Source: a virus
IMG/VR virus record: IMGVR_UViG_3300042351_000704
Span: 1-64,000 of that record
Direction: 5' to 3' (one strand)
DNA: 64,000 nt
In this document: positions 1-64,000 of the stretch, piece after piece
Layout: each line of letters opens with the position of its first letter
Position numbering within the stretch: the stretch's first letter is position 1
Position numbers and translations under genes: made by a program
The notes under the pieces: generated by a model
Told to the model about the DNA's origin: nothing
The model's database searches: none
The model's input: the letters and a program-made list of their open reading frames with translations, nothing else

Positions 1-204
1 GATAAGGGGGTGTTATCTGGGGGGGTCTATTTTCCTAGGGTGCAAATTTGACCCCTATATCATATCTATATTATTCTCTCTATATATTACTATGTTATAC
101 GTATCAAATTTGATCCCATGGAAAGTGGGGTAGATTCACGGGTTATTCACAAAGGGGGCTTCTTTATAGAGGTATGTAGAACAAGGATTTATATTTACAC
201 TCCT

Positions 205-396
205 ATGGAACAAATCATTTACACCGACCTCCAGGCTCTTATAGAGATGTACAAAGTGGGGGATCTCCCGGATCAGATGGCCTACGCCTATTATATTAAG
301 CCAGGACAGGCTGCTTTTATACACATAGACGAGCTTAAAAGGGCCGTTATGATGGAAAACATCTACCCCGCAGCAAATAACCAGCGGGGGAAATAA
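205..396 (+). CDS. hypothetical protein
   Basis: The ORF track starts at 118, but the in-frame ATG at 205 has the CCT-ATG context used by many genes here. No recognisable motif. Confidence 0.5.
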   Translation: MEQIIYTDLQALIEMYKVGDLPDQMAYAYYIKPGQAAFIHIDELKRAVMMENIYPAANNQRGK

Positions 397-541
397 AAAG
401 CTTACCTTGTAGGCATTAGTTACCAAATGGTTACTTAGTTACCGGCAAAATATATATAGTGTTGTAGAGCTTGTAAGCAGCAAACTATCTAGTTATTTCG
501 GTGTTAGACCACAACCTTGTCATACACCACCATGAAAGTTT

Positions 542-967
542 ATGCTTATATCATTTGTACTCAACACAGGTGCCGAAATCCTCGGCAAGAAATGGAGAGC
601 TGTTATTATATGGCATCTAAAAGACGGACCCTGCAGATTTTCCGAACTTAAAAAAGAGATTCCAGGTATATCTGTTAAAGTGCTTTCCGAAGTGCTTAAG
701 GAAATGGAAGATAACTACCTGATTACGCGCACACAGTATAACACAATCCCCGTAAAGGTTACATACGAAATACATGAAGATGCTGTTGGCTTTTTAGAAG
801 CAAACATTGTATGCACTATACGCATTGCTGAATTTGTCCTTAAACATTCTAAACGCCTGGAAGTGCCAGAAGAGATATACGCAGAGCTGGTTCCCTGGGC
901 GAAAAAACACAAAGTGTTCATTGAACAAACTTCTATTTCTACACAAGGAAAGAAAGATACTAATTAG
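542..967 (+). CDS. HxlR/DUF24 family winged-helix transcriptional regulator
   Basis: Signature GKKWRAVIIWHL..GPCRFSELKKEIPGISVKVLSEVLKEME..LITRTQYNTIPVKVTYE. Confidence 0.9.
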   Translation: MLISFVLNTGAEILGKKWRAVIIWHLKDGPCRFSELKKEIPGISVKVLSEVLKEMEDNYLITRTQYNTIPVKVTYEIHEDAVGFLEANIVCTIRIAEFVLKHSKRLEVPEEIYAELVPWAKKHKVFIEQTSISTQGKKDTN

Positions 968-1095
968 TAACTTACCAACCTCTCCAGAATAATCCTACTA
1001 GTTTTTTTGCCTATCTCTACATGATGTAAGATATTTGTCCCCCGTTAATTCACAAGGCGTGTATAAGTGATCCTATTCTTATAAAGGTCTACAAT

Positions 1096-1140
1096 ATAAA
1101 TTTGTAGAGTTTAAACCTTTTAAGTATATTATACTATACA
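1096..1140 (+). promoter_or_regulatory. putative promoter (Bacteroidota -7 TAnnTTTG plus phage TATATT box)
   Basis: TAAATTTG followed by TAGAG, then GTATATTATACT just upstream of the operon starting at 1149. Confidence 0.5.
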
Positions 1141-1148
1141 CCCCACCT

Positions 1149-1358
1149 ATGGAAAACCAAGAACAAGAACAAGCGTTATCGCATTTTAGAGAAACCAAGA
1201 ACAAGTACGGTCAAAGAGTTTATGTTCCCGTTGTCGATGTCAGAGATGGCTTAGCGGAGCGTGCCCTTGCTATGCAAATCCTGAAAGCAGCCAACAAATC
1301 CAAGTACATGAACTTCTCCGAGTACCATGTTTCTAAGAAAAAACCAGCTACCCTATGA
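1149..1358 (+). CDS. hypothetical protein
   Basis: CCT-ATG start; ATGA overlap with the next gene. Confidence 0.7.
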   Translation: MENQEQEQALSHFRETKNKYGQRVYVPVVDVRDGLAERALAMQILKAANKSKYMNFSEYHVSKKKPATL

Positions 1359-1660
1359 GTATAAGTCCTGTGCACACGTGCAAAATCCACTGTCACACCA
1401 TTGATCCCTCCAAACTGGAGCTGATGGGTATGCAAGATGACCCCGGCAAATGGATGCCCTTTGCCTTTTTGTTAGATAACATCGTGTCCTGCAAACTAGC
1501 CAGTGATGACGAAGAGTTGTTGGTATGCAACTGCACTACGGTGTTTACAACAGACGGAGATACATACATCATCGACACCCTGTTTGAAGACTTTGAACCA
1601 AAGTTCAGAAACTATTTTGAAGAGATGGCAGGTTACAATCCACTGCCAGCTGAATTATAA
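1355..1660 (+). CDS. hypothetical protein
   Basis: Translationally coupled ORF with CCT-ATG start. Confidence 0.75.
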   Translation: MSISPVHTCKIHCHTIDPSKLELMGMQDDPGKWMPFAFLLDNIVSCKLASDDEELLVCNCTTVFTTDGDTYIIDTLFEDFEPKFRNYFEEMAGYNPLPAEL

Positions 1661-1683
1661 AACCCCTATAAAAACCAACGAAC

Positions 1684-2034
1684 ATGTCAGAAGAAATTAA
1701 CCAAGAGCAAACTGCTCCCTCAAAAGAAAAGATCCTGGAGTTTTTTAACGACCAGATCGATGTCAAGAAAGTACAATACGAATTACAGGAGCTGAACACT
1801 AAGCTTGCTGTTGCCCGTGCAGAAGAACTGAAAGCCCTCGCTTTTATTGCTCAGATGACACAGGAGAAAACAGAAACTCCGTATGAAGGCGGTCAGCCGC
1901 ACACCATTACCCAGGAAGACATGGATGCAAATCCAGAGCTTGCTGAACAAGGTATTAAGGTGGGAGACGAAGTGCTTATTCCTACAGAAGAACCTAAACC
2001 CTCTAACAAAAAACGTGGCTTAAAAACCAAATAG
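1684..2034 (+). CDS. hypothetical protein (coiled coil plus LysM-like HTITQED..NPEL..GIKVGDEVLIP motif)
   Basis: Operon position, AAAACCAAC leader, motif in the translation. Confidence 0.75.
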   Translation: MSEEINQEQTAPSKEKILEFFNDQIDVKKVQYELQELNTKLAVARAEELKALAFIAQMTQEKTETPYEGGQPHTITQEDMDANPELAEQGIKVGDEVLIPTEEPKPSNKKRGLKTK

Positions 2035-2038
2035 CGAG

Positions 2039-2470
2039 ATGACCACCCTGTATAAGCTCCGGGATTACAAAGAAACTTTCAAGTTTGAAAAAGAGCATCC
2101 AAAGCAACTGCGCTGGGATGACAAGTATAAACTCTACACACTCACCCAGACAGATAATGTCCAGGGTATATGGCTGAAGGATAAGACAGAGCTCGTTGCT
2201 GAGATGATTGTCACCTACACATCCAAGAACGTAGCACACATTGACTCATTCACTGTATTACCATCACACCGTGGAAAAGGCCTGGGCCATGCGCTAGTCA
2301 AACTAACCCTTGACTGGGCCATTGACCTAGAGTACGAATATATCACAGGAGAAGCAAGGCTTGGAGCAAGCTGGAAGATTTTTAAAACATTTGGAGCAGA
2401 AGAGATTTTGTTATACAAAGACTGGAACAGCACAGGGGAGGACTACGTGAGCTTCAAAATCAAATTGTAA
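2039..2470 (+). CDS. GNAT family N-acetyltransferase
   Basis: Acetyl-CoA binding motif A: FTVLPSHRGKGLGHALV. Confidence 0.9.
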   Translation: MTTLYKLRDYKETFKFEKEHPKQLRWDDKYKLYTLTQTDNVQGIWLKDKTELVAEMIVTYTSKNVAHIDSFTVLPSHRGKGLGHALVKLTLDWAIDLEYEYITGEARLGASWKIFKTFGAEEILLYKDWNSTGEDYVSFKIKL

Positions 2471-2835
2471 TGGCAATAGTAAACCAGGTAGACAAACGTG
2501 TAAAACTGAGTAATTGGCAGATTGTCAAGTACCAGATCCTTACGCATTGCTACTTATACGACATACCGGTGAGTGACTCAGACCTGAACTGTCTGACACT
2601 GCTGGCTATTATGGGAGAAGTGGAACTCACTTCTTTCTGTAATAAGGCCCATGTGATGAACATCTTTTCTTCCGAGCAGTCCGTAAGGAACTGCCTCACC
2701 AAGGTGGAAAAGAAAAGCCTCATCAAAAAAGAAGGCAAGAACAAAAAGAAAATATACCTCCATCCAGAGATGAAGGTGCACAGCAAGGGTAGCATTCTGT
2801 TAGACTACAAATTTCTAAGCGTTGAAACCAAGTAA
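2470..2835 (+). CDS. conserved phage protein, probable winged HTH
   Basis: SEQSVRNCLTKVEKKSLIKK resembles a wHTH recognition helix and wing; coupled to neighbours. Confidence 0.65.
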   Translation: MAIVNQVDKRVKLSNWQIVKYQILTHCYLYDIPVSDSDLNCLTLLAIMGEVELTSFCNKAHVMNIFSSEQSVRNCLTKVEKKSLIKKEGKNKKKIYLHPEMKVHSKGSILLDYKFLSVETK

Positions 2836-3241
2836 GGCTAAACAGTTTATACCGGAAGTGGCCGCTGAACTTGAGATGAGTGAAGATGCAGTGACGGCTA
2901 TCATCAATTTTTACTGGGAAGAAGTGAGAAAGTCTCTGTCGGGACTGAAGCATTCAAGAGTACACCTCACCAACCTGGGAGACTTTGTGATTAAGCACTG
3001 GAAACTGGATGATAAGATTGACAAGCTGGAGCGTTTTGAAGAAAACAACCGGCTGAAAGGTATGCAGCAAATGACGGCCAGGTTTAAAACCGTAGAAACC
3101 CTTTATGATCTGAATAACCTGAAAGCCATCATGGCAGAAGAAAAACAACGGGCAGAGTTTATCAAACTACATAAAAAGACAACACATGTCAATACAAGAG
3201 AACATAATCCGAATATGGAAGAACAAGGGACAGATCATTGA
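2822..3241 (+). CDS. HU/IHF-like DNA-binding protein
   Basis: FIPEVAAELEMSEDAVTAIINFYWEEVRKSL...VHLTNLGDFVIK matches the HU/IHF pattern; crAss-like phages encode such genes. Confidence 0.7.
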   Translation: MKPSKAKQFIPEVAAELEMSEDAVTAIINFYWEEVRKSLSGLKHSRVHLTNLGDFVIKHWKLDDKIDKLERFEENNRLKGMQQMTARFKTVETLYDLNNLKAIMAEEKQRAEFIKLHKKTTHVNTREHNPNMEEQGTDH

Positions 3242-3515
3242 GGGCATCACCAACAGTGTGTTTAAGCGTGAGGATGTAGAAGAAATTGCACAACAGAGAA
3301 TGCAGGTTTGTATGAATTGTGCACTTTACGATGTGCAAGGTGACGGATGTATGGTGCCCGGCACGCAGCCTTGTTGTAACGAGAAGATGGGTGGATGCGG
3401 ATGTTCTCTTGGGTTTAAAACCAGGTCCTTGTCCAGTGCATGTCCAAAGGGATACTGGGACGCAGAACTGAATGAACATGAAGAAGACCAGCTGAACGAA
3501 AAACTTGCACTCTGA
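3186..3515 (+). CDS. Cys-rich (probable Zn-binding) phage protein
   Basis: RMQVCMNC...CC..GGCGCSLGFKTRSLSSACPKGYW. Confidence 0.75.
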   Translation: MSIQENIIRIWKNKGQIIEGITNSVFKREDVEEIAQQRMQVCMNCALYDVQGDGCMVPGTQPCCNEKMGGCGCSLGFKTRSLSSACPKGYWDAELNEHEEDQLNEKLAL

Positions 3516-3912
3516 CATGCCCATCGAGACCACCGGAGAATGTGTGCGCCTAGAAGTAGTTCACTCTGTATATAAGAACAAGGTGGTCTATGAGCAAATG
3601 CCGGAAGGAGACCTCTTTCCTGTAAAAAAAGAAGTGCTGCATAAACAGATCCGTGTAAAGAAATGGTTTAAGAAAGAAGCCATAACAAGTGTGGAGCAGT
3701 ATGTCACTACCAAAAACACGATAGCTAAGAACCGGTCCATTGTATTTGATAAATATTCAGCCAGGTTTTACGCCACCTACCATACCCCGGAAGAGATCAT
3801 GAACACTATTGATCTGTATTCCAAATCCTATAGAAACCAAATTGGCTTTACCTATGATACTAAGATTTACCCCGCAGGATCACAAATACACCAGCATAAA
3901 AAAAGAAGATGA
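3505..3912 (+). CDS. hypothetical protein (start may be the ATG at 3517)
   Basis: Fills the operon between coupled genes. Confidence 0.65.
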   Translation: MHSDMPIETTGECVRLEVVHSVYKNKVVYEQMPEGDLFPVKKEVLHKQIRVKKWFKKEAITSVEQYVTTKNTIAKNRSIVFDKYSARFYATYHTPEEIMNTIDLYSKSYRNQIGFTYDTKIYPAGSQIHQHKKRR

Positions 3913-4690
3913 ACGTGATTGGATCAGTGCCACTTCTTTTATCGGAAACTTTAAACAACCCTTTGACGCAGATGCCATAGCCGCAAAAAGCAGCCGCAAG
4001 AAAAACTCTAAGTGGTATGGTATGACTCCTGATGATATCAAAGCAGCCTGGAAAGCAGAAGCCCTTCGTGCTACAACACTGGGCACCTGGTATCACAACT
4101 GCAGAGAGCGTGACCTTTGTGAACTGGAAACTATTGAACGCACTGGTGTCACTGTACCGATTGTAAAACCAATCGAGATAGAAGGTGTCAAGTATTCTCC
4201 CGAGCAAAAACTTTTTGATGGTGTCTATCCGGAACACCTGGTTTATTTAAAGAGTGCAGGCATCTGTGGTCAGTCCGACCTGGTAGAAGTGATTAACGGT
4301 CAGGTGCACATCACCGACTACAAGACCAATAAAGAAATTAAGACAGAAGGATTTACTAACTGGGAAGGCATCACTACTAGAATGTTACCACCGGTGGCGC
4401 ACCTGGATGATTGTAACCTGAATCATTATGCATTGCAGCTGAGCCTGTACATGTTTATGATTTTAAAACACAACCCAAGACTAAAGCCTGGTGTACTTAC
4501 TATCCACCACATCTTATTTGAGACCGTGGGAGAAGATAAGTTTGGTAATCCTATCACTGCCCTGGACACTACAGGTAATCCCATTGTAAAAGATATTGTG
4601 CAATATGACCTGCCTTATTTAAAACAGGAGATTGTTGCACTGCTGCACTGGCTGGAAGATAACCGTGATAAAATAAAAGCCAAGCATTAA
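3854..4690 (+). CDS. PD-(D/E)XK nuclease (RecB/Cas4-like)
   Basis: GTWYH, GICGQSDLV, ITDYKT and HYALQLSLY motifs; start moved to the in-frame CCT-ATG at 3854. Confidence 0.9.
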   Translation: MILRFTPQDHKYTSIKKEDERDWISATSFIGNFKQPFDADAIAAKSSRKKNSKWYGMTPDDIKAAWKAEALRATTLGTWYHNCRERDLCELETIERTGVTVPIVKPIEIEGVKYSPEQKLFDGVYPEHLVYLKSAGICGQSDLVEVINGQVHITDYKTNKEIKTEGFTNWEGITTRMLPPVAHLDDCNLNHYALQLSLYMFMILKHNPRLKPGVLTIHHILFETVGEDKFGNPITALDTTGNPIVKDIVQYDLPYLKQEIVALLHWLEDNRDKIKAKH

Positions 4691-5370
4691 TGAGAGTCTT
4701 GTTTGATCACATCAACGGTTTTGGAAAAGTGAGTGACCAGGATTTTATCTACTCGCAGCCGCATGGTGTGCTAGAAGAAGGGGAGAGTGCAAGTGAAGCA
4801 TTAGCCTGTGGTTGGATACCCTGGGAAGACGCGTGGTATAACCTGAGATCAGTAAGAATAGACTTGAGTGCATACAAGCCTCATGAAACTACACGCAAGA
4901 AAGCAAAGCTTGTTAATGGTGTGTACGAAAAGTTTGAAGATAGTCCTGAGTACAGAGAGCTCTATGAGAAGTATTGCGCTCACCATGGATTTCAACGGAC
5001 GATTACATGGGAACAGTTATTTACCGGTAGCGTAATAAATTATTACTACAACGATAAGCTGATTGGCTATTCTACAGTGGATATATATGAAGATGCCATG
5101 GTAGCTACACAGTTTGTATGGGACTACGCAGAGCCATCACTATCACTTGGAAAGGTAGCACAGATGTATGAGTGTGAAGCTGCAAAAATGATGGGCTGTA
5201 AGCATGTGTACATCCTGGGTGGATACGAGAAGTGTTGTTTATACAAATCTGACTTCTACGGATTTCAGTGGTGGACCGGATCTGTGTGGAGTGAAGATAA
5301 AGACCTATACAAAAAACTTTGCCTGCGCGATGACCAGGCCAAAGTAAACTATGAAGACTATGATACATGA
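4690..5370 (+). CDS. ATE1/Bpt-like aminoacyl-tRNA--protein transferase
   Basis: ALACGW..RSVRIDL, ELYEKY, KLIGYSTVD and FVWDY..PSLSLGK...GCKHVYILGGY..CCLYKSDF line up in order with ATE_N/ATE_C motifs. Confidence 0.75.
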   Translation: MRVLFDHINGFGKVSDQDFIYSQPHGVLEEGESASEALACGWIPWEDAWYNLRSVRIDLSAYKPHETTRKKAKLVNGVYEKFEDSPEYRELYEKYCAHHGFQRTITWEQLFTGSVINYYYNDKLIGYSTVDIYEDAMVATQFVWDYAEPSLSLGKVAQMYECEAAKMMGCKHVYILGGYEKCCLYKSDFYGFQWWTGSVWSEDKDLYKKLCLRDDQAKVNYEDYDT

Positions 5371-5554
5371 ACCGCGCAACCGGGTTGAAGTAACCACACC
5401 AAAAGGTGATGGGGTGATATGGCTGGTGACCGACTATGGTCATGAGACCGATACGATTTATACAGTGATCATAAACGCCACCGGAGAGTTCTGGCAGTTT
5501 GCTCACAAAGACATTAAAGCTAAAAAGAACATAACATTTGGAAGAACATGGTAA
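5351..5554 (+). CDS. hypothetical protein (small beta-rich)
   Basis: Overlap-coupled ORF. Confidence 0.7.
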   Translation: MKTMIHEPRNRVEVTTPKGDGVIWLVTDYGHETDTIYTVIINATGEFWQFAHKDIKAKKNITFGRTW

Positions 5555-6060
5555 GATTATTTGACATACAGAACGGAAAAGTGATACCCAGTGAACATTG
5601 CTATACATTAGCGTCACTGAAGAAGATTATTGAAGACTATCCGCAGGATTACTCCCGCGTGTACGCGTACATTTTTTACATGACCTGCCCTAACCCGGAC
5701 CTCAATCCATTCTTTGATGTACCGGAGCAAGACAAGGAAGAACTAATCCTGCAGGAAGTGGAAGCAGATTTCTCTACTGATGATGAAACCATTATCAATG
5801 CGATCAAGCTCTGTGAGAAAATGTACCAGACCCCTACGTACAGAGCCTACCAGGGGATTAAGATTGCCCTGGATAACATGGCCACCTTTATGGCTACTGA
5901 GAAACCTACCTCCGGAAGAGACGGATCGGCTACAGCGCTCTTAAGAATTGCAGAACGCTTTGATATGGTGAGACAATCTTTCAAAGGTGTCTACCGTGAC
6001 CTGATCGAAGAGCAGCAATCAACGGTGAGGGGTGGACAAAATCTGGCCTACGATCAATAG
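5548..6060 (+). CDS. conserved crAss-like protein, possible terminase small subunit
   Basis: 170 aa, helical, upstream of terL, C-terminal VRGG..AYD; function inferred from position only. Confidence 0.6.
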   Translation: MVRLFDIQNGKVIPSEHCYTLASLKKIIEDYPQDYSRVYAYIFYMTCPNPDLNPFFDVPEQDKEELILQEVEADFSTDDETIINAIKLCEKMYQTPTYRAYQGIKIALDNMATFMATEKPTSGRDGSATALLRIAERFDMVRQSFKGVYRDLIEEQQSTVRGGQNLAYDQ

Positions 6061-6063
6061 AAG

Positions 6064-6125
6064 TTGTAGAACTTATTTATAAAAGCTCTACATTTGTAGA
6101 ACTACAGCGTGTGATGTTGCACGCT
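6064..6125 (+). promoter_or_regulatory. putative promoter/operator: TGTAGA inverted repeat, TACATTTG -7 element, leader hairpin
   Basis: TGTAGAACTT..AAGCTCTACA; TACATTTG fits TAnnTTTG; AGCGTG/CACGCT stem at 6106-6125. Confidence 0.5.
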
Positions 6126-6140
6126 AAAAACTTTACGGAA

Positions 6141-6392
6141 ATGACCAAAAACATTACGCCAGTGGCGATCTGGCACAATGAACAAACAGTAAGTGCTGTT
6201 GCTATTCGGTTTTGTTGTATTCAAGATGACCTGGAAACCCAGGCTATTTATTACTACGAACTTAGATCAACAACAGATATAATTACTGCCGGAAACCTCA
6301 CCCTCACAGGAACACCCTATGATGACAGAGATTCCAACCAGTATGTTATGGACTGGGTTGCTTCTCAACTCACGCTGACATACAGCACATAA
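6141..6392 (+). CDS. hypothetical protein
   Basis: ORF 6111-6392; the ATG at 6141, downstream of the hairpin, is the more plausible start. Confidence 0.65.
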   Translation: MTKNITPVAIWHNEQTVSAVAIRFCCIQDDLETQAIYYYELRSTTDIITAGNLTLTGTPYDDRDSNQYVMDWVASQLTLTYST

Positions 6393-6393
6393 A

Positions 6394-6476
6394 GCCCTGT
6401 TGGTGAAATGGTAGACACGCTGTCTTCAGGAGGCAGTGTCAGTAATGACGTGAGAGTTCGAATCTCTCATAGGGCA
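6394..6476 (+). tRNA. trnL: tRNA-Leu (anticodon CAG), CCA not encoded
   Basis: Acceptor GCCCTGT/ATAGGGC, D-loop TGGTAGA, anticodon stem CTGTC/GGCAG with loop TTCAGGA (CAG at 6427-6429), long variable arm GTCA-GTAA-TGAC, T-arm GAGAG-TTCGAAT-CTCTC, discriminator A. Confidence 0.95.
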
Positions 6477-6489
6477 CAAATCAACACCT

Positions 6490-6654
6490 ATGAAAGAACA
6501 TCCACCCGTACTCTCTCAATCGGTAGAGCAATTCCTGTCTTTGTACATCATGTCTACGGAGGCTGTGCGGATTACCAGTAACGGTGTGTTCATCCTTAAT
6601 ACGCCTGTTAAGAAACGCAACCGCAGGAAGATGAGTAAAAATAAATCCCTATGA
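6490..6654 (+). CDS. small hypothetical protein (54 aa, basic C-terminus), not in the ORF track
   Basis: CCT-ATG start; MKEHPPVLSQ...KKRNRRKMSKNKSL*; ATGA overlap with the next gene. Confidence 0.6.
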   Translation: MKEHPPVLSQSVEQFLSLYIMSTEAVRITSNGVFILNTPVKKRNRRKMSKNKSL

Positions 6655-6872
6655 AAAACAACGACTACTTAAATGACTGGGTATTCCACTTTAATCCGTA
6701 TACGGAGATGTGGGCTGCCATTCCCAAAGATCATTACCAGGACTACTGGAATGATTACGCACACGCAGACATTCTGCGTTCTACACACCTAAACACCCTG
6801 ATTGATCTTTTACACAAAAGCAAGGGTGATGTAGAGATGATCCATAGCCTTACCAAAGTGGGTGTTAAGTAA
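6651..6872 (+). CDS. hypothetical protein
   Basis: CCT-ATG start; TAATG coupling to terL. Confidence 0.75.
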   Translation: MKNNDYLNDWVFHFNPYTEMWAAIPKDHYQDYWNDYAHADILRSTHLNTLIDLLHKSKGDVEMIHSLTKVGVK

Positions 6873-9067
6873 TGACTCCATATAAAGAAGTGCCCACCTG
6901 GGACAACGGTCAATGGATCGTCACCACTTTTTATACCCGGGAAGAGTTCCGGGATTATCTGCTTTTTTTATTTAAGCAGCCTGGTGAATATTTATTTGAC
7001 GAGAGTAGCAAGATATTTAATGCTGAAGGCAGAAAGTTTCAGCAGCAGGGATTTTACTGTGCTGCTCCTACCAGAAGTAAAGACTTTATTGTCTATTGGG
7101 ATGATCAGAAGATGAAGTGCAGAAACGGCATTATCGTTAAAAACGGGACTAATGCATGGTATGTCACGCGTGACTACTACATGTGGCTGAACTTTCTTCC
7201 CATCTATGACAAAGAAGAAAAACGTTTTGATTTTGCCAAGGTGAGAGACGCCCAGTATCACATGGCGCTGTATGAACACCTGGCTGAGCTGCACTATAAA
7301 CATGCAGTGATACTTAAGAAACGTCAGATAGCCTCTTCTTACTTTCACATGGCCAAGATCATCAACACCTATTGGTTTGAATCAGGCTCTATATGTAAGA
7401 TTGGGTCATCACTTAAAGACTATATCAACGAGAAAGGATCCTGGAAGTTTCTAAACGAGTATAAGAACTTCCTGAACGAGCACACTGCCTGGTACAGACC
7501 GGCAGAACCTGAAAAGGTGTTTGCCTGGAACCAGCAGATTAAGGTGAGGATCAACGGACGTGACACGTTCAAAGGACTCAAGAGCAGTATTAGTGGATAC
7601 TCTTTTGAAAAAGATCCAACCAATGGTGTGGGTGGTCCCGTAACTTATTTCTTCCACGAGGAAGCAGGTATTGCTCCAAAGATGAATGACACCTATGGAT
7701 TCATTAAGCCTGCACTAAAGTCTGGTCACATCATCACCGGTCAGTTTATTGCAGCAGGATCAGTCGGTGACCTGGACCAGTGTGAACCCATGAAAGAATA
7801 CATCATGCACCCGGAAGAAAACGGGTTTTATGGTGTACAGAGTAACTTATTAGACAAAGACGGCACACTATCTATTACCGGGTTGTTTATACCCGAGCAG
7901 TGGAGTATGCCTCCTTATATTGATCAGTACGGGAATTCTCTGGTAGAGGATGCCCTGGTTGCCCTGGACGCACAGTTTGAAAAAGCCAAGCGTGACCTTG
8001 CTCCGGATGCGTACCAGTTAGAAGTGTCCCAGCATCCCAGAAACATTGAAGAAGCTTTTGCTACCAGAAAGGTGAGTGTATTTCCGCCACACCTGGTCTC
8101 TAAACAACTGCAGCGCATAGCAGATAAAGAGTATCCGGTGGAATACCTGGACCTTTCGCGTGACGCGGAAGGACGCATCGTAGACAAGCCGTCCAGGAAG
8201 ATCCCCATCCTGGAGTTTCCTATATCCAAAAAGACAGAAGACAAGACCGGAGTGATCTGTGTCTACGAACGACCGGTAAAAAACCCAACGTTTGGGATGT
8301 ACTATGCCTCAGTGGATCCGGTAGGGGAAGGTAAGACCACTACTTCGGACTCTCTTTGCGCCATTTACATCTACAAGAACCCTGTAGAAGTGATCAAAGA
8401 CTACGGGGACGGAAAAGTGGAGAATAGTATTGAACGTGACCGGATCGTGGCTAGTTGGTGCGGACGTTTTGATGATATCAATAAAACCCATGAACGCCTG
8501 GAGATGATGATCGAGTGGTATAACGCCTGGACCATTGTCGAGAACAACGTAGCCCTGTTTATACAATACATGATCAGCCGTAAAAGGCAGAAGTATTTGG
8601 TACCCAAGGACATGATCCTGTTCCTAAAGGACATTGGGGCCAACCGCAATGTGTTCCAGGAATACGGCTGGAAGAACGTGGGCACCCTGTTCAAGGGTAA
8701 CATTCTGAGCTACGGGATCGAGTTTACCAAAGAAGAACTAGACACCGAAACCAAGGCCAACGGAGACATTGTACATACCACGTATGGTGTAGAACGTATA
8801 CCAGATCCTATGCTGCTAAAAGAAATGCAGGCCTATCAGGACGGGGTGAACGTGGATAGGCTGGTAGCCTTTTGTGCCCTGATTGCCTTTGCCAAAGTGC
8901 AGCAATCTAACAGAGGCTACAGTAAACGTGTAGAACATGCCCATCAAAAGTTGGAGAACTCACAAAAAATCAGTAAATTAAATTGGGGACCTTTTAGACA
9001 TATGGGGTCCTCTAAAGGCAGTTCTATAGGTCATAAACCCCGGAACCCTTTTAAAAACCTCAGCTAA
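6872..9067 (+). CDS. terL: terminase large subunit
   Basis: Walker A-like LKKRQIASS, Walker B FFHEEAG, nuclease YASVDPV and C-terminal NVDRLVA; precedes portal. Confidence 0.93.
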   Translation: MTPYKEVPTWDNGQWIVTTFYTREEFRDYLLFLFKQPGEYLFDESSKIFNAEGRKFQQQGFYCAAPTRSKDFIVYWDDQKMKCRNGIIVKNGTNAWYVTRDYYMWLNFLPIYDKEEKRFDFAKVRDAQYHMALYEHLAELHYKHAVILKKRQIASSYFHMAKIINTYWFESGSICKIGSSLKDYINEKGSWKFLNEYKNFLNEHTAWYRPAEPEKVFAWNQQIKVRINGRDTFKGLKSSISGYSFEKDPTNGVGGPVTYFFHEEAGIAPKMNDTYGFIKPALKSGHIITGQFIAAGSVGDLDQCEPMKEYIMHPEENGFYGVQSNLLDKDGTLSITGLFIPEQWSMPPYIDQYGNSLVEDALVALDAQFEKAKRDLAPDAYQLEVSQHPRNIEEAFATRKVSVFPPHLVSKQLQRIADKEYPVEYLDLSRDAEGRIVDKPSRKIPILEFPISKKTEDKTGVICVYERPVKNPTFGMYYASVDPVGEGKTTTSDSLCAIYIYKNPVEVIKDYGDGKVENSIERDRIVASWCGRFDDINKTHERLEMMIEWYNAWTIVENNVALFIQYMISRKRQKYLVPKDMILFLKDIGANRNVFQEYGWKNVGTLFKGNILSYGIEFTKEELDTETKANGDIVHTTYGVERIPDPMLLKEMQAYQDGVNVDRLVAFCALIAFAKVQQSNRGYSKRVEHAHQKLENSQKISKLNWGPFRHMGSSKGSSIGHKPRNPFKNLS

Positions 9068-9072
9068 CTCCT

Positions 9073-9381
9073 ATGGAAACCCAAGAACTCACCCTGCACC
9101 AGCAGAAGGTAACAATCCTAAGCCGTCTTGTAAAAGATAATCAACTCACTTTGGAAGAGGCCCTGCTTCTTTTAAAGGAGGAGGAGAAGGAACCTGCAGA
9201 AATCACGGTGGCTCCTTATAATCCAAACGGAATTGGGACTATACAATGGAACCCTATGCCTTACACTTCTACAGGTACACTCCTGGTTAACACCAACGGA
9301 AACGTAGGCATTGGAACAACTACCTCTAGCTCCAATACTAAACTCTCTATCAACAGCCCAGATGCTGACCTAAATAATTAA
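9073..9381 (+). CDS. hypothetical protein with a GNVGIGTT motif
   Basis: CCT-ATG start; lies between terL and portal. Confidence 0.7.
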   Translation: METQELTLHQQKVTILSRLVKDNQLTLEEALLLLKEEEKEPAEITVAPYNPNGIGTIQWNPMPYTSTGTLLVNTNGNVGIGTTTSSSNTKLSINSPDADLNN

Positions 9382-9384
9382 TGC

Positions 9385-12135
9385 ATGGAAATATTAAATG
9401 CACTCGACCTCAAGAAGGGGAAGAAAGCTGACTACAACAAGATGGGTACGCTGGTTCAGCCTATTCAGTTCCTTTCAGAAAAGGAAAAGGACGAAGAATG
9501 GAGAGCCTGGAACCTGGATTGGTTAGAATTCCAGGGCATGAAGCAGCTGAGACGCAATGCCCGCAGGCTGATGAAGAACTACAAGCTGGCCAAAGGCATT
9601 ATTGACAAGAGTGACTATATCGTAGAAGAGAATAACGAGATGGCCGACCTGATTGATACCCTGACCAAAGAGGATCAATCAGCACTGGAACTGAAGTTTT
9701 ACCCTATTATACCCAATGTCGTTAACGTACTTGCTAACGAATTTAGCAAACGTACCTCCAAGATCACCTACCGTGCCGTAGACGATAACTCGTACCAGGA
9801 AATGCTTGAAGAAAAGCGTTCCCTGATCGAGGAAACCCTGCTTCAGCAAGCTCAGCAAAAGATGCTGGTAAACATGATCAACATGGGTATGGACCCTGAG
9901 AGCGAGGAAGCAGCCGAGATGATGGCTCCTGAAAACTTAAAGAGCCTTCCTGAAATAGAAGAATTCTTCCGTAAAGACTACCGTTCTATGGTAGAAGAAT
10001 GGGCCACTCACCAGATGAAAGTGGATACCGAACGATTTGGTATGGCTGAACTGGAAGAGCGTGGCTTCAGAGACATGCTGATTGCCGATCGTGAGTTCTG
10101 GCATTTCCAGATGAGGGAAGATGATTACGATATTGAGCTGTGGAACCCGCTGCTTACTTTCTATCACAAGAGTCCCGATGTCCGTTACATCTCCCAGGGT
10201 AACTGGGTGGGTAAGATGGACATGATGAGTGTATCGGATGTGATTGACAAGTTTGGCTGGATGATGAACCAGGAGCAACTAGAAGCCCTGGAAGCGATTT
10301 ACCCTGTACGTTCTGCCGGTTACGCAGTACAGGGATACCAAAATGATGGAACTTATTATGATCCGACCCGATCACACGAATGGAATACGCAAATGCCTTC
10401 CCTGGCTTATAGACAGTTTACTTCTCTTTATGATACCAAGTTTGGAACCGGGGATATTGTGGAGTGGATACTTTCAGATTCTGAAGACACGATTGATTTT
10501 GGCAAGACACATCTCTTACGTGTTACTCAGGCATACTGGAAAAGCCAGCGTAAGGTGGGTCATCTTACCCGCATCAATGAGAACGGAGAGATTTCTCAGG
10601 ACATTATCTCTGAAAACTACAAGGTGACTGAAAAGCCTTTGTACAACACTACGCTGTATAAGCAAAAGAGCAAAGACAACTTAATATTTGGAGAACACAT
10701 TGACTGGATCTGGATCAACGAGACCTGGGGTGGTATCAAGATTGGACCTAACCGTCCTGCATTCTGGGGAATGAACAACCCGGGAGGTATTAACCCGATC
10801 TATCTTGGACTGAATGGCGGTAAGCCAGGACGTATTCCGTTTCAGTTTAAAGGAGACTCAACACTATACGGCTGCAAATTGCCGGTGGAAGGTGCTGTAT
10901 TTGGTGATAGAAACACCCGCAGTATTTCACTGGTAGATTTGATGAAGCCTTACCAGATAGGCTATAACATTGTAAACAATCAGATTGCTGACATCCTCGT
11001 AGACGAGCTTGGTACAGTGATTCTTTTGGACCAGAACGCTTTGCCACGTCACTCTATGGGAGAAGACTGGGGTAAAAATAATCTGGCCAACGCCTATGTG
11101 GCTATGAAGAACTTCCAGATGCTACCGCTGGATACTACCATTACCAATACAGAGAACGCGATGAGCTTCCAGCACTACCAGGTGCTAAACCTCGAGCAGA
11201 CCAACCGTTTGTTAAGCCGTATACAACTGGCTACTTATTTTAAGAACCAGGCTTTTGAAGTGATCGGTCTGAACCCTCAACGTATGGGTCAGCAGATAGC
11301 TCAACAGCAAACTGCCACCGGTATTGAGCAGGCTATGAATGCATCATATGCACAGACTGAGCAATACTTTACCCAGCACTCTGACTACCTGATGCCACGC
11401 GTACATCAAATGCGTACTGACCTGGCACAGTTCTACCATTCTCAAAAGCCAAGCTTACGCCTGCAGTATATTACTACCAATGACGAGAAGGTAAACTTCC
11501 AGATCAATGGTACGGATCTGCTAATGCGTGACTTCAATATATTCTGTACTACTAAGACCAATCAGCGTCAGGTGATGGAGCAACTCCGTAGCCTGGCTAT
11601 GAATAACAACACTACCGGTGCATCAATCTATGACCTGGGTAATGTGATTAAGAGTGAATCAGTGGCTGAGCTTACTGGTGTACTCAAAGATGCAGAACAA
11701 AAGAATATTGCTCAAAAGCAGGCTGAAATGCAACAGCAGCAGCAAATGCAGCAGGAACTTCTGGCTAGTCAGGAAAGACAAAAGCAAATGGATCTGCAGT
11801 TCAAGAGTGATGAAGCAGAGAAAGATCGTCAGAACGATGTTCTTGTGGCCGAAATCCGTGCAGCAGGTTATGGTGCTATGATGGACCTCAATGAAAACAA
11901 GGTGAGTGACTTCAATGACTCGATGAAAGAGATCCGCCAGAGTGACCAGTACCGTGAGCAAATGAGTTTTAAGCGTGAGCAGGAGATCAATAAATCAAGC
12001 ATGAATACCCAGAAGATTGAGCTTGAAAGACAACGCCTGCAAACACAAAGAGAGATAGCAGATAAACAACTGGAAGTGGCGCGCGAGAATAAAAACAAGT
12101 ATGACGTAGCTAAAAAGGACAAGAAATCCAAGTAA
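9385..12135 (+). CDS. portal protein
   Basis: 916 aa after terL; FYPIIPNVVNVL, SLVDLMKPYQI.YNIVNNQ, IGLNPQRMGQ and a Gln-rich coiled-coil tail, as in crAss-like portals. Confidence 0.9.
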   Translation: MEILNALDLKKGKKADYNKMGTLVQPIQFLSEKEKDEEWRAWNLDWLEFQGMKQLRRNARRLMKNYKLAKGIIDKSDYIVEENNEMADLIDTLTKEDQSALELKFYPIIPNVVNVLANEFSKRTSKITYRAVDDNSYQEMLEEKRSLIEETLLQQAQQKMLVNMINMGMDPESEEAAEMMAPENLKSLPEIEEFFRKDYRSMVEEWATHQMKVDTERFGMAELEERGFRDMLIADREFWHFQMREDDYDIELWNPLLTFYHKSPDVRYISQGNWVGKMDMMSVSDVIDKFGWMMNQEQLEALEAIYPVRSAGYAVQGYQNDGTYYDPTRSHEWNTQMPSLAYRQFTSLYDTKFGTGDIVEWILSDSEDTIDFGKTHLLRVTQAYWKSQRKVGHLTRINENGEISQDIISENYKVTEKPLYNTTLYKQKSKDNLIFGEHIDWIWINETWGGIKIGPNRPAFWGMNNPGGINPIYLGLNGGKPGRIPFQFKGDSTLYGCKLPVEGAVFGDRNTRSISLVDLMKPYQIGYNIVNNQIADILVDELGTVILLDQNALPRHSMGEDWGKNNLANAYVAMKNFQMLPLDTTITNTENAMSFQHYQVLNLEQTNRLLSRIQLATYFKNQAFEVIGLNPQRMGQQIAQQQTATGIEQAMNASYAQTEQYFTQHSDYLMPRVHQMRTDLAQFYHSQKPSLRLQYITTNDEKVNFQINGTDLLMRDFNIFCTTKTNQRQVMEQLRSLAMNNNTTGASIYDLGNVIKSESVAELTGVLKDAEQKNIAQKQAEMQQQQQMQQELLASQERQKQMDLQFKSDEAEKDRQNDVLVAEIRAAGYGAMMDLNENKVSDFNDSMKEIRQSDQYREQMSFKREQEINKSSMNTQKIELERQRLQTQREIADKQLEVARENKNKYDVAKKDKKSK

Positions 12136-12214
12136 GGCTTTTTAGTTATAGCGCTATTATACGTACATCAGCTTTCTAAGTTCTACAAGAAGTAAATTCT
12201 TAAGGTTTAAAGTT

Positions 12215-12232
12215 GTATATTTTTAATGTAGA
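12215..12232 (+). promoter_or_regulatory. putative phage late promoter box
   Basis: GTATATTTTTAATGTAGA, shared with other intergenic regions. Confidence 0.55.
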
Positions 12233-12261
12233 GATACACAACAAAAACCAATCCTTTACTT

Positions 12262-13563
12262 ATGGAAAACCAAACAAGTGTACAGACTAATGTACAACAA
12301 GTAGATCTTGATTTAGACAGCTGGTTAGGAGCACCTGGTGCAGACAGCATCGTTACTCCTGCAGGTACAACACCGACAGCTCAAAGTAGTAAACCAAGCA
12401 TCTTTTCTGCAAAGGGTCCAGACCTGTCTTTTTTAGATGATAATGATAATCAAGCTGATACAGATGATGATCAAGACGATAAGAAGACTAGCGACACCGA
12501 CCCTGCTGCTAATAAAGACACTAAAGCACCAGTTTCGCGTGAAACAGTAGATGACCTGGTAAACGGCCTAGATGATGACCAGGATGTAGACCAAAAATCC
12601 AAAGGCGGACGCCCTAAAACAGAGAAATCTGGTCTTGTAGAGTTTCTAAAGAAACGCATAGAGTCAAACGAAATGTTTGCCTTTGATGACTACGATGAAA
12701 GTAAACAATCACTGGAAGACTACTTAGGTGGTCTGGCAGAAAAAGATATAGAAGAGCTCTGGCAGGCAAACGTGGACAACCTTAAAAGTGAGGTGGCCGC
12801 TAAAACCCCGAAAGAGTTTTTTGAATCTCTTCCCGATGAACTCCAATACGCAGCCAAGTATGTGCTGGATGGTGGACAGGATATGAAAAGTCTATTCCGT
12901 GCCCTGGCACAGGTAGAAGAAGTAAGAGAACTGGATCCCACCAAGGATAACGACCAGGAGGTAATTATCCGTAACTACTTGCAAGCCACGCAGTTTGGAT
13001 CAGCTGAAGAGATCGAAGAAGAGCTTACCACCTGGAAAGACCTTGGTGTCCTAGAAAAGAAAGCCAAGCAGTTTAAACCAAAGCTGGACCAGATGCAGGA
13101 AGAAATCGTGCAGGCTCAGCTGGCAGACCAGGAAGCTCGTCAACAACAACAGCACGAAGCAGCGCAGGCTTACACGCACAATGTATTTGAAGCCCTTCGT
13201 CCTGCAGAGATCAACGGACTAAAGCTGGATAAGAAAACCCAGGCTCAACTCTACTCTGGTCTCACCCAACCACAATACCCTTCTATTAGTGGTCGCCCTA
13301 CCAACCTCTTGGGTCACCTTTTAGAAAAGTATCAGTTTGTAGAACCAAACTACCCACTGATTGCAGAAGCCCTGTGGTTGTTATCAGATCCTGAAGGCTA
13401 CCGCGGACAGCTTACCAAGCAAGGTAAGAATGCAGCAGTAGAGCAAACCGTTCGCCAGTTAAAAACGGAACAATCCCGTAAGAACGTGAGCAATGCTTAT
13501 CAGGAAGAAGACGAGCAAAGACCTAGAAAGCTCGTACGCCCGGCTAACATATTCAAACGATAA
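12262..13563 (+). CDS. acidic scaffold-like head protein (conserved gene between portal and MCP)
   Basis: Very acidic disordered N-terminus, helical C-terminus, crAss-like synteny. Confidence 0.75.
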   Translation: MENQTSVQTNVQQVDLDLDSWLGAPGADSIVTPAGTTPTAQSSKPSIFSAKGPDLSFLDDNDNQADTDDDQDDKKTSDTDPAANKDTKAPVSRETVDDLVNGLDDDQDVDQKSKGGRPKTEKSGLVEFLKKRIESNEMFAFDDYDESKQSLEDYLGGLAEKDIEELWQANVDNLKSEVAAKTPKEFFESLPDELQYAAKYVLDGGQDMKSLFRALAQVEEVRELDPTKDNDQEVIIRNYLQATQFGSAEEIEEELTTWKDLGVLEKKAKQFKPKLDQMQEEIVQAQLADQEARQQQQHEAAQAYTHNVFEALRPAEINGLKLDKKTQAQLYSGLTQPQYPSISGRPTNLLGHLLEKYQFVEPNYPLIAEALWLLSDPEGYRGQLTKQGKNAAVEQTVRQLKTEQSRKNVSNAYQEEDEQRPRKLVRPANIFKR

Positions 13564-13600
13564 CCTACTTATTTTATTAACCCCTTAAATCCAATGCCCT

Positions 13601-15220
13601 ATGGCAACCCCTGTTCTTAACAATGGTATATTTCTACGGGATACCAGCTATCAAACTAGCTCGCACGTAGATTCTTACCACCTTTCTAACCTGCTGAAAT
13701 CTGCAGAGCCAACTGATCTTGGTCCTGTTGATTTGTGGGCTATGGCACAAAAGGTAGAAATGCCTTTATACCAAATGTCTTCTTTTGGCGGAAAGAACGT
13801 TATCTCTGTAGACAACGCGCGTGGTGAGTACAAATGGCAAGTGCCTGTTGCTCAAGATCTTCCTTACATCGTTGAAGACATCGAGTCTGCAAACGCTACA
13901 AAAGGTATAGACGGTCAGTCTTTCAAGATCAAGATTAACAAGCGTTCTTTTGGTCATGGTGATATCCTCACTTATGACAAATACAATGGTGTGGAAATGT
14001 ACGTTACTGCAGACGATATTATCCCTGCTGGTGACGGTTTCATCTACACTGTTCAGTTAGTGAATAACGACAACGCGAAGTACTTAGACAATAAGTATCT
14101 GAAAGTTGGCACTAAAGTATTCCGTAAGGGTTCTGCCCGTGGTGAATACGGTGAAAAATTCTCTGATTTAGGTAATGTATCAGCTGGTTTCCGTGAATTC
14201 TACAACTACGTAGGTGGTGCAGAAGCTCACGTACACTACAGCATTAGCTCTCGTGCAGACTTAATGTTAAAAGGTGGAATGAAAGCTGACGGTACAGTTC
14301 CTGTAATCGAAATGTGGAGAAACTTTGACAAAACAACTGATCCTTCTATCACTAGCCTGGAAGACATGGCGTCTAAGATGGGTAAGGACTATGTAAAGAA
14401 AGCATACCAATCAGGTCAACTTTCTCGTACGTTCTTAACTACCCTGGAAGCAGCTCACCTGACTAAGATTGCAAACGACATCGAGACTTACTTAATGTGG
14501 GGTCAAGGTGGTAAGGTTAAGCAAGATGGTCCAGATGACATCCGTCTTTCTGTGGGTCTTTGGAAGCAGTTGGATAATTCTTACAAGCGTATCTACAACA
14601 AAGGTTCTTTCAACTTAGAGCTTTTCAAATCTGAAATCTTCAACTTCTTCAACGGAAAGGTTGAGTTCCAAGGTCCAGATCCTAAGCGTCAGTTGATTGT
14701 ACAAACCGGTATGGGTGGTATGAAACTGGTTAACGAAGCAATTAAGAAGGAAGCTATCAACAGCGGACTTGTTATCAACGCTTCTGAGATTGGTGCTATC
14801 ACTGGTAAAGGTATGGACTTAAACTTTGGTTTTGCTTACACTCAATACGTTATTCCGTTCTTGGCTAACGTGAAGTTTGTACTGAATCCAGCGTTTGACA
14901 ACGTACACACTAATGACATTGAAAACCCAATCATTGATGGTTTCCCTCTGTCTTCTTACAACTTTATCATTTTTGATATCACAGAAAACACTAACGACAA
15001 CATCTACTTGTTGAAGTTAAGCTGGGATAATCAACTGAAGTGGTTCTATCAGAACGGTACCATGGACTACATGGGTCGTACACAAGGTTTCCAAAGCTCT
15101 GGCAACTTTAACGGTTACAGAGTATTCATGACACAAACAATGCCTGCGATCTGGGTTAAAGATCCAACAAAGGTATTGAAGATCGTTATGAGAAACCCGA
15201 TCACTGGTGGATCATTCTAA
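13601..15220 (+). CDS. major capsid protein
   Basis: 539 aa, strong high-expression codon bias, position after portal and scaffold, C-terminal IWVKDPTK. Confidence 0.9.
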   Translation: MATPVLNNGIFLRDTSYQTSSHVDSYHLSNLLKSAEPTDLGPVDLWAMAQKVEMPLYQMSSFGGKNVISVDNARGEYKWQVPVAQDLPYIVEDIESANATKGIDGQSFKIKINKRSFGHGDILTYDKYNGVEMYVTADDIIPAGDGFIYTVQLVNNDNAKYLDNKYLKVGTKVFRKGSARGEYGEKFSDLGNVSAGFREFYNYVGGAEAHVHYSISSRADLMLKGGMKADGTVPVIEMWRNFDKTTDPSITSLEDMASKMGKDYVKKAYQSGQLSRTFLTTLEAAHLTKIANDIETYLMWGQGGKVKQDGPDDIRLSVGLWKQLDNSYKRIYNKGSFNLELFKSEIFNFFNGKVEFQGPDPKRQLIVQTGMGGMKLVNEAIKKEAINSGLVINASEIGAITGKGMDLNFGFAYTQYVIPFLANVKFVLNPAFDNVHTNDIENPIIDGFPLSSYNFIIFDITENTNDNIYLLKLSWDNQLKWFYQNGTMDYMGRTQGFQSSGNFNGYRVFMTQTMPAIWVKDPTKVLKIVMRNPITGGSF

Positions 15221-15225
15221 ATAAC

Positions 15226-15489
15226 TGTACTAGTGTGGGAGGGCCTAGAAATCCTCCCACTTCTGGTACAAACTTGAACAGTAGTCAGTCCGGATAGTAG
15301 CCACCAGCCCAGCTGGATAAAACACCCGCATCAGTCTGACTCATTTGCCTCTCCCTGGATTCATATCCTTGGACCGATACTAAGGACTAAACTCTCTAGT
15401 ATTTCCCCCTAAACCTGTTGTACGCAGACTGGCTGATCACCGGAGAGCTTGCAACTCTCAACAGGTTCGATTTCCGGAATAGATCCGGA
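15226..15489 (+). ncRNA. putative structured RNA in the MCP downstream intergenic region
   Basis: Several stems: TGTACTAG/CTGGTACA enclosing GTGGGAGG/CCTCCCAC; AGTCAG/CTGACT; TCCTTGG/CTAAGGA; AACCTGT/ACAGGTT enclosing GAGAG-CTTGCAA-CTCTC; TCCGGA/TCCGGA. Confidence 0.45.
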
Positions 15490-15514
15490 TTTATAAAAAC
15501 CAAAAAAACCAAAC

Positions 15515-16531
15515 ATGAGTAGTGTAACTATCGTAGAGAAGTATCCACAGAACAAACGTTCAACCATTGCTATCAGACCTTTCTTTGATCCAATGGTAGA
15601 CAACATGGGTCTTCAGAAGTATGGCTTAAGTCTTTTTGACGGTGCCTTTCATGAAGAACCGATTTCTTGTCTTGAGATTAACGGTATCAAAAGATACGTA
15701 ACTGGCTTGAATGAATTTGCTCCTGAAGTGAAAGACCTTCCTTTAGAAGAGCAGGAAGCCAAGATCAAACAAATCAGGGCCGTGATTGCAGAACTTGAAA
15801 AACAACTTGCTGCAAACGTAATTGATATTACTGATGAACAGTTCTGGAACAAAGTGAAACTCTTAAAACCAGACAATAATGAGTTTTGGGATAGAATCAA
15901 GGTTAGATGCAGTAATGAACCAGTATACCTGGAGCCGGAGAAAGATCCGTATGATCTAATCAGACTTTACGCTATTGAAGCCGGTGGATTTTCTATTGTA
16001 GCAAAATCATTGGAAGAAGCAAGAAGAATGCCGGTGCCTCCTAAGTTCTACTTAGACAAGCTGGAAGAAACTGCTTCTATACAAACTGAGGTTAAGAAGC
16101 TTCGTAACAAAGCTCTTGCAGAACTTCAGAAGTTATTTGACAAAAACCAGAACAAGTTACTATACGTAGCAAAAGTGCTGGATCCAAATTCAGCTCAGTA
16201 TAAGAAAACCACACCGAACGATGTTATCTATGACAATATGGATAAATACATCAACGGAGAACTGGTAGAAAAAGACAAGCGTAAAACAGGACAACGTTTC
16301 CTGGATGCTGCTAACCTGGATATGGAAACCTTAAAGATCCGTGCGATCGTAAAAGATGCGGGTTACTTTAAGTTTATTTCTCCAAAAGCAGACGGATTTA
16401 TCTACCACATGAAGACAGGTACTATGATGGGCAGAACGCCTTCAGACGTAGCGGAATTCTTAAAGAATCCTTTGAACGAAGAGGTCCTGATGGATCTGCA
16501 AAAATCAGTTGAGAAATACTGGAACCAGTAA
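15515..16531 (+). CDS. conserved crAss-like protein following MCP
   Basis: Synteny and size (338 aa). Confidence 0.75.
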   Translation: MSSVTIVEKYPQNKRSTIAIRPFFDPMVDNMGLQKYGLSLFDGAFHEEPISCLEINGIKRYVTGLNEFAPEVKDLPLEEQEAKIKQIRAVIAELEKQLAANVIDITDEQFWNKVKLLKPDNNEFWDRIKVRCSNEPVYLEPEKDPYDLIRLYAIEAGGFSIVAKSLEEARRMPVPPKFYLDKLEETASIQTEVKKLRNKALAELQKLFDKNQNKLLYVAKVLDPNSAQYKKTTPNDVIYDNMDKYINGELVEKDKRKTGQRFLDAANLDMETLKIRAIVKDAGYFKFISPKADGFIYHMKTGTMMGRTPSDVAEFLKNPLNEEVLMDLQKSVEKYWNQ

Positions 16532-16537
16532 TAGACT

Positions 16538-17236
16538 ATGACAAATGCTCTCCTACAGATAAAGATTAAGCAACGGCTCAACAAGCTGGCTTCTATGGAC
16601 TATGATAACATAGAGTGTTGGCAGATCCAGGAAGCGTTTAACAAAGCGCAACTGGAATGGATCCGCAAGCAGATGTACGGAATCAACATCCGTAAAGAAG
16701 GCACCGAGCAGTCTACCGGACTAATCGATGACTTACGTATCCTGCTGAAAAGCGTTAGCCCGCAACCGATCAACAAAAAAACATTTGCTGAAGTGACGCT
16801 GCCTGCAGATTACATGTACTACGTAAGAACAGACGTACATGCTAAATCAGATTGCTGCCCGGAGAGACGCATGACTGTTTATGAAGTAGAAGAAGCCAAT
16901 ATGGGTTTACTGCTTACTTCTGATACAAAAGGACCCAGCTGGGAATGGGCGGAAACGCTTAGCACCCTGGTAGGAGATAAGCTCAGGGTGTATACCAATG
17001 ATGAGTTTACAATTACTTCCCTGGATCTTTTATACTACCGTAAACCAGCCTATGTAGCTTTTAACGGATGCGTGGATCCAAGCACAGGAACTGTAAATAC
17101 CAGAGATGTTGTCTGTGAATTTAAAGATGACATTGCAGAAATCTTGGTAGATGAAGCAGCTTCGATCCTGGCAGGAGACATTGAAAGTCTAACACAATAT
17201 CAAAGACTTACTCAAGAAGTACAAAACAATAGCTAA
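16538..17236 (+). CDS. head-tail adaptor/ring protein
   Basis: LNK..S..Y..I....I..AFNKAQ N-terminus and YYRKP...CEF....EILVDEA C-terminus, typical of crAss-like ring proteins. Confidence 0.7.
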   Translation: MTNALLQIKIKQRLNKLASMDYDNIECWQIQEAFNKAQLEWIRKQMYGINIRKEGTEQSTGLIDDLRILLKSVSPQPINKKTFAEVTLPADYMYYVRTDVHAKSDCCPERRMTVYEVEEANMGLLLTSDTKGPSWEWAETLSTLVGDKLRVYTNDEFTITSLDLLYYRKPAYVAFNGCVDPSTGTVNTRDVVCEFKDDIAEILVDEAASILAGDIESLTQYQRLTQEVQNNS

Positions 17237-17238
17237 CA

Positions 17239-17655
17239 ATGGCCCTAGTAAAATTACAAAGACCAGGTGCTGATTCACTGGATACAAAGACAGCAGCTTG
17301 TGTAACAGAGTTGATGAACTCAGCTTTTAGTTTTCATAAGCTACATTTAAAAATAACCGGGGCTGGATCTTATGCTGCTCACAAAGCGCTGAATGAAGCC
17401 TACGATGCCATGCCTGGTCACGCAGATGCACTGGCAGAAGGATACCAGGGTGCAGTTGAAAAGTTGCTGGATGTAAAAGAAACAGCACCAAGAACCCTGA
17501 ACACCGTAGAAGAAGGTCTTGCTTACCTGCGTGAAATTAAAGAGATGGTAATTAGCCTGCAAGCCATCATGCCGCACACAGAGATTGTGAACGACCTGGA
17601 CAACGTAAAAAGTACGATCAACAGCATTAAGTATAAGCTGTTGTTCCTTAAATAA
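17239..17655 (+). CDS. Dps/ferritin-like protein
   Basis: FHKLHLKITG.GSYAAHKALNEAYD.....ADALAEGYQG: ferroxidase-type H/D/E residues; C-terminal YKLLFLK. Confidence 0.75.
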   Translation: MALVKLQRPGADSLDTKTAACVTELMNSAFSFHKLHLKITGAGSYAAHKALNEAYDAMPGHADALAEGYQGAVEKLLDVKETAPRTLNTVEEGLAYLREIKEMVISLQAIMPHTEIVNDLDNVKSTINSIKYKLLFLK

Positions 17656-17692
17656 CTGTTTTTTTATTTATTAACCCCAAAATCTAATACCT

Positions 17693-19042
17693 ATGTATTT
17701 TCCACATGCGTTTAGAAAGTCGTTCCTACCTGCTAGTACGACTTTAAGAACATCAGGAACTACTGCCGCTTTAACAGCTGGTCAGGTAGGTTTCTTCGAT
17801 GCAAAGACTTTTGCAGCCTTATCAACAGGTGCAAACAGTCCGTTTATCCTGGCTCAAGGTTCTTACTTTGCTGCTGACAAAATTGGCCCCGTACACGGTG
17901 GTTACAAAGAGTCTGTTAAGTCTAAAGTAATCAACCCTAAGTACATCAGCCGTTTGATCAAAGTAAGCGGTAAAGCTTCTAAGAACCAAATCGTTAAGAT
18001 TGACGCTTCTGCTTGTGCAGGTGTTACTTGTGACAGCACTTTCCGTCTTCGTCTTGACGTTAAAGGTTCTCCAGCTTTACGTTTCTTAAGCCACAACCTT
18101 TACAAGACTTTAGATGCTTACAGCGGATGTTGTGATGTATCTAAGAGTGCTGTTGACCAGGCTGTGATCCTTTTGAAATGGGCAGACCAAATCAATGAAG
18201 CTCCTTTATTGAAAGATTTCATCCAAGCTAAAGTATGGTTAGAAACTACAGCTTCTGTAGCTATCGATCCTACTGCTGGTTTAGCTGTTATCTCTGTAGC
18301 TAATGCTGATGCAGCATTGTTTCAACCTGGTGAAAAAGTAGTTCATTCTTCTTTAGCTCCAAACAGCTTAGTTTTATTAGTTGGTGCTGCTGATTCAGCT
18401 AGTTCTGGTAATACAAGAATTACTCTTACTCAGAATGCTGTAAGTTCAACTAACGGTAATGCTGCTATTTTTAGTGCACAAACTACTGCTGGTTACACTC
18501 CTGCTACAACAAGCCTTGGATCTGTAAATGTTCACATGGACATTATCACAGCTTATGTGGACACTACATTCGGTACATGTACTTTTACTCCTACCGATAA
18601 GTATGATTTAGAGCCGTTGTTTGTGTATGCTTCTATCGTAGACGAGTCTGGTGACCCATGTGCTACAACTTGTTTCAGTTTCTCTGAAGTACAGGCTCCT
18701 GTACAAGCTTCAGGTGTTGGTGAAACAGTTCTGCGTGAGTTGATCTTAGATGGTCGTTACTTACAGAATGCTTATCCTGACAGCAGCCGTGTAGACAGCC
18801 TGCGTATGCGTGAGATCGAAGCTGATCCAGCTTTAGCTACCGTAAACCGTAGTGGTCTGTATGATCAAGTATTGATCCTGCACAATGTTCCACGTTTCAA
18901 CAACCCAACAAGCACATTTGACAATGATCAGTACTTGTTAGTAGTTCACGTACCAGCTGGTACTAGCACTGTTAGCATCACTGACTTCGTAAGAGATGCT
19001 TGTACAGCGGCAAACAACGCGGTAACTCTGGAGACTTACTAA
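17693..19042 (+). CDS. abundant virion structural protein (auxiliary capsid-like)
   Basis: MCP-like codon bias; followed by a terminator; conserved module position. Confidence 0.7.
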   Translation: MYFPHAFRKSFLPASTTLRTSGTTAALTAGQVGFFDAKTFAALSTGANSPFILAQGSYFAADKIGPVHGGYKESVKSKVINPKYISRLIKVSGKASKNQIVKIDASACAGVTCDSTFRLRLDVKGSPALRFLSHNLYKTLDAYSGCCDVSKSAVDQAVILLKWADQINEAPLLKDFIQAKVWLETTASVAIDPTAGLAVISVANADAALFQPGEKVVHSSLAPNSLVLLVGAADSASSGNTRITLTQNAVSSTNGNAAIFSAQTTAGYTPATTSLGSVNVHMDIITAYVDTTFGTCTFTPTDKYDLEPLFVYASIVDESGDPCATTCFSFSEVQAPVQASGVGETVLRELILDGRYLQNAYPDSSRVDSLRMREIEADPALATVNRSGLYDQVLILHNVPRFNNPTSTFDNDQYLLVVHVPAGTSTVSITDFVRDACTAANNAVTLETY

Positions 19043-19062
19043 GTCTACCTATAACGTTCCTT

Positions 19063-19099
19063 AAAAGAGGGAGTGGTCTATATGGACCCTCCCTTTTTT
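19063..19099 (+). terminator. Rho-independent terminator
   Basis: AAAAGAGGGAGTGGTC-loop-GACCCTCCCTTTTTT. Confidence 0.8.
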
Positions 19100-19124
19100 A
19101 TTTTGGTAAAGTGCCTGAAAAATG

Positions 19125-19143
19125 TTATATTATTTATGAGTAG
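19125..19143 (+). promoter_or_regulatory. putative phage late promoter box (variant)
   Basis: TTATATTATTTATGAGTAG immediately after the terminator. Confidence 0.4.
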
Positions 19144-19184
19144 TATACTCATTTTACCCTCCAAAACTTCATAAGTTTAATCCG

Positions 19185-19739
19185 ATGGCCCAGAAACACC
19201 AGTTAAGTTTAGAGCTGCCTGATACCAATAATATCAGGGTAATGCGTTTATTTGATACCAGCTTGTATGCTGAAGGGTTGCCTGTGGATTGTGGAACCCT
19301 TTCTATTACTTCTCCAGGCTTTAACCTGCCTGTAAATATTGAAGTGCTTCCTGGCTTTAATACAGTGCTTACTGCCTGTACGCTGGGACTTCAAACCACT
19401 GGTTGCCAGGACGCGTCCCAGCCTTTACCAGATGGTATCTATACTATCCGTTATTCCGTATCTCCAGCCAGCAGTGTCTTTGTAGAATACCAGCATCTTC
19501 GTGTTACCCAAACAGCTAACCGTTACTTCAACCTCCTGGGAGAGTTGGAACTGGGAACATGTGAGCCGGATGCAGATTTAAAAGAACAGCTTTCTGAGCT
19601 GAGACTTATCAAGAGTTTTATTGATGCAGCCAAAGCCAAAGTGGAGTATGCACATGATCCTGAATCAGGTATGATGCTTTTGGTGTACGCCAAAAAAAGA
19701 CTGGACAAACTAACCAGTAATAAATGTAATCACTGCTAA
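19185..19739 (+). CDS. virion structural protein (neck/fibre-attachment candidate)
   Basis: LPDGIYTIRYSV beta motif plus helical C-terminus; structural module position. Confidence 0.65.
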   Translation: MAQKHQLSLELPDTNNIRVMRLFDTSLYAEGLPVDCGTLSITSPGFNLPVNIEVLPGFNTVLTACTLGLQTTGCQDASQPLPDGIYTIRYSVSPASSVFVEYQHLRVTQTANRYFNLLGELELGTCEPDADLKEQLSELRLIKSFIDAAKAKVEYAHDPESGMMLLVYAKKRLDKLTSNKCNHC

Positions 19740-19759
19740 TAACCAACAAAAACCAACCT

Positions 19760-19945
19760 ATGAGAACCTGCACAAACTGCGGTAAAGAAATTACCTGTGG
19801 CTGCCAGGACAGAACTGCTTCTAACGGCACAAGGGTGTGCAGCAGTTGTCTGGCTTTTTACGAGCAAATGCTTGTACAAAAAGCAATCGAAGCCTCTAAC
19901 CCCCAATACTATTCCTCTAATCCTGATGAGAACATTATTACCTAA
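19760..19945 (+). CDS. small Cys-rich protein
   Basis: CTNC...CGCQ...CSSC; AAAAACCAACCT-ATG start. Confidence 0.7.
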   Translation: MRTCTNCGKEITCGCQDRTASNGTRVCSSCLAFYEQMLVQKAIEASNPQYYSSNPDENIIT

Positions 19946-20519
19946 TAAAAAGAAGCATTACAAAAACTTTGCTGACGGTGTATTCCGCCAGTACATGAAG
20001 ATGCGTTATGGTATAGACTCTTGCAAATCAGATGTAGACCTGGATCTGCTCAGCATCCGTAAGGACCTGGTAGACTGGGAAGCAGCTGAAGATGCAGGTG
20101 CATTATCTGATACTACGATTCAGTACAAAACCTGGCTGGGTGTCACCTACGATGACGTGCTTTATTCTAAAGGAGGTGTAGGTTTTATAAGCAGCCAGCA
20201 GCGTGTTGGTCCTTCTATGGGACTGAACTATGTTAGTCAAAACATTAATCAGAATATTATTGAGGTGAATACTGGTGGATGTATCACACGTATCAACCTG
20301 AATCCATCTATCGTGGTTAACCAGAACAGTTCGTTTGTGTTTACACAATCAACACCATCTACAGTGTGGGATATTCAACATAACATGAACCTTATTCCAA
20401 ATGTAACCAGTGAAGATGCGACAGGTACTGATATCGTAGGTATCATAGACGTGATTGATAACAACAGACTCAAAGTATATTTTAATCAACCGGTTGCCGG
20501 AAAAGCATACTTATCATAA
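19926..20519 (+). CDS. structural protein with a tail hub-type C-terminal domain
   Basis: ATG at 19926 is the likely start; C-terminal FTQ.TPSTVWDIQHNM...F....AGKAYLS is paralogous to the next gene. Confidence 0.7.
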   Translation: MRTLLPNKKKHYKNFADGVFRQYMKMRYGIDSCKSDVDLDLLSIRKDLVDWEAAEDAGALSDTTIQYKTWLGVTYDDVLYSKGGVGFISSQQRVGPSMGLNYVSQNINQNIIEVNTGGCITRINLNPSIVVNQNSSFVFTQSTPSTVWDIQHNMNLIPNVTSEDATGTDIVGIIDVIDNNRLKVYFNQPVAGKAYLS

Positions 20520-21067
20520 TGGCATTACCCCCAGGACAGCCGACATCGGTAGCATACTATCATGACATTAACCTGATTAAAAACCAGTTGATTAATGCAA
20601 AGCTTCACCCGGTTTCTACTGTGGAGCGTACAGCCCTTGCATCTACACTTAACTCAAATGACCAGGGGCTTATTGTATATGATAAGGATATTACTGTTTT
20701 CTATGTCTGGGATGGTAATGAATTTAGACCAATAGGTCTTACAGATGCAGAAATAGATATGCTGTATGAGGCTTTTGACCGATCTGTAATGGAAATAGAT
20801 GTTATCTCTACTCAAACAGAAAGAACAGTAAAGCTTACTTATAGAGACGACACATTTATACAAGACAGTTTTACATACGCATATATCCATACGCAAAATT
20901 CACCATCTGCTACCTGGGTAGTAAATCATGGGCTTGGAAAGTATCCATCTGTAACAATAGTTGATAGTGCAGAAGAAGAGGTGATAGGAGAAGTGATTTA
21001 CACTAACAGCAATACATTAACCGTAAAGTTCACCGCTGCGTTCAGTGGAAAGGCTTATATAAACTAA
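20519..21067 (+). CDS. tail fibre/hub-associated protein
   Basis: HTQNSPSATWVVNHGLGKYPSVTIVD...FSGKAYIN. Confidence 0.75.
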   Translation: MALPPGQPTSVAYYHDINLIKNQLINAKLHPVSTVERTALASTLNSNDQGLIVYDKDITVFYVWDGNEFRPIGLTDAEIDMLYEAFDRSVMEIDVISTQTERTVKLTYRDDTFIQDSFTYAYIHTQNSPSATWVVNHGLGKYPSVTIVDSAEEEVIGEVIYTNSNTLTVKFTAAFSGKAYIN

Positions 21068-21088
21068 ACTTATAAACAACCCCAACCT

Positions 21089-22303
21089 ATGGCAAAAAAG
21101 TTTTTAACTAACCTGGACCTCGCCAAAAATCAGATTCTGAACGTAGCGTTACAGAACTTGGCCACGGCTCCAACCTCTCCTGTAACAGGACAAATTTATT
21201 ACAACACGGCTGACGCCAGAGTTTACTTCTGGGATAGTGCAGCGTGGGTTGACATGTCAGGTGACATCCAGGATGTACTGGGTGGAGCTGGCTTAACAGC
21301 GTCTACATCTGGTAATGGTGACGTAATCACCCTGGATGTAAATGTAGATAACGCTACAATCGAGATCAACGCAGACACCCTGCGCATTAAAGATCTTGGT
21401 GTTACTACAGCAAAACTAGCTGACTCTGCAGTGACCACTGTAAAGATCAATGCTAACGCAGTAACCTTTGCTAAGTTACAACAACTGGCTTCAATGACTA
21501 TTATTGGTAACGTCACTGGCTCTACAGCAAATGCTGCTGAAGTGAGTGTTATTACCGATGGAACATTAGCTACTGCTTCTAATGCCAACATTCCTACATC
21601 TACTGCAGTGAAGACTTACGTAGATGCTCAGATTGGTGCTCTTGGAAATTTAGAAGGAGCCTGGGATGCGTCTACTGGTTCTTTTCCTGTAGGTTCAAGT
21701 CCGGTTGTTGGTACTAAAAAAGGTGACTACTGGTATGTATCAGTTGCTGGTACAGTGGGTGGTATACCTTTTAACGTAGGTGATGTATTGATTGCACTGG
21801 TAAACACTGCTTCAACAACTACATACGCAGCTAACTGGACTTCTTTAGAGGTTAACCGTGACCAGGCTACTACAACTGTACTGGGTCTTGTATTTATTGC
21901 TACACAAACAGAAGTAAATACCGGTACTGATTCAGTTAAAGCCGTGACTCCTGCAACACTTGCTGGTCGTACTGCTACTGAAACAAGAACGGGTATTGCA
22001 GCAATTGCTACTCAGGCTGATACTAACACTGGTACAGATGATACAGAGATTGTTACTCCGCTGAAATTAAAGACCAACCTTGCTACATATAAACATTCAG
22101 CAAACGTTGTGGTAACTACAGCAGGTAACTACACTGTGACACACAACTTGGGTACGACAGATGTAATGGTTAGAGTTTCTGATACAAGCAATAATGAACT
22201 TGTAGTATGTGATGTAACCATCACTTCTGCAAATGTAACAACACTTGCTTTTTCTGGATCTCCTATTGCAGGTACTTACCGAGTTGTTGTGAGTTCACTC
22301 TAA
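21089..22303 (+). CDS. tail fibre protein
   Basis: VTTAKLADSAVTTVKI repeats, ATQTEVNTGTD..AVTP repeats, THNLGT C-terminal domain. Confidence 0.85.
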   Translation: MAKKFLTNLDLAKNQILNVALQNLATAPTSPVTGQIYYNTADARVYFWDSAAWVDMSGDIQDVLGGAGLTASTSGNGDVITLDVNVDNATIEINADTLRIKDLGVTTAKLADSAVTTVKINANAVTFAKLQQLASMTIIGNVTGSTANAAEVSVITDGTLATASNANIPTSTAVKTYVDAQIGALGNLEGAWDASTGSFPVGSSPVVGTKKGDYWYVSVAGTVGGIPFNVGDVLIALVNTASTTTYAANWTSLEVNRDQATTTVLGLVFIATQTEVNTGTDSVKAVTPATLAGRTATETRTGIAAIATQADTNTGTDDTEIVTPLKLKTNLATYKHSANVVVTTAGNYTVTHNLGTTDVMVRVSDTSNNELVVCDVTITSANVTTLAFSGSPIAGTYRVVVSSL

Positions 22304-22315
22304 TAAATCTTATTA

Positions 22316-25300
22316 ATGAAGTTTCTTTCTGATATTTTAGCTAGAGCTGGCTTGGTAGTAGAAGGTGTGGTTACGTTGAACAACGTAGCCAATGCTACTA
22401 TTGATACAGACAAATTTTTAACAGTTGACTCCGGTGTGGTTAAATTCCGCACTGGAGCTCAGTTGTTGTCAGACATTGGCGGGCAGTCTTTGCTCACAAA
22501 CCCAGTTACCGGCACAGGTACAAGTGGACAGGTAGCTTACTTTAATGGTACTACAAGTTTAACAAGTTCTGCAACTTTTGCTTTTACACCTACATCACAG
22601 TTATTAGTTAATAATAGTGTTACGGCTGCATCTGCAATAGCAAGAGGTACTAACCTTACTCCTACATTAACGGCATCTGCTAATAGTGATGTTCTTGTGG
22701 GATTGGATATAAATCCAACGTTTAGTAATGGTGCTTTTACGGGGGTGAGTAATGTTGGGTTGAGAACACAATCCATATTAGTTGGCACTTCAATAATTAC
22801 AGGGGTTACTGATGCTGTTCAAGTTAAATTATCAAATGCAATAGTATCACTACAAAATACAACAGCTACAAATTATGCAGGTGTTAATATGTATGACGAT
22901 AGTAATACATTAGCAGGAAGTTTTGCAATTGGTGGTACTGCAGCGTCAGTACCTTCGCTTGCAGGTAATTTCTTATTTGGAGCAAGAAGAGCTGCAGGTA
23001 GAACAATAATTGTAGGTGGTGCAAGTGCTACTCAATTAGCTACAATGTTTTCTACTGGTAACTTCCTTATACAAAATTCAGGTACACACACAGACGCAGG
23101 TTTCCGTCTTGACGTTAATGGTACTGCAAGAGTACAGGGGGTTATTACAGGTAGTGTAAATGGTGGTAGTTTAATTTTGGGTACTGCAAGTTCAAATAGT
23201 CCTGCAATAACTATTACAGGTTATTATGTAGGTAATGGTGCAATTAATATAACTACTACTAATCCAAGGTCTTTCAATTCTGTTATAGGTGGACAAGGTA
23301 ATGGTATTGTACTCACGTATAATGGGGTTGCCCAAGGTCAAGGTGGAACTAATACTTACTTTATTGCATCAGGAAATATAAATCTTACTGATGGTGCTAT
23401 TGATTTAAATGGATTTAATTTTAGTCCTACAATAGTTAGTGCAACAGGTGCTACTATAAAAGCATTTTCAAGTGGGTTATCTGCTGCAACTAATCGTTGG
23501 AACTTATTTATGAGCGGGTCTGCTTCTAATTATTTAGAAGGCGATACTGCAATAGGAACTATCACATTAGGTACTGCAACTAAGTTCACATTAGGTGGCT
23601 CAGAAACGGCATCCTCTGCCATAGCAAGAGGTGGATTAATAAACACTACCTTAGTAGCAGCAGCAAACAATGATGTATTAGTAGGATTAGATATTAACCC
23701 TACGTTTACTAATGGTGCGTTTACGGGGGTGCAGAATATTGCATTAAGAACAGTTGGTTCAGGTAGAATAGATTTTAATAATTTATTAAAAATTTTACCT
23801 AATGGAGGAGCAGGAGGTAATGCATATATTTATACTGAAGGTTCTTCTGTGTTAATTATACAAGGACAATTAGGAACAAATATTGGATGGAATAATAATG
23901 CAAATACAACTTGGTCGACTACTATAGGAAATGGAGCGTCAAGAACTGCAATTCTTGGTTTATTTAAAAGTGATAATGTAGAGATTGGTAGAGTATTTAA
24001 TACAGGAAACGTATTATTACAAAATGGAGGTACATTCACAGACGCAGGCTTTAGGTTAGATGTAAATGGTACTGCAAGAGTAAGTGGTGCTGCTACTTTA
24101 TCTAATTTAGCAGGTACAGGTACAAGAATGGTTGTTGCTGATGCAAATGGATTATTATCTACCCAAGCAATTGCTAGTGGTGCAGTAACAGGGACAGGTA
24201 CAACCAACTATATACCTAAGTTTACTAGTTCTAGTTCTATTGGTAACAGTATAATATTTGATGACGGAAACTGTATTGGTATCAATACATCTTCTCCGTA
24301 TAGTGCATCTCAGTTTAAGCTGGATGTAAACGGTGGTTTTATTGTTAAAAACACCTCGGGAGTTAACGCTCAGTTTGTAATGATTAACTCAGACCCTGCT
24401 GCGGGAGGGAATAACGCGTTTTTTGTACAGACTGTTGGAGGTGCAACTACAACTACCTGGGCACAGATTCAAACATATTATGGTACTTCAATAGCAGCCG
24501 GAGCATTAAGACTGCAGCCAGCAGGTGGTCAGATCTTAGTGGGGACAACGACAGCTTCAGCATTTACAGTTGATCTAAACGGTACATTAAGAGTTTCGAG
24601 TCAGTTGACTTTAGGATCTACTATAACAAACGGAACATTTACTTACACTTTACCAGGTGCTACCGGCACCCTGGCTCTTACAAGTGATATTACTACAGCT
24701 GTAGCTAACTTGGTTGCATCTGCACCAGCTGCCCTTGATACATTAAACGAACTTGCTGCTGCTTTAGGTAATGATGCTGCTTTCTCTACAACTGTAACTA
24801 CTGCTTTAGGTAATAGATTACGTATAGATACTGCATCTCAAGGATTAACAGGAACTCAACAAAGTAATGGTCGTACTAACTTAGGGCTAGGTTCGTTATC
24901 TATTTTGTCTTCTATAGGAAATGCTAATATAACCGATCTTGCTTATTCTAAACTTACAGGTGTTCCAAGTACATTTCCTCCTTCAGCTCACACGCACGTG
25001 TGGACTGATATTACAGATAGACCTACTAACTTAAGTGCATTTACAAACGGACCTGGTTACATAACATCTTCTTCTTTATCTTCTTACGTTCCGTACACTG
25101 GTGCTACAACCAATGTAAACCTTGGAAACAATACTTTATCTGTAGGTTTTATAAACATTCTGGGTAGTGCACTGGGAGCTGCTGGTTATTTAGGACTTAG
25201 ACAAAATGCTAGTATTATATATGCAGGTAGTGGTTATACAAGTATAGTTGCAGAAGATAAAACTTTTCTGTCTATACAGTTTGACCAGGACGGAGGAACT

Positions 25301-27895
25301 AACGGTAAGTTTGCAAGATTTAATGCAGCTGCACTAACTAATAACACACAAAGAACCTATAGTCTACCTAATGCTAGTGGAACTTTAGCACTTACAAGTG
25401 ATATACCTACTGTGGCTGGTGTATACTTACCGTTATCTGGTGGAACTCTTACAGGTGCTTTAGGTGGTACAAGTGCTACATTTAGTACTCAATTAGTAGT
25501 AACGGGATCTACCAATGAGCAATTGGTTTTGTCTTATACGGCCGCAAGTGGAGGGTTTACTTGGCAATCATTTCGTTTAAACGGAACTAATAGATATAGG
25601 ATATTTGGTAACACTGATAATAGTTTTACCTTATGGAGTGATGTTTTATCTTCAAATGTATTAGCAATAGCCTCTACAGGAGCAGCTACATTCTCAAGTA
25701 GTGTATATGCAGGAGCCTCATCAAGATTTGGTTTTGGAAGCTCAGGAGCTGAAAGAGGTAGTATTGCTTTAGATGGTGGATTCAATTGGTCGTTTAATAC
25801 AAATAGTATAGGGAATGCTATGTATATACAATCAACTACAGGTAATGTAGTAATTGGAAATACAGTTGCATCAAATGTCGGATTGACAATATACGGAGCA
25901 AACGCTGCAACTATTTACCAAACTGCAAACACAGGAACAGGAGCAGGAAATGGTTTTTATGTTGGGCATACAGGAGATATAAGCTATATATGGAATTATA
26001 ATAATTACCCAACTGTTTTTGCTACGAACAACACCGAACGTATGCGCATAACAAGTGGCGGCCAGGTGCAGGTAACAAACACCACAGGAGATACCCACTT
26101 AGGAGCATTTGGAACAGCACCTAGTATTCAGTTTGCTAGTGCAACATCGGGTCCTGCTTTTTGGGGAACCATAGGCATGGCCACTGCTACTAACAACTTC
26201 TTAATAGGAGCTGTAGCAGGAGACTTTGCAATCATTAACAGAGGATCCGTTGTAGGTAGTATACTCTTTGGTTTTAGCTCAGCTGAAAGAATGAGATTGA
26301 GCTCAACCGGTCAGCTTCGTTTGAACGCCTACACATCATCATCAGCATTTACTGGTACAGCAGTAGCTACACTTGCTGTAGACTCTTCTGGTAATGTTAT
26401 CACTGTAACAGGTGGTGGTACAGCTTCTCAATGGACTACATCTGGTAGTAACATACACTATAATACAGGAAATGTTGGTATAGGCACTTCATCACCTGCT
26501 GCTAAACTTGATGTTAATGGTAATGTTATATTTAGAGGATCAAGTTTAGATTCACCATCATTAACATTTAGAGGTTCGGCCTTTGATATGGTGGTTATGG
26601 GTGATAGAACAAGTGGTACTACGGATATTGGTTATGTTAGAATACTTAATCAAGGAACTGCTGTAATAGACTTACCTGGAAACGCAGATCCTGTCTATTT
26701 TAATAATGGAGGGAACGTTGGTATCAATACTACATCTCCAAGTGAAAAGTTGCATGTAAATGGTAATGCTTACATATCTGGTGTAGGTAGTGTGTTATAT
26801 TTTGATACTGACAGTTCATCAAAAACTATATCTCAATATGTTACCAATTTGTATGAGTTTCATATTCTTAATGGAAGAGGTAACTCGTCTAGATTTATAT
26901 TAGGGAATGGTTCTATATCTCTTGGTACAAGTGCTACACCGCAATTTTATATAAATACTTCTTCAGGTAACGTTGGTATTGGTACTACAACTACAATATA
27001 TGGTAAGTTGTCTGTTAGCTCTGGAAGCTTTAACGGTATTCGTATTGATACTAATGCTGGGTATGATGCTATTAGTATTGGTGGAACCGGTGCTTTTTCA
27101 GTAGATGCTCCAGGTATAGCAGGTGGTAGATTCTATATAGGCAACGGTGGTAATACAGGTATAGGTATAAATAACCCACAATACAAACTTCATGTTTACA
27201 CAAGTGACAATGAAGGTATATATCTTCAGGGCACGGGTGGTGGTATATGGATGAACGTAAAGTCTGCAGCTGGTAAGATGTGGTCATATGGTGCACAGAA
27301 TGATGGTTGTGGCATCTACAACAGAACAGATGGAGTTTACAGAATGTTTATTACTGATTCTGGTGCTACCACGTTTAGTTCATCAGTTACGGCTGGTGGT
27401 AACTTTACGACTACCGCAGATGGTGGTGCTGGTGGATTACGTTTAACATTAAATAATACAGGAGCAGGTGAAGTTCAATATGCATTATTAAGTGGTGGGT
27501 CTGCTGGTACTGGAGTTTTTGGAATAAGAAATGGCTCAACAGGGACAAACTTATTTTTAATGAATAGTACCGGTGCAGCAACATTTACGTCATCTATTAC
27601 ATGTACCTCTCTAACAGAAACCTCTACTATAAAGGTAAAGGAAAACATTGTCAACGTAGACTCAGCTCTTGACCAGGTGGAGAAGCTCCAGGCGGTATCC
27701 TATAACAGAAAAGGATCTGCAGTAAAAGAGATCGGTCTTATAGCAGAAGCAGTAGAAGAGATCTACCCAGAGTTTGTACAATACGACCAGCACGGGGAAC
27801 CGATTGGTCTTCACTACTCACGTCTTACAGCAGTGCTGATAGAATCAGTGAAAGAGCTTAAGAACAGAATACAACAACTAGAAAATAGAAACTAA
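22316..27895 (+). CDS. long tail fibre with C-terminal peptidase S74 (intramolecular chaperone) domain
   Basis: GNVGIGT repeats, APAALDTLNELAAALGND, C-terminal ETST..VKENI...IGLIAE...LIESVKEL coiled coil. Confidence 0.9.
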   Translation: MKFLSDILARAGLVVEGVVTLNNVANATIDTDKFLTVDSGVVKFRTGAQLLSDIGGQSLLTNPVTGTGTSGQVAYFNGTTSLTSSATFAFTPTSQLLVNNSVTAASAIARGTNLTPTLTASANSDVLVGLDINPTFSNGAFTGVSNVGLRTQSILVGTSIITGVTDAVQVKLSNAIVSLQNTTATNYAGVNMYDDSNTLAGSFAIGGTAASVPSLAGNFLFGARRAAGRTIIVGGASATQLATMFSTGNFLIQNSGTHTDAGFRLDVNGTARVQGVITGSVNGGSLILGTASSNSPAITITGYYVGNGAINITTTNPRSFNSVIGGQGNGIVLTYNGVAQGQGGTNTYFIASGNINLTDGAIDLNGFNFSPTIVSATGATIKAFSSGLSAATNRWNLFMSGSASNYLEGDTAIGTITLGTATKFTLGGSETASSAIARGGLINTTLVAAANNDVLVGLDINPTFTNGAFTGVQNIALRTVGSGRIDFNNLLKILPNGGAGGNAYIYTEGSSVLIIQGQLGTNIGWNNNANTTWSTTIGNGASRTAILGLFKSDNVEIGRVFNTGNVLLQNGGTFTDAGFRLDVNGTARVSGAATLSNLAGTGTRMVVADANGLLSTQAIASGAVTGTGTTNYIPKFTSSSSIGNSIIFDDGNCIGINTSSPYSASQFKLDVNGGFIVKNTSGVNAQFVMINSDPAAGGNNAFFVQTVGGATTTTWAQIQTYYGTSIAAGALRLQPAGGQILVGTTTASAFTVDLNGTLRVSSQLTLGSTITNGTFTYTLPGATGTLALTSDITTAVANLVASAPAALDTLNELAAALGNDAAFSTTVTTALGNRLRIDTASQGLTGTQQSNGRTNLGLGSLSILSSIGNANITDLAYSKLTGVPSTFPPSAHTHVWTDITDRPTNLSAFTNGPGYITSSSLSSYVPYTGATTNVNLGNNTLSVGFINILGSALGAAGYLGLRQNASIIYAGSGYTSIVAEDKTFLSIQFDQDGGTNGKFARFNAAALTNNTQRTYSLPNASGTLALTSDIPTVAGVYLPLSGGTLTGALGGTSATFSTQLVVTGSTNEQLVLSYTAASGGFTWQSFRLNGTNRYRIFGNTDNSFTLWSDVLSSNVLAIASTGAATFSSSVYAGASSRFGFGSSGAERGSIALDGGFNWSFNTNSIGNAMYIQSTTGNVVIGNTVASNVGLTIYGANAATIYQTANTGTGAGNGFYVGHTGDISYIWNYNNYPTVFATNNTERMRITSGGQVQVTNTTGDTHLGAFGTAPSIQFASATSGPAFWGTIGMATATNNFLIGAVAGDFAIINRGSVVGSILFGFSSAERMRLSSTGQLRLNAYTSSSAFTGTAVATLAVDSSGNVITVTGGGTASQWTTSGSNIHYNTGNVGIGTSSPAAKLDVNGNVIFRGSSLDSPSLTFRGSAFDMVVMGDRTSGTTDIGYVRILNQGTAVIDLPGNADPVYFNNGGNVGINTTSPSEKLHVNGNAYISGVGSVLYFDTDSSSKTISQYVTNLYEFHILNGRGNSSRFILGNGSISLGTSATPQFYINTSSGNVGIGTTTTIYGKLSVSSGSFNGIRIDTNAGYDAISIGGTGAFSVDAPGIAGGRFYIGNGGNTGIGINNPQYKLHVYTSDNEGIYLQGTGGGIWMNVKSAAGKMWSYGAQNDGCGIYNRTDGVYRMFITDSGATTFSSSVTAGGNFTTTADGGAGGLRLTLNNTGAGEVQYALLSGGSAGTGVFGIRNGSTGTNLFLMNSTGAATFTSSITCTSLTETSTIKVKENIVNVDSALDQVEKLQAVSYNRKGSAVKEIGLIAEAVEEIYPEFVQYDQHGEPIGLHYSRLTAVLIESVKELKNRIQQLENRN

Positions 27896-27901
27896 GAATA
27901 T

Positions 27902-30900
27902 ATGGCAGTTTTACAGAGTACATCGATTACTGGTAGTCTTACTATGAACAGCATGACGGCAGGCTTTATGAAAGTCAATGCCCAGGGTGCTGTTGTGATG
28001 GATACTAACACCTACTTGACCGGGGTTACTTCTGGTCAGGTAACTGGTGCTTTAGGGTATACTCCTTATAATAGTAGTAATCCTAGTGGTTATGTTAATT
28101 CATCTAACTGGGCTATACTTTCCGGTGCAACTAGTTATAATACAGATAGAACTACTAAAGTAAGTAATGGACTTGCTATATATAGTGCTTATAGCGGAGG
28201 AGCTAATAGTCCAACTACTTATGATATATCTGCTCAATATGTTGTGGCTGGTAAAGGAATGGAAATGGCAGCTTCTTGGCATTCCCCAAGCGCAACAATG
28301 TTTTTTAGAACTTTAAGAGATTGTTGTGATAACTGGTCTTCATGGGTTACTATGCTTTCATCAGCTAATTTTAACTCATATGCTTTACCATTAACTGGTG
28401 GAACGTTATCAGGTAACTTATATGTCACTAATTCATCAACAGTTGGTGCAATTTTTTTAAGTGGAGCTCAGTCTGGTGCTAGGCAATATATGATACAAAA
28501 TGGCATCACAGGTATAAGTAATTCAGGTTTACAAATAAGAGATGTTACAGGTAATGCAAGTTTAGTATATTTTGATACAAGTTATAATGCAAGTTTTGGT
28601 GCTGGTATATGGGCAACATCTGGTAACTTTTCAGCAGCAATATCTGCATCTAACATAAGTAGCGGAGTAAATGCTAGTCATATAGTACAGCGTGATGGTA
28701 ATGGGTACATATACGCTAACCATATTAACTTTAATACACCAGAATCCGAGAACCCTGCTATTAGTAGCTTTATAACTTCTAATGGTGATGGGTGGTCTAG
28801 AAAGTCTAGTCTTGCACACGTGAGAAATCAGCTTGGAAACTATGGTGGATGGATAACATCTTCAGGAAGTATAACTGGTAATGCTGCTACAGCAACATAC
28901 GCTACTAATGCTACTAGATTATATGCTAGCGATGGTTCTTATGTATATGGAGGAGCGGCTCCATATTACATGACAATGACATATGATGGAAGCAGATGGT
29001 TATTACAAGTTACGCCAGGAACACCCGCTGCGGTGAGAGTGGCTTATGCAGATGCTGCGGGATCTGCTTCTTCTGCAGGTAACGCTGATACGGTAGATGG
29101 TTATCATGCTACAAACGCAGCGAGTGGTTTAGCATATTATGCATCTAATGGGTACCTATATGTTCCTTCGTGGATTAATGTTAACGGTGGTGGAATATTT
29201 GCAAGTACAAATAATGCTCATTTAAGACCTAATACAGGTTCTTATGGTGCGTGGGAAATGATTGGTTCTAAAAACGGTTGGTCAGGTATCTGGTTTAATG
29301 ATAGTAGCGACTACTTGATGGCTAATAATAATGAGGTAGGTCATTATCAGCATGGTGTTGGTTGGAAGTTTAGATGGTATCAAGGTACTATGTATATAAG
29401 CAGAGGTACAACAGGCGGTGGTAGTGAGTTTACTGTTCTTGATAGTGGCAACTACACAAACTGGGCAATAGCTAGAGGCGGAGATACAGTATCAGGTCAG
29501 TTTAGTTTTACAAAAACTGATGACCATGCTATTCAGGTTGGTACAATAAGAGGCCGAGCAGTAGGTTCACAAGGCGGAGAATTTATTCAGTTGTATGAAA
29601 GAGTAAATATTGGCGGACCCAATGGTTGGGGTGCGTCAAATACCGGTGCTCCTACTTATGGATTATCTGTATTTGGTGGAGCTACTATTGGGTATGGAAA
29701 TAATGGTGGATTAACAGTTAATGGAAATATAAATGCTCCTAGTGGTTATGTAAGTAATGGTAATCCATGGGGTACTTCAAACTCTGCATTTTTCCCTAAT
29801 GGTATTACTACTGCAGGTGGAACTAACTGGGTATATGGGTTAACATATCTTGGTAATGCACCAGGTAATGGTTCGGGAGCCCAAGTTGAGTCTAATGGTA
29901 GAATTTATGTTAGAGCTAACAGTGCAGCAGCATATAATGGTTTTGCAGGTCAATTTGTAGATAGGAACAGTGCTTCTTCAAATCACGTTCCTTGGTCATT
30001 TGAAAACGAGTGGGGTAATCACTCATGGGGAGTTGTTGCAAGATTTCATATACAACAAGCTTCTGCTGATAGACCTTCTATACAGTTTACTAATGGAACA
30101 AATAACACTCGTTGGGGTGTAGGATATTGCTTTGCAGACGATAACTTTAGAATATCCCAAGACATTGGAATGGCTCCTGATGGATCATCTGGTAGCTGGG
30201 GTACAGAAAGATTTAGAATTAATACAGATGGTACAACATTGCTTGGTATACAAGGATCAAATACAAACGTGTATGGTCTTTTACGCCTTGCAAGCAACAA
30301 CCATTTATATCTAGATAATAATTTTGGACAGACTATAGTTGGTCTTTATTCTGCATCAAGATACCAAGGTGTGTTTGCAATGGGTGATGCTTATAAATTA
30401 CCTGTTGATGGTACATCTACTGGTTCTCTTTATGGTCTTGCTTGGTCTCATCCTAATGCAGGTGGTGTAGCAGGAAACTTAAATACACATGGTCTTCTAG
30501 TACTGGAGAATGGTGGTTTCCTAGCTGCAATATCCGGTTCAATTAGAGCTAGAGATGACATGCGTGCTCCTATCTTCTACGACTCTAATGATACAGGATA
30601 TTATCTTGATATGAATAGTACAAGCAACAGTGCTGGTAGAATTAGAGGTGGTATATTATTTGGCCCTAACCCTACATGGGGTAGATATTTACAAGTAGGT
30701 GGCAATGGAAATCAGAATACTGATTATGCATCAGTTGTAACCACTGACGGAAATCTACATTTAGACTCTCGTGCAGGAAATGCAATGTATCTAAACTATT
30801 ATGCTAATGGTATCATTTATTTAAATGGAGCCACCTATTATATTAGTGCTAATGGTGCTTTTTATAATGGTACAGCTAGTTATGCTAATAGTGCAGGAAA

Positions 30901-32179
30901 TGCATCTACTGTTGGTGGTTATGCTGTTGCTGTAGGAGGTTCGGCTAACACTATTCCTACAAGAAATGGTAGTGGTTATTTAATTCCTGAAAACTGGATT
31001 CAGCTTAATGGAATATACGGTCTATATTCACCAACAAATAATGCTCATTTAAGACCTAATGATGCAAGTTATGGTTCTTGGTTAATGACTGGAAGTAGAA
31101 ATGGGTGGCAGGGTATTGAGTTTAATTCTGGAGGTGCTGGTAATGTTACCATGATGATTTCCAATGATTCTAACACTTCTGGATTCCATAACAACTCTTA
31201 TGGTTGGCAGATTAGATGGGCTAATGGTACATTGTTTTGTGGCAAGAATTCTTATGGTGGTAATGATGCTACAGTTTGGGATAGTAGCAATGCTCCAAGA
31301 GCATCTAATTCACATCTAATGTATTATCAAGGGTTTACTTTGAACGCTGATACAATGGATGTTAATGCTACAGGATTTACATATGCTGTAAATGCTCCAT
31401 ATGTAGGACCTATAGTAAGATTTAGTACAGGTGGTGGTTATGATTTATGGTTAAACGCAGCTTACGGGGGATCAGGTAACTTAATTGCATTTAGAACAAG
31501 AAATGGAGATTCTGCGACACTTAATCCTTGGAGAGAGTTTATTACTTCTGGAAATATAGGAAACCAGTCAGTATCATATGCAAATAATGCTGGAAACGTA
31601 TCTAGCATTAGTGGTGCACTTAACGGTAATCATACCTGGACAAACATAAACTACTTTTTAACAAATAATGGAGGTTATTTAGGCAGTACTAATACAGCTA
31701 AGCTTCAAGCGTTTTCTTATGATAACAACTCAGCATTTATGTCTTTTCATAAGTCCAGCCATTACGCTGTAAACTTTGGACTTGATGCTGATAACGTAAT
31801 GCGTATAGGTGGATGGTCTGCTTCTGCAAACAGATGGCAGCTAGACATGTCAGGTAACATGACTGTTGCGGGTGACGTAACTGCTTATTCTGATGCCCGT
31901 GTGAAAGAAAATGTTGAAACTATTGTACAAGCTTTAGACAAGGTGTTACAACTTCGAGGTGTGAGCTACAACAGAACTGACTCTGATGACAAGAAGACTA
32001 AGATTGGTGTGATTGCACAAGAAACACTGGTTGTTGTACCGGAAGTAGTTAACCAGGACAACACAGGTATGTACAACGTATCTTATGGTAACCTTGCCGG
32101 ACTTTTTATTGAAGCCATCAAAGAACAGCAGAAACAGATTGAAGACCTTAAATCAAAGCTAGATGCCCTTACAAAGTAG
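27902..32179 (+). CDS. tail fibre/spike with C-terminal peptidase S74 domain
   Basis: Gly/Asn/aromatic-rich modules; AYSDARVKENV...IGVIAQE...LFIEAIKEQQKQIEDLK. Confidence 0.9.
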   Translation: MAVLQSTSITGSLTMNSMTAGFMKVNAQGAVVMDTNTYLTGVTSGQVTGALGYTPYNSSNPSGYVNSSNWAILSGATSYNTDRTTKVSNGLAIYSAYSGGANSPTTYDISAQYVVAGKGMEMAASWHSPSATMFFRTLRDCCDNWSSWVTMLSSANFNSYALPLTGGTLSGNLYVTNSSTVGAIFLSGAQSGARQYMIQNGITGISNSGLQIRDVTGNASLVYFDTSYNASFGAGIWATSGNFSAAISASNISSGVNASHIVQRDGNGYIYANHINFNTPESENPAISSFITSNGDGWSRKSSLAHVRNQLGNYGGWITSSGSITGNAATATYATNATRLYASDGSYVYGGAAPYYMTMTYDGSRWLLQVTPGTPAAVRVAYADAAGSASSAGNADTVDGYHATNAASGLAYYASNGYLYVPSWINVNGGGIFASTNNAHLRPNTGSYGAWEMIGSKNGWSGIWFNDSSDYLMANNNEVGHYQHGVGWKFRWYQGTMYISRGTTGGGSEFTVLDSGNYTNWAIARGGDTVSGQFSFTKTDDHAIQVGTIRGRAVGSQGGEFIQLYERVNIGGPNGWGASNTGAPTYGLSVFGGATIGYGNNGGLTVNGNINAPSGYVSNGNPWGTSNSAFFPNGITTAGGTNWVYGLTYLGNAPGNGSGAQVESNGRIYVRANSAAAYNGFAGQFVDRNSASSNHVPWSFENEWGNHSWGVVARFHIQQASADRPSIQFTNGTNNTRWGVGYCFADDNFRISQDIGMAPDGSSGSWGTERFRINTDGTTLLGIQGSNTNVYGLLRLASNNHLYLDNNFGQTIVGLYSASRYQGVFAMGDAYKLPVDGTSTGSLYGLAWSHPNAGGVAGNLNTHGLLVLENGGFLAAISGSIRARDDMRAPIFYDSNDTGYYLDMNSTSNSAGRIRGGILFGPNPTWGRYLQVGGNGNQNTDYASVVTTDGNLHLDSRAGNAMYLNYYANGIIYLNGATYYISANGAFYNGTASYANSAGNASTVGGYAVAVGGSANTIPTRNGSGYLIPENWIQLNGIYGLYSPTNNAHLRPNDASYGSWLMTGSRNGWQGIEFNSGGAGNVTMMISNDSNTSGFHNNSYGWQIRWANGTLFCGKNSYGGNDATVWDSSNAPRASNSHLMYYQGFTLNADTMDVNATGFTYAVNAPYVGPIVRFSTGGGYDLWLNAAYGGSGNLIAFRTRNGDSATLNPWREFITSGNIGNQSVSYANNAGNVSSISGALNGNHTWTNINYFLTNNGGYLGSTNTAKLQAFSYDNNSAFMSFHKSSHYAVNFGLDADNVMRIGGWSASANRWQLDMSGNMTVAGDVTAYSDARVKENVETIVQALDKVLQLRGVSYNRTDSDDKKTKIGVIAQETLVVVPEVVNQDNTGMYNVSYGNLAGLFIEAIKEQQKQIEDLKSKLDALTK

Positions 32180-32618
32180 TGGTGCCATAAGTATGTCCCA
32201 AATCAATACTGAGTTGGGAAGATCATCTACTGCTGCTATCAGCTTAGATACTGCTGAGAACGGTGGGTATGCTGCTATTAACACGTGCGGATCACCATAC
32301 CCTTCTTCTAGCAACCCAGCTAGTATGAGTGAGTGGTATAGTTATAACCATTCGGCAGCTTGTTGTCCAGCCTATGGAACATATCAATATGCTTATTGTA
32401 GCGGTTGTGATCAGTATGCTGTATACGCAAACGGAGCTTGTGGAACATACCAAACTTTCTTAGGATATAATCCATCAGCTTGTGGTTGTTGTGATCTATA
32501 TGGTACATTCTTAGGCTCGGAGTGTAGTGGTTGTGATGTATATTATATTTATGCAAATGGTAATTGTGGTACTTACTCTGGATATGCTTACACCGACTGC
32601 GGAGAGTGTTTTACTTAA
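32163..32618 (+). CDS. tail fibre-associated protein with Cys-rich tandem repeats
   Basis: N-terminal SSGAISMSQINTELG motif; two CC..YGT.....CSGCD.Y..YANG.CGTY repeats. Confidence 0.75.
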   Translation: MPLQSSGAISMSQINTELGRSSTAAISLDTAENGGYAAINTCGSPYPSSSNPASMSEWYSYNHSAACCPAYGTYQYAYCSGCDQYAVYANGACGTYQTFLGYNPSACGCCDLYGTFLGSECSGCDVYYIYANGNCGTYSGYAYTDCGECFT

Positions 32619-32637
32619 TAATCTATAAATAAACCTT

Positions 32638-32859
32638 ATGACGTATTTTAACAAAGGTGAGAACCTTTACTACAAAATTGATGCTGAGACCTTTACTGTC
32701 TACGAAGTTTTTGGATCTGACAGTCAGAAACGTATTATGCTTAACACAGGTGAAAGATTTTACACCGATGTAATGGAGCGTATAGAAAGAGACTCTTTTA
32801 CAGAGACAGATGAAGCTGCATTTACTACCTTTTTAAACCAGGTTAAAGCTAGTTTATAA
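32638..32859 (+). CDS. hypothetical protein
   Basis: Operon position. Confidence 0.7.
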   Translation: MTYFNKGENLYYKIDAETFTVYEVFGSDSQKRIMLNTGERFYTDVMERIERDSFTETDEAAFTTFLNQVKASL

Positions 32860-32887
32860 ACAAGATATTGACATAGTGGTGTACATA

Positions 32888-32915
32888 TTGTAGACCTTTA
32901 TATCTTTGTAGTAGA
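32888..32915 (+). promoter_or_regulatory. putative promoter (TATCTTTG -7 element with TGTAG boxes)
   Basis: TTGTAGACCTTTATATCTTTGTAGTAGA. Confidence 0.5.
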
Positions 32916-32932
32916 TTAATCTAATAACTCCT

Positions 32933-33451
32933 ATGGACAAAATTACCCTCAAACTTTATGAGTTCTACAACCTAGAAGCTGAACTCAATGGTGTAACCAA
33001 CCAACAAACCGGTGAGAAACTAGTAGCCGGCCTTTTACAAGAGAAACTGTCTTTGACTACCAAGTACTGGCTGACCAAGCTAGCTAAGAAGGTGGGCGAA
33101 GAAAAAGCTATTGTGGAAGAACTTAAAAACGAGCTGATCAAGAAGTACGGCAAAGAAGACGAGAATGGTGGCGTATCCATCCCGATGTCTATTGACGAGC
33201 TGGACGAAGATGGTCAACCTAAAAAAGACCTTGACAAAGATGGTAACTGGTTTACCAAGAAGGTGTTGAACCCGGATTTTAAACAGTTTGAAACAGAGTT
33301 TAACGCCCTGCTTCAGACCGACAAAGAGCTGGAATACAAGCCTTTTAGTCTGGAAGACTTTGAAAAACTAGAGACTTCTGAGAACTACGCTACGTTTTTT
33401 CAGCTGATCAAAGCTGACGATGTACCGGTAGTTCCTATGGCTGCCAAGTAA
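32933..33451 (+). CDS. hypothetical helical protein (possible fibre chaperone)
   Basis: KLSLTTKYWLTKL...NELIKKYG...F..EFNALL pattern of small genes next to fibre genes. Confidence 0.7.
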   Translation: MDKITLKLYEFYNLEAELNGVTNQQTGEKLVAGLLQEKLSLTTKYWLTKLAKKVGEEKAIVEELKNELIKKYGKEDENGGVSIPMSIDELDEDGQPKKDLDKDGNWFTKKVLNPDFKQFETEFNALLQTDKELEYKPFSLEDFEKLETSENYATFFQLIKADDVPVVPMAAK

Positions 33452-33478
33452 GTCGCTTTCCCTTTTTATATATTCTGC

Positions 33479-33517
33479 AAAAACCACCTCTCTAACCCGG
33501 GGTGGTTTTTTGTTTTT
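33479..33517 (+). terminator. Rho-independent terminator
   Basis: AAAAACCACCTC-loop-GGGGTGGTTTTTTGTTTTT. Confidence 0.85.
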
Positions 33518-33531
33518 CTTGTAGAAATTTA

Positions 33532-33548
33532 GTATATTATATTGTAGA
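33532..33548 (+). promoter_or_regulatory. putative phage late promoter box
   Basis: GTATATTATATTGTAGA directly after the terminator. Confidence 0.6.
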
Positions 33549-33577
33549 CCTATACACAATCTAAACTCACTATAACT

Positions 33578-34093
33578 ATGGCCCTTAAGATCACAACCCA
33601 AATCGGGACAGACAAAGGAATTACTTCAGAAGCATACGTACGTATTGCTGACTATCAACTATCTAAATACGGTTCTGCTAACTTCCGTATAGAGATCTTC
33701 CAATCTCAGGAAGATGTTCCTGTACCTGGTGGTTATCCTATGGCAGGTTCCCCAACAGGTGGAGCTGCTAAGAACCAGCAAATTGGTGAAAGCCTGTATG
33801 TTGCTTTAACCAAGCAAGTGGAAGAAACTATTACGGTTAAGCGTATGAATCCGGTACAAGTGGAAGAAGAAGTTACTGCACCTGGTCCTATAGACGAAGA
33901 AGGTAACCCAACTACTGTGACTAGCACTGTTACCCGCACTGAAATGCAGGAGCAGGACGTAGAAGAAACCATTACCAAGACTGTTCCGGATCTGACTAGT
34001 GCAGAAGACGTGGACATATTTGAGTTTGGTTATGGTCACTTAAAGGCTAAGCTTGAAGGTCTATTCGGTGCTGAGCACGTGGTAGATTGCTAA
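33578..34093 (+). CDS. hypothetical (tail-associated) protein
   Basis: Long ORF after promoter box. Confidence 0.75.
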   Translation: MALKITTQIGTDKGITSEAYVRIADYQLSKYGSANFRIEIFQSQEDVPVPGGYPMAGSPTGGAAKNQQIGESLYVALTKQVEETITVKRMNPVQVEEEVTAPGPIDEEGNPTTVTSTVTRTEMQEQDVEETITKTVPDLTSAEDVDIFEFGYGHLKAKLEGLFGAEHVVDC

Positions 34094-34116
34094 TAACTCA
34101 TTGATATCCAATAACT

Positions 34117-35355
34117 ATGTTACCTCTGAAATCTAATACTGCTGAGCAGGGTTGCTCCCCTGTATCCTCTAATTGTGTCATATGGCAGGGTCCTAACCTG
34201 TCATGTATCAACCTTTGCAACGGTGACACTGTTTCTGACGTAGTCTACAAAATAGCCACCAACCTGTGTGCCATCCAGAATGCTCTAGATCTTAAGGATG
34301 TGGACCTCAGTTGCCTGGTGACATTTTGTACATCTTCTAACCCCGCTCCAACTACGAAGACCCTGCCGGCAGTATTGGATTTTATAGTAAAGAAGATATG
34401 CTGTTTAGAAGATCTTATTCCACCAAGCGGTGGAAGTGGAACAACATACACTGAACCTAATTTAACTCTTCCTACCTGTCTTCAGTATAACGATCCTTCA
34501 ACTGGTCAACCAGTAACACAGCTGATACTGAACCAGTATGTGCTTCGCCTGGCAAACCAGTTCTGTGCTTTAAAAGTCACAGTGGATACCCACACTACAC
34601 AGATTACTAGTTTAACAACTCGTGTTACAGCTTTAGAAGCAAGACCGATTCCTATCCCATTACCTACAGTAACACCTAATTGTATACTTACTCCAGGTGT
34701 AGCTACTCCGATGGCTACTGTACTAGATGAACTAGAAGCTCAGTATTGTTTACTTAGAGGCGTGTTGGGCACCAATACACAGATTACAGCTGCAACGGCT
34801 GCACAATGTGCTGGTTTAAGTTCAGCTGCAGCATTAAGTCAACCTGGAGTGATGTCTGGTATTAGTGGTTGGAACAGCTCTGTAACAAATATGGCACAGG
34901 CATTTCAAAACTTATGGATCACTGTATGTGACATGAGAGCTGTAATTGGTGACTTAAAGAATTGTTGTAGTCAGGTAGACTGTACTCAGTTTATTCTGAA
35001 CTATACTGCTTCAGCTAATTCAGATCGTACTCAAATTACTTTAGACTTTAACCCAGGTACTATTATTCCAGCTGGCTTTGCTAACGCTGTGGCAGGTAGT
35101 TCTGTAGTTATTTCTGATGGTACAAATAGTAAAACATTTACACTTAATCTTGTATCTCTAGCGGCTAGTGGAGAGTTCATAGCAACTGTTGCCGGTGGTA
35201 GCGTTGTGGGTGTAGCTCTTAATACTTCTCAGCCTTATACAGTTACAGTTAATGGTAACATTACTAAAGATGGACAAAGCTGTAGTAAAACAGTTAACAA
35301 GACTATTTCTGTACCGTGTCCAATAGTATCTAACGTAGTAGCAACATTATCATAA
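34117..35355 (+). CDS. Cys-rich virion structural protein
   Basis: CSPVSSNCVIWQGPNLSCINLCNGD N-terminus, short coiled coil, Ig-like C-terminus. Confidence 0.75.
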   Translation: MLPLKSNTAEQGCSPVSSNCVIWQGPNLSCINLCNGDTVSDVVYKIATNLCAIQNALDLKDVDLSCLVTFCTSSNPAPTTKTLPAVLDFIVKKICCLEDLIPPSGGSGTTYTEPNLTLPTCLQYNDPSTGQPVTQLILNQYVLRLANQFCALKVTVDTHTTQITSLTTRVTALEARPIPIPLPTVTPNCILTPGVATPMATVLDELEAQYCLLRGVLGTNTQITAATAAQCAGLSSAAALSQPGVMSGISGWNSSVTNMAQAFQNLWITVCDMRAVIGDLKNCCSQVDCTQFILNYTASANSDRTQITLDFNPGTIIPAGFANAVAGSSVVISDGTNSKTFTLNLVSLAASGEFIATVAGGSVVGVALNTSQPYTVTVNGNITKDGQSCSKTVNKTISVPCPIVSNVVATLS

Positions 35356-35356
35356 G

Positions 35357-35914
35357 ATGAATATAACCTTAACATGGACAGCTGGTGGTGGTGCAACTAG
35401 CCAGAATGTTCAATACAAACAAAGTACATCCGGAACTTGGATTACCCATAGTACGGTAAGTGGAACTACTAACTCAGATACGATTAACGGCTTAACCGAT
35501 AACGTAATATACGATTTTAGAGTGGTGACCAACTGTGCTGGTGGAACACCTGCTCCTAGTGCACCTACTCAACAAATTAATATAACTTGTCCTAGTGTAT
35601 CAACTACACCATCTGATGTCAGCATAGCTTATAGCTTTTCTGATTTAGGTGCTTCGGTAACCGGCTATACTGTAAAACTATTTAGCAACGATGGTACTAC
35701 CGAACTCTCTAGCCAGACACCTTCTGGAACAAGTGTAAAAAGTGGAACATTTACCGGTCTTACCGCATCTACTGGTTATAAAATCAGGGTAATTGTTACA
35801 GCAGGTTCGTTTAGTAAAACAAACTGTGCTTTTACAAGCGTAACCACTACTTCTACACCTGCATGTAATGCTCCAACTGGTGTAACTGCTACTATCACAG
35901 AAGATCTTACATAA
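35357..35914 (+). CDS. tandem fibronectin type III domain protein
   Basis: ITLTW...Y.....INGLTDNVIYDFRV; TFTGLTASTGYKIRV. Confidence 0.85.
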   Translation: MNITLTWTAGGGATSQNVQYKQSTSGTWITHSTVSGTTNSDTINGLTDNVIYDFRVVTNCAGGTPAPSAPTQQINITCPSVSTTPSDVSIAYSFSDLGASVTGYTVKLFSNDGTTELSSQTPSGTSVKSGTFTGLTASTGYKIRVIVTAGSFSKTNCAFTSVTTTSTPACNAPTGVTATITEDLT

Positions 35915-35930
35915 AATAATATAATACCAT

Positions 35931-36560
35931 ATGTCCTGTAATCCTTGTGCAGAATGTCCTCCAGATTTAAACTACACTCTTCCACCATGTGCGGAAGGTG
36001 AGCCTTGTGAGGAAATATTTCCTACCGACTGTGTCAGCTATAAAGGTCCAAATCTGCCTGCTCTTGGTATTAAAAATACTGACAGGCTTTCTGATATATT
36101 AACCAGTTTACACCAGGTGGTAAATACCCTGATCAACCCGGTGGTTCCAATTGCCAACTTTACAGCTACTAATACTGGTACAGGTGCTAATCCTGCTCCA
36201 ATGGTAGTTACTTACCTGGGTCTGGGTCCGGTGTATAAATCTACTGCAGGCGCTACAGGCGCTGGTACTACTATCACCGTAGGATCTACAACAGGTCTTG
36301 TAGTTGGTATGAGAGTAGAAGTGACTGCAGGCGTTGGTGTATTTGCTGCTAACACTACCGTTACTTCAATCCCTAGTCCTACTACGTTTGTAGTAAGCCA
36401 GGCACCTACCACTGCACTTTCTGGTGGATCTACAACCATTACTGCAACCGGATCTAACCACGACATCTTTACTATATCTGTATTAAAAAATATTCCTCAG
36501 ACCTTTAAAGCTTTTGCAGGCTCTCCTGTAAAACTATCTGGTACAGGTACTATTGTATAA
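35931..36560 (+). CDS. Cys-rich virion structural protein
   Basis: TDCVSYKGPNL is paralogous to the N-terminus of the gene at 34117; beta-rich insert. Confidence 0.7.
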   Translation: MSCNPCAECPPDLNYTLPPCAEGEPCEEIFPTDCVSYKGPNLPALGIKNTDRLSDILTSLHQVVNTLINPVVPIANFTATNTGTGANPAPMVVTYLGLGPVYKSTAGATGAGTTITVGSTTGLVVGMRVEVTAGVGVFAANTTVTSIPSPTTFVVSQAPTTALSGGSTTITATGSNHDIFTISVLKNIPQTFKAFAGSPVKLSGTGTIV

Positions 36561-36570
36561 AACATAACCT

Positions 36571-37002
36571 ATGTCTGTTCTTCCTTGCATATCATACAAA
36601 GTTCTTAATGTAGCTTTTACAGCTCCAACCATTCCTCCGGTTAACGGGTATGTGGTAAAATGGAGAGTTGTAGGAGAAACAGAATGGAACGTGGTATCTA
36701 ACCAGTACAATAATCCTGTACAGATTGCAGGCGTTCCTACTTGTTATGCTATTGAAGGAACTATCCAGGCTGATTGTGGTGGTGGTAACTTAGGTAACCC
36801 AATCAATTTTGCATTAAGTGCACAAGCTTCAAGCTGTTATACATTTACTTTGTTACAGTCAGCTAACTATACTTATGTTTCTTGTGGCGGCACTCAAGTG
36901 TCTACAGTAACAAATAGTGCTAGTCAGCCCACTTCTATATGTGCAATAGATGGATCTGTCAGTGGTGGATCCTTTACCCGTTCTTCATCATGTATTTCCT
37001 AA
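36571..37002 (+). CDS. FN3-like domain protein
   Basis: PVNGYVVKWR...YAIEGTIQADCGG. Confidence 0.7.
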   Translation: MSVLPCISYKVLNVAFTAPTIPPVNGYVVKWRVVGETEWNVVSNQYNNPVQIAGVPTCYAIEGTIQADCGGGNLGNPINFALSAQASSCYTFTLLQSANYTYVSCGGTQVSTVTNSASQPTSICAIDGSVSGGSFTRSSSCIS

Positions 37003-37010
37003 ACTGAGAT

Positions 37011-37811
37011 ATGTCTTATTCATTAATTATAAACTGGACAGCTGCAAGCCCTGTACCCGCCAACGGATACCGGGTAAAGTATTGGCCTACCAGCAATCCT
37101 TCTGCTGTTACTACTGTTACACCTAATGTCAGCGGTACAACACATACGATTACAGGTCTAAGTGCAACATCTTATGCAGGTACCGTAGAAGCACATTGTG
37201 GCGGAAGTAACTATTCTACAGCCCAAAGCTTTACGGCTAACTATGATTTTTATTATTATACGTTAAGTAAGTATGATTGCTCTAACAGCTGTGCTCAGGT
37301 AGGAACTACCGGACAGTTTGTGGGTCGTTCTACTACCGCGCTTTCTACAACAAGCGGCACACACTATAAGGTTGGTAACTTTACATATGTAGTCAATACA
37401 TTGGTTACACCAGATCCTTCTACATTTGATGTTGATCTGAATACTGCTACAGCAACAGGATCTACTTGTTCTGCAGCCTGTGGAAGTCCTTCTAACGGAA
37501 CTATCAGTATTTTAAACAATGGAGGATCAGGAGCTGTAATAAGTGATTTTCAACCAACATGGTTTTTCATAGATAATGGTGTAATCCCTGTACAAAATTT
37601 AGGCTCAGCTACTGGCGGACATGGTGGATTTACTGGCAACTTTGGAGTTACTGTAACTGGGGCAATGGGGGGTTGTTTAACTCTTACCGTTAACGGAACC
37701 ATGGTACAAAATCTTGGTATCTCAGCTTCTGGTATTTACACCTTTTTAAGTGTAACTATTCCAAGTAACGCTTCAGTAATAATCTCACTTGATCAAGGAG
37801 CTTGTCAATAA
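37011..37811 (+). CDS. FN3-like domain protein
   Basis: INWTAASP.PANGYRVKY...ITGLSATSYAGTVEAHCGG. Confidence 0.75.
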   Translation: MSYSLIINWTAASPVPANGYRVKYWPTSNPSAVTTVTPNVSGTTHTITGLSATSYAGTVEAHCGGSNYSTAQSFTANYDFYYYTLSKYDCSNSCAQVGTTGQFVGRSTTALSTTSGTHYKVGNFTYVVNTLVTPDPSTFDVDLNTATATGSTCSAACGSPSNGTISILNNGGSGAVISDFQPTWFFIDNGVIPVQNLGSATGGHGGFTGNFGVTVTGAMGGCLTLTVNGTMVQNLGISASGIYTFLSVTIPSNASVIISLDQGACQ

Positions 37812-37857
37812 CTTATAAAAAAGTCAGTGGTTTAGTTGGTTTTCCACGGACAACTAA

Positions 37858-37896
37858 AGCCTCTGGTATTTCTATACCGGGGGCTAATTTTTTTTT
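37858..37896 (+). terminator. Rho-independent terminator
   Basis: AGCCTCTGGTAT-TTCT-ATACCGGGGGCT followed by AA and a T9 run. Confidence 0.85.
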
Positions 37897-37982
37897 ACTA
37901 CTGTTGATAAAAGGTGTATAATATGTAGAGTAGTTCTACAACATGAATCTAACTTCATACACCATATACTAATCCTACCCCT

Positions 37983-39299
37983 ATGAATCTCATCTCGCAG
38001 GTATATGGCTCCATCCGTTGGAAAAAAACGGATGAGTGGTGTGCCGAAAAGTTAGGTATTTCTTTACAAAAATACCAAAACATCAAGCAACAAATTCTAC
38101 AAACCAAGGAACTTCTTCAGGAAGAACTGGATAACAGCCTTATAGACTTGGCTGGTAAAAGAATGCTTGACCTGATCAATGACGAACAGATCAAAAATCA
38201 GTACATCACCCAGCTGGAAGACCAGTTGGAGATTGCCATCAACCAGCAAAAAGAAAAAGTGGTTGAGTTTAAAGAAGACCTGGAAGGGGGCACTGCGGAA
38301 ATCAAAGGTATTGCCTTTGCAGAGCCCAAAAGCCCAGATGAGATTATCCGCATCTTAAAGATTGATACAGAAAAATGGAAGCTGAGTTCTTATTGGAACA
38401 AGCAGCACAAAGACTACTGGCTTATTTCAGCCATGGTGGCTCAGAAGAAAGCAAGCAATGTGGACATGCTGGCTGAGACTATCAAAGATTTCAACCCTGA
38501 TTATACTCCTGTTGCAGAGGTACACATAAACGAACATTACACTTTACCTACGATGGGGATCTTGTCAGTACAGGATCTCCATTTTGGTAAAGAGGGTAAT
38601 GCAGGCGTGATCCAGGACTTCAGAGAAGCAGTCTCTGGCCTGGTGGTAAGAGCCTACCATTCTCACAACCTGGACAGACTGGTGTTTGTATTTGGCGGGG
38701 ACATCCTGAACATGGATACATTTTCCGGGCAAACAACCAAGGGCACCCCTGTAGACAACGATCAGCGTGCCCAGGATGCCTATAAAGATGCTTTTAACAG
38801 CATGTACTGGGCCCTGAACTTCATGAAGCAGTTCTGTAATCAATTAGACGTGGTATACGTGCCCGGAAATCATGACAGGCTATCTTCTTACCATTTGGCT
38901 CATGCCCTCTCTAAATGCTTTGTAAACGCTTCTAATATCACTTTTCACTGTGACTATGCAGAACGCAAGGTGCTCACCTACGGGATGAACTTCTTTGCCT
39001 TTGAGCACGGGGATGTGAATTCCAAGAATACACCCCTGATCTATGCCACCGAGTTTGCTACCCAGTGGGGTGCTACCAAGTACCGCACTTGCTTTACCGG
39101 TCACTGGCATAAGAAAAAGACTACGCAGTATGTTACTGAGAATGAGGAAGCTGGCTTTGCGATCAAGCACATGCCGAGCCTTTCCCGCTCAGATTACTGG
39201 CATTACCATAACAAATTTACAGGAGCCAAACGCCAGGCTATTATGGAACTTCATGATATGCTCAAGGGTAAAGTATGTGAACTGGTACACACCTGTTAA
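37983..39299 (+). CDS. calcineurin-like metallophosphoesterase with N-terminal HTH/coiled coil
   Basis: DLHFG, GGDILNMD, PGNHD, EHGD and GHWH motifs. Confidence 0.9.
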   Translation: MNLISQVYGSIRWKKTDEWCAEKLGISLQKYQNIKQQILQTKELLQEELDNSLIDLAGKRMLDLINDEQIKNQYITQLEDQLEIAINQQKEKVVEFKEDLEGGTAEIKGIAFAEPKSPDEIIRILKIDTEKWKLSSYWNKQHKDYWLISAMVAQKKASNVDMLAETIKDFNPDYTPVAEVHINEHYTLPTMGILSVQDLHFGKEGNAGVIQDFREAVSGLVVRAYHSHNLDRLVFVFGGDILNMDTFSGQTTKGTPVDNDQRAQDAYKDAFNSMYWALNFMKQFCNQLDVVYVPGNHDRLSSYHLAHALSKCFVNASNITFHCDYAERKVLTYGMNFFAFEHGDVNSKNTPLIYATEFATQWGATKYRTCFTGHWHKKKTTQYVTENEEAGFAIKHMPSLSRSDYWHYHNKFTGAKRQAIMELHDMLKGKVCELVHTC

Positions 39300-39337
39300 A
39301 CTCTCCAAGTTTAATTAGAAAACCTCGTAGATTTTTA

Positions 39338-39355
39338 GTAAATTATTAATGTAGA
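39338..39355 (+). promoter_or_regulatory. putative phage late promoter box
   Basis: GTAAATTATTAATGTAGA, 4 nt before the GTG start. Confidence 0.55.
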
Positions 39356-39359
39356 ACTT

Positions 39360-39947
39360 GTGGCCATAAAGTATAACAAGCCAGACCTCAATGCCCCGCG
39401 ATACAGACCCAAGAAACTGAACCTGACCAACCAGGATGTGTATCAAAAGTTTGTGGATGAAAACCCCAGGTTTGCTTCACTCACCGTCACGCAGTTTAAA
39501 GATGTTATTAAGTCCTTTAACGGCAAGATCTGGAACAAAGTGATCGAAAGCCGTGATGGAGTGGAGCTTCCCGAACAGCTGGGTTACCTGTTTATAGGAT
39601 CCTGTCCTCGTAAACAAAATGATAATCCTGATCGGGTAAAGTCTATTCTCTATGGGATGAAGGTTCAGAATCAAAACTGGGAAAGTGATCAGTACGTAGC
39701 CAAGATCTTCTACACCAACTTTGAAACCAAGTACCGGTTTAAGCACCACGAGATGTGGGGATTCACCGGTGTAAGAGACTTCAAAAGAACAGTGGCCAAA
39801 ACATATCCGCAAGAGTGGAAGAAATATGTACAGGTGGATAACCTGGTAAAAGTGAGCCTGCTGTTCCGCAAGCAAAAGTTCAAAGACTTTAAGAAACAAG
39901 AAACTACAGAGCTCCTCAAAGAGTATGACGAGTTTGACCTAGATTAA
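39360..39947 (+). CDS. HU/IHF-like conserved crAss-like protein
   Basis: FKDVIKSFNGKIWNKVIESRDGVELPEQLGYLFI; precedes the tail ring genes as in crAss-like phages. Confidence 0.65.
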   Translation: MAIKYNKPDLNAPRYRPKKLNLTNQDVYQKFVDENPRFASLTVTQFKDVIKSFNGKIWNKVIESRDGVELPEQLGYLFIGSCPRKQNDNPDRVKSILYGMKVQNQNWESDQYVAKIFYTNFETKYRFKHHEMWGFTGVRDFKRTVAKTYPQEWKKYVQVDNLVKVSLLFRKQKFKDFKKQETTELLKEYDEFDLD

Positions 39948-39956
39948 TACCGCCCT

Positions 39957-40628
39957 ATGAAGACAACTATTGGAGATGTAATCTCAAGAATCCGTTCCCA
40001 AGTGAAGGCAGTAAGGCAAGATGCTTTACTGACTGACAGGGTCATATATTCTTTTGTCAACAAGCACGCCAAGTGGTTAATGAAAAGAGAAGACTCTCGT
40101 AATAAGCTGATGGCTTTCTCTGGCGTTATTCAAACACTAGATCTGGTTGAACTTATTGATGTAGACAAGGTGGAAGCCTGCTGCACCGGACTATCTTCTG
40201 ATTGCACTATCAAGCGTACAAAAAAGAAGATGCCCATATTCATGCAAGGATACTGGGGTCCGCTTATTCGTACTGTAGCAAGCCTGGACGGCTCAGAAGA
40301 GTTGCAGCCAACTACACCGAGTCAGTATATTTCGATGAGCAAGAGCAAGAACTTCCGTTTTAATAAGACTAAATATTTCTGGTACCTGGATGATTATATC
40401 TATTTCCCGAACCTGGAGTGGGATGCAGTGCGTATAGAAGGAATTTTTGAAGATGACATCTCCAGCTTTACCTGTGAAGAAGACAGTTGCATGACCCGCT
40501 CTAGCCAGAGTTTCAATGTACCTGATTACCTGCTTGGTGAAATAGAAGCCAAGACTTTCCAGGACCTGGCTGGCATGATGCAAATGCCGGTTGATTTAAC
40601 CAATGATAAACAAAGCGTAGCCCGTTAA
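39957..40628 (+). CDS. tail ring/tubular protein
   Basis: Synteny; YFWYLDDYIYF.....AVRIEGIFED motif. Confidence 0.7.
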   Translation: MKTTIGDVISRIRSQVKAVRQDALLTDRVIYSFVNKHAKWLMKREDSRNKLMAFSGVIQTLDLVELIDVDKVEACCTGLSSDCTIKRTKKKMPIFMQGYWGPLIRTVASLDGSEELQPTTPSQYISMSKSKNFRFNKTKYFWYLDDYIYFPNLEWDAVRIEGIFEDDISSFTCEEDSCMTRSSQSFNVPDYLLGEIEAKTFQDLAGMMQMPVDLTNDKQSVAR

Positions 40629-40633
40629 TAGCC

Positions 40634-41530
40634 ATGAAGACAGAACCTAAATACCGTACGTTCGATGAGCTGCTCAATGAGGTGGCTACTGACTTTGTAC
40701 AATATAATAACGAAGGGATGATAGAACCTGGCCAGCTGATTAAGGTGGCTCAAAGGGTAAACTATGACCTGGGACTGCGCATACACGGTACTAAAGAAAA
40801 AGTGCTGGATATAGAAAAGAGTAAGACCAGATTACCGGATGATTTTTACGTGTTGAACTATGCTTTCCTCTGTGGTAAGTATACGGTGACACAACCTATT
40901 CTTCAAGGTCGTCACACTGAAAACGTGATACTTGATCCTGAACAGTGTAAAACAGTAAATCCTGAAACGCTGTGTAATAAATGTGGCGAGGTGGATACTA
41001 CTTGTTACTGTGAAAAGACTTACACCGTGGAATGCAAGACCGGAGAAAAGGTGTATGTACAGGTGGTGGAAAAGCGTGGCTTTGAAACAAAGACTTACGA
41101 GACATTTGACCGCATACATATCAGCACTTCTACTGGTAGAAAAGACGCTTTAGACAACAGAGGTAACAACGGCTATATTAAAAATGGTTTTATCTACACC
41201 AACCTGGAGCAGGGTAAACTATACATTTCTTATCAGGGAGCCCTGGAAGATGAAGAAGGTAACCTGCTGGTGCTGGATCACCCAATGATCAACGAGTATT
41301 ATGAATACGCCATTAAGCAACGCTTACTGGAAAACTTATTTATGAACGGGGAAGATGTAGCAGCAAAGATGCAGCTGGTAGAACAGCGTCTTCGTGCTGC
41401 ACGCAACAACGCCCTTACCATTGTAAACACTCCTGACTTTGCAGAGATGAAAGCTCTGTGGGAAATGAACCGCAAGGCACAGTATGGCAAGTACTACGAC
41501 ATGTTTAAATCAACCTCTTATGGTGTCTAA
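40634..41530 (+). CDS. tail ring/tubular protein
   Basis: TRLPDDFY; YIKNGFIYTNLEQGKLYISYQG...D.EG; upstream of the stabilization protein. Confidence 0.75.
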   Translation: MKTEPKYRTFDELLNEVATDFVQYNNEGMIEPGQLIKVAQRVNYDLGLRIHGTKEKVLDIEKSKTRLPDDFYVLNYAFLCGKYTVTQPILQGRHTENVILDPEQCKTVNPETLCNKCGEVDTTCYCEKTYTVECKTGEKVYVQVVEKRGFETKTYETFDRIHISTSTGRKDALDNRGNNGYIKNGFIYTNLEQGKLYISYQGALEDEEGNLLVLDHPMINEYYEYAIKQRLLENLFMNGEDVAAKMQLVEQRLRAARNNALTIVNTPDFAEMKALWEMNRKAQYGKYYDMFKSTSYGV

Positions 41531-41894
41531 AACTCCCAAGGTGCAAACCACTGTTCAGCTGCCAATGTATAACTGCAAGGTGGTAATGACAGTAGTGGAA
41601 AATGTCAAGCTTGAAGTAGAAAAACTATACAAGAAACACAAGATAAAAGAAGAGTTTGATGATGAAGCGGAAGGAGCTGTAGTAATGCCTGGTATGGATA
41701 CGTACTATTTACTGCTGGGACAAGCTTACCTCACACATAACACCATTGCACACGAGATATTTCATGCCGCTGTTCGTGTAACAGAAGACAGGGGAATAGT
41801 AGATGAAGAAGCACAGGCCTGGTTAGGCGGACACCTTACCGGACACCTTTACAAATTTTTAGACAAGAAGAAGCTACCAATAAAACATGGCTGA
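41520..41894 (+). CDS. small HExxH zinc-metallopeptidase-like protein
   Basis: IAHEIFHAA...DEEAQAWL; likely start is the ATG at 41520. Confidence 0.75.
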   Translation: MVSKTPKVQTTVQLPMYNCKVVMTVVENVKLEVEKLYKKHKIKEEFDDEAEGAVVMPGMDTYYLLLGQAYLTHNTIAHEIFHAAVRVTEDRGIVDEEAQAWLGGHLTGHLYKFLDKKKLPIKHG

Positions 41895-44800
41895 ACAATC
41901 ACAGAATCCAGGGGCGGTAACTAATTCCTTTTCTAAAGGAATGGTCAAAGACTTTAATGACACCTTTGTCGGAGAGGGACTGTGGAGCCATGCTCGTAAC
42001 GCAGTGAATAATTCACATGACGGACAGGTAGGTGTAATTGGTAATGAGCCAGCCAACTTGCATTGCGTAACTCTTCCGTATGATCTTATAGGATGCATTC
42101 TGTTAACCGATGACCGCTGGGCCATCTTTACTACCAACGATATAGATTCTGAAATAGGCATCTTTGATGAATCAGCCTGCACGTATACTAAGGCAGTCAA
42201 TGACCGTTGCCTGAACTTTAAACGTTCTAACCTGATTACAGGTATCAGCCGCAGACGCTACGATTGTGAGCGTCCGGTGTATTGGGCAGATGGTCTGAAC
42301 CCGGACCGTTTCATTGACCTGGACAATATTCCATTTAAGTATACTGAAACTCTGGTAGATGGTTGCATACAACGCACCTTTACCAATCAGCTGGATTGTG
42401 AAAAGATCAGACTGGCTGCTTACATCAAGCATCCTTGCCTGGAACTCTCACAAGGAAAGGTGGCAGGTAGTCTGTTAAACGGATCTTACCAGGTAGCGAT
42501 TGCTTACACCATCAACGGATCCAGGGTGACTGATTACCTCGGCCTATCCGAAGTGCAGTCTTTGTTTACCCACGAGAACAACAACTCTTCTTTGGAATTG
42601 AAGGTGCTTTCTGTTGATACCACCTTTGATACGTTTGACCTGGCTCTGATATCAAGAGTTAATGAGCAAACCTTTGTACGTAAGATCGGAGAGTATTCTA
42701 CTTCTCAGGGTACTATCTACATTGACCGTATCGATTTTGAGACTCCTACTATTCCTATACAAAACATCCTGCTGCGTTCAGAGCCTATTGAAAAAAGTGA
42801 TGCCCTGTACAGCGTGAATGATTACGCGTTACGCGTGGGTGTATACAGCAAGTTTAAGTTTAACTACCAGCAGCAGGCTAATAAGATTAAGACCAGCTGG
42901 GTGGCAGTAGAATATCCTAATAACTATTACATCAAAGGAGGAAACAATACCAGTTACTTAAGAGATGAGCAGTATGCGTTCTTTATTCGTTTTATATACA
43001 ACACCGGTGAACGTTCAGAGTCTTACCATATACCAGGAAGAGCAGCTACATCTTTTGATACACAGAATATCACAGGTACAGATGTATACGAAAACCTTGA
43101 CGGCATTCAGCGTCAGCGCTGGCAGGTAGAAAACACTGCATCTGTAAACAGTATTAGCACAGCAGCACTACCAGACGGTGGAAAGGTGGTAGCCAGTGGA
43201 GAGATGGGTTATTGGGAAAGCACCGAGCTTTACCCGGCAGATAAACCCAACATTTGGGGAAACCTTTGTGGTAAACCAATTCGTCACCACAAGATGCCGG
43301 ATGTAACTATTACTGGTGGTGGTGTAGTGAATCACTTTACTACAGACGGTAAGATTGTGCTTTTAGGGGTGCAGTTTGATAACATTATAGCTCCTGTTGA
43401 CAACAACGGTCAGCCGATTGCTTCTATAGTAGGTTACGAGATCCTTCGTGGATCACGCCAGGGTAATAAGTCCATCATGGCAAAAGGTATGTTTAACAAC
43501 ATGCGTGAGTATACCATTCCTGGTAACACTACACTAAAAGGACTTTACCAGAACTACCCATACAATGATCTTCGTCCGGATCTTTATCTGTCTGACAGAA
43601 GAAGAATCAGCGGAGAAGGTGTAGTGAATGTAACAGAGAGTAACTCTCCTACATTAAAGACTTACAAAAAAGATGTCTTTTCTTTTCATAGCCCGGAAGT
43701 AACTTTTACCAATCCGTTCCTGAATGCTGATGAAGTAAAGATTTATGAAGAATTGCATGGTACTGCACGTGGTCAGTTTGAAGTTCCTTTCCGTCATCCG
43801 AAGTTTAAGGTGGCAACCAACTTTACAGCAGCTGTGGCCAGGATCTCCGGACTTATGGATGCAGTGGCTAAAGTGGGCAAGGGTATCAAGATTGCAGCCA
43901 CCGAGAATATTCCGATTGATATGCAGTTTGGTCCGATCGGTAAACCACCTGCATTTCCATCTGCATCAGGTGGAGAAATTACAGGTCCGTTGCAAACAGC
44001 AGCTGCCTGGGCTAAGTATGCCCTTGACCTGATTACCTGGGGTGTAGAGGTAGCAACCATAGTTTCTCTTATAGGAGCTCTTGCAGAAATACAGTCTGAG
44101 AAACTCTTTGAACTTTTCCGTATCCTGATTCCTAAGCGCCAGTATGCTGCACAGTATAACTCGCATGGTTTCTATGATAAGTTTATTATTTCTTTAGTCG
44201 GCAACAGAAGAAGAAAGATTCTTGACGCCAGCTATATGGCCGGATCTAACCTGCAGTATTTTAATGATAAGTATCAGGTGAACAACATTCACCGCAGCTC
44301 AGGACTGGTAATACAAACACATGCAGACATCAGTAATCCTACGGTAGTAGATAACAGCCGTACCACAATTTCTGATTCAGGTAAAGGACTTTACAATACA
44401 TTTAGTACTACCATTTCTTCACACTACGGAGCAGTAAAACTGTTAATGCCATCTCAATATGGTCAGCTTAATTCTATAAAGCAACTGAGCGTATCGGTTT
44501 GCATGCATCCGATGAAAGCAGATACTACAACCAAGCATTCTACAGGTGTGTTGTTTGGTGGAGATACTTACATCAACCGTTTTACAGAAAAGAATAGCAT
44601 GTTCTTTTTTAACAACTGGCTGATGGGTGAGCAGGATGATATCGAGTTTGATTACACCCAGTATATCAATGTGCCTTGGGCCCGTTACTGGTTACATAAT
44701 ACACAATACCACAGTACGTTCTTAAAAGCAGCTGATGATTTCAGAGCACTGGATGACAGGCAGTCTTCTGCATTTCACGTAAACCGTGGTTACTTCTATC

Positions 44801-46458
44801 TCTTTAATTCAGGCGTGCGTGACTTCTATGTAGAATCAGAAGTGAACGTAGCGTACAGAGACTGGGAAGATGACTTTAGCAGACGCCACTATGATCCGTT
44901 ACGTTATACAGATCTTAGCATGCTATTTCGCTCTGATATTATCAAGAGTGGAAACTACTATAAGTATGATTACTCTTTGAGTGTATCTAAGCTGTTCAAC
45001 TCCCAGATTACCTGGGGTGAATTACTACCAAGAGATTATGATCCCGAGGTGGCTGCTACCTGTTACACTTACAGACCTAACCGTGTATTGTATTCTTTAC
45101 AACAACAGGACAACTCTAAAGATGATAACTGGAGAGTATACCTGGCCAATAACTACCGTGACTTCCCTGCCAGGGTAACAGTAATCAAATCAGTGAATTC
45201 TACTGGTGCGTTATTTATGCTCAAAGACAGAAGCCCTCAGCTTTTTAGCGGAGAGGAGCAACTGAAGATGGACGGTACAGGCGCTGTGATCAGTATTGGT
45301 GATGGTAACTTATTTAACCAGCCTGGTCAGTTGAAGTCTATTGTCAATGCAGACCGCTCTTACGAGTATGGCTCTTGCCAGAGCAAGTATGCTCACCTGG
45401 GGAATGTATACGGTGTATTCTGGGTAAGCCAGGACCAGGGTAAAGTGTTCCAGTATGCCGGTGGTATCAATGAGATATCACGCGATGGTATGAAATACTG
45501 GTTTGCCAAATACCTACCAAGTGAATTACTAAAACTATACCCTGAATATCCACTGGCGGATAACCCGCTTGTTGGTGTAGGTGTACAAATGATCTATGAT
45601 AATACCAATGAGATTATCTACATCAGTAAGAAAGATTACAAGCCAAAGGTTAGTAACCTACTTTATGATGATAAAGGATTCTATTCTCTGGTAGGCACTG
45701 TAAAAACTTACCGTCCGTTTACCGATTCAACTGCATGGGAAGACGCCAGCTGGACTGTATCATATGATCCAAAATCAAAGACCTGGATCAGCTACCATGA
45801 CTGGAAACCTACGTTCCTGATACCTGGTAAGAATCATTTTATGAGTGTAAACCGTAACAGCATTTGGAAACACAACATGCGTTGCGATCTGTTCTGTAAC
45901 TACTACGGTGTTGACTATCCGTTTGAAGTGGAGTTTATTTCTTCTACCGGACAGCAAACGACTTCTCTTAGAAACATTGAGTTCCTGCTGGAAGCATACA
46001 AGTATCATAACAGCTGTGCAGATAAGTTCCATGTACTGGATGAAAACTTTGACCAGGCTATTGTCTATAACTCTGAGCAGATCTCCGGACTACTGGAGCT
46101 GAACTTAAAGAGCAAGACTAATCCGGTGTCGATGTTAAACTTCCCGCAAGTGGGACCACAGTCTATCAAGATCCTATACGCAAAAGAAGAACAGAAGTAC
46201 AGGTTTAACCAGTTCTGGGATATTACCAAGAACCGTGGAGAGTTCAGTGCAACAACCAATGTACCAATGTTTAATACCAGGGCTAACGGATATGAGTTCC
46301 CGATTAACCCTCAGTATGTAAACTATCAAAAGTCACCACTTGAGCATAAGAAGTTTCGTCATAACGTGAACCGTGTATTACTCCGTAAACTGAAGAGTGC
46401 AGACGTGAAGCTACTATTCAAACTATCTAACCAGAAAATATTACAATCACCGAGGTAA
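41887..46458 (+). CDS. tail stabilization (muzzle) protein
   Basis: 1523 aa beta-rich; RDEQYAFFIRF, GKPIRHHKMPD, FGGDTYINRF, WTVSYDPKSKTWISYHDW; crAss-like synteny. Confidence 0.85.
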   Translation: MAEQSQNPGAVTNSFSKGMVKDFNDTFVGEGLWSHARNAVNNSHDGQVGVIGNEPANLHCVTLPYDLIGCILLTDDRWAIFTTNDIDSEIGIFDESACTYTKAVNDRCLNFKRSNLITGISRRRYDCERPVYWADGLNPDRFIDLDNIPFKYTETLVDGCIQRTFTNQLDCEKIRLAAYIKHPCLELSQGKVAGSLLNGSYQVAIAYTINGSRVTDYLGLSEVQSLFTHENNNSSLELKVLSVDTTFDTFDLALISRVNEQTFVRKIGEYSTSQGTIYIDRIDFETPTIPIQNILLRSEPIEKSDALYSVNDYALRVGVYSKFKFNYQQQANKIKTSWVAVEYPNNYYIKGGNNTSYLRDEQYAFFIRFIYNTGERSESYHIPGRAATSFDTQNITGTDVYENLDGIQRQRWQVENTASVNSISTAALPDGGKVVASGEMGYWESTELYPADKPNIWGNLCGKPIRHHKMPDVTITGGGVVNHFTTDGKIVLLGVQFDNIIAPVDNNGQPIASIVGYEILRGSRQGNKSIMAKGMFNNMREYTIPGNTTLKGLYQNYPYNDLRPDLYLSDRRRISGEGVVNVTESNSPTLKTYKKDVFSFHSPEVTFTNPFLNADEVKIYEELHGTARGQFEVPFRHPKFKVATNFTAAVARISGLMDAVAKVGKGIKIAATENIPIDMQFGPIGKPPAFPSASGGEITGPLQTAAAWAKYALDLITWGVEVATIVSLIGALAEIQSEKLFELFRILIPKRQYAAQYNSHGFYDKFIISLVGNRRRKILDASYMAGSNLQYFNDKYQVNNIHRSSGLVIQTHADISNPTVVDNSRTTISDSGKGLYNTFSTTISSHYGAVKLLMPSQYGQLNSIKQLSVSVCMHPMKADTTTKHSTGVLFGGDTYINRFTEKNSMFFFNNWLMGEQDDIEFDYTQYINVPWARYWLHNTQYHSTFLKAADDFRALDDRQSSAFHVNRGYFYLFNSGVRDFYVESEVNVAYRDWEDDFSRRHYDPLRYTDLSMLFRSDIIKSGNYYKYDYSLSVSKLFNSQITWGELLPRDYDPEVAATCYTYRPNRVLYSLQQQDNSKDDNWRVYLANNYRDFPARVTVIKSVNSTGALFMLKDRSPQLFSGEEQLKMDGTGAVISIGDGNLFNQPGQLKSIVNADRSYEYGSCQSKYAHLGNVYGVFWVSQDQGKVFQYAGGINEISRDGMKYWFAKYLPSELLKLYPEYPLADNPLVGVGVQMIYDNTNEIIYISKKDYKPKVSNLLYDDKGFYSLVGTVKTYRPFTDSTAWEDASWTVSYDPKSKTWISYHDWKPTFLIPGKNHFMSVNRNSIWKHNMRCDLFCNYYGVDYPFEVEFISSTGQQTTSLRNIEFLLEAYKYHNSCADKFHVLDENFDQAIVYNSEQISGLLELNLKSKTNPVSMLNFPQVGPQSIKILYAKEEQKYRFNQFWDITKNRGEFSATTNVPMFNTRANGYEFPINPQYVNYQKSPLEHKKFRHNVNRVLLRKLKSADVKLLFKLSNQKILQSPR

Positions 46459-49400
46459 TGAGTCAGTTCCTAAAATATATTACTAAGAAGATGCGTGGTG
46501 GTGGAGACATTGGTTCTTTGCCAGGTGTTCTTTCTTTGTCTGCTATCCAGCAAAAGATCAAGCTTGAAAAGGACATTAAAAATCAGAAGGCTAGAAATGC
46601 TCAGGCTACTATTTCTCAGTACATTCCAAAGCCTGGAGATCAGCAGAGAATGAACAGAGCCAAAGATGCTTACCGTGCAGACCTTGCTAAGCCTTTAAAC
46701 AGGGCAGCAGAGTCTCAGCTGGCAGCCAATGCCTGGAGCAACATTGTAAAGCCTATGCTGGAAATGGAAGGGATTGCATCTGGTGTTAGTGGTGTACGCA
46801 GTATGCTGGCTAAACCAAAGAGAATACCTACCAGTTTTTATTCTGATCCGGTGATTACTAGAGGACCTATTCCTAACCCATGGGATGGTAAAGGAATACG
46901 CGTGGAGATGGAAGGATCTTTAGACGTACCAGAAGGTATGATGCCTTATATAGGTAGGGAAGAGTGGGTTCCGACTACACCTGCAGAAAAGGTGTGGGCA
47001 TCTTTTTTTAACGGAAAGGCAAGACCTATTCCTCCTCCATATAAAAAACAAAAAGGTGGAGCTTATGTAGACTCTGTCTTTAATGCTCCAAATAATAAAC
47101 AACTAGAATGGGTTCAAAGACTCTATCAAAAAAATGGTAAGAGTATTATGGTACCTGGACAAACTGAACCGTCTACACATTATATGGAAAGTGGTGATGG
47201 TCGTGTGTATCCAACTGTAGTAACAATGCCTGACGGTAGTTTAAAATATTTAGGTAAAGGTGCTTATGATTATGCAGACTCTACTAAAACTTACATAAAA
47301 TTTCCAACAGATAATCAAGCCAAGTGGTTTGGTAAGAACTATAAAAAAGGAACTGGTGTACTAGCTAAGAAAAAAGGCGGTCCTATAGTAGACCCTCGTG
47401 GTCAGTGGGCACATCCTGGAAAGGTTACACGTATACCAGGATCTGACATCACTATGCAAGGTGTACCTTATCCTGTATTAGGTGTAGGCTCTAATGGTCA
47501 ACAGCAAATGATGTATCCTGGTGAAAACTATGATTTTGGTGGTGCTGCGTATGTAGATGAGTACCCAATGATGCAGTTTGGTGGTGGAACATTACTTGGT
47601 CCTTCTGGAATGATAATGTCACTAGCTTCTAAAGTTGCTAACTATTTTTCTAAACCAAAAAGTTCGGGAACTAATAAACGCATGACGACATATGGTCAAA
47701 TGAATGATAGTTATGCTAATAGAAATAAAACTTTCTATGATAAGTGGCAAGCTAATGATGCAATAAAGTATGATAGTTCAGTGAACCCTATTAATTTAAC
47801 TTCTGGTCGTTTTAGAGGAGCTAAGGTAGCACCAGGAATGATTAATGATATAGTTAACGCAGCTAAAACTAATAATGTAGATCCATGGTTAATGTTATCT
47901 CTTGTAGGTAGAGAATCTACTTTTGGCGCAGACAAGGAGTATATTGACCACAGAGAAGGTAATAAACAAGACTTAATTTCAGGTTGGAATGTAGCAGAAG
48001 ATTATCAACCATATGAAGTAAATAGATACTTAGCTGATAAAAAAGTACCAGGTATTAAAGTAATTAAAAATAGTGATGGTTGGAGTTATGAAGTAGAAGA
48101 TGAACAAGCTATAGAAAGTTATCTAAAAAGTAATCCCAAACTTATAGATGATTATTATAAAAAATTAGCATCTACACCTGATCTTGGTAAACTAGATAGT
48201 TTTTCTCTTGCTGCTCAAAGGATTAAAAAGAAAGGGGTTAAGAATTACAATCCCGGTGATCCTAGATATTCTTCTATGGTAAATGAAGATATGAATCTTT
48301 TAAAGAATGATGCTGCATTAAAAGCATACATGAAAACTCTAGGATATAGACAAGGTGGAGAATTTGGTGGTGTTGTTAAGATGCAACGTGGTGGTAGATC
48401 TATGTTTGATCCTATATTTAAGGAGGATCCAAAGCTTAATAAAAACAGAGGTGATATAGCATCCTACTTTCCTCAGATACAAAGGATGAAGGATGAACCT
48501 AAGATAAAGGAGGCAATCGTTAAAGCTGATCAGAAAAGACAACAACAAATACTTGCAGAGGCAGTTGCTATAGGTAATAAAAACAGAACCACTGTTAAAC
48601 AAGATAATAGAACATCTAGAGAAAAAGAGATTGCTCAACAACAAGTTGTTAATGCATACTTGAATGAAGCTAAAGGTAAGTCTCCTTTTGCTCAAACATT
48701 AAGTTCTTTCACACCAACAGGATATAATCCAGAGGCTAGTAAGATAGCCGCTGAAAACATAGGACAAATGACTCCTATGATGGGAGCCACTAGATTATTT
48801 AACACTGTAAGAGATCCTGAAAATAACCCTTATGGTATTGGTCAAGGGAATGGATTTCTAGCAAATACATTAGGTACAATAGGATTACTTGGAGATGTTT
48901 TTGATGTAGGTGCTGTAGCTGCTCCTGGTGTAAAAGCTGCAGGTAATTATCTTACCCAACAAACACCTTTAAGAAATGCTCATAAGTTAAATCCTTATGC
49001 TTTAACTGATGATATGTTGTTTAACAAAGAAGGAGTTGTTAACAGACAAATGTTTGGAGATGATGCTTACAACAGTTTTTTAAAATTTGGTCCTACTACT
49101 AGACCAGGTGTTCCAGAAATGGATAAGTTTATGGAATTTATTAAAGCACCTAGATCACAAATAAGATCTGCAAATGATGAGGTGTTTGAGGTTGTAAACA
49201 CTATGGAAGATGGAGTATTTAAATATCCATATTTTCAAGAAGGTAGTCTTTGGTATACAGGACAGCAAAGAAATAATCTTGCTAAGGAATTAGGAAAAGA
49301 AAGAATTATAACAACTCCTAAGTCAGATATTTGGTTTGCACCAGCTGGAGAAGCTACATTAATGGGTGGTGATGATCTTGTTTCAAAAGGTTTAATAGAT

Positions 49401-51722
49401 AGGTACTCAAAAGGAAGAAGAGTGTTGATACCAGGAACTGAGTACGCCAAACCATCTAAGTATTCTGTATTTGAACCACATTGGTGGAAAGGTTATAAAC
49501 AACTACAAAAAGATGGTGGTCAGATTTTAAATGACTATGATATAATGCAATTAGGAGGTCAGTCTGCAAAGAAAAGTCCGTATTTTTTTATGAACTTAAA
49601 TGATGACTTTACTACAATGCTTAAAAATAGAGACTATGTAAAAAGTGAGTATAACAAGGGTATGGATTTTCATACTAAGTGGCTTAACTCGCCTATGTAC
49701 AAGAGTATGATTAATGCATCTGATCCTGTCAATGCAAAAAATATTACTGACCAACGTAAAGATCGTCTTTCTGCTGTGACTATGAAATACGTTGATGACC
49801 CATATAATAAAGCTGGAGCTTCTGCTGATCAATTAGGAAATATAGAAGTATACCCAGAAGGAATTGGTGCTAAAGGTATAGGTGTTCATGAGATCTCTCA
49901 TGTAACAGATACAGGTCCAGGTCAAAATCTTATACCTACTAAAGATAGGATTGATATATCAAGATATAGTCTTGCTTCAGAAAATATCCCAAAGTATAAT
50001 GCTTATAAAGAGTATTTTAATTATGTTACTCGACCTTCAGAAACAAGAGCTAGGTTAAATGAAATACGCCAAGGAGCTTCTGAAAATAAATTATATGATC
50101 CATTTACTGAGAAAGTAAGTCCAGCTATATATAATAAACTTAAAAACTTCAAGTTTAATAGTACACCTGGTAGTGATCCTCTTCAACAATTAAGGTCTGC
50201 TTACAGTGATGAACAGATTTTACAAATGCTTAATAGTGTTTCTAAATTAAGTACTAATAAAAATAATGATATGCAAAACATGATGAATGATGGTGGAGAA
50301 ATGATACGTAGAGCTGATGGCACATACTCTCGTAGAGGTCTATGGGACAACATACGTGCTAACAAAGGATCTGGCAAGAAGCCTACAAACGAAATGCTGG
50401 AACAAGAACGTAAGATCAAAGCTAAAGAAATGAAATACGGTGGTGGCACCAACAATCCTGGCTTTGAAGCTTTGCCTGATTATGTACAGGCTAAGATCCT
50501 TTCTAACATGGGATATGGTGGAATGACCTATCCGTTTATGCAAAAAGGTGGTGAACCTGATGGATCTATGGCTCTTGGTCAAATAGATGCTGCTATGGAT
50601 AAACTACAAAAGCTTCGTCAGTTTATACAACCGGATTCTGATCTCGAACCATGGATAAGTTCTAAACTTACTATGATGGATGACTATGCAGATGCTGTTT
50701 CTGACTACATGATGTATAATCCAGATGCTGAACTAGATGAACTAGACCAAATGAGAAATGGCGGATATGTTGTTACAAGAAGTGATGACCGTAAAGGAAA
50801 GACACATAAAGTGACCGGACCTGATGGTACTGTAAAATACTTTGGTGATTCTAAGCTGGGTCAGCACCCGGGTGATCCCGAAAGAAAAGAAGCATTCTAT
50901 GCACGCCATAAAAAGAATCTGGATGGTAATCCATACTTCAGAGCGTTTGCAAGAGAGACATGGGCAGATGGTGGTGCTCTAGAATATGGTATGGGTGGAA
51001 TGCCTTGCTATGAGTGTGGTGGCGCTATGTATAAAGAAGGTGGAATGTACGACTGTCCTGATCAGGAAAAAGATCCTGTAACAGGTAAATGTAAAGCTGA
51101 GGTTGTTCGTGGTAGAGAAGCAAATGCAGCTAACAAAGCAGCTAATGCAGACATGAACGCATGGGCTAAGCAAGTTGCTGCTATGGATAAAGAAGTTGCT
51201 AAACAGAATGCTGCTCAGTATGCAGGACAAAGAAGTTTTGATTATGACTGGATGCAATCTCCTGTAGATAAAGCAGAGAAGAAAGCAGCCATTGCTCAAT
51301 ACAAACAATTTATTCAGCAGAACCCTAACGTATTTGTAGCAGATGATTCATCCGGGGTTAGCCCAGAACAGAAGTATATCATTGCTTCTAAGCTTAAGCA
51401 AAAGTCAAGCACTCCAATGGGGTCCAAAGCATTTCAGCAAAAGTTTAACCAGGATGCACGCTTACTAGATCTTGGACGTATACAGTCTGACATTGTTCCT
51501 TTAATGGGTGGCTGGAGTGGAATTCAGAACTGGCTTTTTGGTAATAAAAAATTCGGTGGCTACATAGGACAAGACGGAAAACGTCACATGTCTAAAACAC
51601 CTACCTGGTCTGGTAATGCCGGTTATAAACAAGGCGGTCCGGTTATAGGAGAAGAGATGGAAGTAACTCCGGAGCAACTGGAACAACTTCGCGCACAAGG
51701 CTATGAATTTGAAATAATCTAA
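46458..51722 (+). CDS. modular internal virion (cargo) protein with repeated xxxGG linkers; SLT-like, HExxH and other modules
   Basis: Position after muzzle; about 19 GG motifs; LVGRESTFG; VHEISH; FYARH. Confidence 0.75.
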   Translation: MSQFLKYITKKMRGGGDIGSLPGVLSLSAIQQKIKLEKDIKNQKARNAQATISQYIPKPGDQQRMNRAKDAYRADLAKPLNRAAESQLAANAWSNIVKPMLEMEGIASGVSGVRSMLAKPKRIPTSFYSDPVITRGPIPNPWDGKGIRVEMEGSLDVPEGMMPYIGREEWVPTTPAEKVWASFFNGKARPIPPPYKKQKGGAYVDSVFNAPNNKQLEWVQRLYQKNGKSIMVPGQTEPSTHYMESGDGRVYPTVVTMPDGSLKYLGKGAYDYADSTKTYIKFPTDNQAKWFGKNYKKGTGVLAKKKGGPIVDPRGQWAHPGKVTRIPGSDITMQGVPYPVLGVGSNGQQQMMYPGENYDFGGAAYVDEYPMMQFGGGTLLGPSGMIMSLASKVANYFSKPKSSGTNKRMTTYGQMNDSYANRNKTFYDKWQANDAIKYDSSVNPINLTSGRFRGAKVAPGMINDIVNAAKTNNVDPWLMLSLVGRESTFGADKEYIDHREGNKQDLISGWNVAEDYQPYEVNRYLADKKVPGIKVIKNSDGWSYEVEDEQAIESYLKSNPKLIDDYYKKLASTPDLGKLDSFSLAAQRIKKKGVKNYNPGDPRYSSMVNEDMNLLKNDAALKAYMKTLGYRQGGEFGGVVKMQRGGRSMFDPIFKEDPKLNKNRGDIASYFPQIQRMKDEPKIKEAIVKADQKRQQQILAEAVAIGNKNRTTVKQDNRTSREKEIAQQQVVNAYLNEAKGKSPFAQTLSSFTPTGYNPEASKIAAENIGQMTPMMGATRLFNTVRDPENNPYGIGQGNGFLANTLGTIGLLGDVFDVGAVAAPGVKAAGNYLTQQTPLRNAHKLNPYALTDDMLFNKEGVVNRQMFGDDAYNSFLKFGPTTRPGVPEMDKFMEFIKAPRSQIRSANDEVFEVVNTMEDGVFKYPYFQEGSLWYTGQQRNNLAKELGKERIITTPKSDIWFAPAGEATLMGGDDLVSKGLIDRYSKGRRVLIPGTEYAKPSKYSVFEPHWWKGYKQLQKDGGQILNDYDIMQLGGQSAKKSPYFFMNLNDDFTTMLKNRDYVKSEYNKGMDFHTKWLNSPMYKSMINASDPVNAKNITDQRKDRLSAVTMKYVDDPYNKAGASADQLGNIEVYPEGIGAKGIGVHEISHVTDTGPGQNLIPTKDRIDISRYSLASENIPKYNAYKEYFNYVTRPSETRARLNEIRQGASENKLYDPFTEKVSPAIYNKLKNFKFNSTPGSDPLQQLRSAYSDEQILQMLNSVSKLSTNKNNDMQNMMNDGGEMIRRADGTYSRRGLWDNIRANKGSGKKPTNEMLEQERKIKAKEMKYGGGTNNPGFEALPDYVQAKILSNMGYGGMTYPFMQKGGEPDGSMALGQIDAAMDKLQKLRQFIQPDSDLEPWISSKLTMMDDYADAVSDYMMYNPDAELDELDQMRNGGYVVTRSDDRKGKTHKVTGPDGTVKYFGDSKLGQHPGDPERKEAFYARHKKNLDGNPYFRAFARETWADGGALEYGMGGMPCYECGGAMYKEGGMYDCPDQEKDPVTGKCKAEVVRGREANAANKAANADMNAWAKQVAAMDKEVAKQNAAQYAGQRSFDYDWMQSPVDKAEKKAAIAQYKQFIQQNPNVFVADDSSGVSPEQKYIIASKLKQKSSTPMGSKAFQQKFNQDARLLDLGRIQSDIVPLMGGWSGIQNWLFGNKKFGGYIGQDGKRHMSKTPTWSGNAGYKQGGPVIGEEMEVTPEQLEQLRAQGYEFEII

Positions 51723-51725
51723 ACT

Positions 51726-54700
51726 ATGAGAATACGTATAACAAAGAAAGGGTTAGCTAGTTACCAGGGTGCCATTGGTTCAAGCCAGGTTGGTGATCCA
51801 AATGATGCATGGATTCGTAAGATCCTTGAATATGAAGCACAGAAAGGATCTGCTACAGGTAGTGGTTTGTCTAACTTTGGGTATAATAATTGGCAAAAGC
51901 TAGGTCATAAAAACCCTCCTCGTTCATTAGATGAAGCTGTAGAATTTTATAAACAAGACTTTCTTCCTAAAGTACAGCAGTATCCCATGGGTCTTCGTGA
52001 GCGTATGGGAGACTATATATTTAATACAGGTAGAAATCCTAATGACTTGCTTCTTTATAACGCAGGTAAGATTACACTAGATCAGTTAAATAGTCCAAGT
52101 ACATTTACAAATGAGTGGAATCAGTTTGGTCCTGAGATTGAAAAACAGTATAGTAAGCCTAGCTTTATTAATAGCTTAGATGCTAATAAAGAAAATGTTT
52201 ATAAAACTACAGGAACTTATGATGCCCCTGATCCATTAGATCCTACAAAGAACGTTAAGACTCGCTATTCTTTAGATAATCCTAATCCTGCTTTTACAGC
52301 TACTTGGCAAGGACGTACAAATATGTGGGGAAATTATTTAAACCCTAAAGCTACTACATTACCTACACGTAAACCTGTTACTAATCCTACTGCACCACAA
52401 TCAATTAGTAGCAAAACATCATCTGCTGTTCTTCCACCTACTGCTACTGCTCAAACAATTGCAGGTGGGTTAAACAATGACCAGCTTATGTATGGAGCTA
52501 ATCCATTTGTTGTAACACAAGCTGATACTGATATGGCTGACCTTGCATCAAACAGTGCTGCGTCACCTATAACACCATCTCCTTCACTTCCTGCAATGAA
52601 TATGACAGGGATGAATTATGCATGGACTAACTTTGGTCAGGCTCCTACAGTACCTACACCACGTGTAACTACAGTGTCTCCAAGTGGTGCTAAGACAACT
52701 ACCGGTAATGTTGGTAAACCAACCGTTCAGTATCAAACAAACAATAACGGTACACCGGCTGCTCCTTTTAATGTGGTGCGACCGGGAAAAAAACCATCAA
52801 GATCTCCTTTTGACCTGGTAGACCTGGCTTTGCCTGTTGCCCGTTACTTTAATGCAGAGGCTCAGGTGAAAGACGCACGTATTAAAGAAATGGAATCCCG
52901 TTTCAATACGCTGCAAGGTGCTCCTAAGTTTCGTGGCAACTTTACAATCAACGAAGGTTTATTCAGACCTGATGACAGAGGTGTAAACGAAGGAATGTTT
53001 AGTAATGGATTTTACGCTCCTACCATGCAATATGGTGGAGATATGATAGAAGATACAACAATGAACTCTATGAAAATACGTATAACAGGTGCGCCACAGA
53101 TGGCGTATGGCGGACAATCAAACTATGGTCTTGACTTAGGTCAGCGTAATGTGTATGAGAATATGCAGGACAGTCTTTCAGAAAACAGTTCTGAATCTAT
53201 GTCTGAGCAATCTGAAGCATACGGACCTCATGTACTGGAAGCCGAAGGTGGTGAAACCATCCTGCGTCCGGACGGCACACATTTCAACATCTCAGGAGAC
53301 AGACATCACTCAGGTGGTGTAAAGCTAAACCAGGACCAGGCTCCTTCAGGTTCATTTATATTTTCTGATACCAATAAGATGAAAATAAAAGATCCGGCTA
53401 TACTGGCAAAGTTTGGCGTTGCCTATAAAAAAGGTGGCGTTACTCCGGCACAGATTGCCAAGAAGTTTAAGCTGAATGATTTTAAAGCACGCCTGGAAGA
53501 CCGCACCAGACAAACTGATTCTATCGGTATGAACTCTGATACCCAGATGATGAAAAAGAACATGCGTTCACTGGCTGAACTGGCTATGATACAAGAAGCG
53601 ATGAAAGGAGAACAAGCTCCTATGATCAGCCAGGCTATCCTGGGATCTTCTGAAATGGCATATGGCGGACATGTGATGCCTAAGTTCCAGGGAGCCAAAG
53701 GTTCTTCTACTGTAAAAGGTGGTCTGGGTGAATGGAGCGATGACTATGAAACATTAAAGACATTACTGCAGGATCCTAAGAACGCAGGCCTAAGAAAGTC
53801 TATGTTCCAGAACTACCTGAAAGACTATTCTAAGTCTCCATTAAAGAATGATCCAAAAGGAGAAGACAAGTTTATACAAAACTTCCTGGAAGCTCAGCGT
53901 CAGTTCATGGGTATCCGTGCTTCTTATGCTGATAAACCAGATCAGCTTACTTCAGAAGACTGGGATCGTACAGGTAAAAACAGACGTTACCAGGCAGAAG
54001 CTAAAAAGCTTGGATATACTCCTTTAGCAGAAACAGACATCAAACGTTTTCAGGGTGGTTACCGCGCACTTGCAAAAGCTTCCCGTAATCCTGAGTTCTT
54101 TGAGAACTTCTCTAAATACTTCAAGTTATCACCTATAGGTGTAAAAGATGAGGAGTATTTAGGTCAGCCTATTTCTAAAGATGATTCATGGGTAGGTAAC
54201 ACTACTCTGGGTCAGCTGGCTCAACTGCGTGATGTAAAACCTGGAGAGCAACCAAAGCCTCGTTACATCTGTGATGCTAATGGTAAAATTGTTACCGTAG
54301 CAACAGGTGGTTACGCCACTGCAGATGAAGCACGTAAATATTGTCCTGAAAAGAAAAAACCAGGTTCTAAATATGTATGTATAGACGGACAGGTAATCAC
54401 CACTGAATCAGGTGTAGGTTATGACACTCCGGAAGAAGCAGCACAAAACTGTGGTTCAGAGCAGGGTAAAGTACCTTTTGAATTCCTGGCTCCTGATAAG
54501 ATGAACATGGCCTGGAAGTTTAATCGTGCCGTTCCAAATATCTATTTACCAGAGATGTATCAGTTACCTAGACGTCAGTATCCTCTGGCGCTCGATGATT
54601 GGTTTGCCCGTGTACAAAACAGACAATCCACATACAACACTGCTATGGACACTGCAGCAAGAACTAACCAGTCTCAGGCTGTAGGATCTTTCCTTGCAGG

Positions 54701-55310
54701 ACTGGTAGGCGCACAGGATGCAACTGATATTGCACAAGTAAACTCTGCTAACCTGGATCGTGTAGACAGAAGACAATTAGTAGATATGGAAACAGATTTT
54801 AAAAATGATGTCTTCAACCTGGGTCAACGTCAGGAATACAGCAAAGGACTTGCAATTGCTCAACAGCAATTTGATAATGCACTTAACAAAGGTGTGGGAG
54901 ATGCAATACAATCATTTGCTGATGCGTATGAAAACCGTGGTGATCTTTATGACATCAACATGCGTGATCCGTATTTTTATCGTCATCCGGCTAACTACAA
55001 AACAATCTTCAAAGGTTCTACCGGAAACATTTTTAATGCTGGTACTATTGCTGGTATTGGTACTAATGGAGCTGGTGGGTTTTCAGGTGTTGGTGCTTCT
55101 GCTAATGCTGTTTACAAAGATATATATGATGGCTTGACAGATGTGAAAGATGAAAAAGAGAGATCAGCATTTGCAAAACAGTTAGCAGCTAATTATATGG
55201 CTGGGTCTCGTCAGACTAATACTCGGTCTTACGATGCGTTTGGATTCCCAAGATCATCAAGTCGTAGATCATCTAGCTTAAACTTTTTTAACCAGGATGA
55301 TGACCAGTAA
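51726..55310 (+). CDS. internal virion (cargo) protein with N-terminal GH108-like lysozyme module
   Basis: ILEYE..G...SNFG...EAVEFYKQDF...LRERMGDYIFNTG; EAEGGE...GDRHHSGGV block; MxYGG motifs. Confidence 0.7.
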   Translation: MRIRITKKGLASYQGAIGSSQVGDPNDAWIRKILEYEAQKGSATGSGLSNFGYNNWQKLGHKNPPRSLDEAVEFYKQDFLPKVQQYPMGLRERMGDYIFNTGRNPNDLLLYNAGKITLDQLNSPSTFTNEWNQFGPEIEKQYSKPSFINSLDANKENVYKTTGTYDAPDPLDPTKNVKTRYSLDNPNPAFTATWQGRTNMWGNYLNPKATTLPTRKPVTNPTAPQSISSKTSSAVLPPTATAQTIAGGLNNDQLMYGANPFVVTQADTDMADLASNSAASPITPSPSLPAMNMTGMNYAWTNFGQAPTVPTPRVTTVSPSGAKTTTGNVGKPTVQYQTNNNGTPAAPFNVVRPGKKPSRSPFDLVDLALPVARYFNAEAQVKDARIKEMESRFNTLQGAPKFRGNFTINEGLFRPDDRGVNEGMFSNGFYAPTMQYGGDMIEDTTMNSMKIRITGAPQMAYGGQSNYGLDLGQRNVYENMQDSLSENSSESMSEQSEAYGPHVLEAEGGETILRPDGTHFNISGDRHHSGGVKLNQDQAPSGSFIFSDTNKMKIKDPAILAKFGVAYKKGGVTPAQIAKKFKLNDFKARLEDRTRQTDSIGMNSDTQMMKKNMRSLAELAMIQEAMKGEQAPMISQAILGSSEMAYGGHVMPKFQGAKGSSTVKGGLGEWSDDYETLKTLLQDPKNAGLRKSMFQNYLKDYSKSPLKNDPKGEDKFIQNFLEAQRQFMGIRASYADKPDQLTSEDWDRTGKNRRYQAEAKKLGYTPLAETDIKRFQGGYRALAKASRNPEFFENFSKYFKLSPIGVKDEEYLGQPISKDDSWVGNTTLGQLAQLRDVKPGEQPKPRYICDANGKIVTVATGGYATADEARKYCPEKKKPGSKYVCIDGQVITTESGVGYDTPEEAAQNCGSEQGKVPFEFLAPDKMNMAWKFNRAVPNIYLPEMYQLPRRQYPLALDDWFARVQNRQSTYNTAMDTAARTNQSQAVGSFLAGLVGAQDATDIAQVNSANLDRVDRRQLVDMETDFKNDVFNLGQRQEYSKGLAIAQQQFDNALNKGVGDAIQSFADAYENRGDLYDINMRDPYFYRHPANYKTIFKGSTGNIFNAGTIAGIGTNGAGGFSGVGASANAVYKDIYDGLTDVKDEKERSAFAKQLAANYMAGSRQTNTRSYDAFGFPRSSSRRSSSLNFFNQDDDQ

Positions 55311-55348
55311 ACCTGTTAAGTTTAGTTTTAAACTTACCAGATTTTAGT

Positions 55349-55366
55349 TTATATTATATATGTAGT
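55349..55366 (+). promoter_or_regulatory. putative phage late promoter box
   Basis: TTATATTATATATGTAGT, 5 nt before the ATG. Confidence 0.55.
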
Positions 55367-55371
55367 ATCCT

Positions 55372-56811
55372 ATGGCAACATTTATACAAGGCGTTACTGA
55401 TGTCTTCTCAGACAGGCTAAACTTCAAACCGGATTGGAACCGGGTTGAGCGTGGTCTTATGCTCAGAAGTGCCGCTTATACAGAAGGTGCACGTAAAGTG
55501 AAATCACTGTATGAATCTGTATTCCAGTCAGCAATGATGAGGGAAGGCAATATTCAGAGACGTGATAACTATCTCAAAGAAATATCCCAGGGTTTGAAGA
55601 ATGCTTCTACGCTGGATCTATCTATTCTGCAAAATCAGGAGAACGCTATGCGTTTGTTTGAACCATTACAAAATGACAGACAGATCATTAAAGACATCCT
55701 GTGGACCCGTAACTACGGCAAGCAGATGAGTATGGCTGAAGAGATGAAAACATCCAACGATCCGGAGACCAGACGTAAGTACTGGAACACTGGTATGAAG
55801 TATTTACAATACCAGGCGGAAGACTTTCAAAAAGCAGATGACAACACCGCACTTTCTATGGGAAGTGCACGCTACGTTCCTAACGTGGATCTGGTAACGC
55901 TTGCTAACAAGATGTACAAAGACATGGGTATCAGTGTTGAGCAGGACGTTATGAAAGGTGGTTACATCTGGACCAAGAAGAACGGAGATCTGGCTATACC
56001 ACTCACGCAGTCTATGGTAAATACAATGTTTGCCGGTGATCCTGCTATACAAGATATGTTCCGTGTACAAGCTTATGTACAACGTAAAGACTTTGTAAAA
56101 GAGAACGCTACCAAATACGGCAGTGAAGAAGCAGCAGAAAGATTTTATAACAACGAGATCTTATCTACTGTGGGTGCTGCTCAGAAAGACCAGGTGATTA
56201 ATGATTCTGAAGAAGTAAAAACACTCAGAGCCCGCAAAGCATCATGGGATAAAATAATCACTACCAGAGGTATTATACCGGATAGTGATGAGCATAAAAA
56301 ATACCTGACTGATTTGGAGAAACTAAAAGAAGCTGAAAGAGCTGCTAACATCAGTCGTGGTCAGGCTACAGTACTTACTACAGTGGACCCCAATAACCTA
56401 GACGATTTACGTACAGCTGCTGATGCTGCTGTTGTTATGGCAAGTTATTCTAGCACAGCTAACAAAATTGCTACTATGCTGGCTTATAAAGATGCCAGCG
56501 CCACTGCAAAAGCAGATCCGATTTACATGGCTAAGCTTAACAGCTCTCTTGCTCTAAACCGATCTATGGTGATGGAGAACATTCGTCACATCAATAAGAT
56601 TGCTTTTATGGACGAGCAGTTAAAGAGAGGTATTAAACCAGGTAGTGGTGGTGACAAGGATAAAAAAGAAGACCAGAAAAAACAGATGCTTCAACTGGGT
56701 GAATCACTGTTTGGTAATAGTGGCATCAAACCATCCGGAACCCTGAGTGTTGGTGGTGGTGGTGGCTCACTTGATCAGCAGTTAGATGAATTTTTAGATA
56801 ACGATGATTAA
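55372..56811 (+). CDS. helical internal virion/cargo protein
   Basis: Long helical ORF in the cargo cluster; CCT-ATG start. Confidence 0.7.
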   Translation: MATFIQGVTDVFSDRLNFKPDWNRVERGLMLRSAAYTEGARKVKSLYESVFQSAMMREGNIQRRDNYLKEISQGLKNASTLDLSILQNQENAMRLFEPLQNDRQIIKDILWTRNYGKQMSMAEEMKTSNDPETRRKYWNTGMKYLQYQAEDFQKADDNTALSMGSARYVPNVDLVTLANKMYKDMGISVEQDVMKGGYIWTKKNGDLAIPLTQSMVNTMFAGDPAIQDMFRVQAYVQRKDFVKENATKYGSEEAAERFYNNEILSTVGAAQKDQVINDSEEVKTLRARKASWDKIITTRGIIPDSDEHKKYLTDLEKLKEAERAANISRGQATVLTTVDPNNLDDLRTAADAAVVMASYSSTANKIATMLAYKDASATAKADPIYMAKLNSSLALNRSMVMENIRHINKIAFMDEQLKRGIKPGSGGDKDKKEDQKKQMLQLGESLFGNSGIKPSGTLSVGGGGGSLDQQLDEFLDNDD

Positions 56812-56821
56812 TAAATACTAG

Positions 56822-58543
56822 ATGGAACTTATAGAAGAAACACAAACGGGGCCAGGGGATCCTGTCAAAGGAAGCACCAGTACAAAGGTGGACAACACCC
56901 CTTTGTTTCAAGCTAATACCAGCTATCTGCAAGATAAACGCAACGGCTACAATCAGCAGTTGAGTAAGTTTATTACAGAAGCATTCCAAGCTTCTAGAAC
57001 CTTACCAAAGGTAAATGGCAAACCTATTGCCAGTATAGATCAACTTCCAACTCTTATAGATAAATACGGACATGACTTTTATGAACAGGCTAAATCAGTG
57101 CTGAGCAATCCTGACATCTCTGATGAGCAGGCTATGTTTCTCATTGCCCGTCAGAAAAAAGTAGATGATGCTTTTGCCTACACCGCACAGGCGAGTAAGG
57201 TTATGTATGATGATATTAAGAATGCAGCTTCTACTATGGATGCAAAGATGAAAGTGAATGGCTGGCATAGCTTAATACTTAGTCCGAATGGTCAGTTTAA
57301 AGGACCTACTCAGGCTAGAAAAGATATTGAAGCGTTCAAAGCTCAACAGATGAAAGAGCAAATGGAAGCTTGGAGAAAAGCCAATCCTATGCCGGAAAGA
57401 GGACCACTGTATTGGCAACGTACAGATATGCCTAACCCTATGCAAGGTCAAATAGCCTGGGTTGATGGTAAACCAGTTATGCTAGATAGCAGACCAAAAA
57501 TGGCCAACAGTGTGGAAGGTTATCTAGAAAAACAACAATTGCAACAAAGTCAGGTGACAAGACAGCTACAAAACCTGAACTATGATGACATATACAAAAG
57601 AGTGTTGCAAGAATATAACAAGAACCCCAAGACCCGTAAGATCAAAGCTGCTGAAGAAAACATTTTCAACCAGAATGCGGGTGGTGCCAAAGCAACCTTA
57701 CAACAGCAGGAGTACCGTTTTGACGTAGACAACTACGTTGATGAAGATGAGCGTGGTAACATGAAGCTCAAACCAGAAATGGAATACACAGTAGATCTGT
57801 TAAAAAACATTACAAAGGAAAACCCTAAGATATTGTTTGCAAAAGGGTCTATCAATGATAATCCGGTAATTCCTAGTGGATCTGATGTGACATCTATGAA
57901 GATGGTACAGACTATGCTACAGGCTTTACAAGAAGATCTTTTAAATGTTAACCGTACCAAAGGAAGTAAGAAACGCTTTGCTGGTAGCATTTCATTTGTA
58001 CCTGTTGCAGGGGGAGATGAAAACTATCATGCTTATCATATACAACCTAACAGTTCTTTCTTTGATGACTACATAGGTACCAAAGAAAACCCTGGTATTG
58101 CTCGTGGTCAGAACTTTATCAATAGTGGTATTACTGTGTTTGTTCCGGTAGAAGAAAGCGGAAAGATGAAGATAGGAGCTCAGTCAATAAAGGGCACTAA
58201 GATATCTCCTGTAGAAGGTATGATTGGTCTTAGTGAAGACAACAGCTTTTCAAGAAGAGTGGATGACGCCATGGAGTATAAGATCAGCCTGGACAAAAAT
58301 GCTAACCAATATGTTATCAGTGGTAACATGGTAGTATATAATCCGGAGACATCTAAGATGGATACAGTAGATATCAATAAACTTGGTTTACAGAGCCGCT
58401 ATGATCTCACTGTAGATATTGATAATATCGATAAGCAACTATTCAAACTTTCTCTTAACAGGTTTCAGATAAACAGAGACCGTAAAAGAAAGCATTCAGA
58501 AATAAACGGGGTAAGAGATCCTAAACAGTTATCTGGAAATTAA
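56822..58543 (+). CDS. hypothetical cargo-cluster protein
   Basis: 573 aa ORF in the operon. Confidence 0.7.
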   Translation: MELIEETQTGPGDPVKGSTSTKVDNTPLFQANTSYLQDKRNGYNQQLSKFITEAFQASRTLPKVNGKPIASIDQLPTLIDKYGHDFYEQAKSVLSNPDISDEQAMFLIARQKKVDDAFAYTAQASKVMYDDIKNAASTMDAKMKVNGWHSLILSPNGQFKGPTQARKDIEAFKAQQMKEQMEAWRKANPMPERGPLYWQRTDMPNPMQGQIAWVDGKPVMLDSRPKMANSVEGYLEKQQLQQSQVTRQLQNLNYDDIYKRVLQEYNKNPKTRKIKAAEENIFNQNAGGAKATLQQQEYRFDVDNYVDEDERGNMKLKPEMEYTVDLLKNITKENPKILFAKGSINDNPVIPSGSDVTSMKMVQTMLQALQEDLLNVNRTKGSKKRFAGSISFVPVAGGDENYHAYHIQPNSSFFDDYIGTKENPGIARGQNFINSGITVFVPVEESGKMKIGAQSIKGTKISPVEGMIGLSEDNSFSRRVDDAMEYKISLDKNANQYVISGNMVVYNPETSKMDTVDINKLGLQSRYDLTVDIDNIDKQLFKLSLNRFQINRDRKRKHSEINGVRDPKQLSGN

Positions 58544-58545
58544 TT

Positions 58546-61500
58546 ATGACAGAGCAAGCATTAAATACCGTTGACACTGAGTCAATCAATACTGGTTTTG
58601 ATCTGGAGGGTATTAATGACCCGATGGATGCACTGGGCAACTTTGACCTGGAACAAATGGAACAGGCAGACGGAGGTGGTCCTGGAGATCCTGTAAAGAA
58701 AAAGCCTGTGACTATGGCTGATCTGAAAAAGGATTACCAGATCGATATGCAGCAATCTAAAATGTTAGCAGAGATTGGTATTCCTAAGATGGCTGATGAA
58801 AGCCGTAATAAGTTTCAGGCTGCCAGAGTAGTTGAGTTTGATGCCAAGAAACTAAACGTAGACCGTTACCTCGGTTATGGTAAAGAAACTTTTAATAAGG
58901 TGGGATTCTCTCCCTTTATAGATAACGAAGCAAAGTTTAATCAGAACACTACGATCTGGCAGGACTTCGGTCGTATGAGTAGTGTGTTTGGAGCACTGGC
59001 CTATGAAGGTGGTGTATCAGGCTACCGATCTATTGGTGGCATGTTAAGTGGAGATAGTTTTTTTACTCCTGATGATGAGACAGCAGAAAACTTTGCGCGT
59101 TTGCAAAGTATTGGTATGTCTACCAAAGGAGGTATTAGCGCATTTGCCAACAACTTTGCGTTGAACTCTGCTTATACAGTGGGGATTGGTATGAGCATTA
59201 TAGCAGAAGAAGCTGCTCTTTTTGGTGCTACTGTATTGACAGAAGGTGCTATGGGTGGTCTTGCTGCCATGAGAACATCAGCCAACGCAGCGCGTATGGG
59301 TAGAGCTTTGAAGCAAGCATTCAATACCAACGCTGTACAAAATATAGCCACTGGAGGAATGCAACTGGCTAAATCACTATCTAAAGTGGGTGATGCAAAA
59401 AATTTCTACACTGCTGTAAAAACAGGAGCTACTACATTTGGTAAAGGAACTCTTCAATTTATCAATCCACTCACCCGTACAGTAGATGATCTCACTGACA
59501 TTGCCAGAGGTAGTGCCAGTGTACGTAACATGAGCAACCTGGCAAAAGCCAAACAAACCTTTGGTTCTTTTTATCGTGATGTACGTGATACCAACCTGGC
59601 CCTTTCTGAATCAAAACTTGAGGGTGGTAGTGCAAAAATAGATAAGGTGAACGAACTGCTGGCCCGTTATGAAAACGAAAACGGACGTCCTGCAGAAGGT
59701 AAAGATCTGGAAATGATCTACAAGCAGGCAGACGATACCGGACATGGTGTTACGGCTGTTAACTTTCCTATTATATATATGACCAACCGTGTGGTGCTTG
59801 ATGGTCTGTTTAAGTTCCGTGGATTAAAAACCCTGGATGAAGCAGGTACACTGGCTACCAAAGGAATTGGTTTTAAAAAAGGCGTAGGCTTCTACGATGA
59901 CCTGGGTAAAAGCTGGTTAAAGAATGGTGCCAAAAGCCTGCTTAAGCCGAAAGCTTACATCGGAATGGGTGTAGGTTATATCAGAAGAAACCTGATGGAA
60001 GGTGTGCAGGAAAACTTGCAGAACGTTACATCAGATGCAGTGGGTGCTTACTATGATGGTGTATACAAAGATCGTACGTTAGGTGGATTTGAATATGCAG
60101 CCGGTCATGCATGGAACGCACTGGGTAAAGAAGTCACTTCTCTACGCGGACTGGAAACCTTTGCATCCGGATTTTTAATGGGAGGTTTTATGGGTAAAGC
60201 CCAGAATCTTTTCTTAAAAGACGTACCGGGTATATATTACCGTGTTGGACAGCCTACCAAGTATGCAGAATACAAAGCAAACAAAGCAAAGACTAGACAA
60301 GAAGCAATTGCTGGTCTGAATGAACTATACAACAACCCGATGAAATATTTTAACTCCCGTAACGAAAGTGCGGTAGTACAAAAGCATACATCGGATGTAA
60401 TGAACCAGGCAGAAGTTGAGGGTGACGCCAAGACATTCCAGGATGCTAAAGACTTAAAGATGTTTGATCACATCTTTACTGCCCTGGATAACGGCACCTA
60501 TGATAATTTACTAGGTGCTTACAAGGAACTATCTAAGATGGATTCCAAAGACCTGGCTAATTTCCTGGGTATACCTGAAAGTGAAAAGTCGTCTGAGAAA
60601 CTGCAGGAGATTCTGGGTCGTGCCGAGCAGATTAAAGAACGCTACGAAACTATCAGCTCTCAGTTTAAAAACCCATTCACACCTACCAAACTTAAAAGAG
60701 GCACTCCTGAATTCACCAGGGAAGCTATTGCATTCAGAGCTTTTGAAAGTGCCAAGAAAACAGCAATTGCTTCACAGTACAACTTTGACAGAGCGCTGGA
60801 GAGAATGAATGGCCTGTATGATAACCTGGCTTCTGATCGTCCTATTGCCAAATCATCTGCTTCTGATATCACTACCCTGACAAACATGGGTATTTTAGAT
60901 GATGAGATCAGTTTGCTGGATAAAGAGATTAAGTCTTATGATGGCAGCTCTGATAAAAAACAACAGGAGCTGGTTGATCAAAAGAAAGAAAAGCTGGACA
61001 GGCTGATGGACTACAGAGACAAACTCCGTACGCACCTGGAAAATGCTAGCCAGGCAGAAACAGAAGAGGATGGTCAGATCAAGATTAACTTTGCACAAGA
61101 CACAGTGGATCCGTTAAAGGAAAGTTACAAAGCTTACCTGCGTCATATTGCAAAGGTGAATGAAGACTACATGTTTAACGACAAGGTAGATGATTCATTT
61201 GCTAAACTACTAGACTACTATGGTCTGAATCAGGATGCAGCCAATTACAGCAAGGTGGTAAATACACTGCTGGATCCAACCAATCTATATAAACATGCAG
61301 AACAGTTGAACGCAAGATTTACTGATCTGTTTACCAACAAAGAAGCAGACATCAACGATCGCGTAGAATCTGCACAGCGTATGATGGAAATGTCTGAGTT
61401 GGTAAAAGCTTTAGCTGCTCAGGGTGTCATGCTTGAACCTGCAGAACTCGAAGAGTTTGTAAAATCAGGTAAGAGACCTACTACATTTATTGATGCAGCT

Positions 61501-63438
61501 ACACTAAAAGACCTGGAGCCTGGCAGCCAAAAGTTTATTGCAGCACAGGCTATCATGAATATTGATCAGGAGATTACTACTCCAGATGTTACACCTGCTA
61601 CGGAAACTGCCCCTGCTAGTACAGCAGCTGCACCAACCGCTGCTCCTGTGGAAGCTTCTGCATCCAATATAGATGTAGGCATAGAGCCTGAGTTACAGAT
61701 CAAGCTGGAGGATGCGTTTAACCAGTTCGTAGAAGAGACCGGTTCAGAGATGACTTTTGAGGACTTTGTAAAAGTATCACCAAGAGCAGCGCGTATCAAA
61801 ACAGCATTCAATAAAGGTAAAGCCCCGGCTACCAAAACTACTACTGCTCCTGTTACAGAAACAACGCCTGCAGCTGCAGAGCCTGTAGCCGCTGATACAG
61901 AGGCTGATACACAGTTTGGAGAGAATATGTTAAGTGATTTAAAAAAGCTTAACGATGATTTACAGCAAGGTGATACACAAGAAGAACAACCTGCTTCTAC
62001 ACCAGAAGCTCCTGTAAACTTAAATGCAGAGTTGGTAAAGACGTTAACAGAAGAAAGAGATCAAAAGCTTTCAGATCTAATGCCTCTCTACGCTACAGCT
62101 AGAAAGACTATGATGCAACTAGGGGATGAGGCTTTAGATCCAGAAGACCGTAATATTTTAGCAGATCCTGTTAAGTATTTAGAAGGTCGCATTGCACAAG
62201 GGGAATATAGCTTACAGCTAGATATAGATAAGTTAAAAGCACTTGATACTAATAATCCTGATAATGCTAAGGAAGCTGAAAACTTACAACGTGATATTGA
62301 TACAGAAAAAATTGTTTTAGAAAAGACAAACATTAAACTTGAAAAGATAAAAGCTGTAGTAGCTGAGTATAATGATAAGATGAGTAGAATAGGAGAAACT
62401 TCTGTTGCTACTACACCTACTCAAACAACTTCTGTAGAAATATCTTCTAACGCCAAAGGTTTAGCTGCTGCTCTTACTAACCCAACCGAGCTGGCTAAAA
62501 AGAAAGGAAACTTAACAGCGTCTTATCCTGTAACTGTACGTGGAAAAGAATATGCTGATGCAGAGGCTGCTTACCAGGCGCTGAAAGGAACTGCTACCAA
62601 AGATGATGGTCCGAACAGCACCTACAATCTGATGGTGGAAATCTTGAAAGCTAAGCTAGAGCAACACCCTAGGCTTGTATCAGAAATAGATAAAGCTGGT
62701 GGTGAAAGCTGGTTGTCAAAAGCTACGCACCAACCTACTAATAAAAACACGGTTTGGGAAACAGGCGGTAAGAACTGGTTTATAAAAGCTCTTACAGAGG
62801 CGTATACTAGCACTAAAGAAACTCAGACTGTAGAAACAGCACCAACTGCTGCACAAAAAACTGGTGTCCAAACGGCCCAGGATCTAATAGATTCCGTATC
62901 TTCTATTAGGGACCTTCCTGACCTTAACAGAGCAGACAGCGGACCGGTTACTATTGACCTGATAGAGCTAGTTTCTACCGGCCAAGTGAAGAGCAAGGAC
63001 ATCGTACCAATGCTTGTAAAAAAGCGTGCTGAACTTCTTAAGAACATTTCCCCAAGCGATCTACAAAAAGGTGATATTGTTACATTTGTAGACGGTAGAA
63101 AAGGCTTTGTAAAATCTGTTAGCCCTACAGAAGTCAGCGTAAAAATAGCAGGCTCCCCTTCAGGTGTTGCGGAGGTAATTTCCAGCCAAGCACTATCTTC
63201 TTCTATAGCAAATGTTGAACCCGGCAAAGCAATCTCAATGGAACCAACACCAGACATTGAAGTGACTCCTCAAGACAATACCGAGGTGAAAGCTTCTCAA
63301 GATACAAAGAGTGCCTTTACAGAAAACTCTGCTGCTGTAAAAGAAGCAGGAGACAAAGCTGCTAAGGCCGCAGGTACAGATAACCTGCAGAATCTAAATA
63401 ACCTCATTCAGAACATAGGATGTAAAACAGGTAACTAA
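58546..63438 (+). CDS. giant internal virion protein with Gly/Ala hydrophobic segments and a NADAR-like domain
   Basis: AYTVGIGMSIIAEEAALFGATVLTEGAMGGLAA; coiled coils; NADAR-like block at 62434-62805. Confidence 0.75.
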   Translation: MTEQALNTVDTESINTGFDLEGINDPMDALGNFDLEQMEQADGGGPGDPVKKKPVTMADLKKDYQIDMQQSKMLAEIGIPKMADESRNKFQAARVVEFDAKKLNVDRYLGYGKETFNKVGFSPFIDNEAKFNQNTTIWQDFGRMSSVFGALAYEGGVSGYRSIGGMLSGDSFFTPDDETAENFARLQSIGMSTKGGISAFANNFALNSAYTVGIGMSIIAEEAALFGATVLTEGAMGGLAAMRTSANAARMGRALKQAFNTNAVQNIATGGMQLAKSLSKVGDAKNFYTAVKTGATTFGKGTLQFINPLTRTVDDLTDIARGSASVRNMSNLAKAKQTFGSFYRDVRDTNLALSESKLEGGSAKIDKVNELLARYENENGRPAEGKDLEMIYKQADDTGHGVTAVNFPIIYMTNRVVLDGLFKFRGLKTLDEAGTLATKGIGFKKGVGFYDDLGKSWLKNGAKSLLKPKAYIGMGVGYIRRNLMEGVQENLQNVTSDAVGAYYDGVYKDRTLGGFEYAAGHAWNALGKEVTSLRGLETFASGFLMGGFMGKAQNLFLKDVPGIYYRVGQPTKYAEYKANKAKTRQEAIAGLNELYNNPMKYFNSRNESAVVQKHTSDVMNQAEVEGDAKTFQDAKDLKMFDHIFTALDNGTYDNLLGAYKELSKMDSKDLANFLGIPESEKSSEKLQEILGRAEQIKERYETISSQFKNPFTPTKLKRGTPEFTREAIAFRAFESAKKTAIASQYNFDRALERMNGLYDNLASDRPIAKSSASDITTLTNMGILDDEISLLDKEIKSYDGSSDKKQQELVDQKKEKLDRLMDYRDKLRTHLENASQAETEEDGQIKINFAQDTVDPLKESYKAYLRHIAKVNEDYMFNDKVDDSFAKLLDYYGLNQDAANYSKVVNTLLDPTNLYKHAEQLNARFTDLFTNKEADINDRVESAQRMMEMSELVKALAAQGVMLEPAELEEFVKSGKRPTTFIDAATLKDLEPGSQKFIAAQAIMNIDQEITTPDVTPATETAPASTAAAPTAAPVEASASNIDVGIEPELQIKLEDAFNQFVEETGSEMTFEDFVKVSPRAARIKTAFNKGKAPATKTTTAPVTETTPAAAEPVAADTEADTQFGENMLSDLKKLNDDLQQGDTQEEQPASTPEAPVNLNAELVKTLTEERDQKLSDLMPLYATARKTMMQLGDEALDPEDRNILADPVKYLEGRIAQGEYSLQLDIDKLKALDTNNPDNAKEAENLQRDIDTEKIVLEKTNIKLEKIKAVVAEYNDKMSRIGETSVATTPTQTTSVEISSNAKGLAAALTNPTELAKKKGNLTASYPVTVRGKEYADAEAAYQALKGTATKDDGPNSTYNLMVEILKAKLEQHPRLVSEIDKAGGESWLSKATHQPTNKNTVWETGGKNWFIKALTEAYTSTKETQTVETAPTAAQKTGVQTAQDLIDSVSSIRDLPDLNRADSGPVTIDLIELVSTGQVKSKDIVPMLVKKRAELLKNISPSDLQKGDIVTFVDGRKGFVKSVSPTEVSVKIAGSPSGVAEVISSQALSSSIANVEPGKAISMEPTPDIEVTPQDNTEVKASQDTKSAFTENSAAVKEAGDKAAKAAGTDNLQNLNNLIQNIGCKTGN

Positions 63439-63440
63439 AC

Positions 63441-64000
63441 ATGGCTTGTAGATTATCAGAAGATCAAATATCCGCATTATTCGGAGCTGTTCACGGTGAC
63501 GTGATTGCTTCTAAGAACCGTGACGATAAGTTTAATGCATTACAAGCTATCAGAGACTTGTACAAAAAGTTAGTGGACGCTGGTGCCGAACCAGTAAATG
63601 CCCTAGATTATATCCAGCATATGCCTAGTATGCTATTGCTTAGCTATGCAATGTTTGAAGACAGCAAAGCGCACATGCGTAAAAGCCAGGTGAACCTTTC
63701 TGAGCTGGATCAAATGGATGCAGACTTTACAGCCGATATACAAAACGTTGCCAAGTTCATCATGCCCGCTCAAGCCGGAGCTGAACTGGTAAAAGAGATC
63801 ATAGAAGAAACTAATCCGTCTACCGGTGTACAACCTACCGAGGTGTATACACAAGTAGAAGACCTGGACATACAAAAGAAAAAAGAGTTCTATCAATCAG
63901 AAACTTCTTTTGTGGCAGCTCCTGAAACAGCGCTGGCTGTATTTAACCAGGAAGCTAAAAACTATGATGGTGCTACCGCTGAACAAAACATCCCGGACCC
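63441..64000 (+). CDS. N-terminus of the next giant cargo-cluster protein (truncated by window end)
   Basis: ATG 2 nt after the previous stop; MACRLSEDQISALFGAVHG... stays open to the end; missing from the ORF track because there is no stop. Confidence 0.8.
   Translation, partial: MACRLSEDQISALFGAVHGDVIASKNRDDKFNALQAIRDLYKKLVDAGAEPVNALDYIQHMPSMLLLSYAMFEDSKAHMRKSQVNLSELDQMDADFTADIQNVAKFIMPAQAGAELVKEIIEETNPSTGVQPTEVYTQVEDLDIQKKKEFYQSETSFVAAPETALAVFNQEAKNYDGATAEQNIPD

Follow-up and report, generated by a model that had tools for sequence, protein, structure and literature searches.

A minimal virus-type relative of ATE1 with a small beta-barrel gene partner in a lake-water phage

A stripped-down, virus-type ATE relative is carried by a phage from lake water, within the 64,000-nucleotide stretch of DNA analyzed here (positions 1 to 64,000 of the 109,551-bp IMG/VR record IMGVR_UViG_3300042351_000704), referred to below as the window. 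The transferase gene (4690..5370, + strand) begins with ATG and encodes 226 aa within a run of overlapping ORFs. Its start codon overlaps the stop of an upstream PD-(D/E)XK exonuclease gene (3809..4690, +; phrog_298, E 1.5e-23; PDDEXK_1, 22.3 bits) in the sequence TAATG, and 32 related loci also have the exonuclease upstream of ATE. The transferase stop codon is itself overlapped by a small ORF (5351..5554, +; 67 aa as listed) encoding an SH3/Tudor/KOW-like beta-barrel, the start of which is probably the ATG at 5360, giving 64 aa. Its stop is overlapped in turn by a 170-aa ORF (5548..6060, +), included as context only, which has no assigned function and no family match in PHROG or Pfam, and a homologue of which occupies the same offset in 36 of 80 loci. 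A tRNA-Leu(CAG) gene (6394..6477, +) starts 1,024 nt past the ATE stop. The transferase module is flanked by exonuclease and terminase genes, with no biosynthetic neighbors. Contigs from two RNA libraries, 95-99% identical, overlap parts of the exonuclease, ATE and partner genes, although DNA carry-over is possible and the gene parts that they do not cover are uninformative.

An earlier note on this DNA, made from the sequence alone, had placed the 226-aa protein in the ATE/Bpt superfamily on the basis of an ordered series of motifs, all of which are present in the translation (GWIPW, VRIDL, ELYEKY, DKLIGYSTVD, VWDYAEPSLSLGK, and HVYILGGYEKCCLYK). This motif set is far beyond chance, since it is shared by more than 170 homologues of 224-230 aa and by at least 570 viral stretches in IMG/VR. 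The assignment is borne out by profile searches, in which Pfam ATE_C (PF04377) scores 41.8 bits against the protein (E 1.9e-10; cut-off 25) and 42.8 bits in a six-frame search of the genome. ATE_C is the sole significant profile, with no match to Leu_Phe_trans, FemAB or LPG_synthase_C. The NCBIfam PRK01305 "arginyltransferase" models, which represent Bpt, reach 15-34 bits against cut-offs of 170-358, the best being 33.9 against a cut-off of 252. ATE_N (PF04376) was not detected in the protein by Pfam even at E<=10. The 50% representatives that were scanned, 257-274 aa in length, carry Pfam ATE_C alone or have no Pfam match, and no fused forms of the transferase were found among the longer proteins searched. 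Repeated matches to long proteins proved spurious, one of them being a cystatin-repeat protein. The 226-aa protein is best explained as a minimal ATE1/Bpt-superfamily member that is specific to viruses.

Structural comparison leads to the same family. The AlphaFold2 (AF2) model of the transferase has a pLDDT of 82, and its top Foldseek matches are all ATE1 (E 2e-8 to 6e-7). In VIA, ATE1 aligns with 210-212 residues of the model at Z 13-14.3, and the human, K. lactis and yeast enzymes rank first by both methods, with MprF, FemX and LF-transferase behind them. Residues 1-217 of the model align to residues 12-333 of K. lactis Ate1 (klAte1) in the structure comparison (Z 13-14). MprF, FemX and the Sbb17/Sba18 peptide synthases reach Z 11-13.5 over the GNAT core (140-170 residues), whereas ATE1 alone aligns over the whole length, including the N-terminal 80 residues (VIA). 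Neither by profile nor by structure was the best match an acyl-CoA GNAT or a FemABX protein. An alignment of the N-terminal region to ATE_N was also sought with hhalign, and comparison with a canonical ATE1 and with a Bacteroidota cellular homologue returned the core only or weak matches.

The catalytic center is well preserved. In HMMER alignments to Ate1 chains, phage Y185-K186 falls on klAte1 Y303-K304, a pair in which either Y303F or K304A abolishes activity (PMC9351520), and phage W144 is aligned with klAte1 W260. Among viral proteins that are only 24-57% identical, K186 is present in all 55 distant representatives and Y185 in 46 of them, while both are found in 31 of 31 members of the close clade. 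The Arg pocket of klAte1 (S255/S273/E277/Y289) corresponds to A139/A157/E161/Y174 in the phage protein. Across the viral family this pocket is mostly S/S/E/Y, with Glu at the E161 position in 51 of 55 representatives and Tyr at the Y174 position in 50 of 55. In the phage's own clade the Glu and Tyr are invariant and the two Ser are replaced by Ala. The hydrophobic donor pocket of Bpt reads A/A/Q/L (A168/A185/Q189/L201; PMC9351520), such that the phage pocket shares both Ala residues with Bpt and has Glu in place of Gln and Tyr in place of Leu. Because the two Ala are found in the phage's clade as they are in Bpt, a donor less polar than Arg is possible.

No counterparts of the four Zn/Fe-S cysteines of ATE1 were found, and residues 1-95 contain no conserved Cys; together with the lack of an ATE_N match, this agrees with the remark in the earlier note that the N-terminal Cys cluster of cellular ATEs appeared to be missing. 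In a by-eye alignment, no program having aligned the N-terminal 80 residues, klAte1 R80 (in GFRRSG) approximately corresponds to phage I43 (in GWIPW). Most of the 55 representatives have L, I or A at position 43, whose six commonest residues include no Arg, Lys or His. Two arginines near this position, R53 and R56, are invariant, and they could rebuild a basic pocket or bind an acidic side chain; Asp/Glu acceptors could for that reason still be accommodated.

The gene that accompanies the transferase most faithfully is that of the small barrel protein, a homologue of which directly follows ATE in 80 of 80 close loci. In five distant viral loci, each from a different lineage, the order is swapped and the partner directly precedes ATE. 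The partner retains 66-89% identity where that of ATE has dropped to 50-60%, and V14, T16, P17, G19, G21, N60, T62 and R65 are invariant in its alignment (A4). Its AF2 model (pLDDT 83) matches folds of the Tudor/KOW type at Z 5-6.5, no Pfam or PHROG family matches it, and its Atlas clusters are 91-97% viral. The partner does vary among lineages: in place of the 64-aa barrel found here, 70 of 80 distant loci have a 211-aa protein. Homology between the two was considered and is not significant (hhalign E 0.08), and the 211-aa protein of the distant loci finds nothing in the Atlas. Given this gene pairing, the barrel protein, and not the tRNA-Leu, is the real companion of the transferase.

Among deposited phages (about 50,000 genomes), tblastn and megablast returned no match to the gene, to its region or to a marine-clade homologue, and no paper describing viral ATE-like genes was found in the literature. 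Factors of the N-degron pathway are patchily distributed among the relatives. A ClpS with the N-D amine-binding motif is encoded 10-13 kb from ATE in five related phage records belonging to one subclade, and the corresponding region is missing from the present record. ClpS was not found in five relatives that are 97-100% complete, nor in 18 records of distant ATE-bearing viruses, so it appears to be an add-on of one lineage, and it was rejected as a conserved partner. Its occurrence in that subclade would be easier to reconcile with a classical N-degron role than with a new acceptor. Neither ClpP nor Aat was found in the phages. One Chitinophagaceae MAG, in which a related phage contig is present, encodes a ClpS of its own but yielded no Aat. 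A Gly-Gly cargo protein (46458-51722) was also considered as a source of substrates and set aside, as acidic residues are not clearly enriched after its 15 hydrophobic-x-x-G-G motifs (the residues that follow being D, A, G, E, R, Q, E, G, M, E, Y, M, A, M, and P).

The proximity of a tRNA gene had suggested that the phage supplies both enzyme and donor. According to this explanation, the protein would be a Bpt-like leucyl transferase with its own tRNA-Leu(CAG) as dedicated donor, writing Leu N-degrons on Asp/Glu N-termini for ClpS/ClpAP. In its favor, the two genes share a strand with 1 kb between them, and the pocket resembles that of Bpt in having Ala at two positions. ARAGORN confirms that Leu(CAG) is the only tRNA in the window and, indeed, in the whole record. 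However, the tRNA does not travel with the transferase. ARAGORN places a tRNA-Leu downstream of ATE in only two of 80 related viral loci, both on near-identical contigs of the same phage that are about 99% identical to the window, and a DNA search found no similar tRNA in any of 10 related genomes, six of them 97-100% complete. In the other related loci the slot is empty or is occupied by a tRNA for Met, Cys, Asp or Arg/Gly. The pocket, moreover, keeps the Glu/Tyr of ATE1 rather than the Gln/Leu of Bpt (PMC9351520), and the Bpt models score far below their cut-offs. Codon usage by itself accounts for the tRNA, CTG being the commonest Leu codon of the phage (30% of Leu codons), and this explanation, which the earlier note had offered as an alternative, is the better fit. 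The leucyl-transferase reading is thus very unlikely. Of the earlier interpretation, the ATE/Bpt homologue without a Cys cluster stands, while the pairing of enzyme and donor tRNA-Leu falls. The tRNA-Leu(CAG) is not part of the transferase module but is one occupant of a fast-turnover slot, matching heavy CTG use, and the idea that the phage brings along a donor tRNA for its enzyme can be dropped.

Other readings differ in what the transferase would modify. It could be a classical N-degron writer, marking host or phage proteins for degradation by host ClpS/ClpAP through arginylation, or some other tagging, of Asp/Glu N-termini. Homology to ATE1 and Bpt, the phage-borne ClpS of five relatives, the ClpS of the Chitinophagaceae MAG and the invariant R53 and R56 are all consistent with it. 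Nevertheless it appears unlikely, given the restriction of viral ClpS to one subclade, the missing ATE_N with its Cys4 site and the hydrophobic residue at position 43 across the family, if the by-eye equivalence to klAte1 R80 holds. In bacteria, furthermore, N-terminal Arg is a secondary destabilizing residue only and needs Aat, which was found in neither phage nor MAG. The acceptor might instead not be a protein N-terminus at all. FemX, MprF and tRNA-dependent peptide synthases set a precedent for small molecules, lipids or cell-wall precursors in this role, and a side chain of the partner is another candidate, which would make the two genes a tailoring pair. Over the GNAT core, MprF, FemX and Sbb17/Sba18 nearly match ATE1, the protein-acceptor elements of ATE1 are missing and the partner differs between lineages, all of which would suit such a role. 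It is nonetheless distinctly improbable, as full-length alignment is achieved by ATE1 only, ATE_C is the sole significant profile and the flanking genes are not biosynthetic. Finally, loss of the metal site and the very small size of the protein could be taken to indicate a catalytically dead binding protein, such as a decoy for aminoacyl-tRNA or host factors. The invariant catalytic Lys, and the Tyr, Glu and Trp that are nearly so across such divergent proteins, make this extremely improbable.

The favored reading is a mini-ATE, and this is considered reasonably probable: a transferase that uses a host-charged tRNA as donor, relies on Tyr185-Lys186 for catalysis and has the barrel protein as its partner, with the tRNA-Leu unrelated. 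The transferase would most likely use a host-charged tRNA as the source of an amino acid, which it would join to an acceptor amine via the conserved Tyr-Lys pair. The retained Glu and Tyr of the ATE1 pocket point to Arg as the most plausible donor amino acid. Its partner, or else its substrate, would be the 64-aa beta-barrel, whose gene comes next, overlaps that of the enzyme and is strictly co-inherited with it. Since the Cys4 site is missing and the residue at the position of klAte1 R80, as aligned by eye, is hydrophobic, the acceptor is probably not a canonical N-terminal Asp/Glu, and the partner may set it. A more specific proposal, which is possible though on balance doubtful, is that the mini-ATE and barrel make up a two-component system confined to viruses, in which Arg from host Arg-tRNA is transferred to a non-canonical acceptor other than an Asp/Glu N-terminus, perhaps chosen or presented by the barrel. 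If so, phages would be able to rewrite the ends of host or phage proteins in infection by a route absent from the literature. The family constitutes a large virus-borne branch that has lost its target-reading parts, probably kept the chemistry and gained an obligate small partner. If active, such proteins would represent a new phage way of protein editing, and could offer a compact tool for tRNA-dependent N-terminal labeling.

To our knowledge, the enzymes that transfer amino acids from tRNA to protein, ATE1, Bpt and Aat, are all cellular. ATE1, represented in the comparison by structures from K. lactis (7WFX/7WG1), S. cerevisiae (7TIF/8E3S) and human (8TZV), is the best match of the phage protein in both sequence and structure, and the only one to cover its full length. 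The two have in common the GNAT core, the motifs WD..P.LSLGK and Y.LG.Y, the catalytic Tyr-Lys and the Glu/Tyr of the Arg pocket, and the phage protein has a basic stretch (TTRKKAK) in a predicted helix at the place of the tRNA-binding helix of ATE1. At 226 aa, however, the phage protein is less than half as long as ATE1 (about 500 aa), lacks an ATE_N match, the Cys4 Zn/Fe-S site and the C-terminal domain, and appears to have deleted some nine residues around the CC motif. The position of klAte1 R80 looks hydrophobic in it, the two pocket Ser of ATE1 are Ala in its clade and, unlike ATE1, it is phage-encoded and paired with a small barrel protein. Bpt, the Asp/Glu leucyltransferase of Vibrio vulnificus, is of similar size to the phage protein (about 230-250 aa), belongs to the same superfamily, likewise has a prokaryotic setting and shares the two pocket Ala, but has ATE_N Cys motifs and a Gln/Leu pocket where the phage protein has no such motifs and a Glu/Tyr pocket. 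Aat L/F-transferase, FemX and the MprF aminoacyl-PG synthases share the GNAT core and the same general chemistry, yet no profile match links them to the phage protein and their structural matches leave out its N-terminal region. Against the phage profile, the cellular ATE_C protein of the Chitinophagaceae MAG gives an hhalign E-value of 0.0033 (probability 9.7%), whereas a canonical ATE1-type protein matches it far better (E 7.2e-9, probability 95.8%).

The open reading frame at 4690-5370 (+ strand) translates into a 226-aa protein that holds all of the motifs named in the earlier note, and its sole significant profile is Pfam ATE_C (41.8 bits, cut-off 25). The Pfam search gave no match to ATE_N, a PHROG search found no matching family, and the NCBIfam models for bacterial Bpt-type enzymes, which have cut-offs of 170-358 bits, score it at just 15-34. 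When an AlphaFold2 model built from 31 homologues (mean pLDDT 82) was submitted to Foldseek, human, K. lactis and yeast ATE1 took the top ranks, supporting the assignment to the ATE/Bpt superfamily made earlier. VIA-align places ~210 of the 226 residues on ATE1 (Z 13-14.3), with model residues 1-217 lying on residues 12-333 of the K. lactis enzyme (klAte1), whereas MprF, FemX, tRNA-dependent peptide synthases and ordinary GNATs align with the transferase core only. From these profile and fold matches, the protein reads as a predicted compact ATE1-like enzyme. With ATE_C the sole profile, ATE1 the best fold and the others confined to the core, an acyl-CoA GNAT or FemABX identity is ruled out.

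Transferase residues were mapped onto the klAte1 mutational map (PMC9351520); for residues 117-190, HMMER alignments to Ate1 chains and an hhalign alignment to a canonical ATE1-type protein concur. Phage Y185-K186 align with klAte1 Y303-K304, where the Y303F and K304A mutants are dead (PMC9351520), and W144 aligns with W260. The Arg pocket of klAte1 (S255/S273/E277/Y289) corresponds to A139/A157/E161/Y174 in the phage; Bpt has A/A/Q/L at these positions (PMC9351520). All seven phage residues are invariant among close relatives. Across 55 representatives that are 24-57% identical, K186 is always kept and the donor pocket is mainly S/S/E/Y (Ser in 31, Ser in 26, Glu in 51 and Tyr in 50). This conservation argues for a transferase that is predicted to be active and, by analogy, for a basic donor, Arg rather than Leu. 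The N-terminal Cys cluster of cellular enzymes is indeed missing, as had been suspected, and with it the Cys4 metal site. In the N-terminal region, which no program aligned, the equivalent of klAte1 R80 appears hydrophobic family-wide when GWIPW is aligned by eye with GFRRSG; R53 and R56 are invariant.

The parent IMG/VR record spans 109,551 bp (estimated completeness 85%), of which the window covers the initial 64 kb. The start codon of the transferase and the stop codon of a PD-(D/E)XK exonuclease gene (3809-4690, +) overlap in the sequence TAATG; the transferase stop is overlapped by a 67-aa ORF (5351-5554, +) that in turn overlaps a 170-aa ORF (5548-6060, +). Because of these chained overlaps, the four genes look co-translated. 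Terminase, portal and major head protein genes follow shortly downstream on the + strand. On the same strand, 2-3 kb upstream of the transferase, lie genes for a GNAT acetyltransferase (2039-2470; Acetyltransf_1, E 4e-10) and an HU-like DNA-binding protein (2822-3241; Bac_DNA_binding, 20.5 bits, slightly below cut-off).

A homologue of the 67-aa ORF lies immediately 3' of the transferase in 80/80 loci of the neighbourhood comparison. Its start is probably at 5360, which most relatives and the Atlas record use. This partner is more conserved than the enzyme, with 66-89% identity where the enzyme has 50-60%. The same protein sits directly 5' of the transferase in five distant loci, so the adjacency has outlasted a change of gene order. 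Neither Pfam nor PHROG has a family for it; its confident model (pLDDT 83) is an SH3/Tudor/KOW-like barrel with generic fold matches (Z 5-6.5).

When the scan was repeated with distant members as seeds, at least 570 viral stretches proved to carry the transferase family. In 70 of 80 distant loci the gene next to the transferase encodes another protein, 211 aa long; its hhalign E value against the small partner is 0.08, and homology is not established. This conserved protein (L128:4369-5004 and 69 further loci of L096-L175) has no assigned family, starts with MAYLNHN and contains NGVNWTRRP; in one locus (L174) it lies downstream of the ATE-like gene, not upstream. Hsp20-like and NrdB-like genes, judged by eye, are among the neighbours in this distant viral clade.

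The earlier note had proposed that the phage supplies both the enzyme and its donor tRNA. ARAGORN confirms tRNA-Leu(CAG) at 6394-6477 (+) as the single tRNA of the window, and indeed of the entire record. Among 80 viral loci encoding transferase relatives (50-99% identical), however, it lies downstream of the gene in only two, both contigs ~99% identical to the window, and a DNA search with the tRNA against ten related genomes (six 97-100% complete) gave no match. A joint module is refuted by this distribution. The same slot, 0.7-2.0 kb past the gene, holds tRNA-Met (3 loci), Cys (2), Asp (2) or Arg and Gly (1) in other relatives, and no tRNA in about 70 of the 80. The tRNA-Leu is thus a lineage-specific occupant of a variable slot, and the interval that separates the transferase module from the terminase (6061-6650), with its equivalents in L004-L008, L020, L022 and L072, is a site of tRNA turnover. 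The alternative already raised, that the tRNA serves codon usage, explains its presence better: CTG is the top Leu codon of the phage (30%, at 42% G+C), with a share of 0-5% in low-G+C relatives. A 93-aa ORF (6111-6392) ending 2 nt ahead of the tRNA is confined to the two near-identical contigs, and so the two may have arrived jointly.

A link to N-end-rule proteolysis is hinted at by ClpS. A Chitinophagaceae metagenome-assembled genome (MAG) includes a contig of 117.8 kb that belongs to a related phage. This contig and four other related records, one subclade, encode an 84-86-aa ClpS homologue (L086:1489-1743, L087:1492-1746, L088:1489-1743, L089:1489-1749 and L090:1489-1743). The gene comes straight after one for a helicase and lies on the strand opposite the transferase, at a distance of 10-13 kb; the helicase region is missing from the present incomplete record. 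The N-D amine-binding motif of the N-degron pocket is kept, as is the His66 equivalent in 3/5. In E. coli ClpS, the N-terminal extension is required for substrate hand-over to ClpA; because the phage proteins nearly lack it, they could act as blockers rather than adaptors. The phages encode neither ClpP nor Aat. Five relatives with 97-100% completeness have no ClpS, and in them another gene follows the helicase; 18 records from distant viruses that bear ATE lack it too. ClpS is therefore a one-lineage add-on, not a conserved partner of the transferase.

At least 18 metagenome runs on lake water, dated 2020 to 2024, contain DNA of the window. Searches of 50,697 deposited phage genomes with the transferase gene, its region and a marine-clade homologue gave no match. 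Contigs from two RNA libraries (95-99% identical) partly cover the exonuclease, transferase and partner genes, and the case for transcription of this region is weak at best. The freshwater metatranscriptome contigs cover several pieces of 3000-9500, including 4827-5140 within the transferase, and the second library covers 5300-5469, where the enzyme and partner genes meet.

Searches of the literature turned up no article about ATE-like genes in viruses. The Chitinophagaceae MAG encodes a cellular 253-aa ATE_C protein (L083:1216-1977, 66 bits) with no match to ATE_N and with GWYRMRQ where ATE1 has GFRRSG, which suggests that Bacteroidota possess a Cys-poor Bpt-like variant of their own; ATE1 is at least as close to the phage family as this protein. 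Overall, the description that fits the phage gene best is a new, virus-specific form of the ATE1/Bpt type, forming a putative two-gene module with the small barrel protein and, by analogy with klAte1, probably using Arg as its donor amino acid.

Follow-up and report, generated by a model that had tools for sequence, protein, structure and literature searches.

Few phages of guts and waters are as abundant as Crassvirales and their relatives, and the cargo that they inject is largely mysterious in function. Among described systems, polyvalent proteins combine unrelated catalytic and binding domains (2-15) in one polypeptide, and their processing has been predicted on general grounds (Iyer et al. 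2017, PMC5512222). In the crAss-like phage crAss001, the cargo protein C1 (gp45) has been modelled as a single chain from the tail barrel to the capsid, and its residues 425-552, with three GG runs, could be traced on the portal without a break (Bayfield et al. 2023, PMC10172136).

The window analysed here, a stretch of 64,000 nucleotides, covers positions 1 to 64,000 of the IMG/VR record IMGVR_UViG_3300042351_000704. It encodes P0001, a probable cargo protein in which unrelated modules meet at a short Gly-Gly peptide. The original prediction had proposed that these peptides are maturation-protease sites and/or packaging tags, and perhaps recombination points, in an array that releases many small effectors at infection.

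Genomic context of P0001

The record is 109.5 kb long, 85% complete and classified as a crAss-like phage. Pfam Crass_capsid and CrAss_Ring_1/2 were matched in it, and its TerL showed 25% identity to those of crAss-like, Flavobacterium and Cellulophaga phages. Judged from these markers, the source is a distant crAss-like phage. The genes concerned are as follows:

41887..46458, + strand, muzzle-like virion protein, 1,523 aa; PHROG virion structural protein families
46458..51722, + strand, probable modular cargo (polyvalent) protein P0001, 1,754 aa; reading frame open
51726..55310, + strand, next gene, 1,194 aa; MQYGG, MAYGG (x2) and YKKGG within residues 434-648

In tblastn searches, 89-93% of the length of the muzzle-like protein matched virion structural proteins of Cellulophaga phages phi17:2/phi4:1, and Leptolyngbya phage Lbo-JY46 was matched as well. 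The match to crAss001 gp44 was weak (E 0.03). The GG-array gene, encoding P0001, is flanked by the muzzle-like gene on one side and by the giant vRNAP-region genes on the other. When synteny was compared in related IMG/VR loci, the muzzle-like gene was found upstream of the orthologue in every locus (L002-L012) reaching far enough upstream, which sets the synteny of the GG-array gene. As originally proposed, the gene stands directly after the muzzle-like gene and, by gene order, this is the place of crAss-like cargo genes. Based on synteny and on weak similarity to a structural protein of a Cellulophaga phage, P0001 is probably carried in the particle and injected.

Occurrence and consensus of the Gly-Gly motif

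All 19 motifs of the original prediction were located correctly, and four further GG runs were found (YDFGG 361, EFGG 637, TLMGG 970 and PLMGG 1684). The resulting 23 GG runs are a modest excess over the expected 14.4 +/- 3.2 (2,000 shuffles, maximum 24), and [MY]xxGG is in large excess, with 15 copies against 1.5 expected. The only other clearly enriched gene in the 109.5-kb record was the next one, at 51726-55310 (4 versus 0.7 expected), and the short ORFs at 84814-86793 and 96787-97467, both outside the window, held two copies each versus 0.1 expected. [MY]xxGG occurred 854 times across 120 homologues (122 expected) and 461 times in 129 independent cluster representatives with the hallmark module S4 described below (78 expected). 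The GG motif in P0001 is real. The logo of the 120 homologues reads P(-5) x [M/Y/K](-3) [Q/A/K/E](-2) x G G [E/Y/Q], and the junction peptide takes the form (Y-P)-[M/Y/F/K]-[Q/A/K/E]-x-G-G. No published description of this junction motif was found.

The motif is located almost only between modules, often in close pairs with short spacers, some of them of 2-8 residues. Clustering of the gaps between GG runs was marginal (p about 0.05). That GG is rare inside modules, as had been stated, is not independently testable because the modules are defined by GG.

Such repeated peptides could be multivalent docking or packaging tags, which would bind the portal, the rings, the capsid interior or other cargo and thereby load or hold the chain. 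The motif is confined to two adjacent cargo genes, its conserved residues beyond GG may point to recognition by a partner, and both resolved, particle-bound segments of crAss001 gp45 start at a GG motif or 4 residues after one. This explanation is nevertheless unlikely. The motif is absent from other giant or presumed cargo proteins, including the 3,112-aa vRNAP and the 1,630- and 1,761-aa proteins, and from protein ends, the expected place for a tag: GG was within 3 residues of the protein end in 0 of 249 proteins, and no GG preceded S4 when S4 was N-terminal. Moreover, the motif residues are not reported as contacts in the crAss001 paper (PMC10172136).

Modules of P0001

Homology breakpoints delimit at least 12 modules in P0001. 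The parts, all on the + strand and with residue numbers of P0001, are as follows:

46458..46505, +, N-terminal peptide MSQFLKYITKKMRGGG, residues 1-16; variant of the family N-terminus MNKLLQ[HY]x, bearing the first motif
46506..47054, +, module 17-199; native-like codon usage, GC3 0.35; coverage by 4-11 of 119 homologues
47061..47375, +, module 202-306; low GC3; order with the next module reversed in relatives
47382..47588, +, hallmark module S4 (309-374) with linker YVDEYPMMQFGGG; common to 116 of 119 homologues
47589..48353, +, module 378-632; called SLT-like by eye (VGRESTFG ... GWNV ... NYNPG); GC3 0.16
48396..49514, +, module 647-1019; helical part, hydrophobic Gly/Ala-rich segment from 799, then globular part
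49560..50291, +, HExxH module 1035-1278; predicted zincin (gluzincin-like) metallopeptidase fold
50298..51047, +, mini-module array 1281-1530; 8 GG runs separate the modules
51048..51506, +, helical module 1531-1683; helical in the model, pLDDT 65-78
51639..51719, +, C-terminal tag PVIGEEMEVTPEQLEQLRAQGYEFEII after the last GG; recurrent family C-terminus, weak DUF7210 match

The central modules had been described as AT-richer, with Leu codons unlike those of the CTG-rich core genes, and this was borne out. GC3 was 0.16-0.19 in modules 202-306 and 378-1278. The other modules had 0.27-0.36, the N-terminal peptide of 13 codons had 0.46, and the ORFs of the genome averaged 0.41. None of the 65 Leu codons in residues 202-1278 was CTG, versus 45-48% in TerL and portal. 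By these measures, the codon usage of the central modules is foreign.

Searches with the whole of P0001 against Pfam and PHROGs returned only the weak DUF7210 match at the C-terminus, and tblastn against 50,697 phage records returned no match. Sequence and profile searches of the PDB with modules 378-632, 647-1019 and 1035-1278 and with alignments A3 and A4 gave nothing meaningful, and Pfam SLT, ART-PolyVal and LPD23 had no match in the record even at E 10. The SLT-like label of module 378-632 was thus not supported by Pfam or the PDB. Nor did the toxin-like label of module 647-1019 gain support, with no Pfam, PDB or ART-PolyVal match; its ESM Atlas scores were 0.80-0.83 only and are leads, and its hydrophobic segment was read from the sequence.

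S4 was found in 2,930 representative clusters and is without a Pfam entry. Where an upstream module exists, GG stands at its upstream junction in about 77% of 221 occurrences, and its end reads PMMQxGG. S4 weakly matched the N-terminus of Cellulophaga phage phi17:2 gp041 (34% over 81 aa), whose annotation as a virion structural protein derives from its similarity to phi4:1 gp40. S4 may be a carrier or virion-docking part. It was also considered as a protease and rejected, as it has no invariant Cys, Ser or His. At the N-terminal peptide, close orthologues have ..NAGD.. in place of GGG.

In the HExxH module, H1144, E1145 and H1148 (nt 49887-49901) and E1195 were nearly invariant among 18 sequences. 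Its AF2 model (pLDDT 85, pTM 0.82) was folded over module residues 12-227, with both motif-adjacent ends disordered; helix 107-117 carried HExxH, and the Glu stood at the beginning of helix 159-175. The top VIA-align matches of this model were almost all zinc metallopeptidases (Z 7.4-5), and Foldseek against the PDB gave nothing at E <= 0.001, with E above 0.1. The ESM Atlas lead was a cluster with 82% LPD23 members at 0.90. In agreement with the original prediction, the module is, as modelled, a zincin-like HExxH domain, a predicted metallopeptidase that is not assignable to a MEROPS family. A further locus search with this module returned the known relative only.

The array at 1281-1530 contains a DUF5754-like module (RGLWDNIRA), TNNPGFEALP, a helical module, the FYARH domain and a 4-Cys stretch (CYEC ... 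C ... C). In the AF2 model this stretch has mostly low pLDDT, and its GG runs fall where confidence is low. Pfam DUF5754 and DUF5872 are carried by relatives. The FYARH mini-domain on its own had 8 matches only, on contigs of 0.5-2 kb that are probably fragments. Residues 1509-1703 relocate as one unit to other positions in homologues. Alignment extended to the very end of P0001 in 42 of 119 homologues; QGY.FEI[IL] is the commonest family ending, and Lbo-JY46 carries the same C-terminal tag after FQQGG.

Module exchange at the motif

BLASTP segment endpoints in 119 homologues fell within 8 aa of a GG run in 69% of cases, versus 19.6% of positions, confirming that the motifs mark module borders. 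In all-against-all comparison, 48.5% of segment ends were within 3 aa of GG versus 9.0%, with the peak exactly on the last G. Adjoining similarity segments overlap by 4-5 motif residues. In P0013, YVDEYPMMQRGG|KFMFD fuses S4 to the module that begins at 642, and 378-632, which lies between two MQxGG copies, is missing. Module orders also differ in P0033 and P0004; in P0033 (locus L002), module 304-376 comes ahead of module 198-308. Among 129 independent cluster representatives, at least 10 different modules occur directly after S4. As read from these alignments, the motif is the exact place where modules are exchanged, gained, lost or reordered among thousands of relatives, as expected of the plug-and-play array that had been proposed, and the short Gly-Gly joints are real exchange points.

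These breakpoints might mean that the joints are recombination scars only, short DNA repeats that drive cassette exchange and have no role in the protein. Besides the position and overlap of the breakpoints, the insertion or deletion between two MQxGG copies and the first Gly codon, which is GGT in 19 of the 23 GG runs of P0001, agree with this. However, the shared DNA amounts to about 5-12 nt only, and the synonymous sites of the GG codons (0.40 and 0.60, versus 0.54 in the S4 interior) show no extra conservation and no homogenisation at the DNA level. The motif is also kept in colinear orthologues while its flanks drift: in alignments spanning it, conservation was 0.645 at position -3 and 0.73-0.75 at the two G, compared with 0.39-0.48 in the flanks and a background of 0.556. 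M, Y, F and K alternate at -3, and the constraint is therefore on residue type. A purely DNA-level origin is thus highly improbable. The idea that the motifs are recombination points holds for where the breakpoints fall, but hardly for scars without a protein role. On this evidence, the motif is maintained at the protein level, not at the DNA level.

The AF2 model of the C-terminal array (1270-1754) had a mean pLDDT of 47 and, because of this low confidence, was used solely to locate disorder. Stretches with pLDDT below 50 contained 11 of the 12 GG runs. As far as the model goes, the junction peptides sit in disordered linkers.

Possible cleavage of the junctions

Cysteine proteases that cut after x-x-G-G include adenain, ASFV pS273R, Ulp/SENP (after Q-x-G-G) and the C39 double-glycine peptidases. 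The adenovirus protease has the consensus (M/I/L)XGG-X and pS273R GG-X. P0001 could accordingly be a cleavable polyprotein, in which a packaged, co-ejected or host protease cuts after Gly-Gly, either in the filled capsid or after ejection, and frees the effectors. In addition to the many viral and bacterial cysteine proteases with this specificity, several features of P0001 favour cleavage: a short linear motif that is conserved in the disordered linkers joining unrelated modules, frequent close pairs of motifs with short spacers, and a 13-residue N-terminal leader before a motif. The conserved Met/Tyr at -3 and Gln at -2 would be unneeded in a plain hinge and resemble protease sites or docking motifs. 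Furthermore, Iyer et al. 2017 (PMC5512222) predict processing by a resident zincin, and P0001 has a zincin-like module.

The zincin module, however, is absent from four 91-100% complete relatives that retain the motif and from about three quarters of homologues. The protease families searched with Pfam, namely C48, C39, S78 and MPTase-PolyVal, had no match in the record, which is 85% complete; such a search is blind to novel proteases. For the other 90 ORFs, Pfam matched 55 families, and the 25 of these that were listed included no peptidase. The residue after GG is Pro at 110 of 221 S4 upstream junctions, half of the best-conserved ones, and Pro at P1' is unfavourable for most endopeptidases. 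The register of the motif places the hydrophobic residue at P5, not at P4 as for adenain. The motif is lost at some conserved junctions (e.g. PLMQAQNG in L011), and cuts on both sides of the 2-8-residue spacers would yield pointless products. For crAss001, no maturation protease or gp45 cleavage is mentioned in PMC10172136 and PMC6235969, and its virion structure shows gp45 intact at GG runs 427-8, 434-5 and 447-8. The SDS-PAGE band of crAss001 gp45 is not stated in the text or supplements of PMC6235969. So far, the lack of a match to the candidate protease families, the Pro after GG and the uncut gp45 runs tell against the motifs as maturation-protease sites, and cleavage is possible but doubtful.

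In a more specific and rather speculative form of this idea, [M/Y/F]-[Q/A/K/E]-x-G-G would be the cleavage code of an unrecognised protease, packaged by the phage or supplied by the Bacteroidota host, with cassettes exchanged at the sites. If so, the protein delivered by crAss-like phages would be a true polyprotein, split into at least a dozen effectors plus small peptides either once packaged or during entry. To our knowledge, this effector-releasing strategy is known from eukaryotic viruses and not from tailed phages. Two translational explanations of the motif were also rejected. Internal starts at a motif ATG do not fit the many copies in which Y, K or F replaces M, and 2A-like skipping at NPGF lacks the consensus.

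A probable cargo protein with standard joints

We favour, with a probability of about 60%, the reading of P0001 as a C1-like polyvalent cargo protein in which the conserved junction peptides are mainly uncut hinges. The conserved parts would be the N-terminal peptide, the 70-residue S4 and the C-terminal QGY.FEII tag, and the exchangeable cassettes would comprise the zincin-like metallopeptidase, the two large modules and many mini-domains, joined by a short conserved peptide within a disordered linker. P0001 would be packed in the particle and be threaded out N-terminus first as a single extended chain, the route proposed for crAss001 C1. The hinges would let each module fold, unfold and refold independently, and a standard joint would let any cassette be spliced in frame beside any other, while the conserved hydrophobic residue may add a docking contact. 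Other giant proteins of the same phage are without the motif, a counterpoint to the hinge.

The family comprises at least 2,930 clusters at 50% identity with a common 70-residue module. One cargo slot would thus be an open platform, with a small conserved carrier and effector cassettes spliced at a standard joint; judging from domain matches, the cassettes would include a zincin-like metallopeptidase, ADP-ribosyltransferases, cell-wall enzymes and many mini-domains. The joint offers a simple rule for dividing giant hypothetical proteins into testable units and may help to find new anti-host or anti-defence effectors. If the joints are cut, the phage would use a polyprotein strategy that is new among tailed phages; if not, the arrangement is a natural way to pass multi-enzyme chains through a narrow tail.

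Comparison with known systems

P0001 has the multi-domain architecture and phage late-gene position of polyvalent proteins, which likewise have a late or virion gene context, are thought to enter the host with the DNA and show extensive mosaicism (PMC5512222). Its homologues carry polyvalent-type domains (ART-PolyVal, ADP-ribosyltransferase, peptidoglycan hydrolases and zincin), and ART-PolyVal, ADPrib_exo_Tox, YkuD, Amidase_2 and Glucosaminidase were found on the same backbone. P0001 itself had no MPTase-PolyVal, ART-PolyVal, LPD23 or SLT match. Unlike in the P0001 family, no junction motif is described for polyvalent proteins in PMC5512222, where 'glycine' and 'linker' each have 0 occurrences. 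MPTase-PolyVal, the polyvalent processing enzyme, was not detectable here, and the zincin of P0001 is a different, unclassified one.

The gene for crAss001 C1 (gp45), like that for P0001, directly follows the muzzle gene. Both proteins are GG-rich and share the same [hydrophobic]-x-x-G-G grammar; gp45 has 20 GG runs versus 11.7 expected, including FSAYGG, LKAFGG, NAFGGWL and MFAYGG. Three homologues (P0235, P0104 and P0047) share the GG-flanked mini-module at gp45 368-445 (E 9e-8 to 9e-4 in a small database). A direct comparison of P0001 with gp45 gave no significant match (E above 5). P0001 has twice the length of gp45 and cassettes of enzyme size, and the portal-binding domain and transmembrane helix of gp45 were not found in it. 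gp45 is stored as an extended, partly unfolded chain (PMC10172136). The evidence for the uncut state comes from this distant relative, in which the GG runs belong to a folded domain or border on it and are not typical linker sites.

Adenovirus and ASFV precursors resemble P0001 in having a repeated x-x-G-G consensus between functional units of particle-associated proteins. These viruses encode a clan CE protease, whereas none was detectable here (C48 searched; C5, C57 and C63 outside the search), and in P0001 the distance from the hydrophobic residue to the scissile bond is one position greater than for adenain. A short peptide also marks the border of exchanged effector cassettes in CdiA (VENN), Rhs (PxxxxDPxGL) and MARTX arrays, and in Rhs and MARTX this border is also a cutting site. 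These proteins are secreted by bacteria and have either a single variable tip or a fixed processing domain, whereas proteins of the P0001 family have about 20 equivalent joints each, any module order and no conserved processing domain. In g3p of filamentous phages, flexible, uncut Gly linkers connect the independently folding domains of an entry protein. The g3p linkers consist of long (E)GGGS repeats of low complexity and have no specific consensus, whereas the P0001 family uses a defined motif of 5-12 residues.

Gene setting and junction motif

46458-51722 (+): open reading frame of the cargo-type protein, 1,754 aa
51726-55310 (+): next gene, 1,194 aa

The record, an IMG/VR virus contig with an estimated completeness of 85%, encodes a Crassvirus major capsid protein and crAss tail ring proteins 1 and 2 (Pfam). 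Its TerL and portal are of the crAss-like type, and the virion RNA polymerase position is occupied by a 3,112-aa ORF. Upstream of the cargo-type gene lies a gene for a 1,523-aa muzzle-like virion protein, and this order is kept in every related viral contig extending far enough upstream. In crAss001, the slot after the muzzle holds the cargo genes (PMC10172136). In three close relatives, the orthologue is divided into two ORFs, and the split point is not at a GG.

All 19 Gly-Gly motifs located by the original prediction were confirmed in place, and four further GG runs were found (residues 361, 637, 970 and 1684). The total of 23 is only a moderate excess over shuffled sequences (14.4 +/- 3.2), whereas [M/Y]-x-x-G-G is strongly enriched (15 observed vs 1.5 expected); the linkers include YVDEYPMMQFGGG and MKYGGG. 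Across the 98 ORFs of the 109.5-kb record, clear enrichment was found elsewhere only in the next gene (4 vs 0.7), which carries MQYGG, MAYGG (twice) and YKKGG within residues 434-648 and may be a closer counterpart of the crAss001 cargo protein C1 (gp45). The best 120 homologues contain 854 [MY]xxGG motifs (122 expected), with the consensus P(-5) x [M/Y/K](-3) [Q/A/K/E](-2) x G G [E/Y/Q].

Conservation was scored in alignments that cross a motif at 35-75% identity. The two Gly (0.73 and 0.75) and position -3 (0.645) exceeded the background of 0.556, whereas their neighbours fell below it (0.39-0.48). The synonymous sites of the GG codons showed no unusual conservation, indicating that selection acts on the peptide. 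In the C-terminal array, 11 of 12 GG runs lie in stretches of pLDDT <50 (AF2).

Module exchange at the joints

We found 505 homologues (964-3,070 aa), mostly with a query coverage of 5-50% and with diverse Pfam domains (ART-PolyVal, ADPrib_exo_Tox, YkuD, Amidase_2, Glucosaminidase, DUF5872, DUF5754 and DUF3597). The predicted exchange of modules at GG motifs was borne out: 69% of BLASTP segment endpoints lay no more than 8 residues from a GG run, compared with 19.6% of positions, and module maps showed free permutation. In all-against-all comparisons, 48.5% of segment endpoints were within 3 residues of a GG (vs 9.0%). Ends peaked at the last G and starts 1-4 residues upstream of it, so adjoining blocks overlap by the motif alone. 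An explicit joint was seen in the homologue P0013, where the 304-376 module is fused straight to the 642- module (YVDEYPMMQRGG followed by KFMFD); at the same place in the 1,754-aa protein, module 378-632 is inserted between two MQxGG copies.

The hallmark module S4 (residues 304-376) was present in 116 of 119 homologues and, when all 1.84 billion representatives were scanned, in at least 2,930 clusters. All 129 new representatives followed the pattern ...GG, PIVDPRGQWAHPG...ITMQGVPYPV...YxFGGAxYVDEYPMMQxGG(G), with module borders after the first and last GG; at least 10 different kinds of module followed S4, and [MY]xxGG occurred 461 times (78 expected). An N-terminal S4 has no GG ahead of it, and in a set of 249 proteins no GG lies 3 residues or fewer from the C-terminus, indicating that the motif is a property of inter-module joints, not of modules. 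The S4 exit, conserved elsewhere, reads PLMQAQNGAII in one related locus (L011, 7920-14396) and PQMQMAKKGGS in another (L012, 7980-10781); Gly-Gly can thus be missing or shifted and is dispensable at some joints.

Termini recur across the family (P0002-P0257): the N-terminus MNKLLQ[HY]x is found in more than 50 proteins, and the C-termini fall into several classes, QGY.FEI[IL], GGWL[NT]KYK, ..YNHKRNK and ..GIKVTYKK. These termini may serve as signals for loading or docking. The cultured cyanobacterial Leptolyngbya phage Lbo-JY46 (PP438436.1, 13575-17086) encodes a muzzle homologue (27% identity over 93%). In the gene after it, the N-terminus resembles S4 and ends MLQAGG, and the C-terminus is lysozyme-like; the following gene ends FQQGG plus YNLGEEIDLSPEEVAKLIELGYDFEVV, the same C-terminal tag as in the 1,754-aa protein. 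Carrier parts therefore extend outside Bacteroidota phages. Candidate carriers of the GG grammar among cultured phages also include the Cellulophaga phages phi17:2 and phi4:1 (gp041/gp40).

The central modules, described earlier as AT-richer and unlike the CTG-rich core genes, are indeed so. GC3 was 0.235 for the whole gene and 0.16-0.19 in modules 202-306 and 378-1278, with higher values in the N-terminal module and S4; genome ORFs averaged 0.41, and TerL and portal reached 0.52. None of the 65 Leu codons in residues 202-1278 is CTG, a codon with a 45-48% share of Leu in TerL and portal. This codon mosaic is consistent with recent cassette import. Two tail-fibre genes with Peptidase_S74 chaperone ends (22316-32179, +) have a GC3 of 0.20-0.22 and TTA-rich Leu usage, matching the central modules, so exchangeable host-interaction genes form a separate compositional class.

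Individual modules

In module 1035-1278, H1144, E1145, H1148 and E1195 are nearly invariant. The HExxH module was modelled at pLDDT 85 (AF2) save both ends adjoining the motifs, and its structural neighbours (Z 7.4-5) are nearly all zinc metallopeptidases (PepO/neprilysin, lethal factor, PPEP and thermolysin). The module is a zincin-like domain outside any recognised family. The labels "SLT-like" and "toxin-like", proposed for other modules, could not be verified by any Pfam or PDB match. The protein's only cysteines are four (CYEC ... C ... C) at residues 1517-1545 (51006-51092), among three GG runs and conserved in the related locus L002; a different zinc-ribbon-like cassette (CSNCGHSWK..GG.DP..CH) stands straight after S4 in other relatives.

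Are the joints cut?

Protease sites are typically short conserved motifs in disordered linkers, and the junctions have this look. Moreover, Iyer et al. 2017 predict that polyvalent proteins are processed (PMC5512222). Cleavage at the junctions nevertheless seems rather unlikely to us. The protease search raised by the original prediction detected no match to the C48 (clan CE), C39, S78 or MPTase-PolyVal families in the record, and no peptidase was among the 25 Pfam families listed of the 55 matched by the 90 other ORFs. The zincin module is missing in four relatives (91-100% complete) that retain the motif, and Pro directly follows GG at 110 of 221 S4 upstream junctions. Cargo proteolysis goes unmentioned in two crAss001 papers (PMC10172136, PMC6235969). 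gp45 has 20 GG runs (11.7 expected; for example, FSAYGG, LKAFGG, NAFGGWL and MFAYGG) and shares a GG-flanked mini-module with members of the family. Its residues 425-552, with three GG runs inside, form one resolved chain on the portal (PMC10172136), although this evidence comes from a distant relative and concerns GG runs in or beside a folded domain. Residues 214-245, starting 4 residues past a GG, lie in the tail barrel, and a single chain spanning both segments is the authors' model (PMC10172136). Taken together, the lack of a match to these protease families, the non-conserved zincin, Pro after GG and the resolved gp45 chain favour GG linkers as uncut hinge or junction peptides, with a probability of about 60%. 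The swappable array of the original prediction thus stands, whereas its maturation-protease sites are so far unsupported.

Peptidase_C48 was matched in just one of 14 control genomes, that of Bacteroides thetaiotaomicron, so a clan CE protease exists host-side in the presumed host phylum. This family is Ulp1-like and cuts after Q-x-G-G. In addition, a 226-aa ORF (4690-5370, +) matched Pfam ATE_C, the arginine-tRNA-protein transferase C-terminus, above the cut-off (42.8 bits). An N-end-rule aminoacyl-tRNA-protein transferase is unusual in a phage. Glu, one of the N-terminal residues modified by such enzymes, is the commonest residue following GG; purely as speculation, an N-terminal Glu exposed by cutting could link the joints to the ATE_C enzyme.

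Comparison with known systems

The closest known kinds are polyvalent proteins (Iyer et al. 2017, PMC5512222) and the crAss001 cargo protein C1 (PMC10172136). The junction motif is unmentioned in both papers, and a full-text literature search found no published description of it. In its GG grammar, gp45 of crAss001 is like the protein described here.
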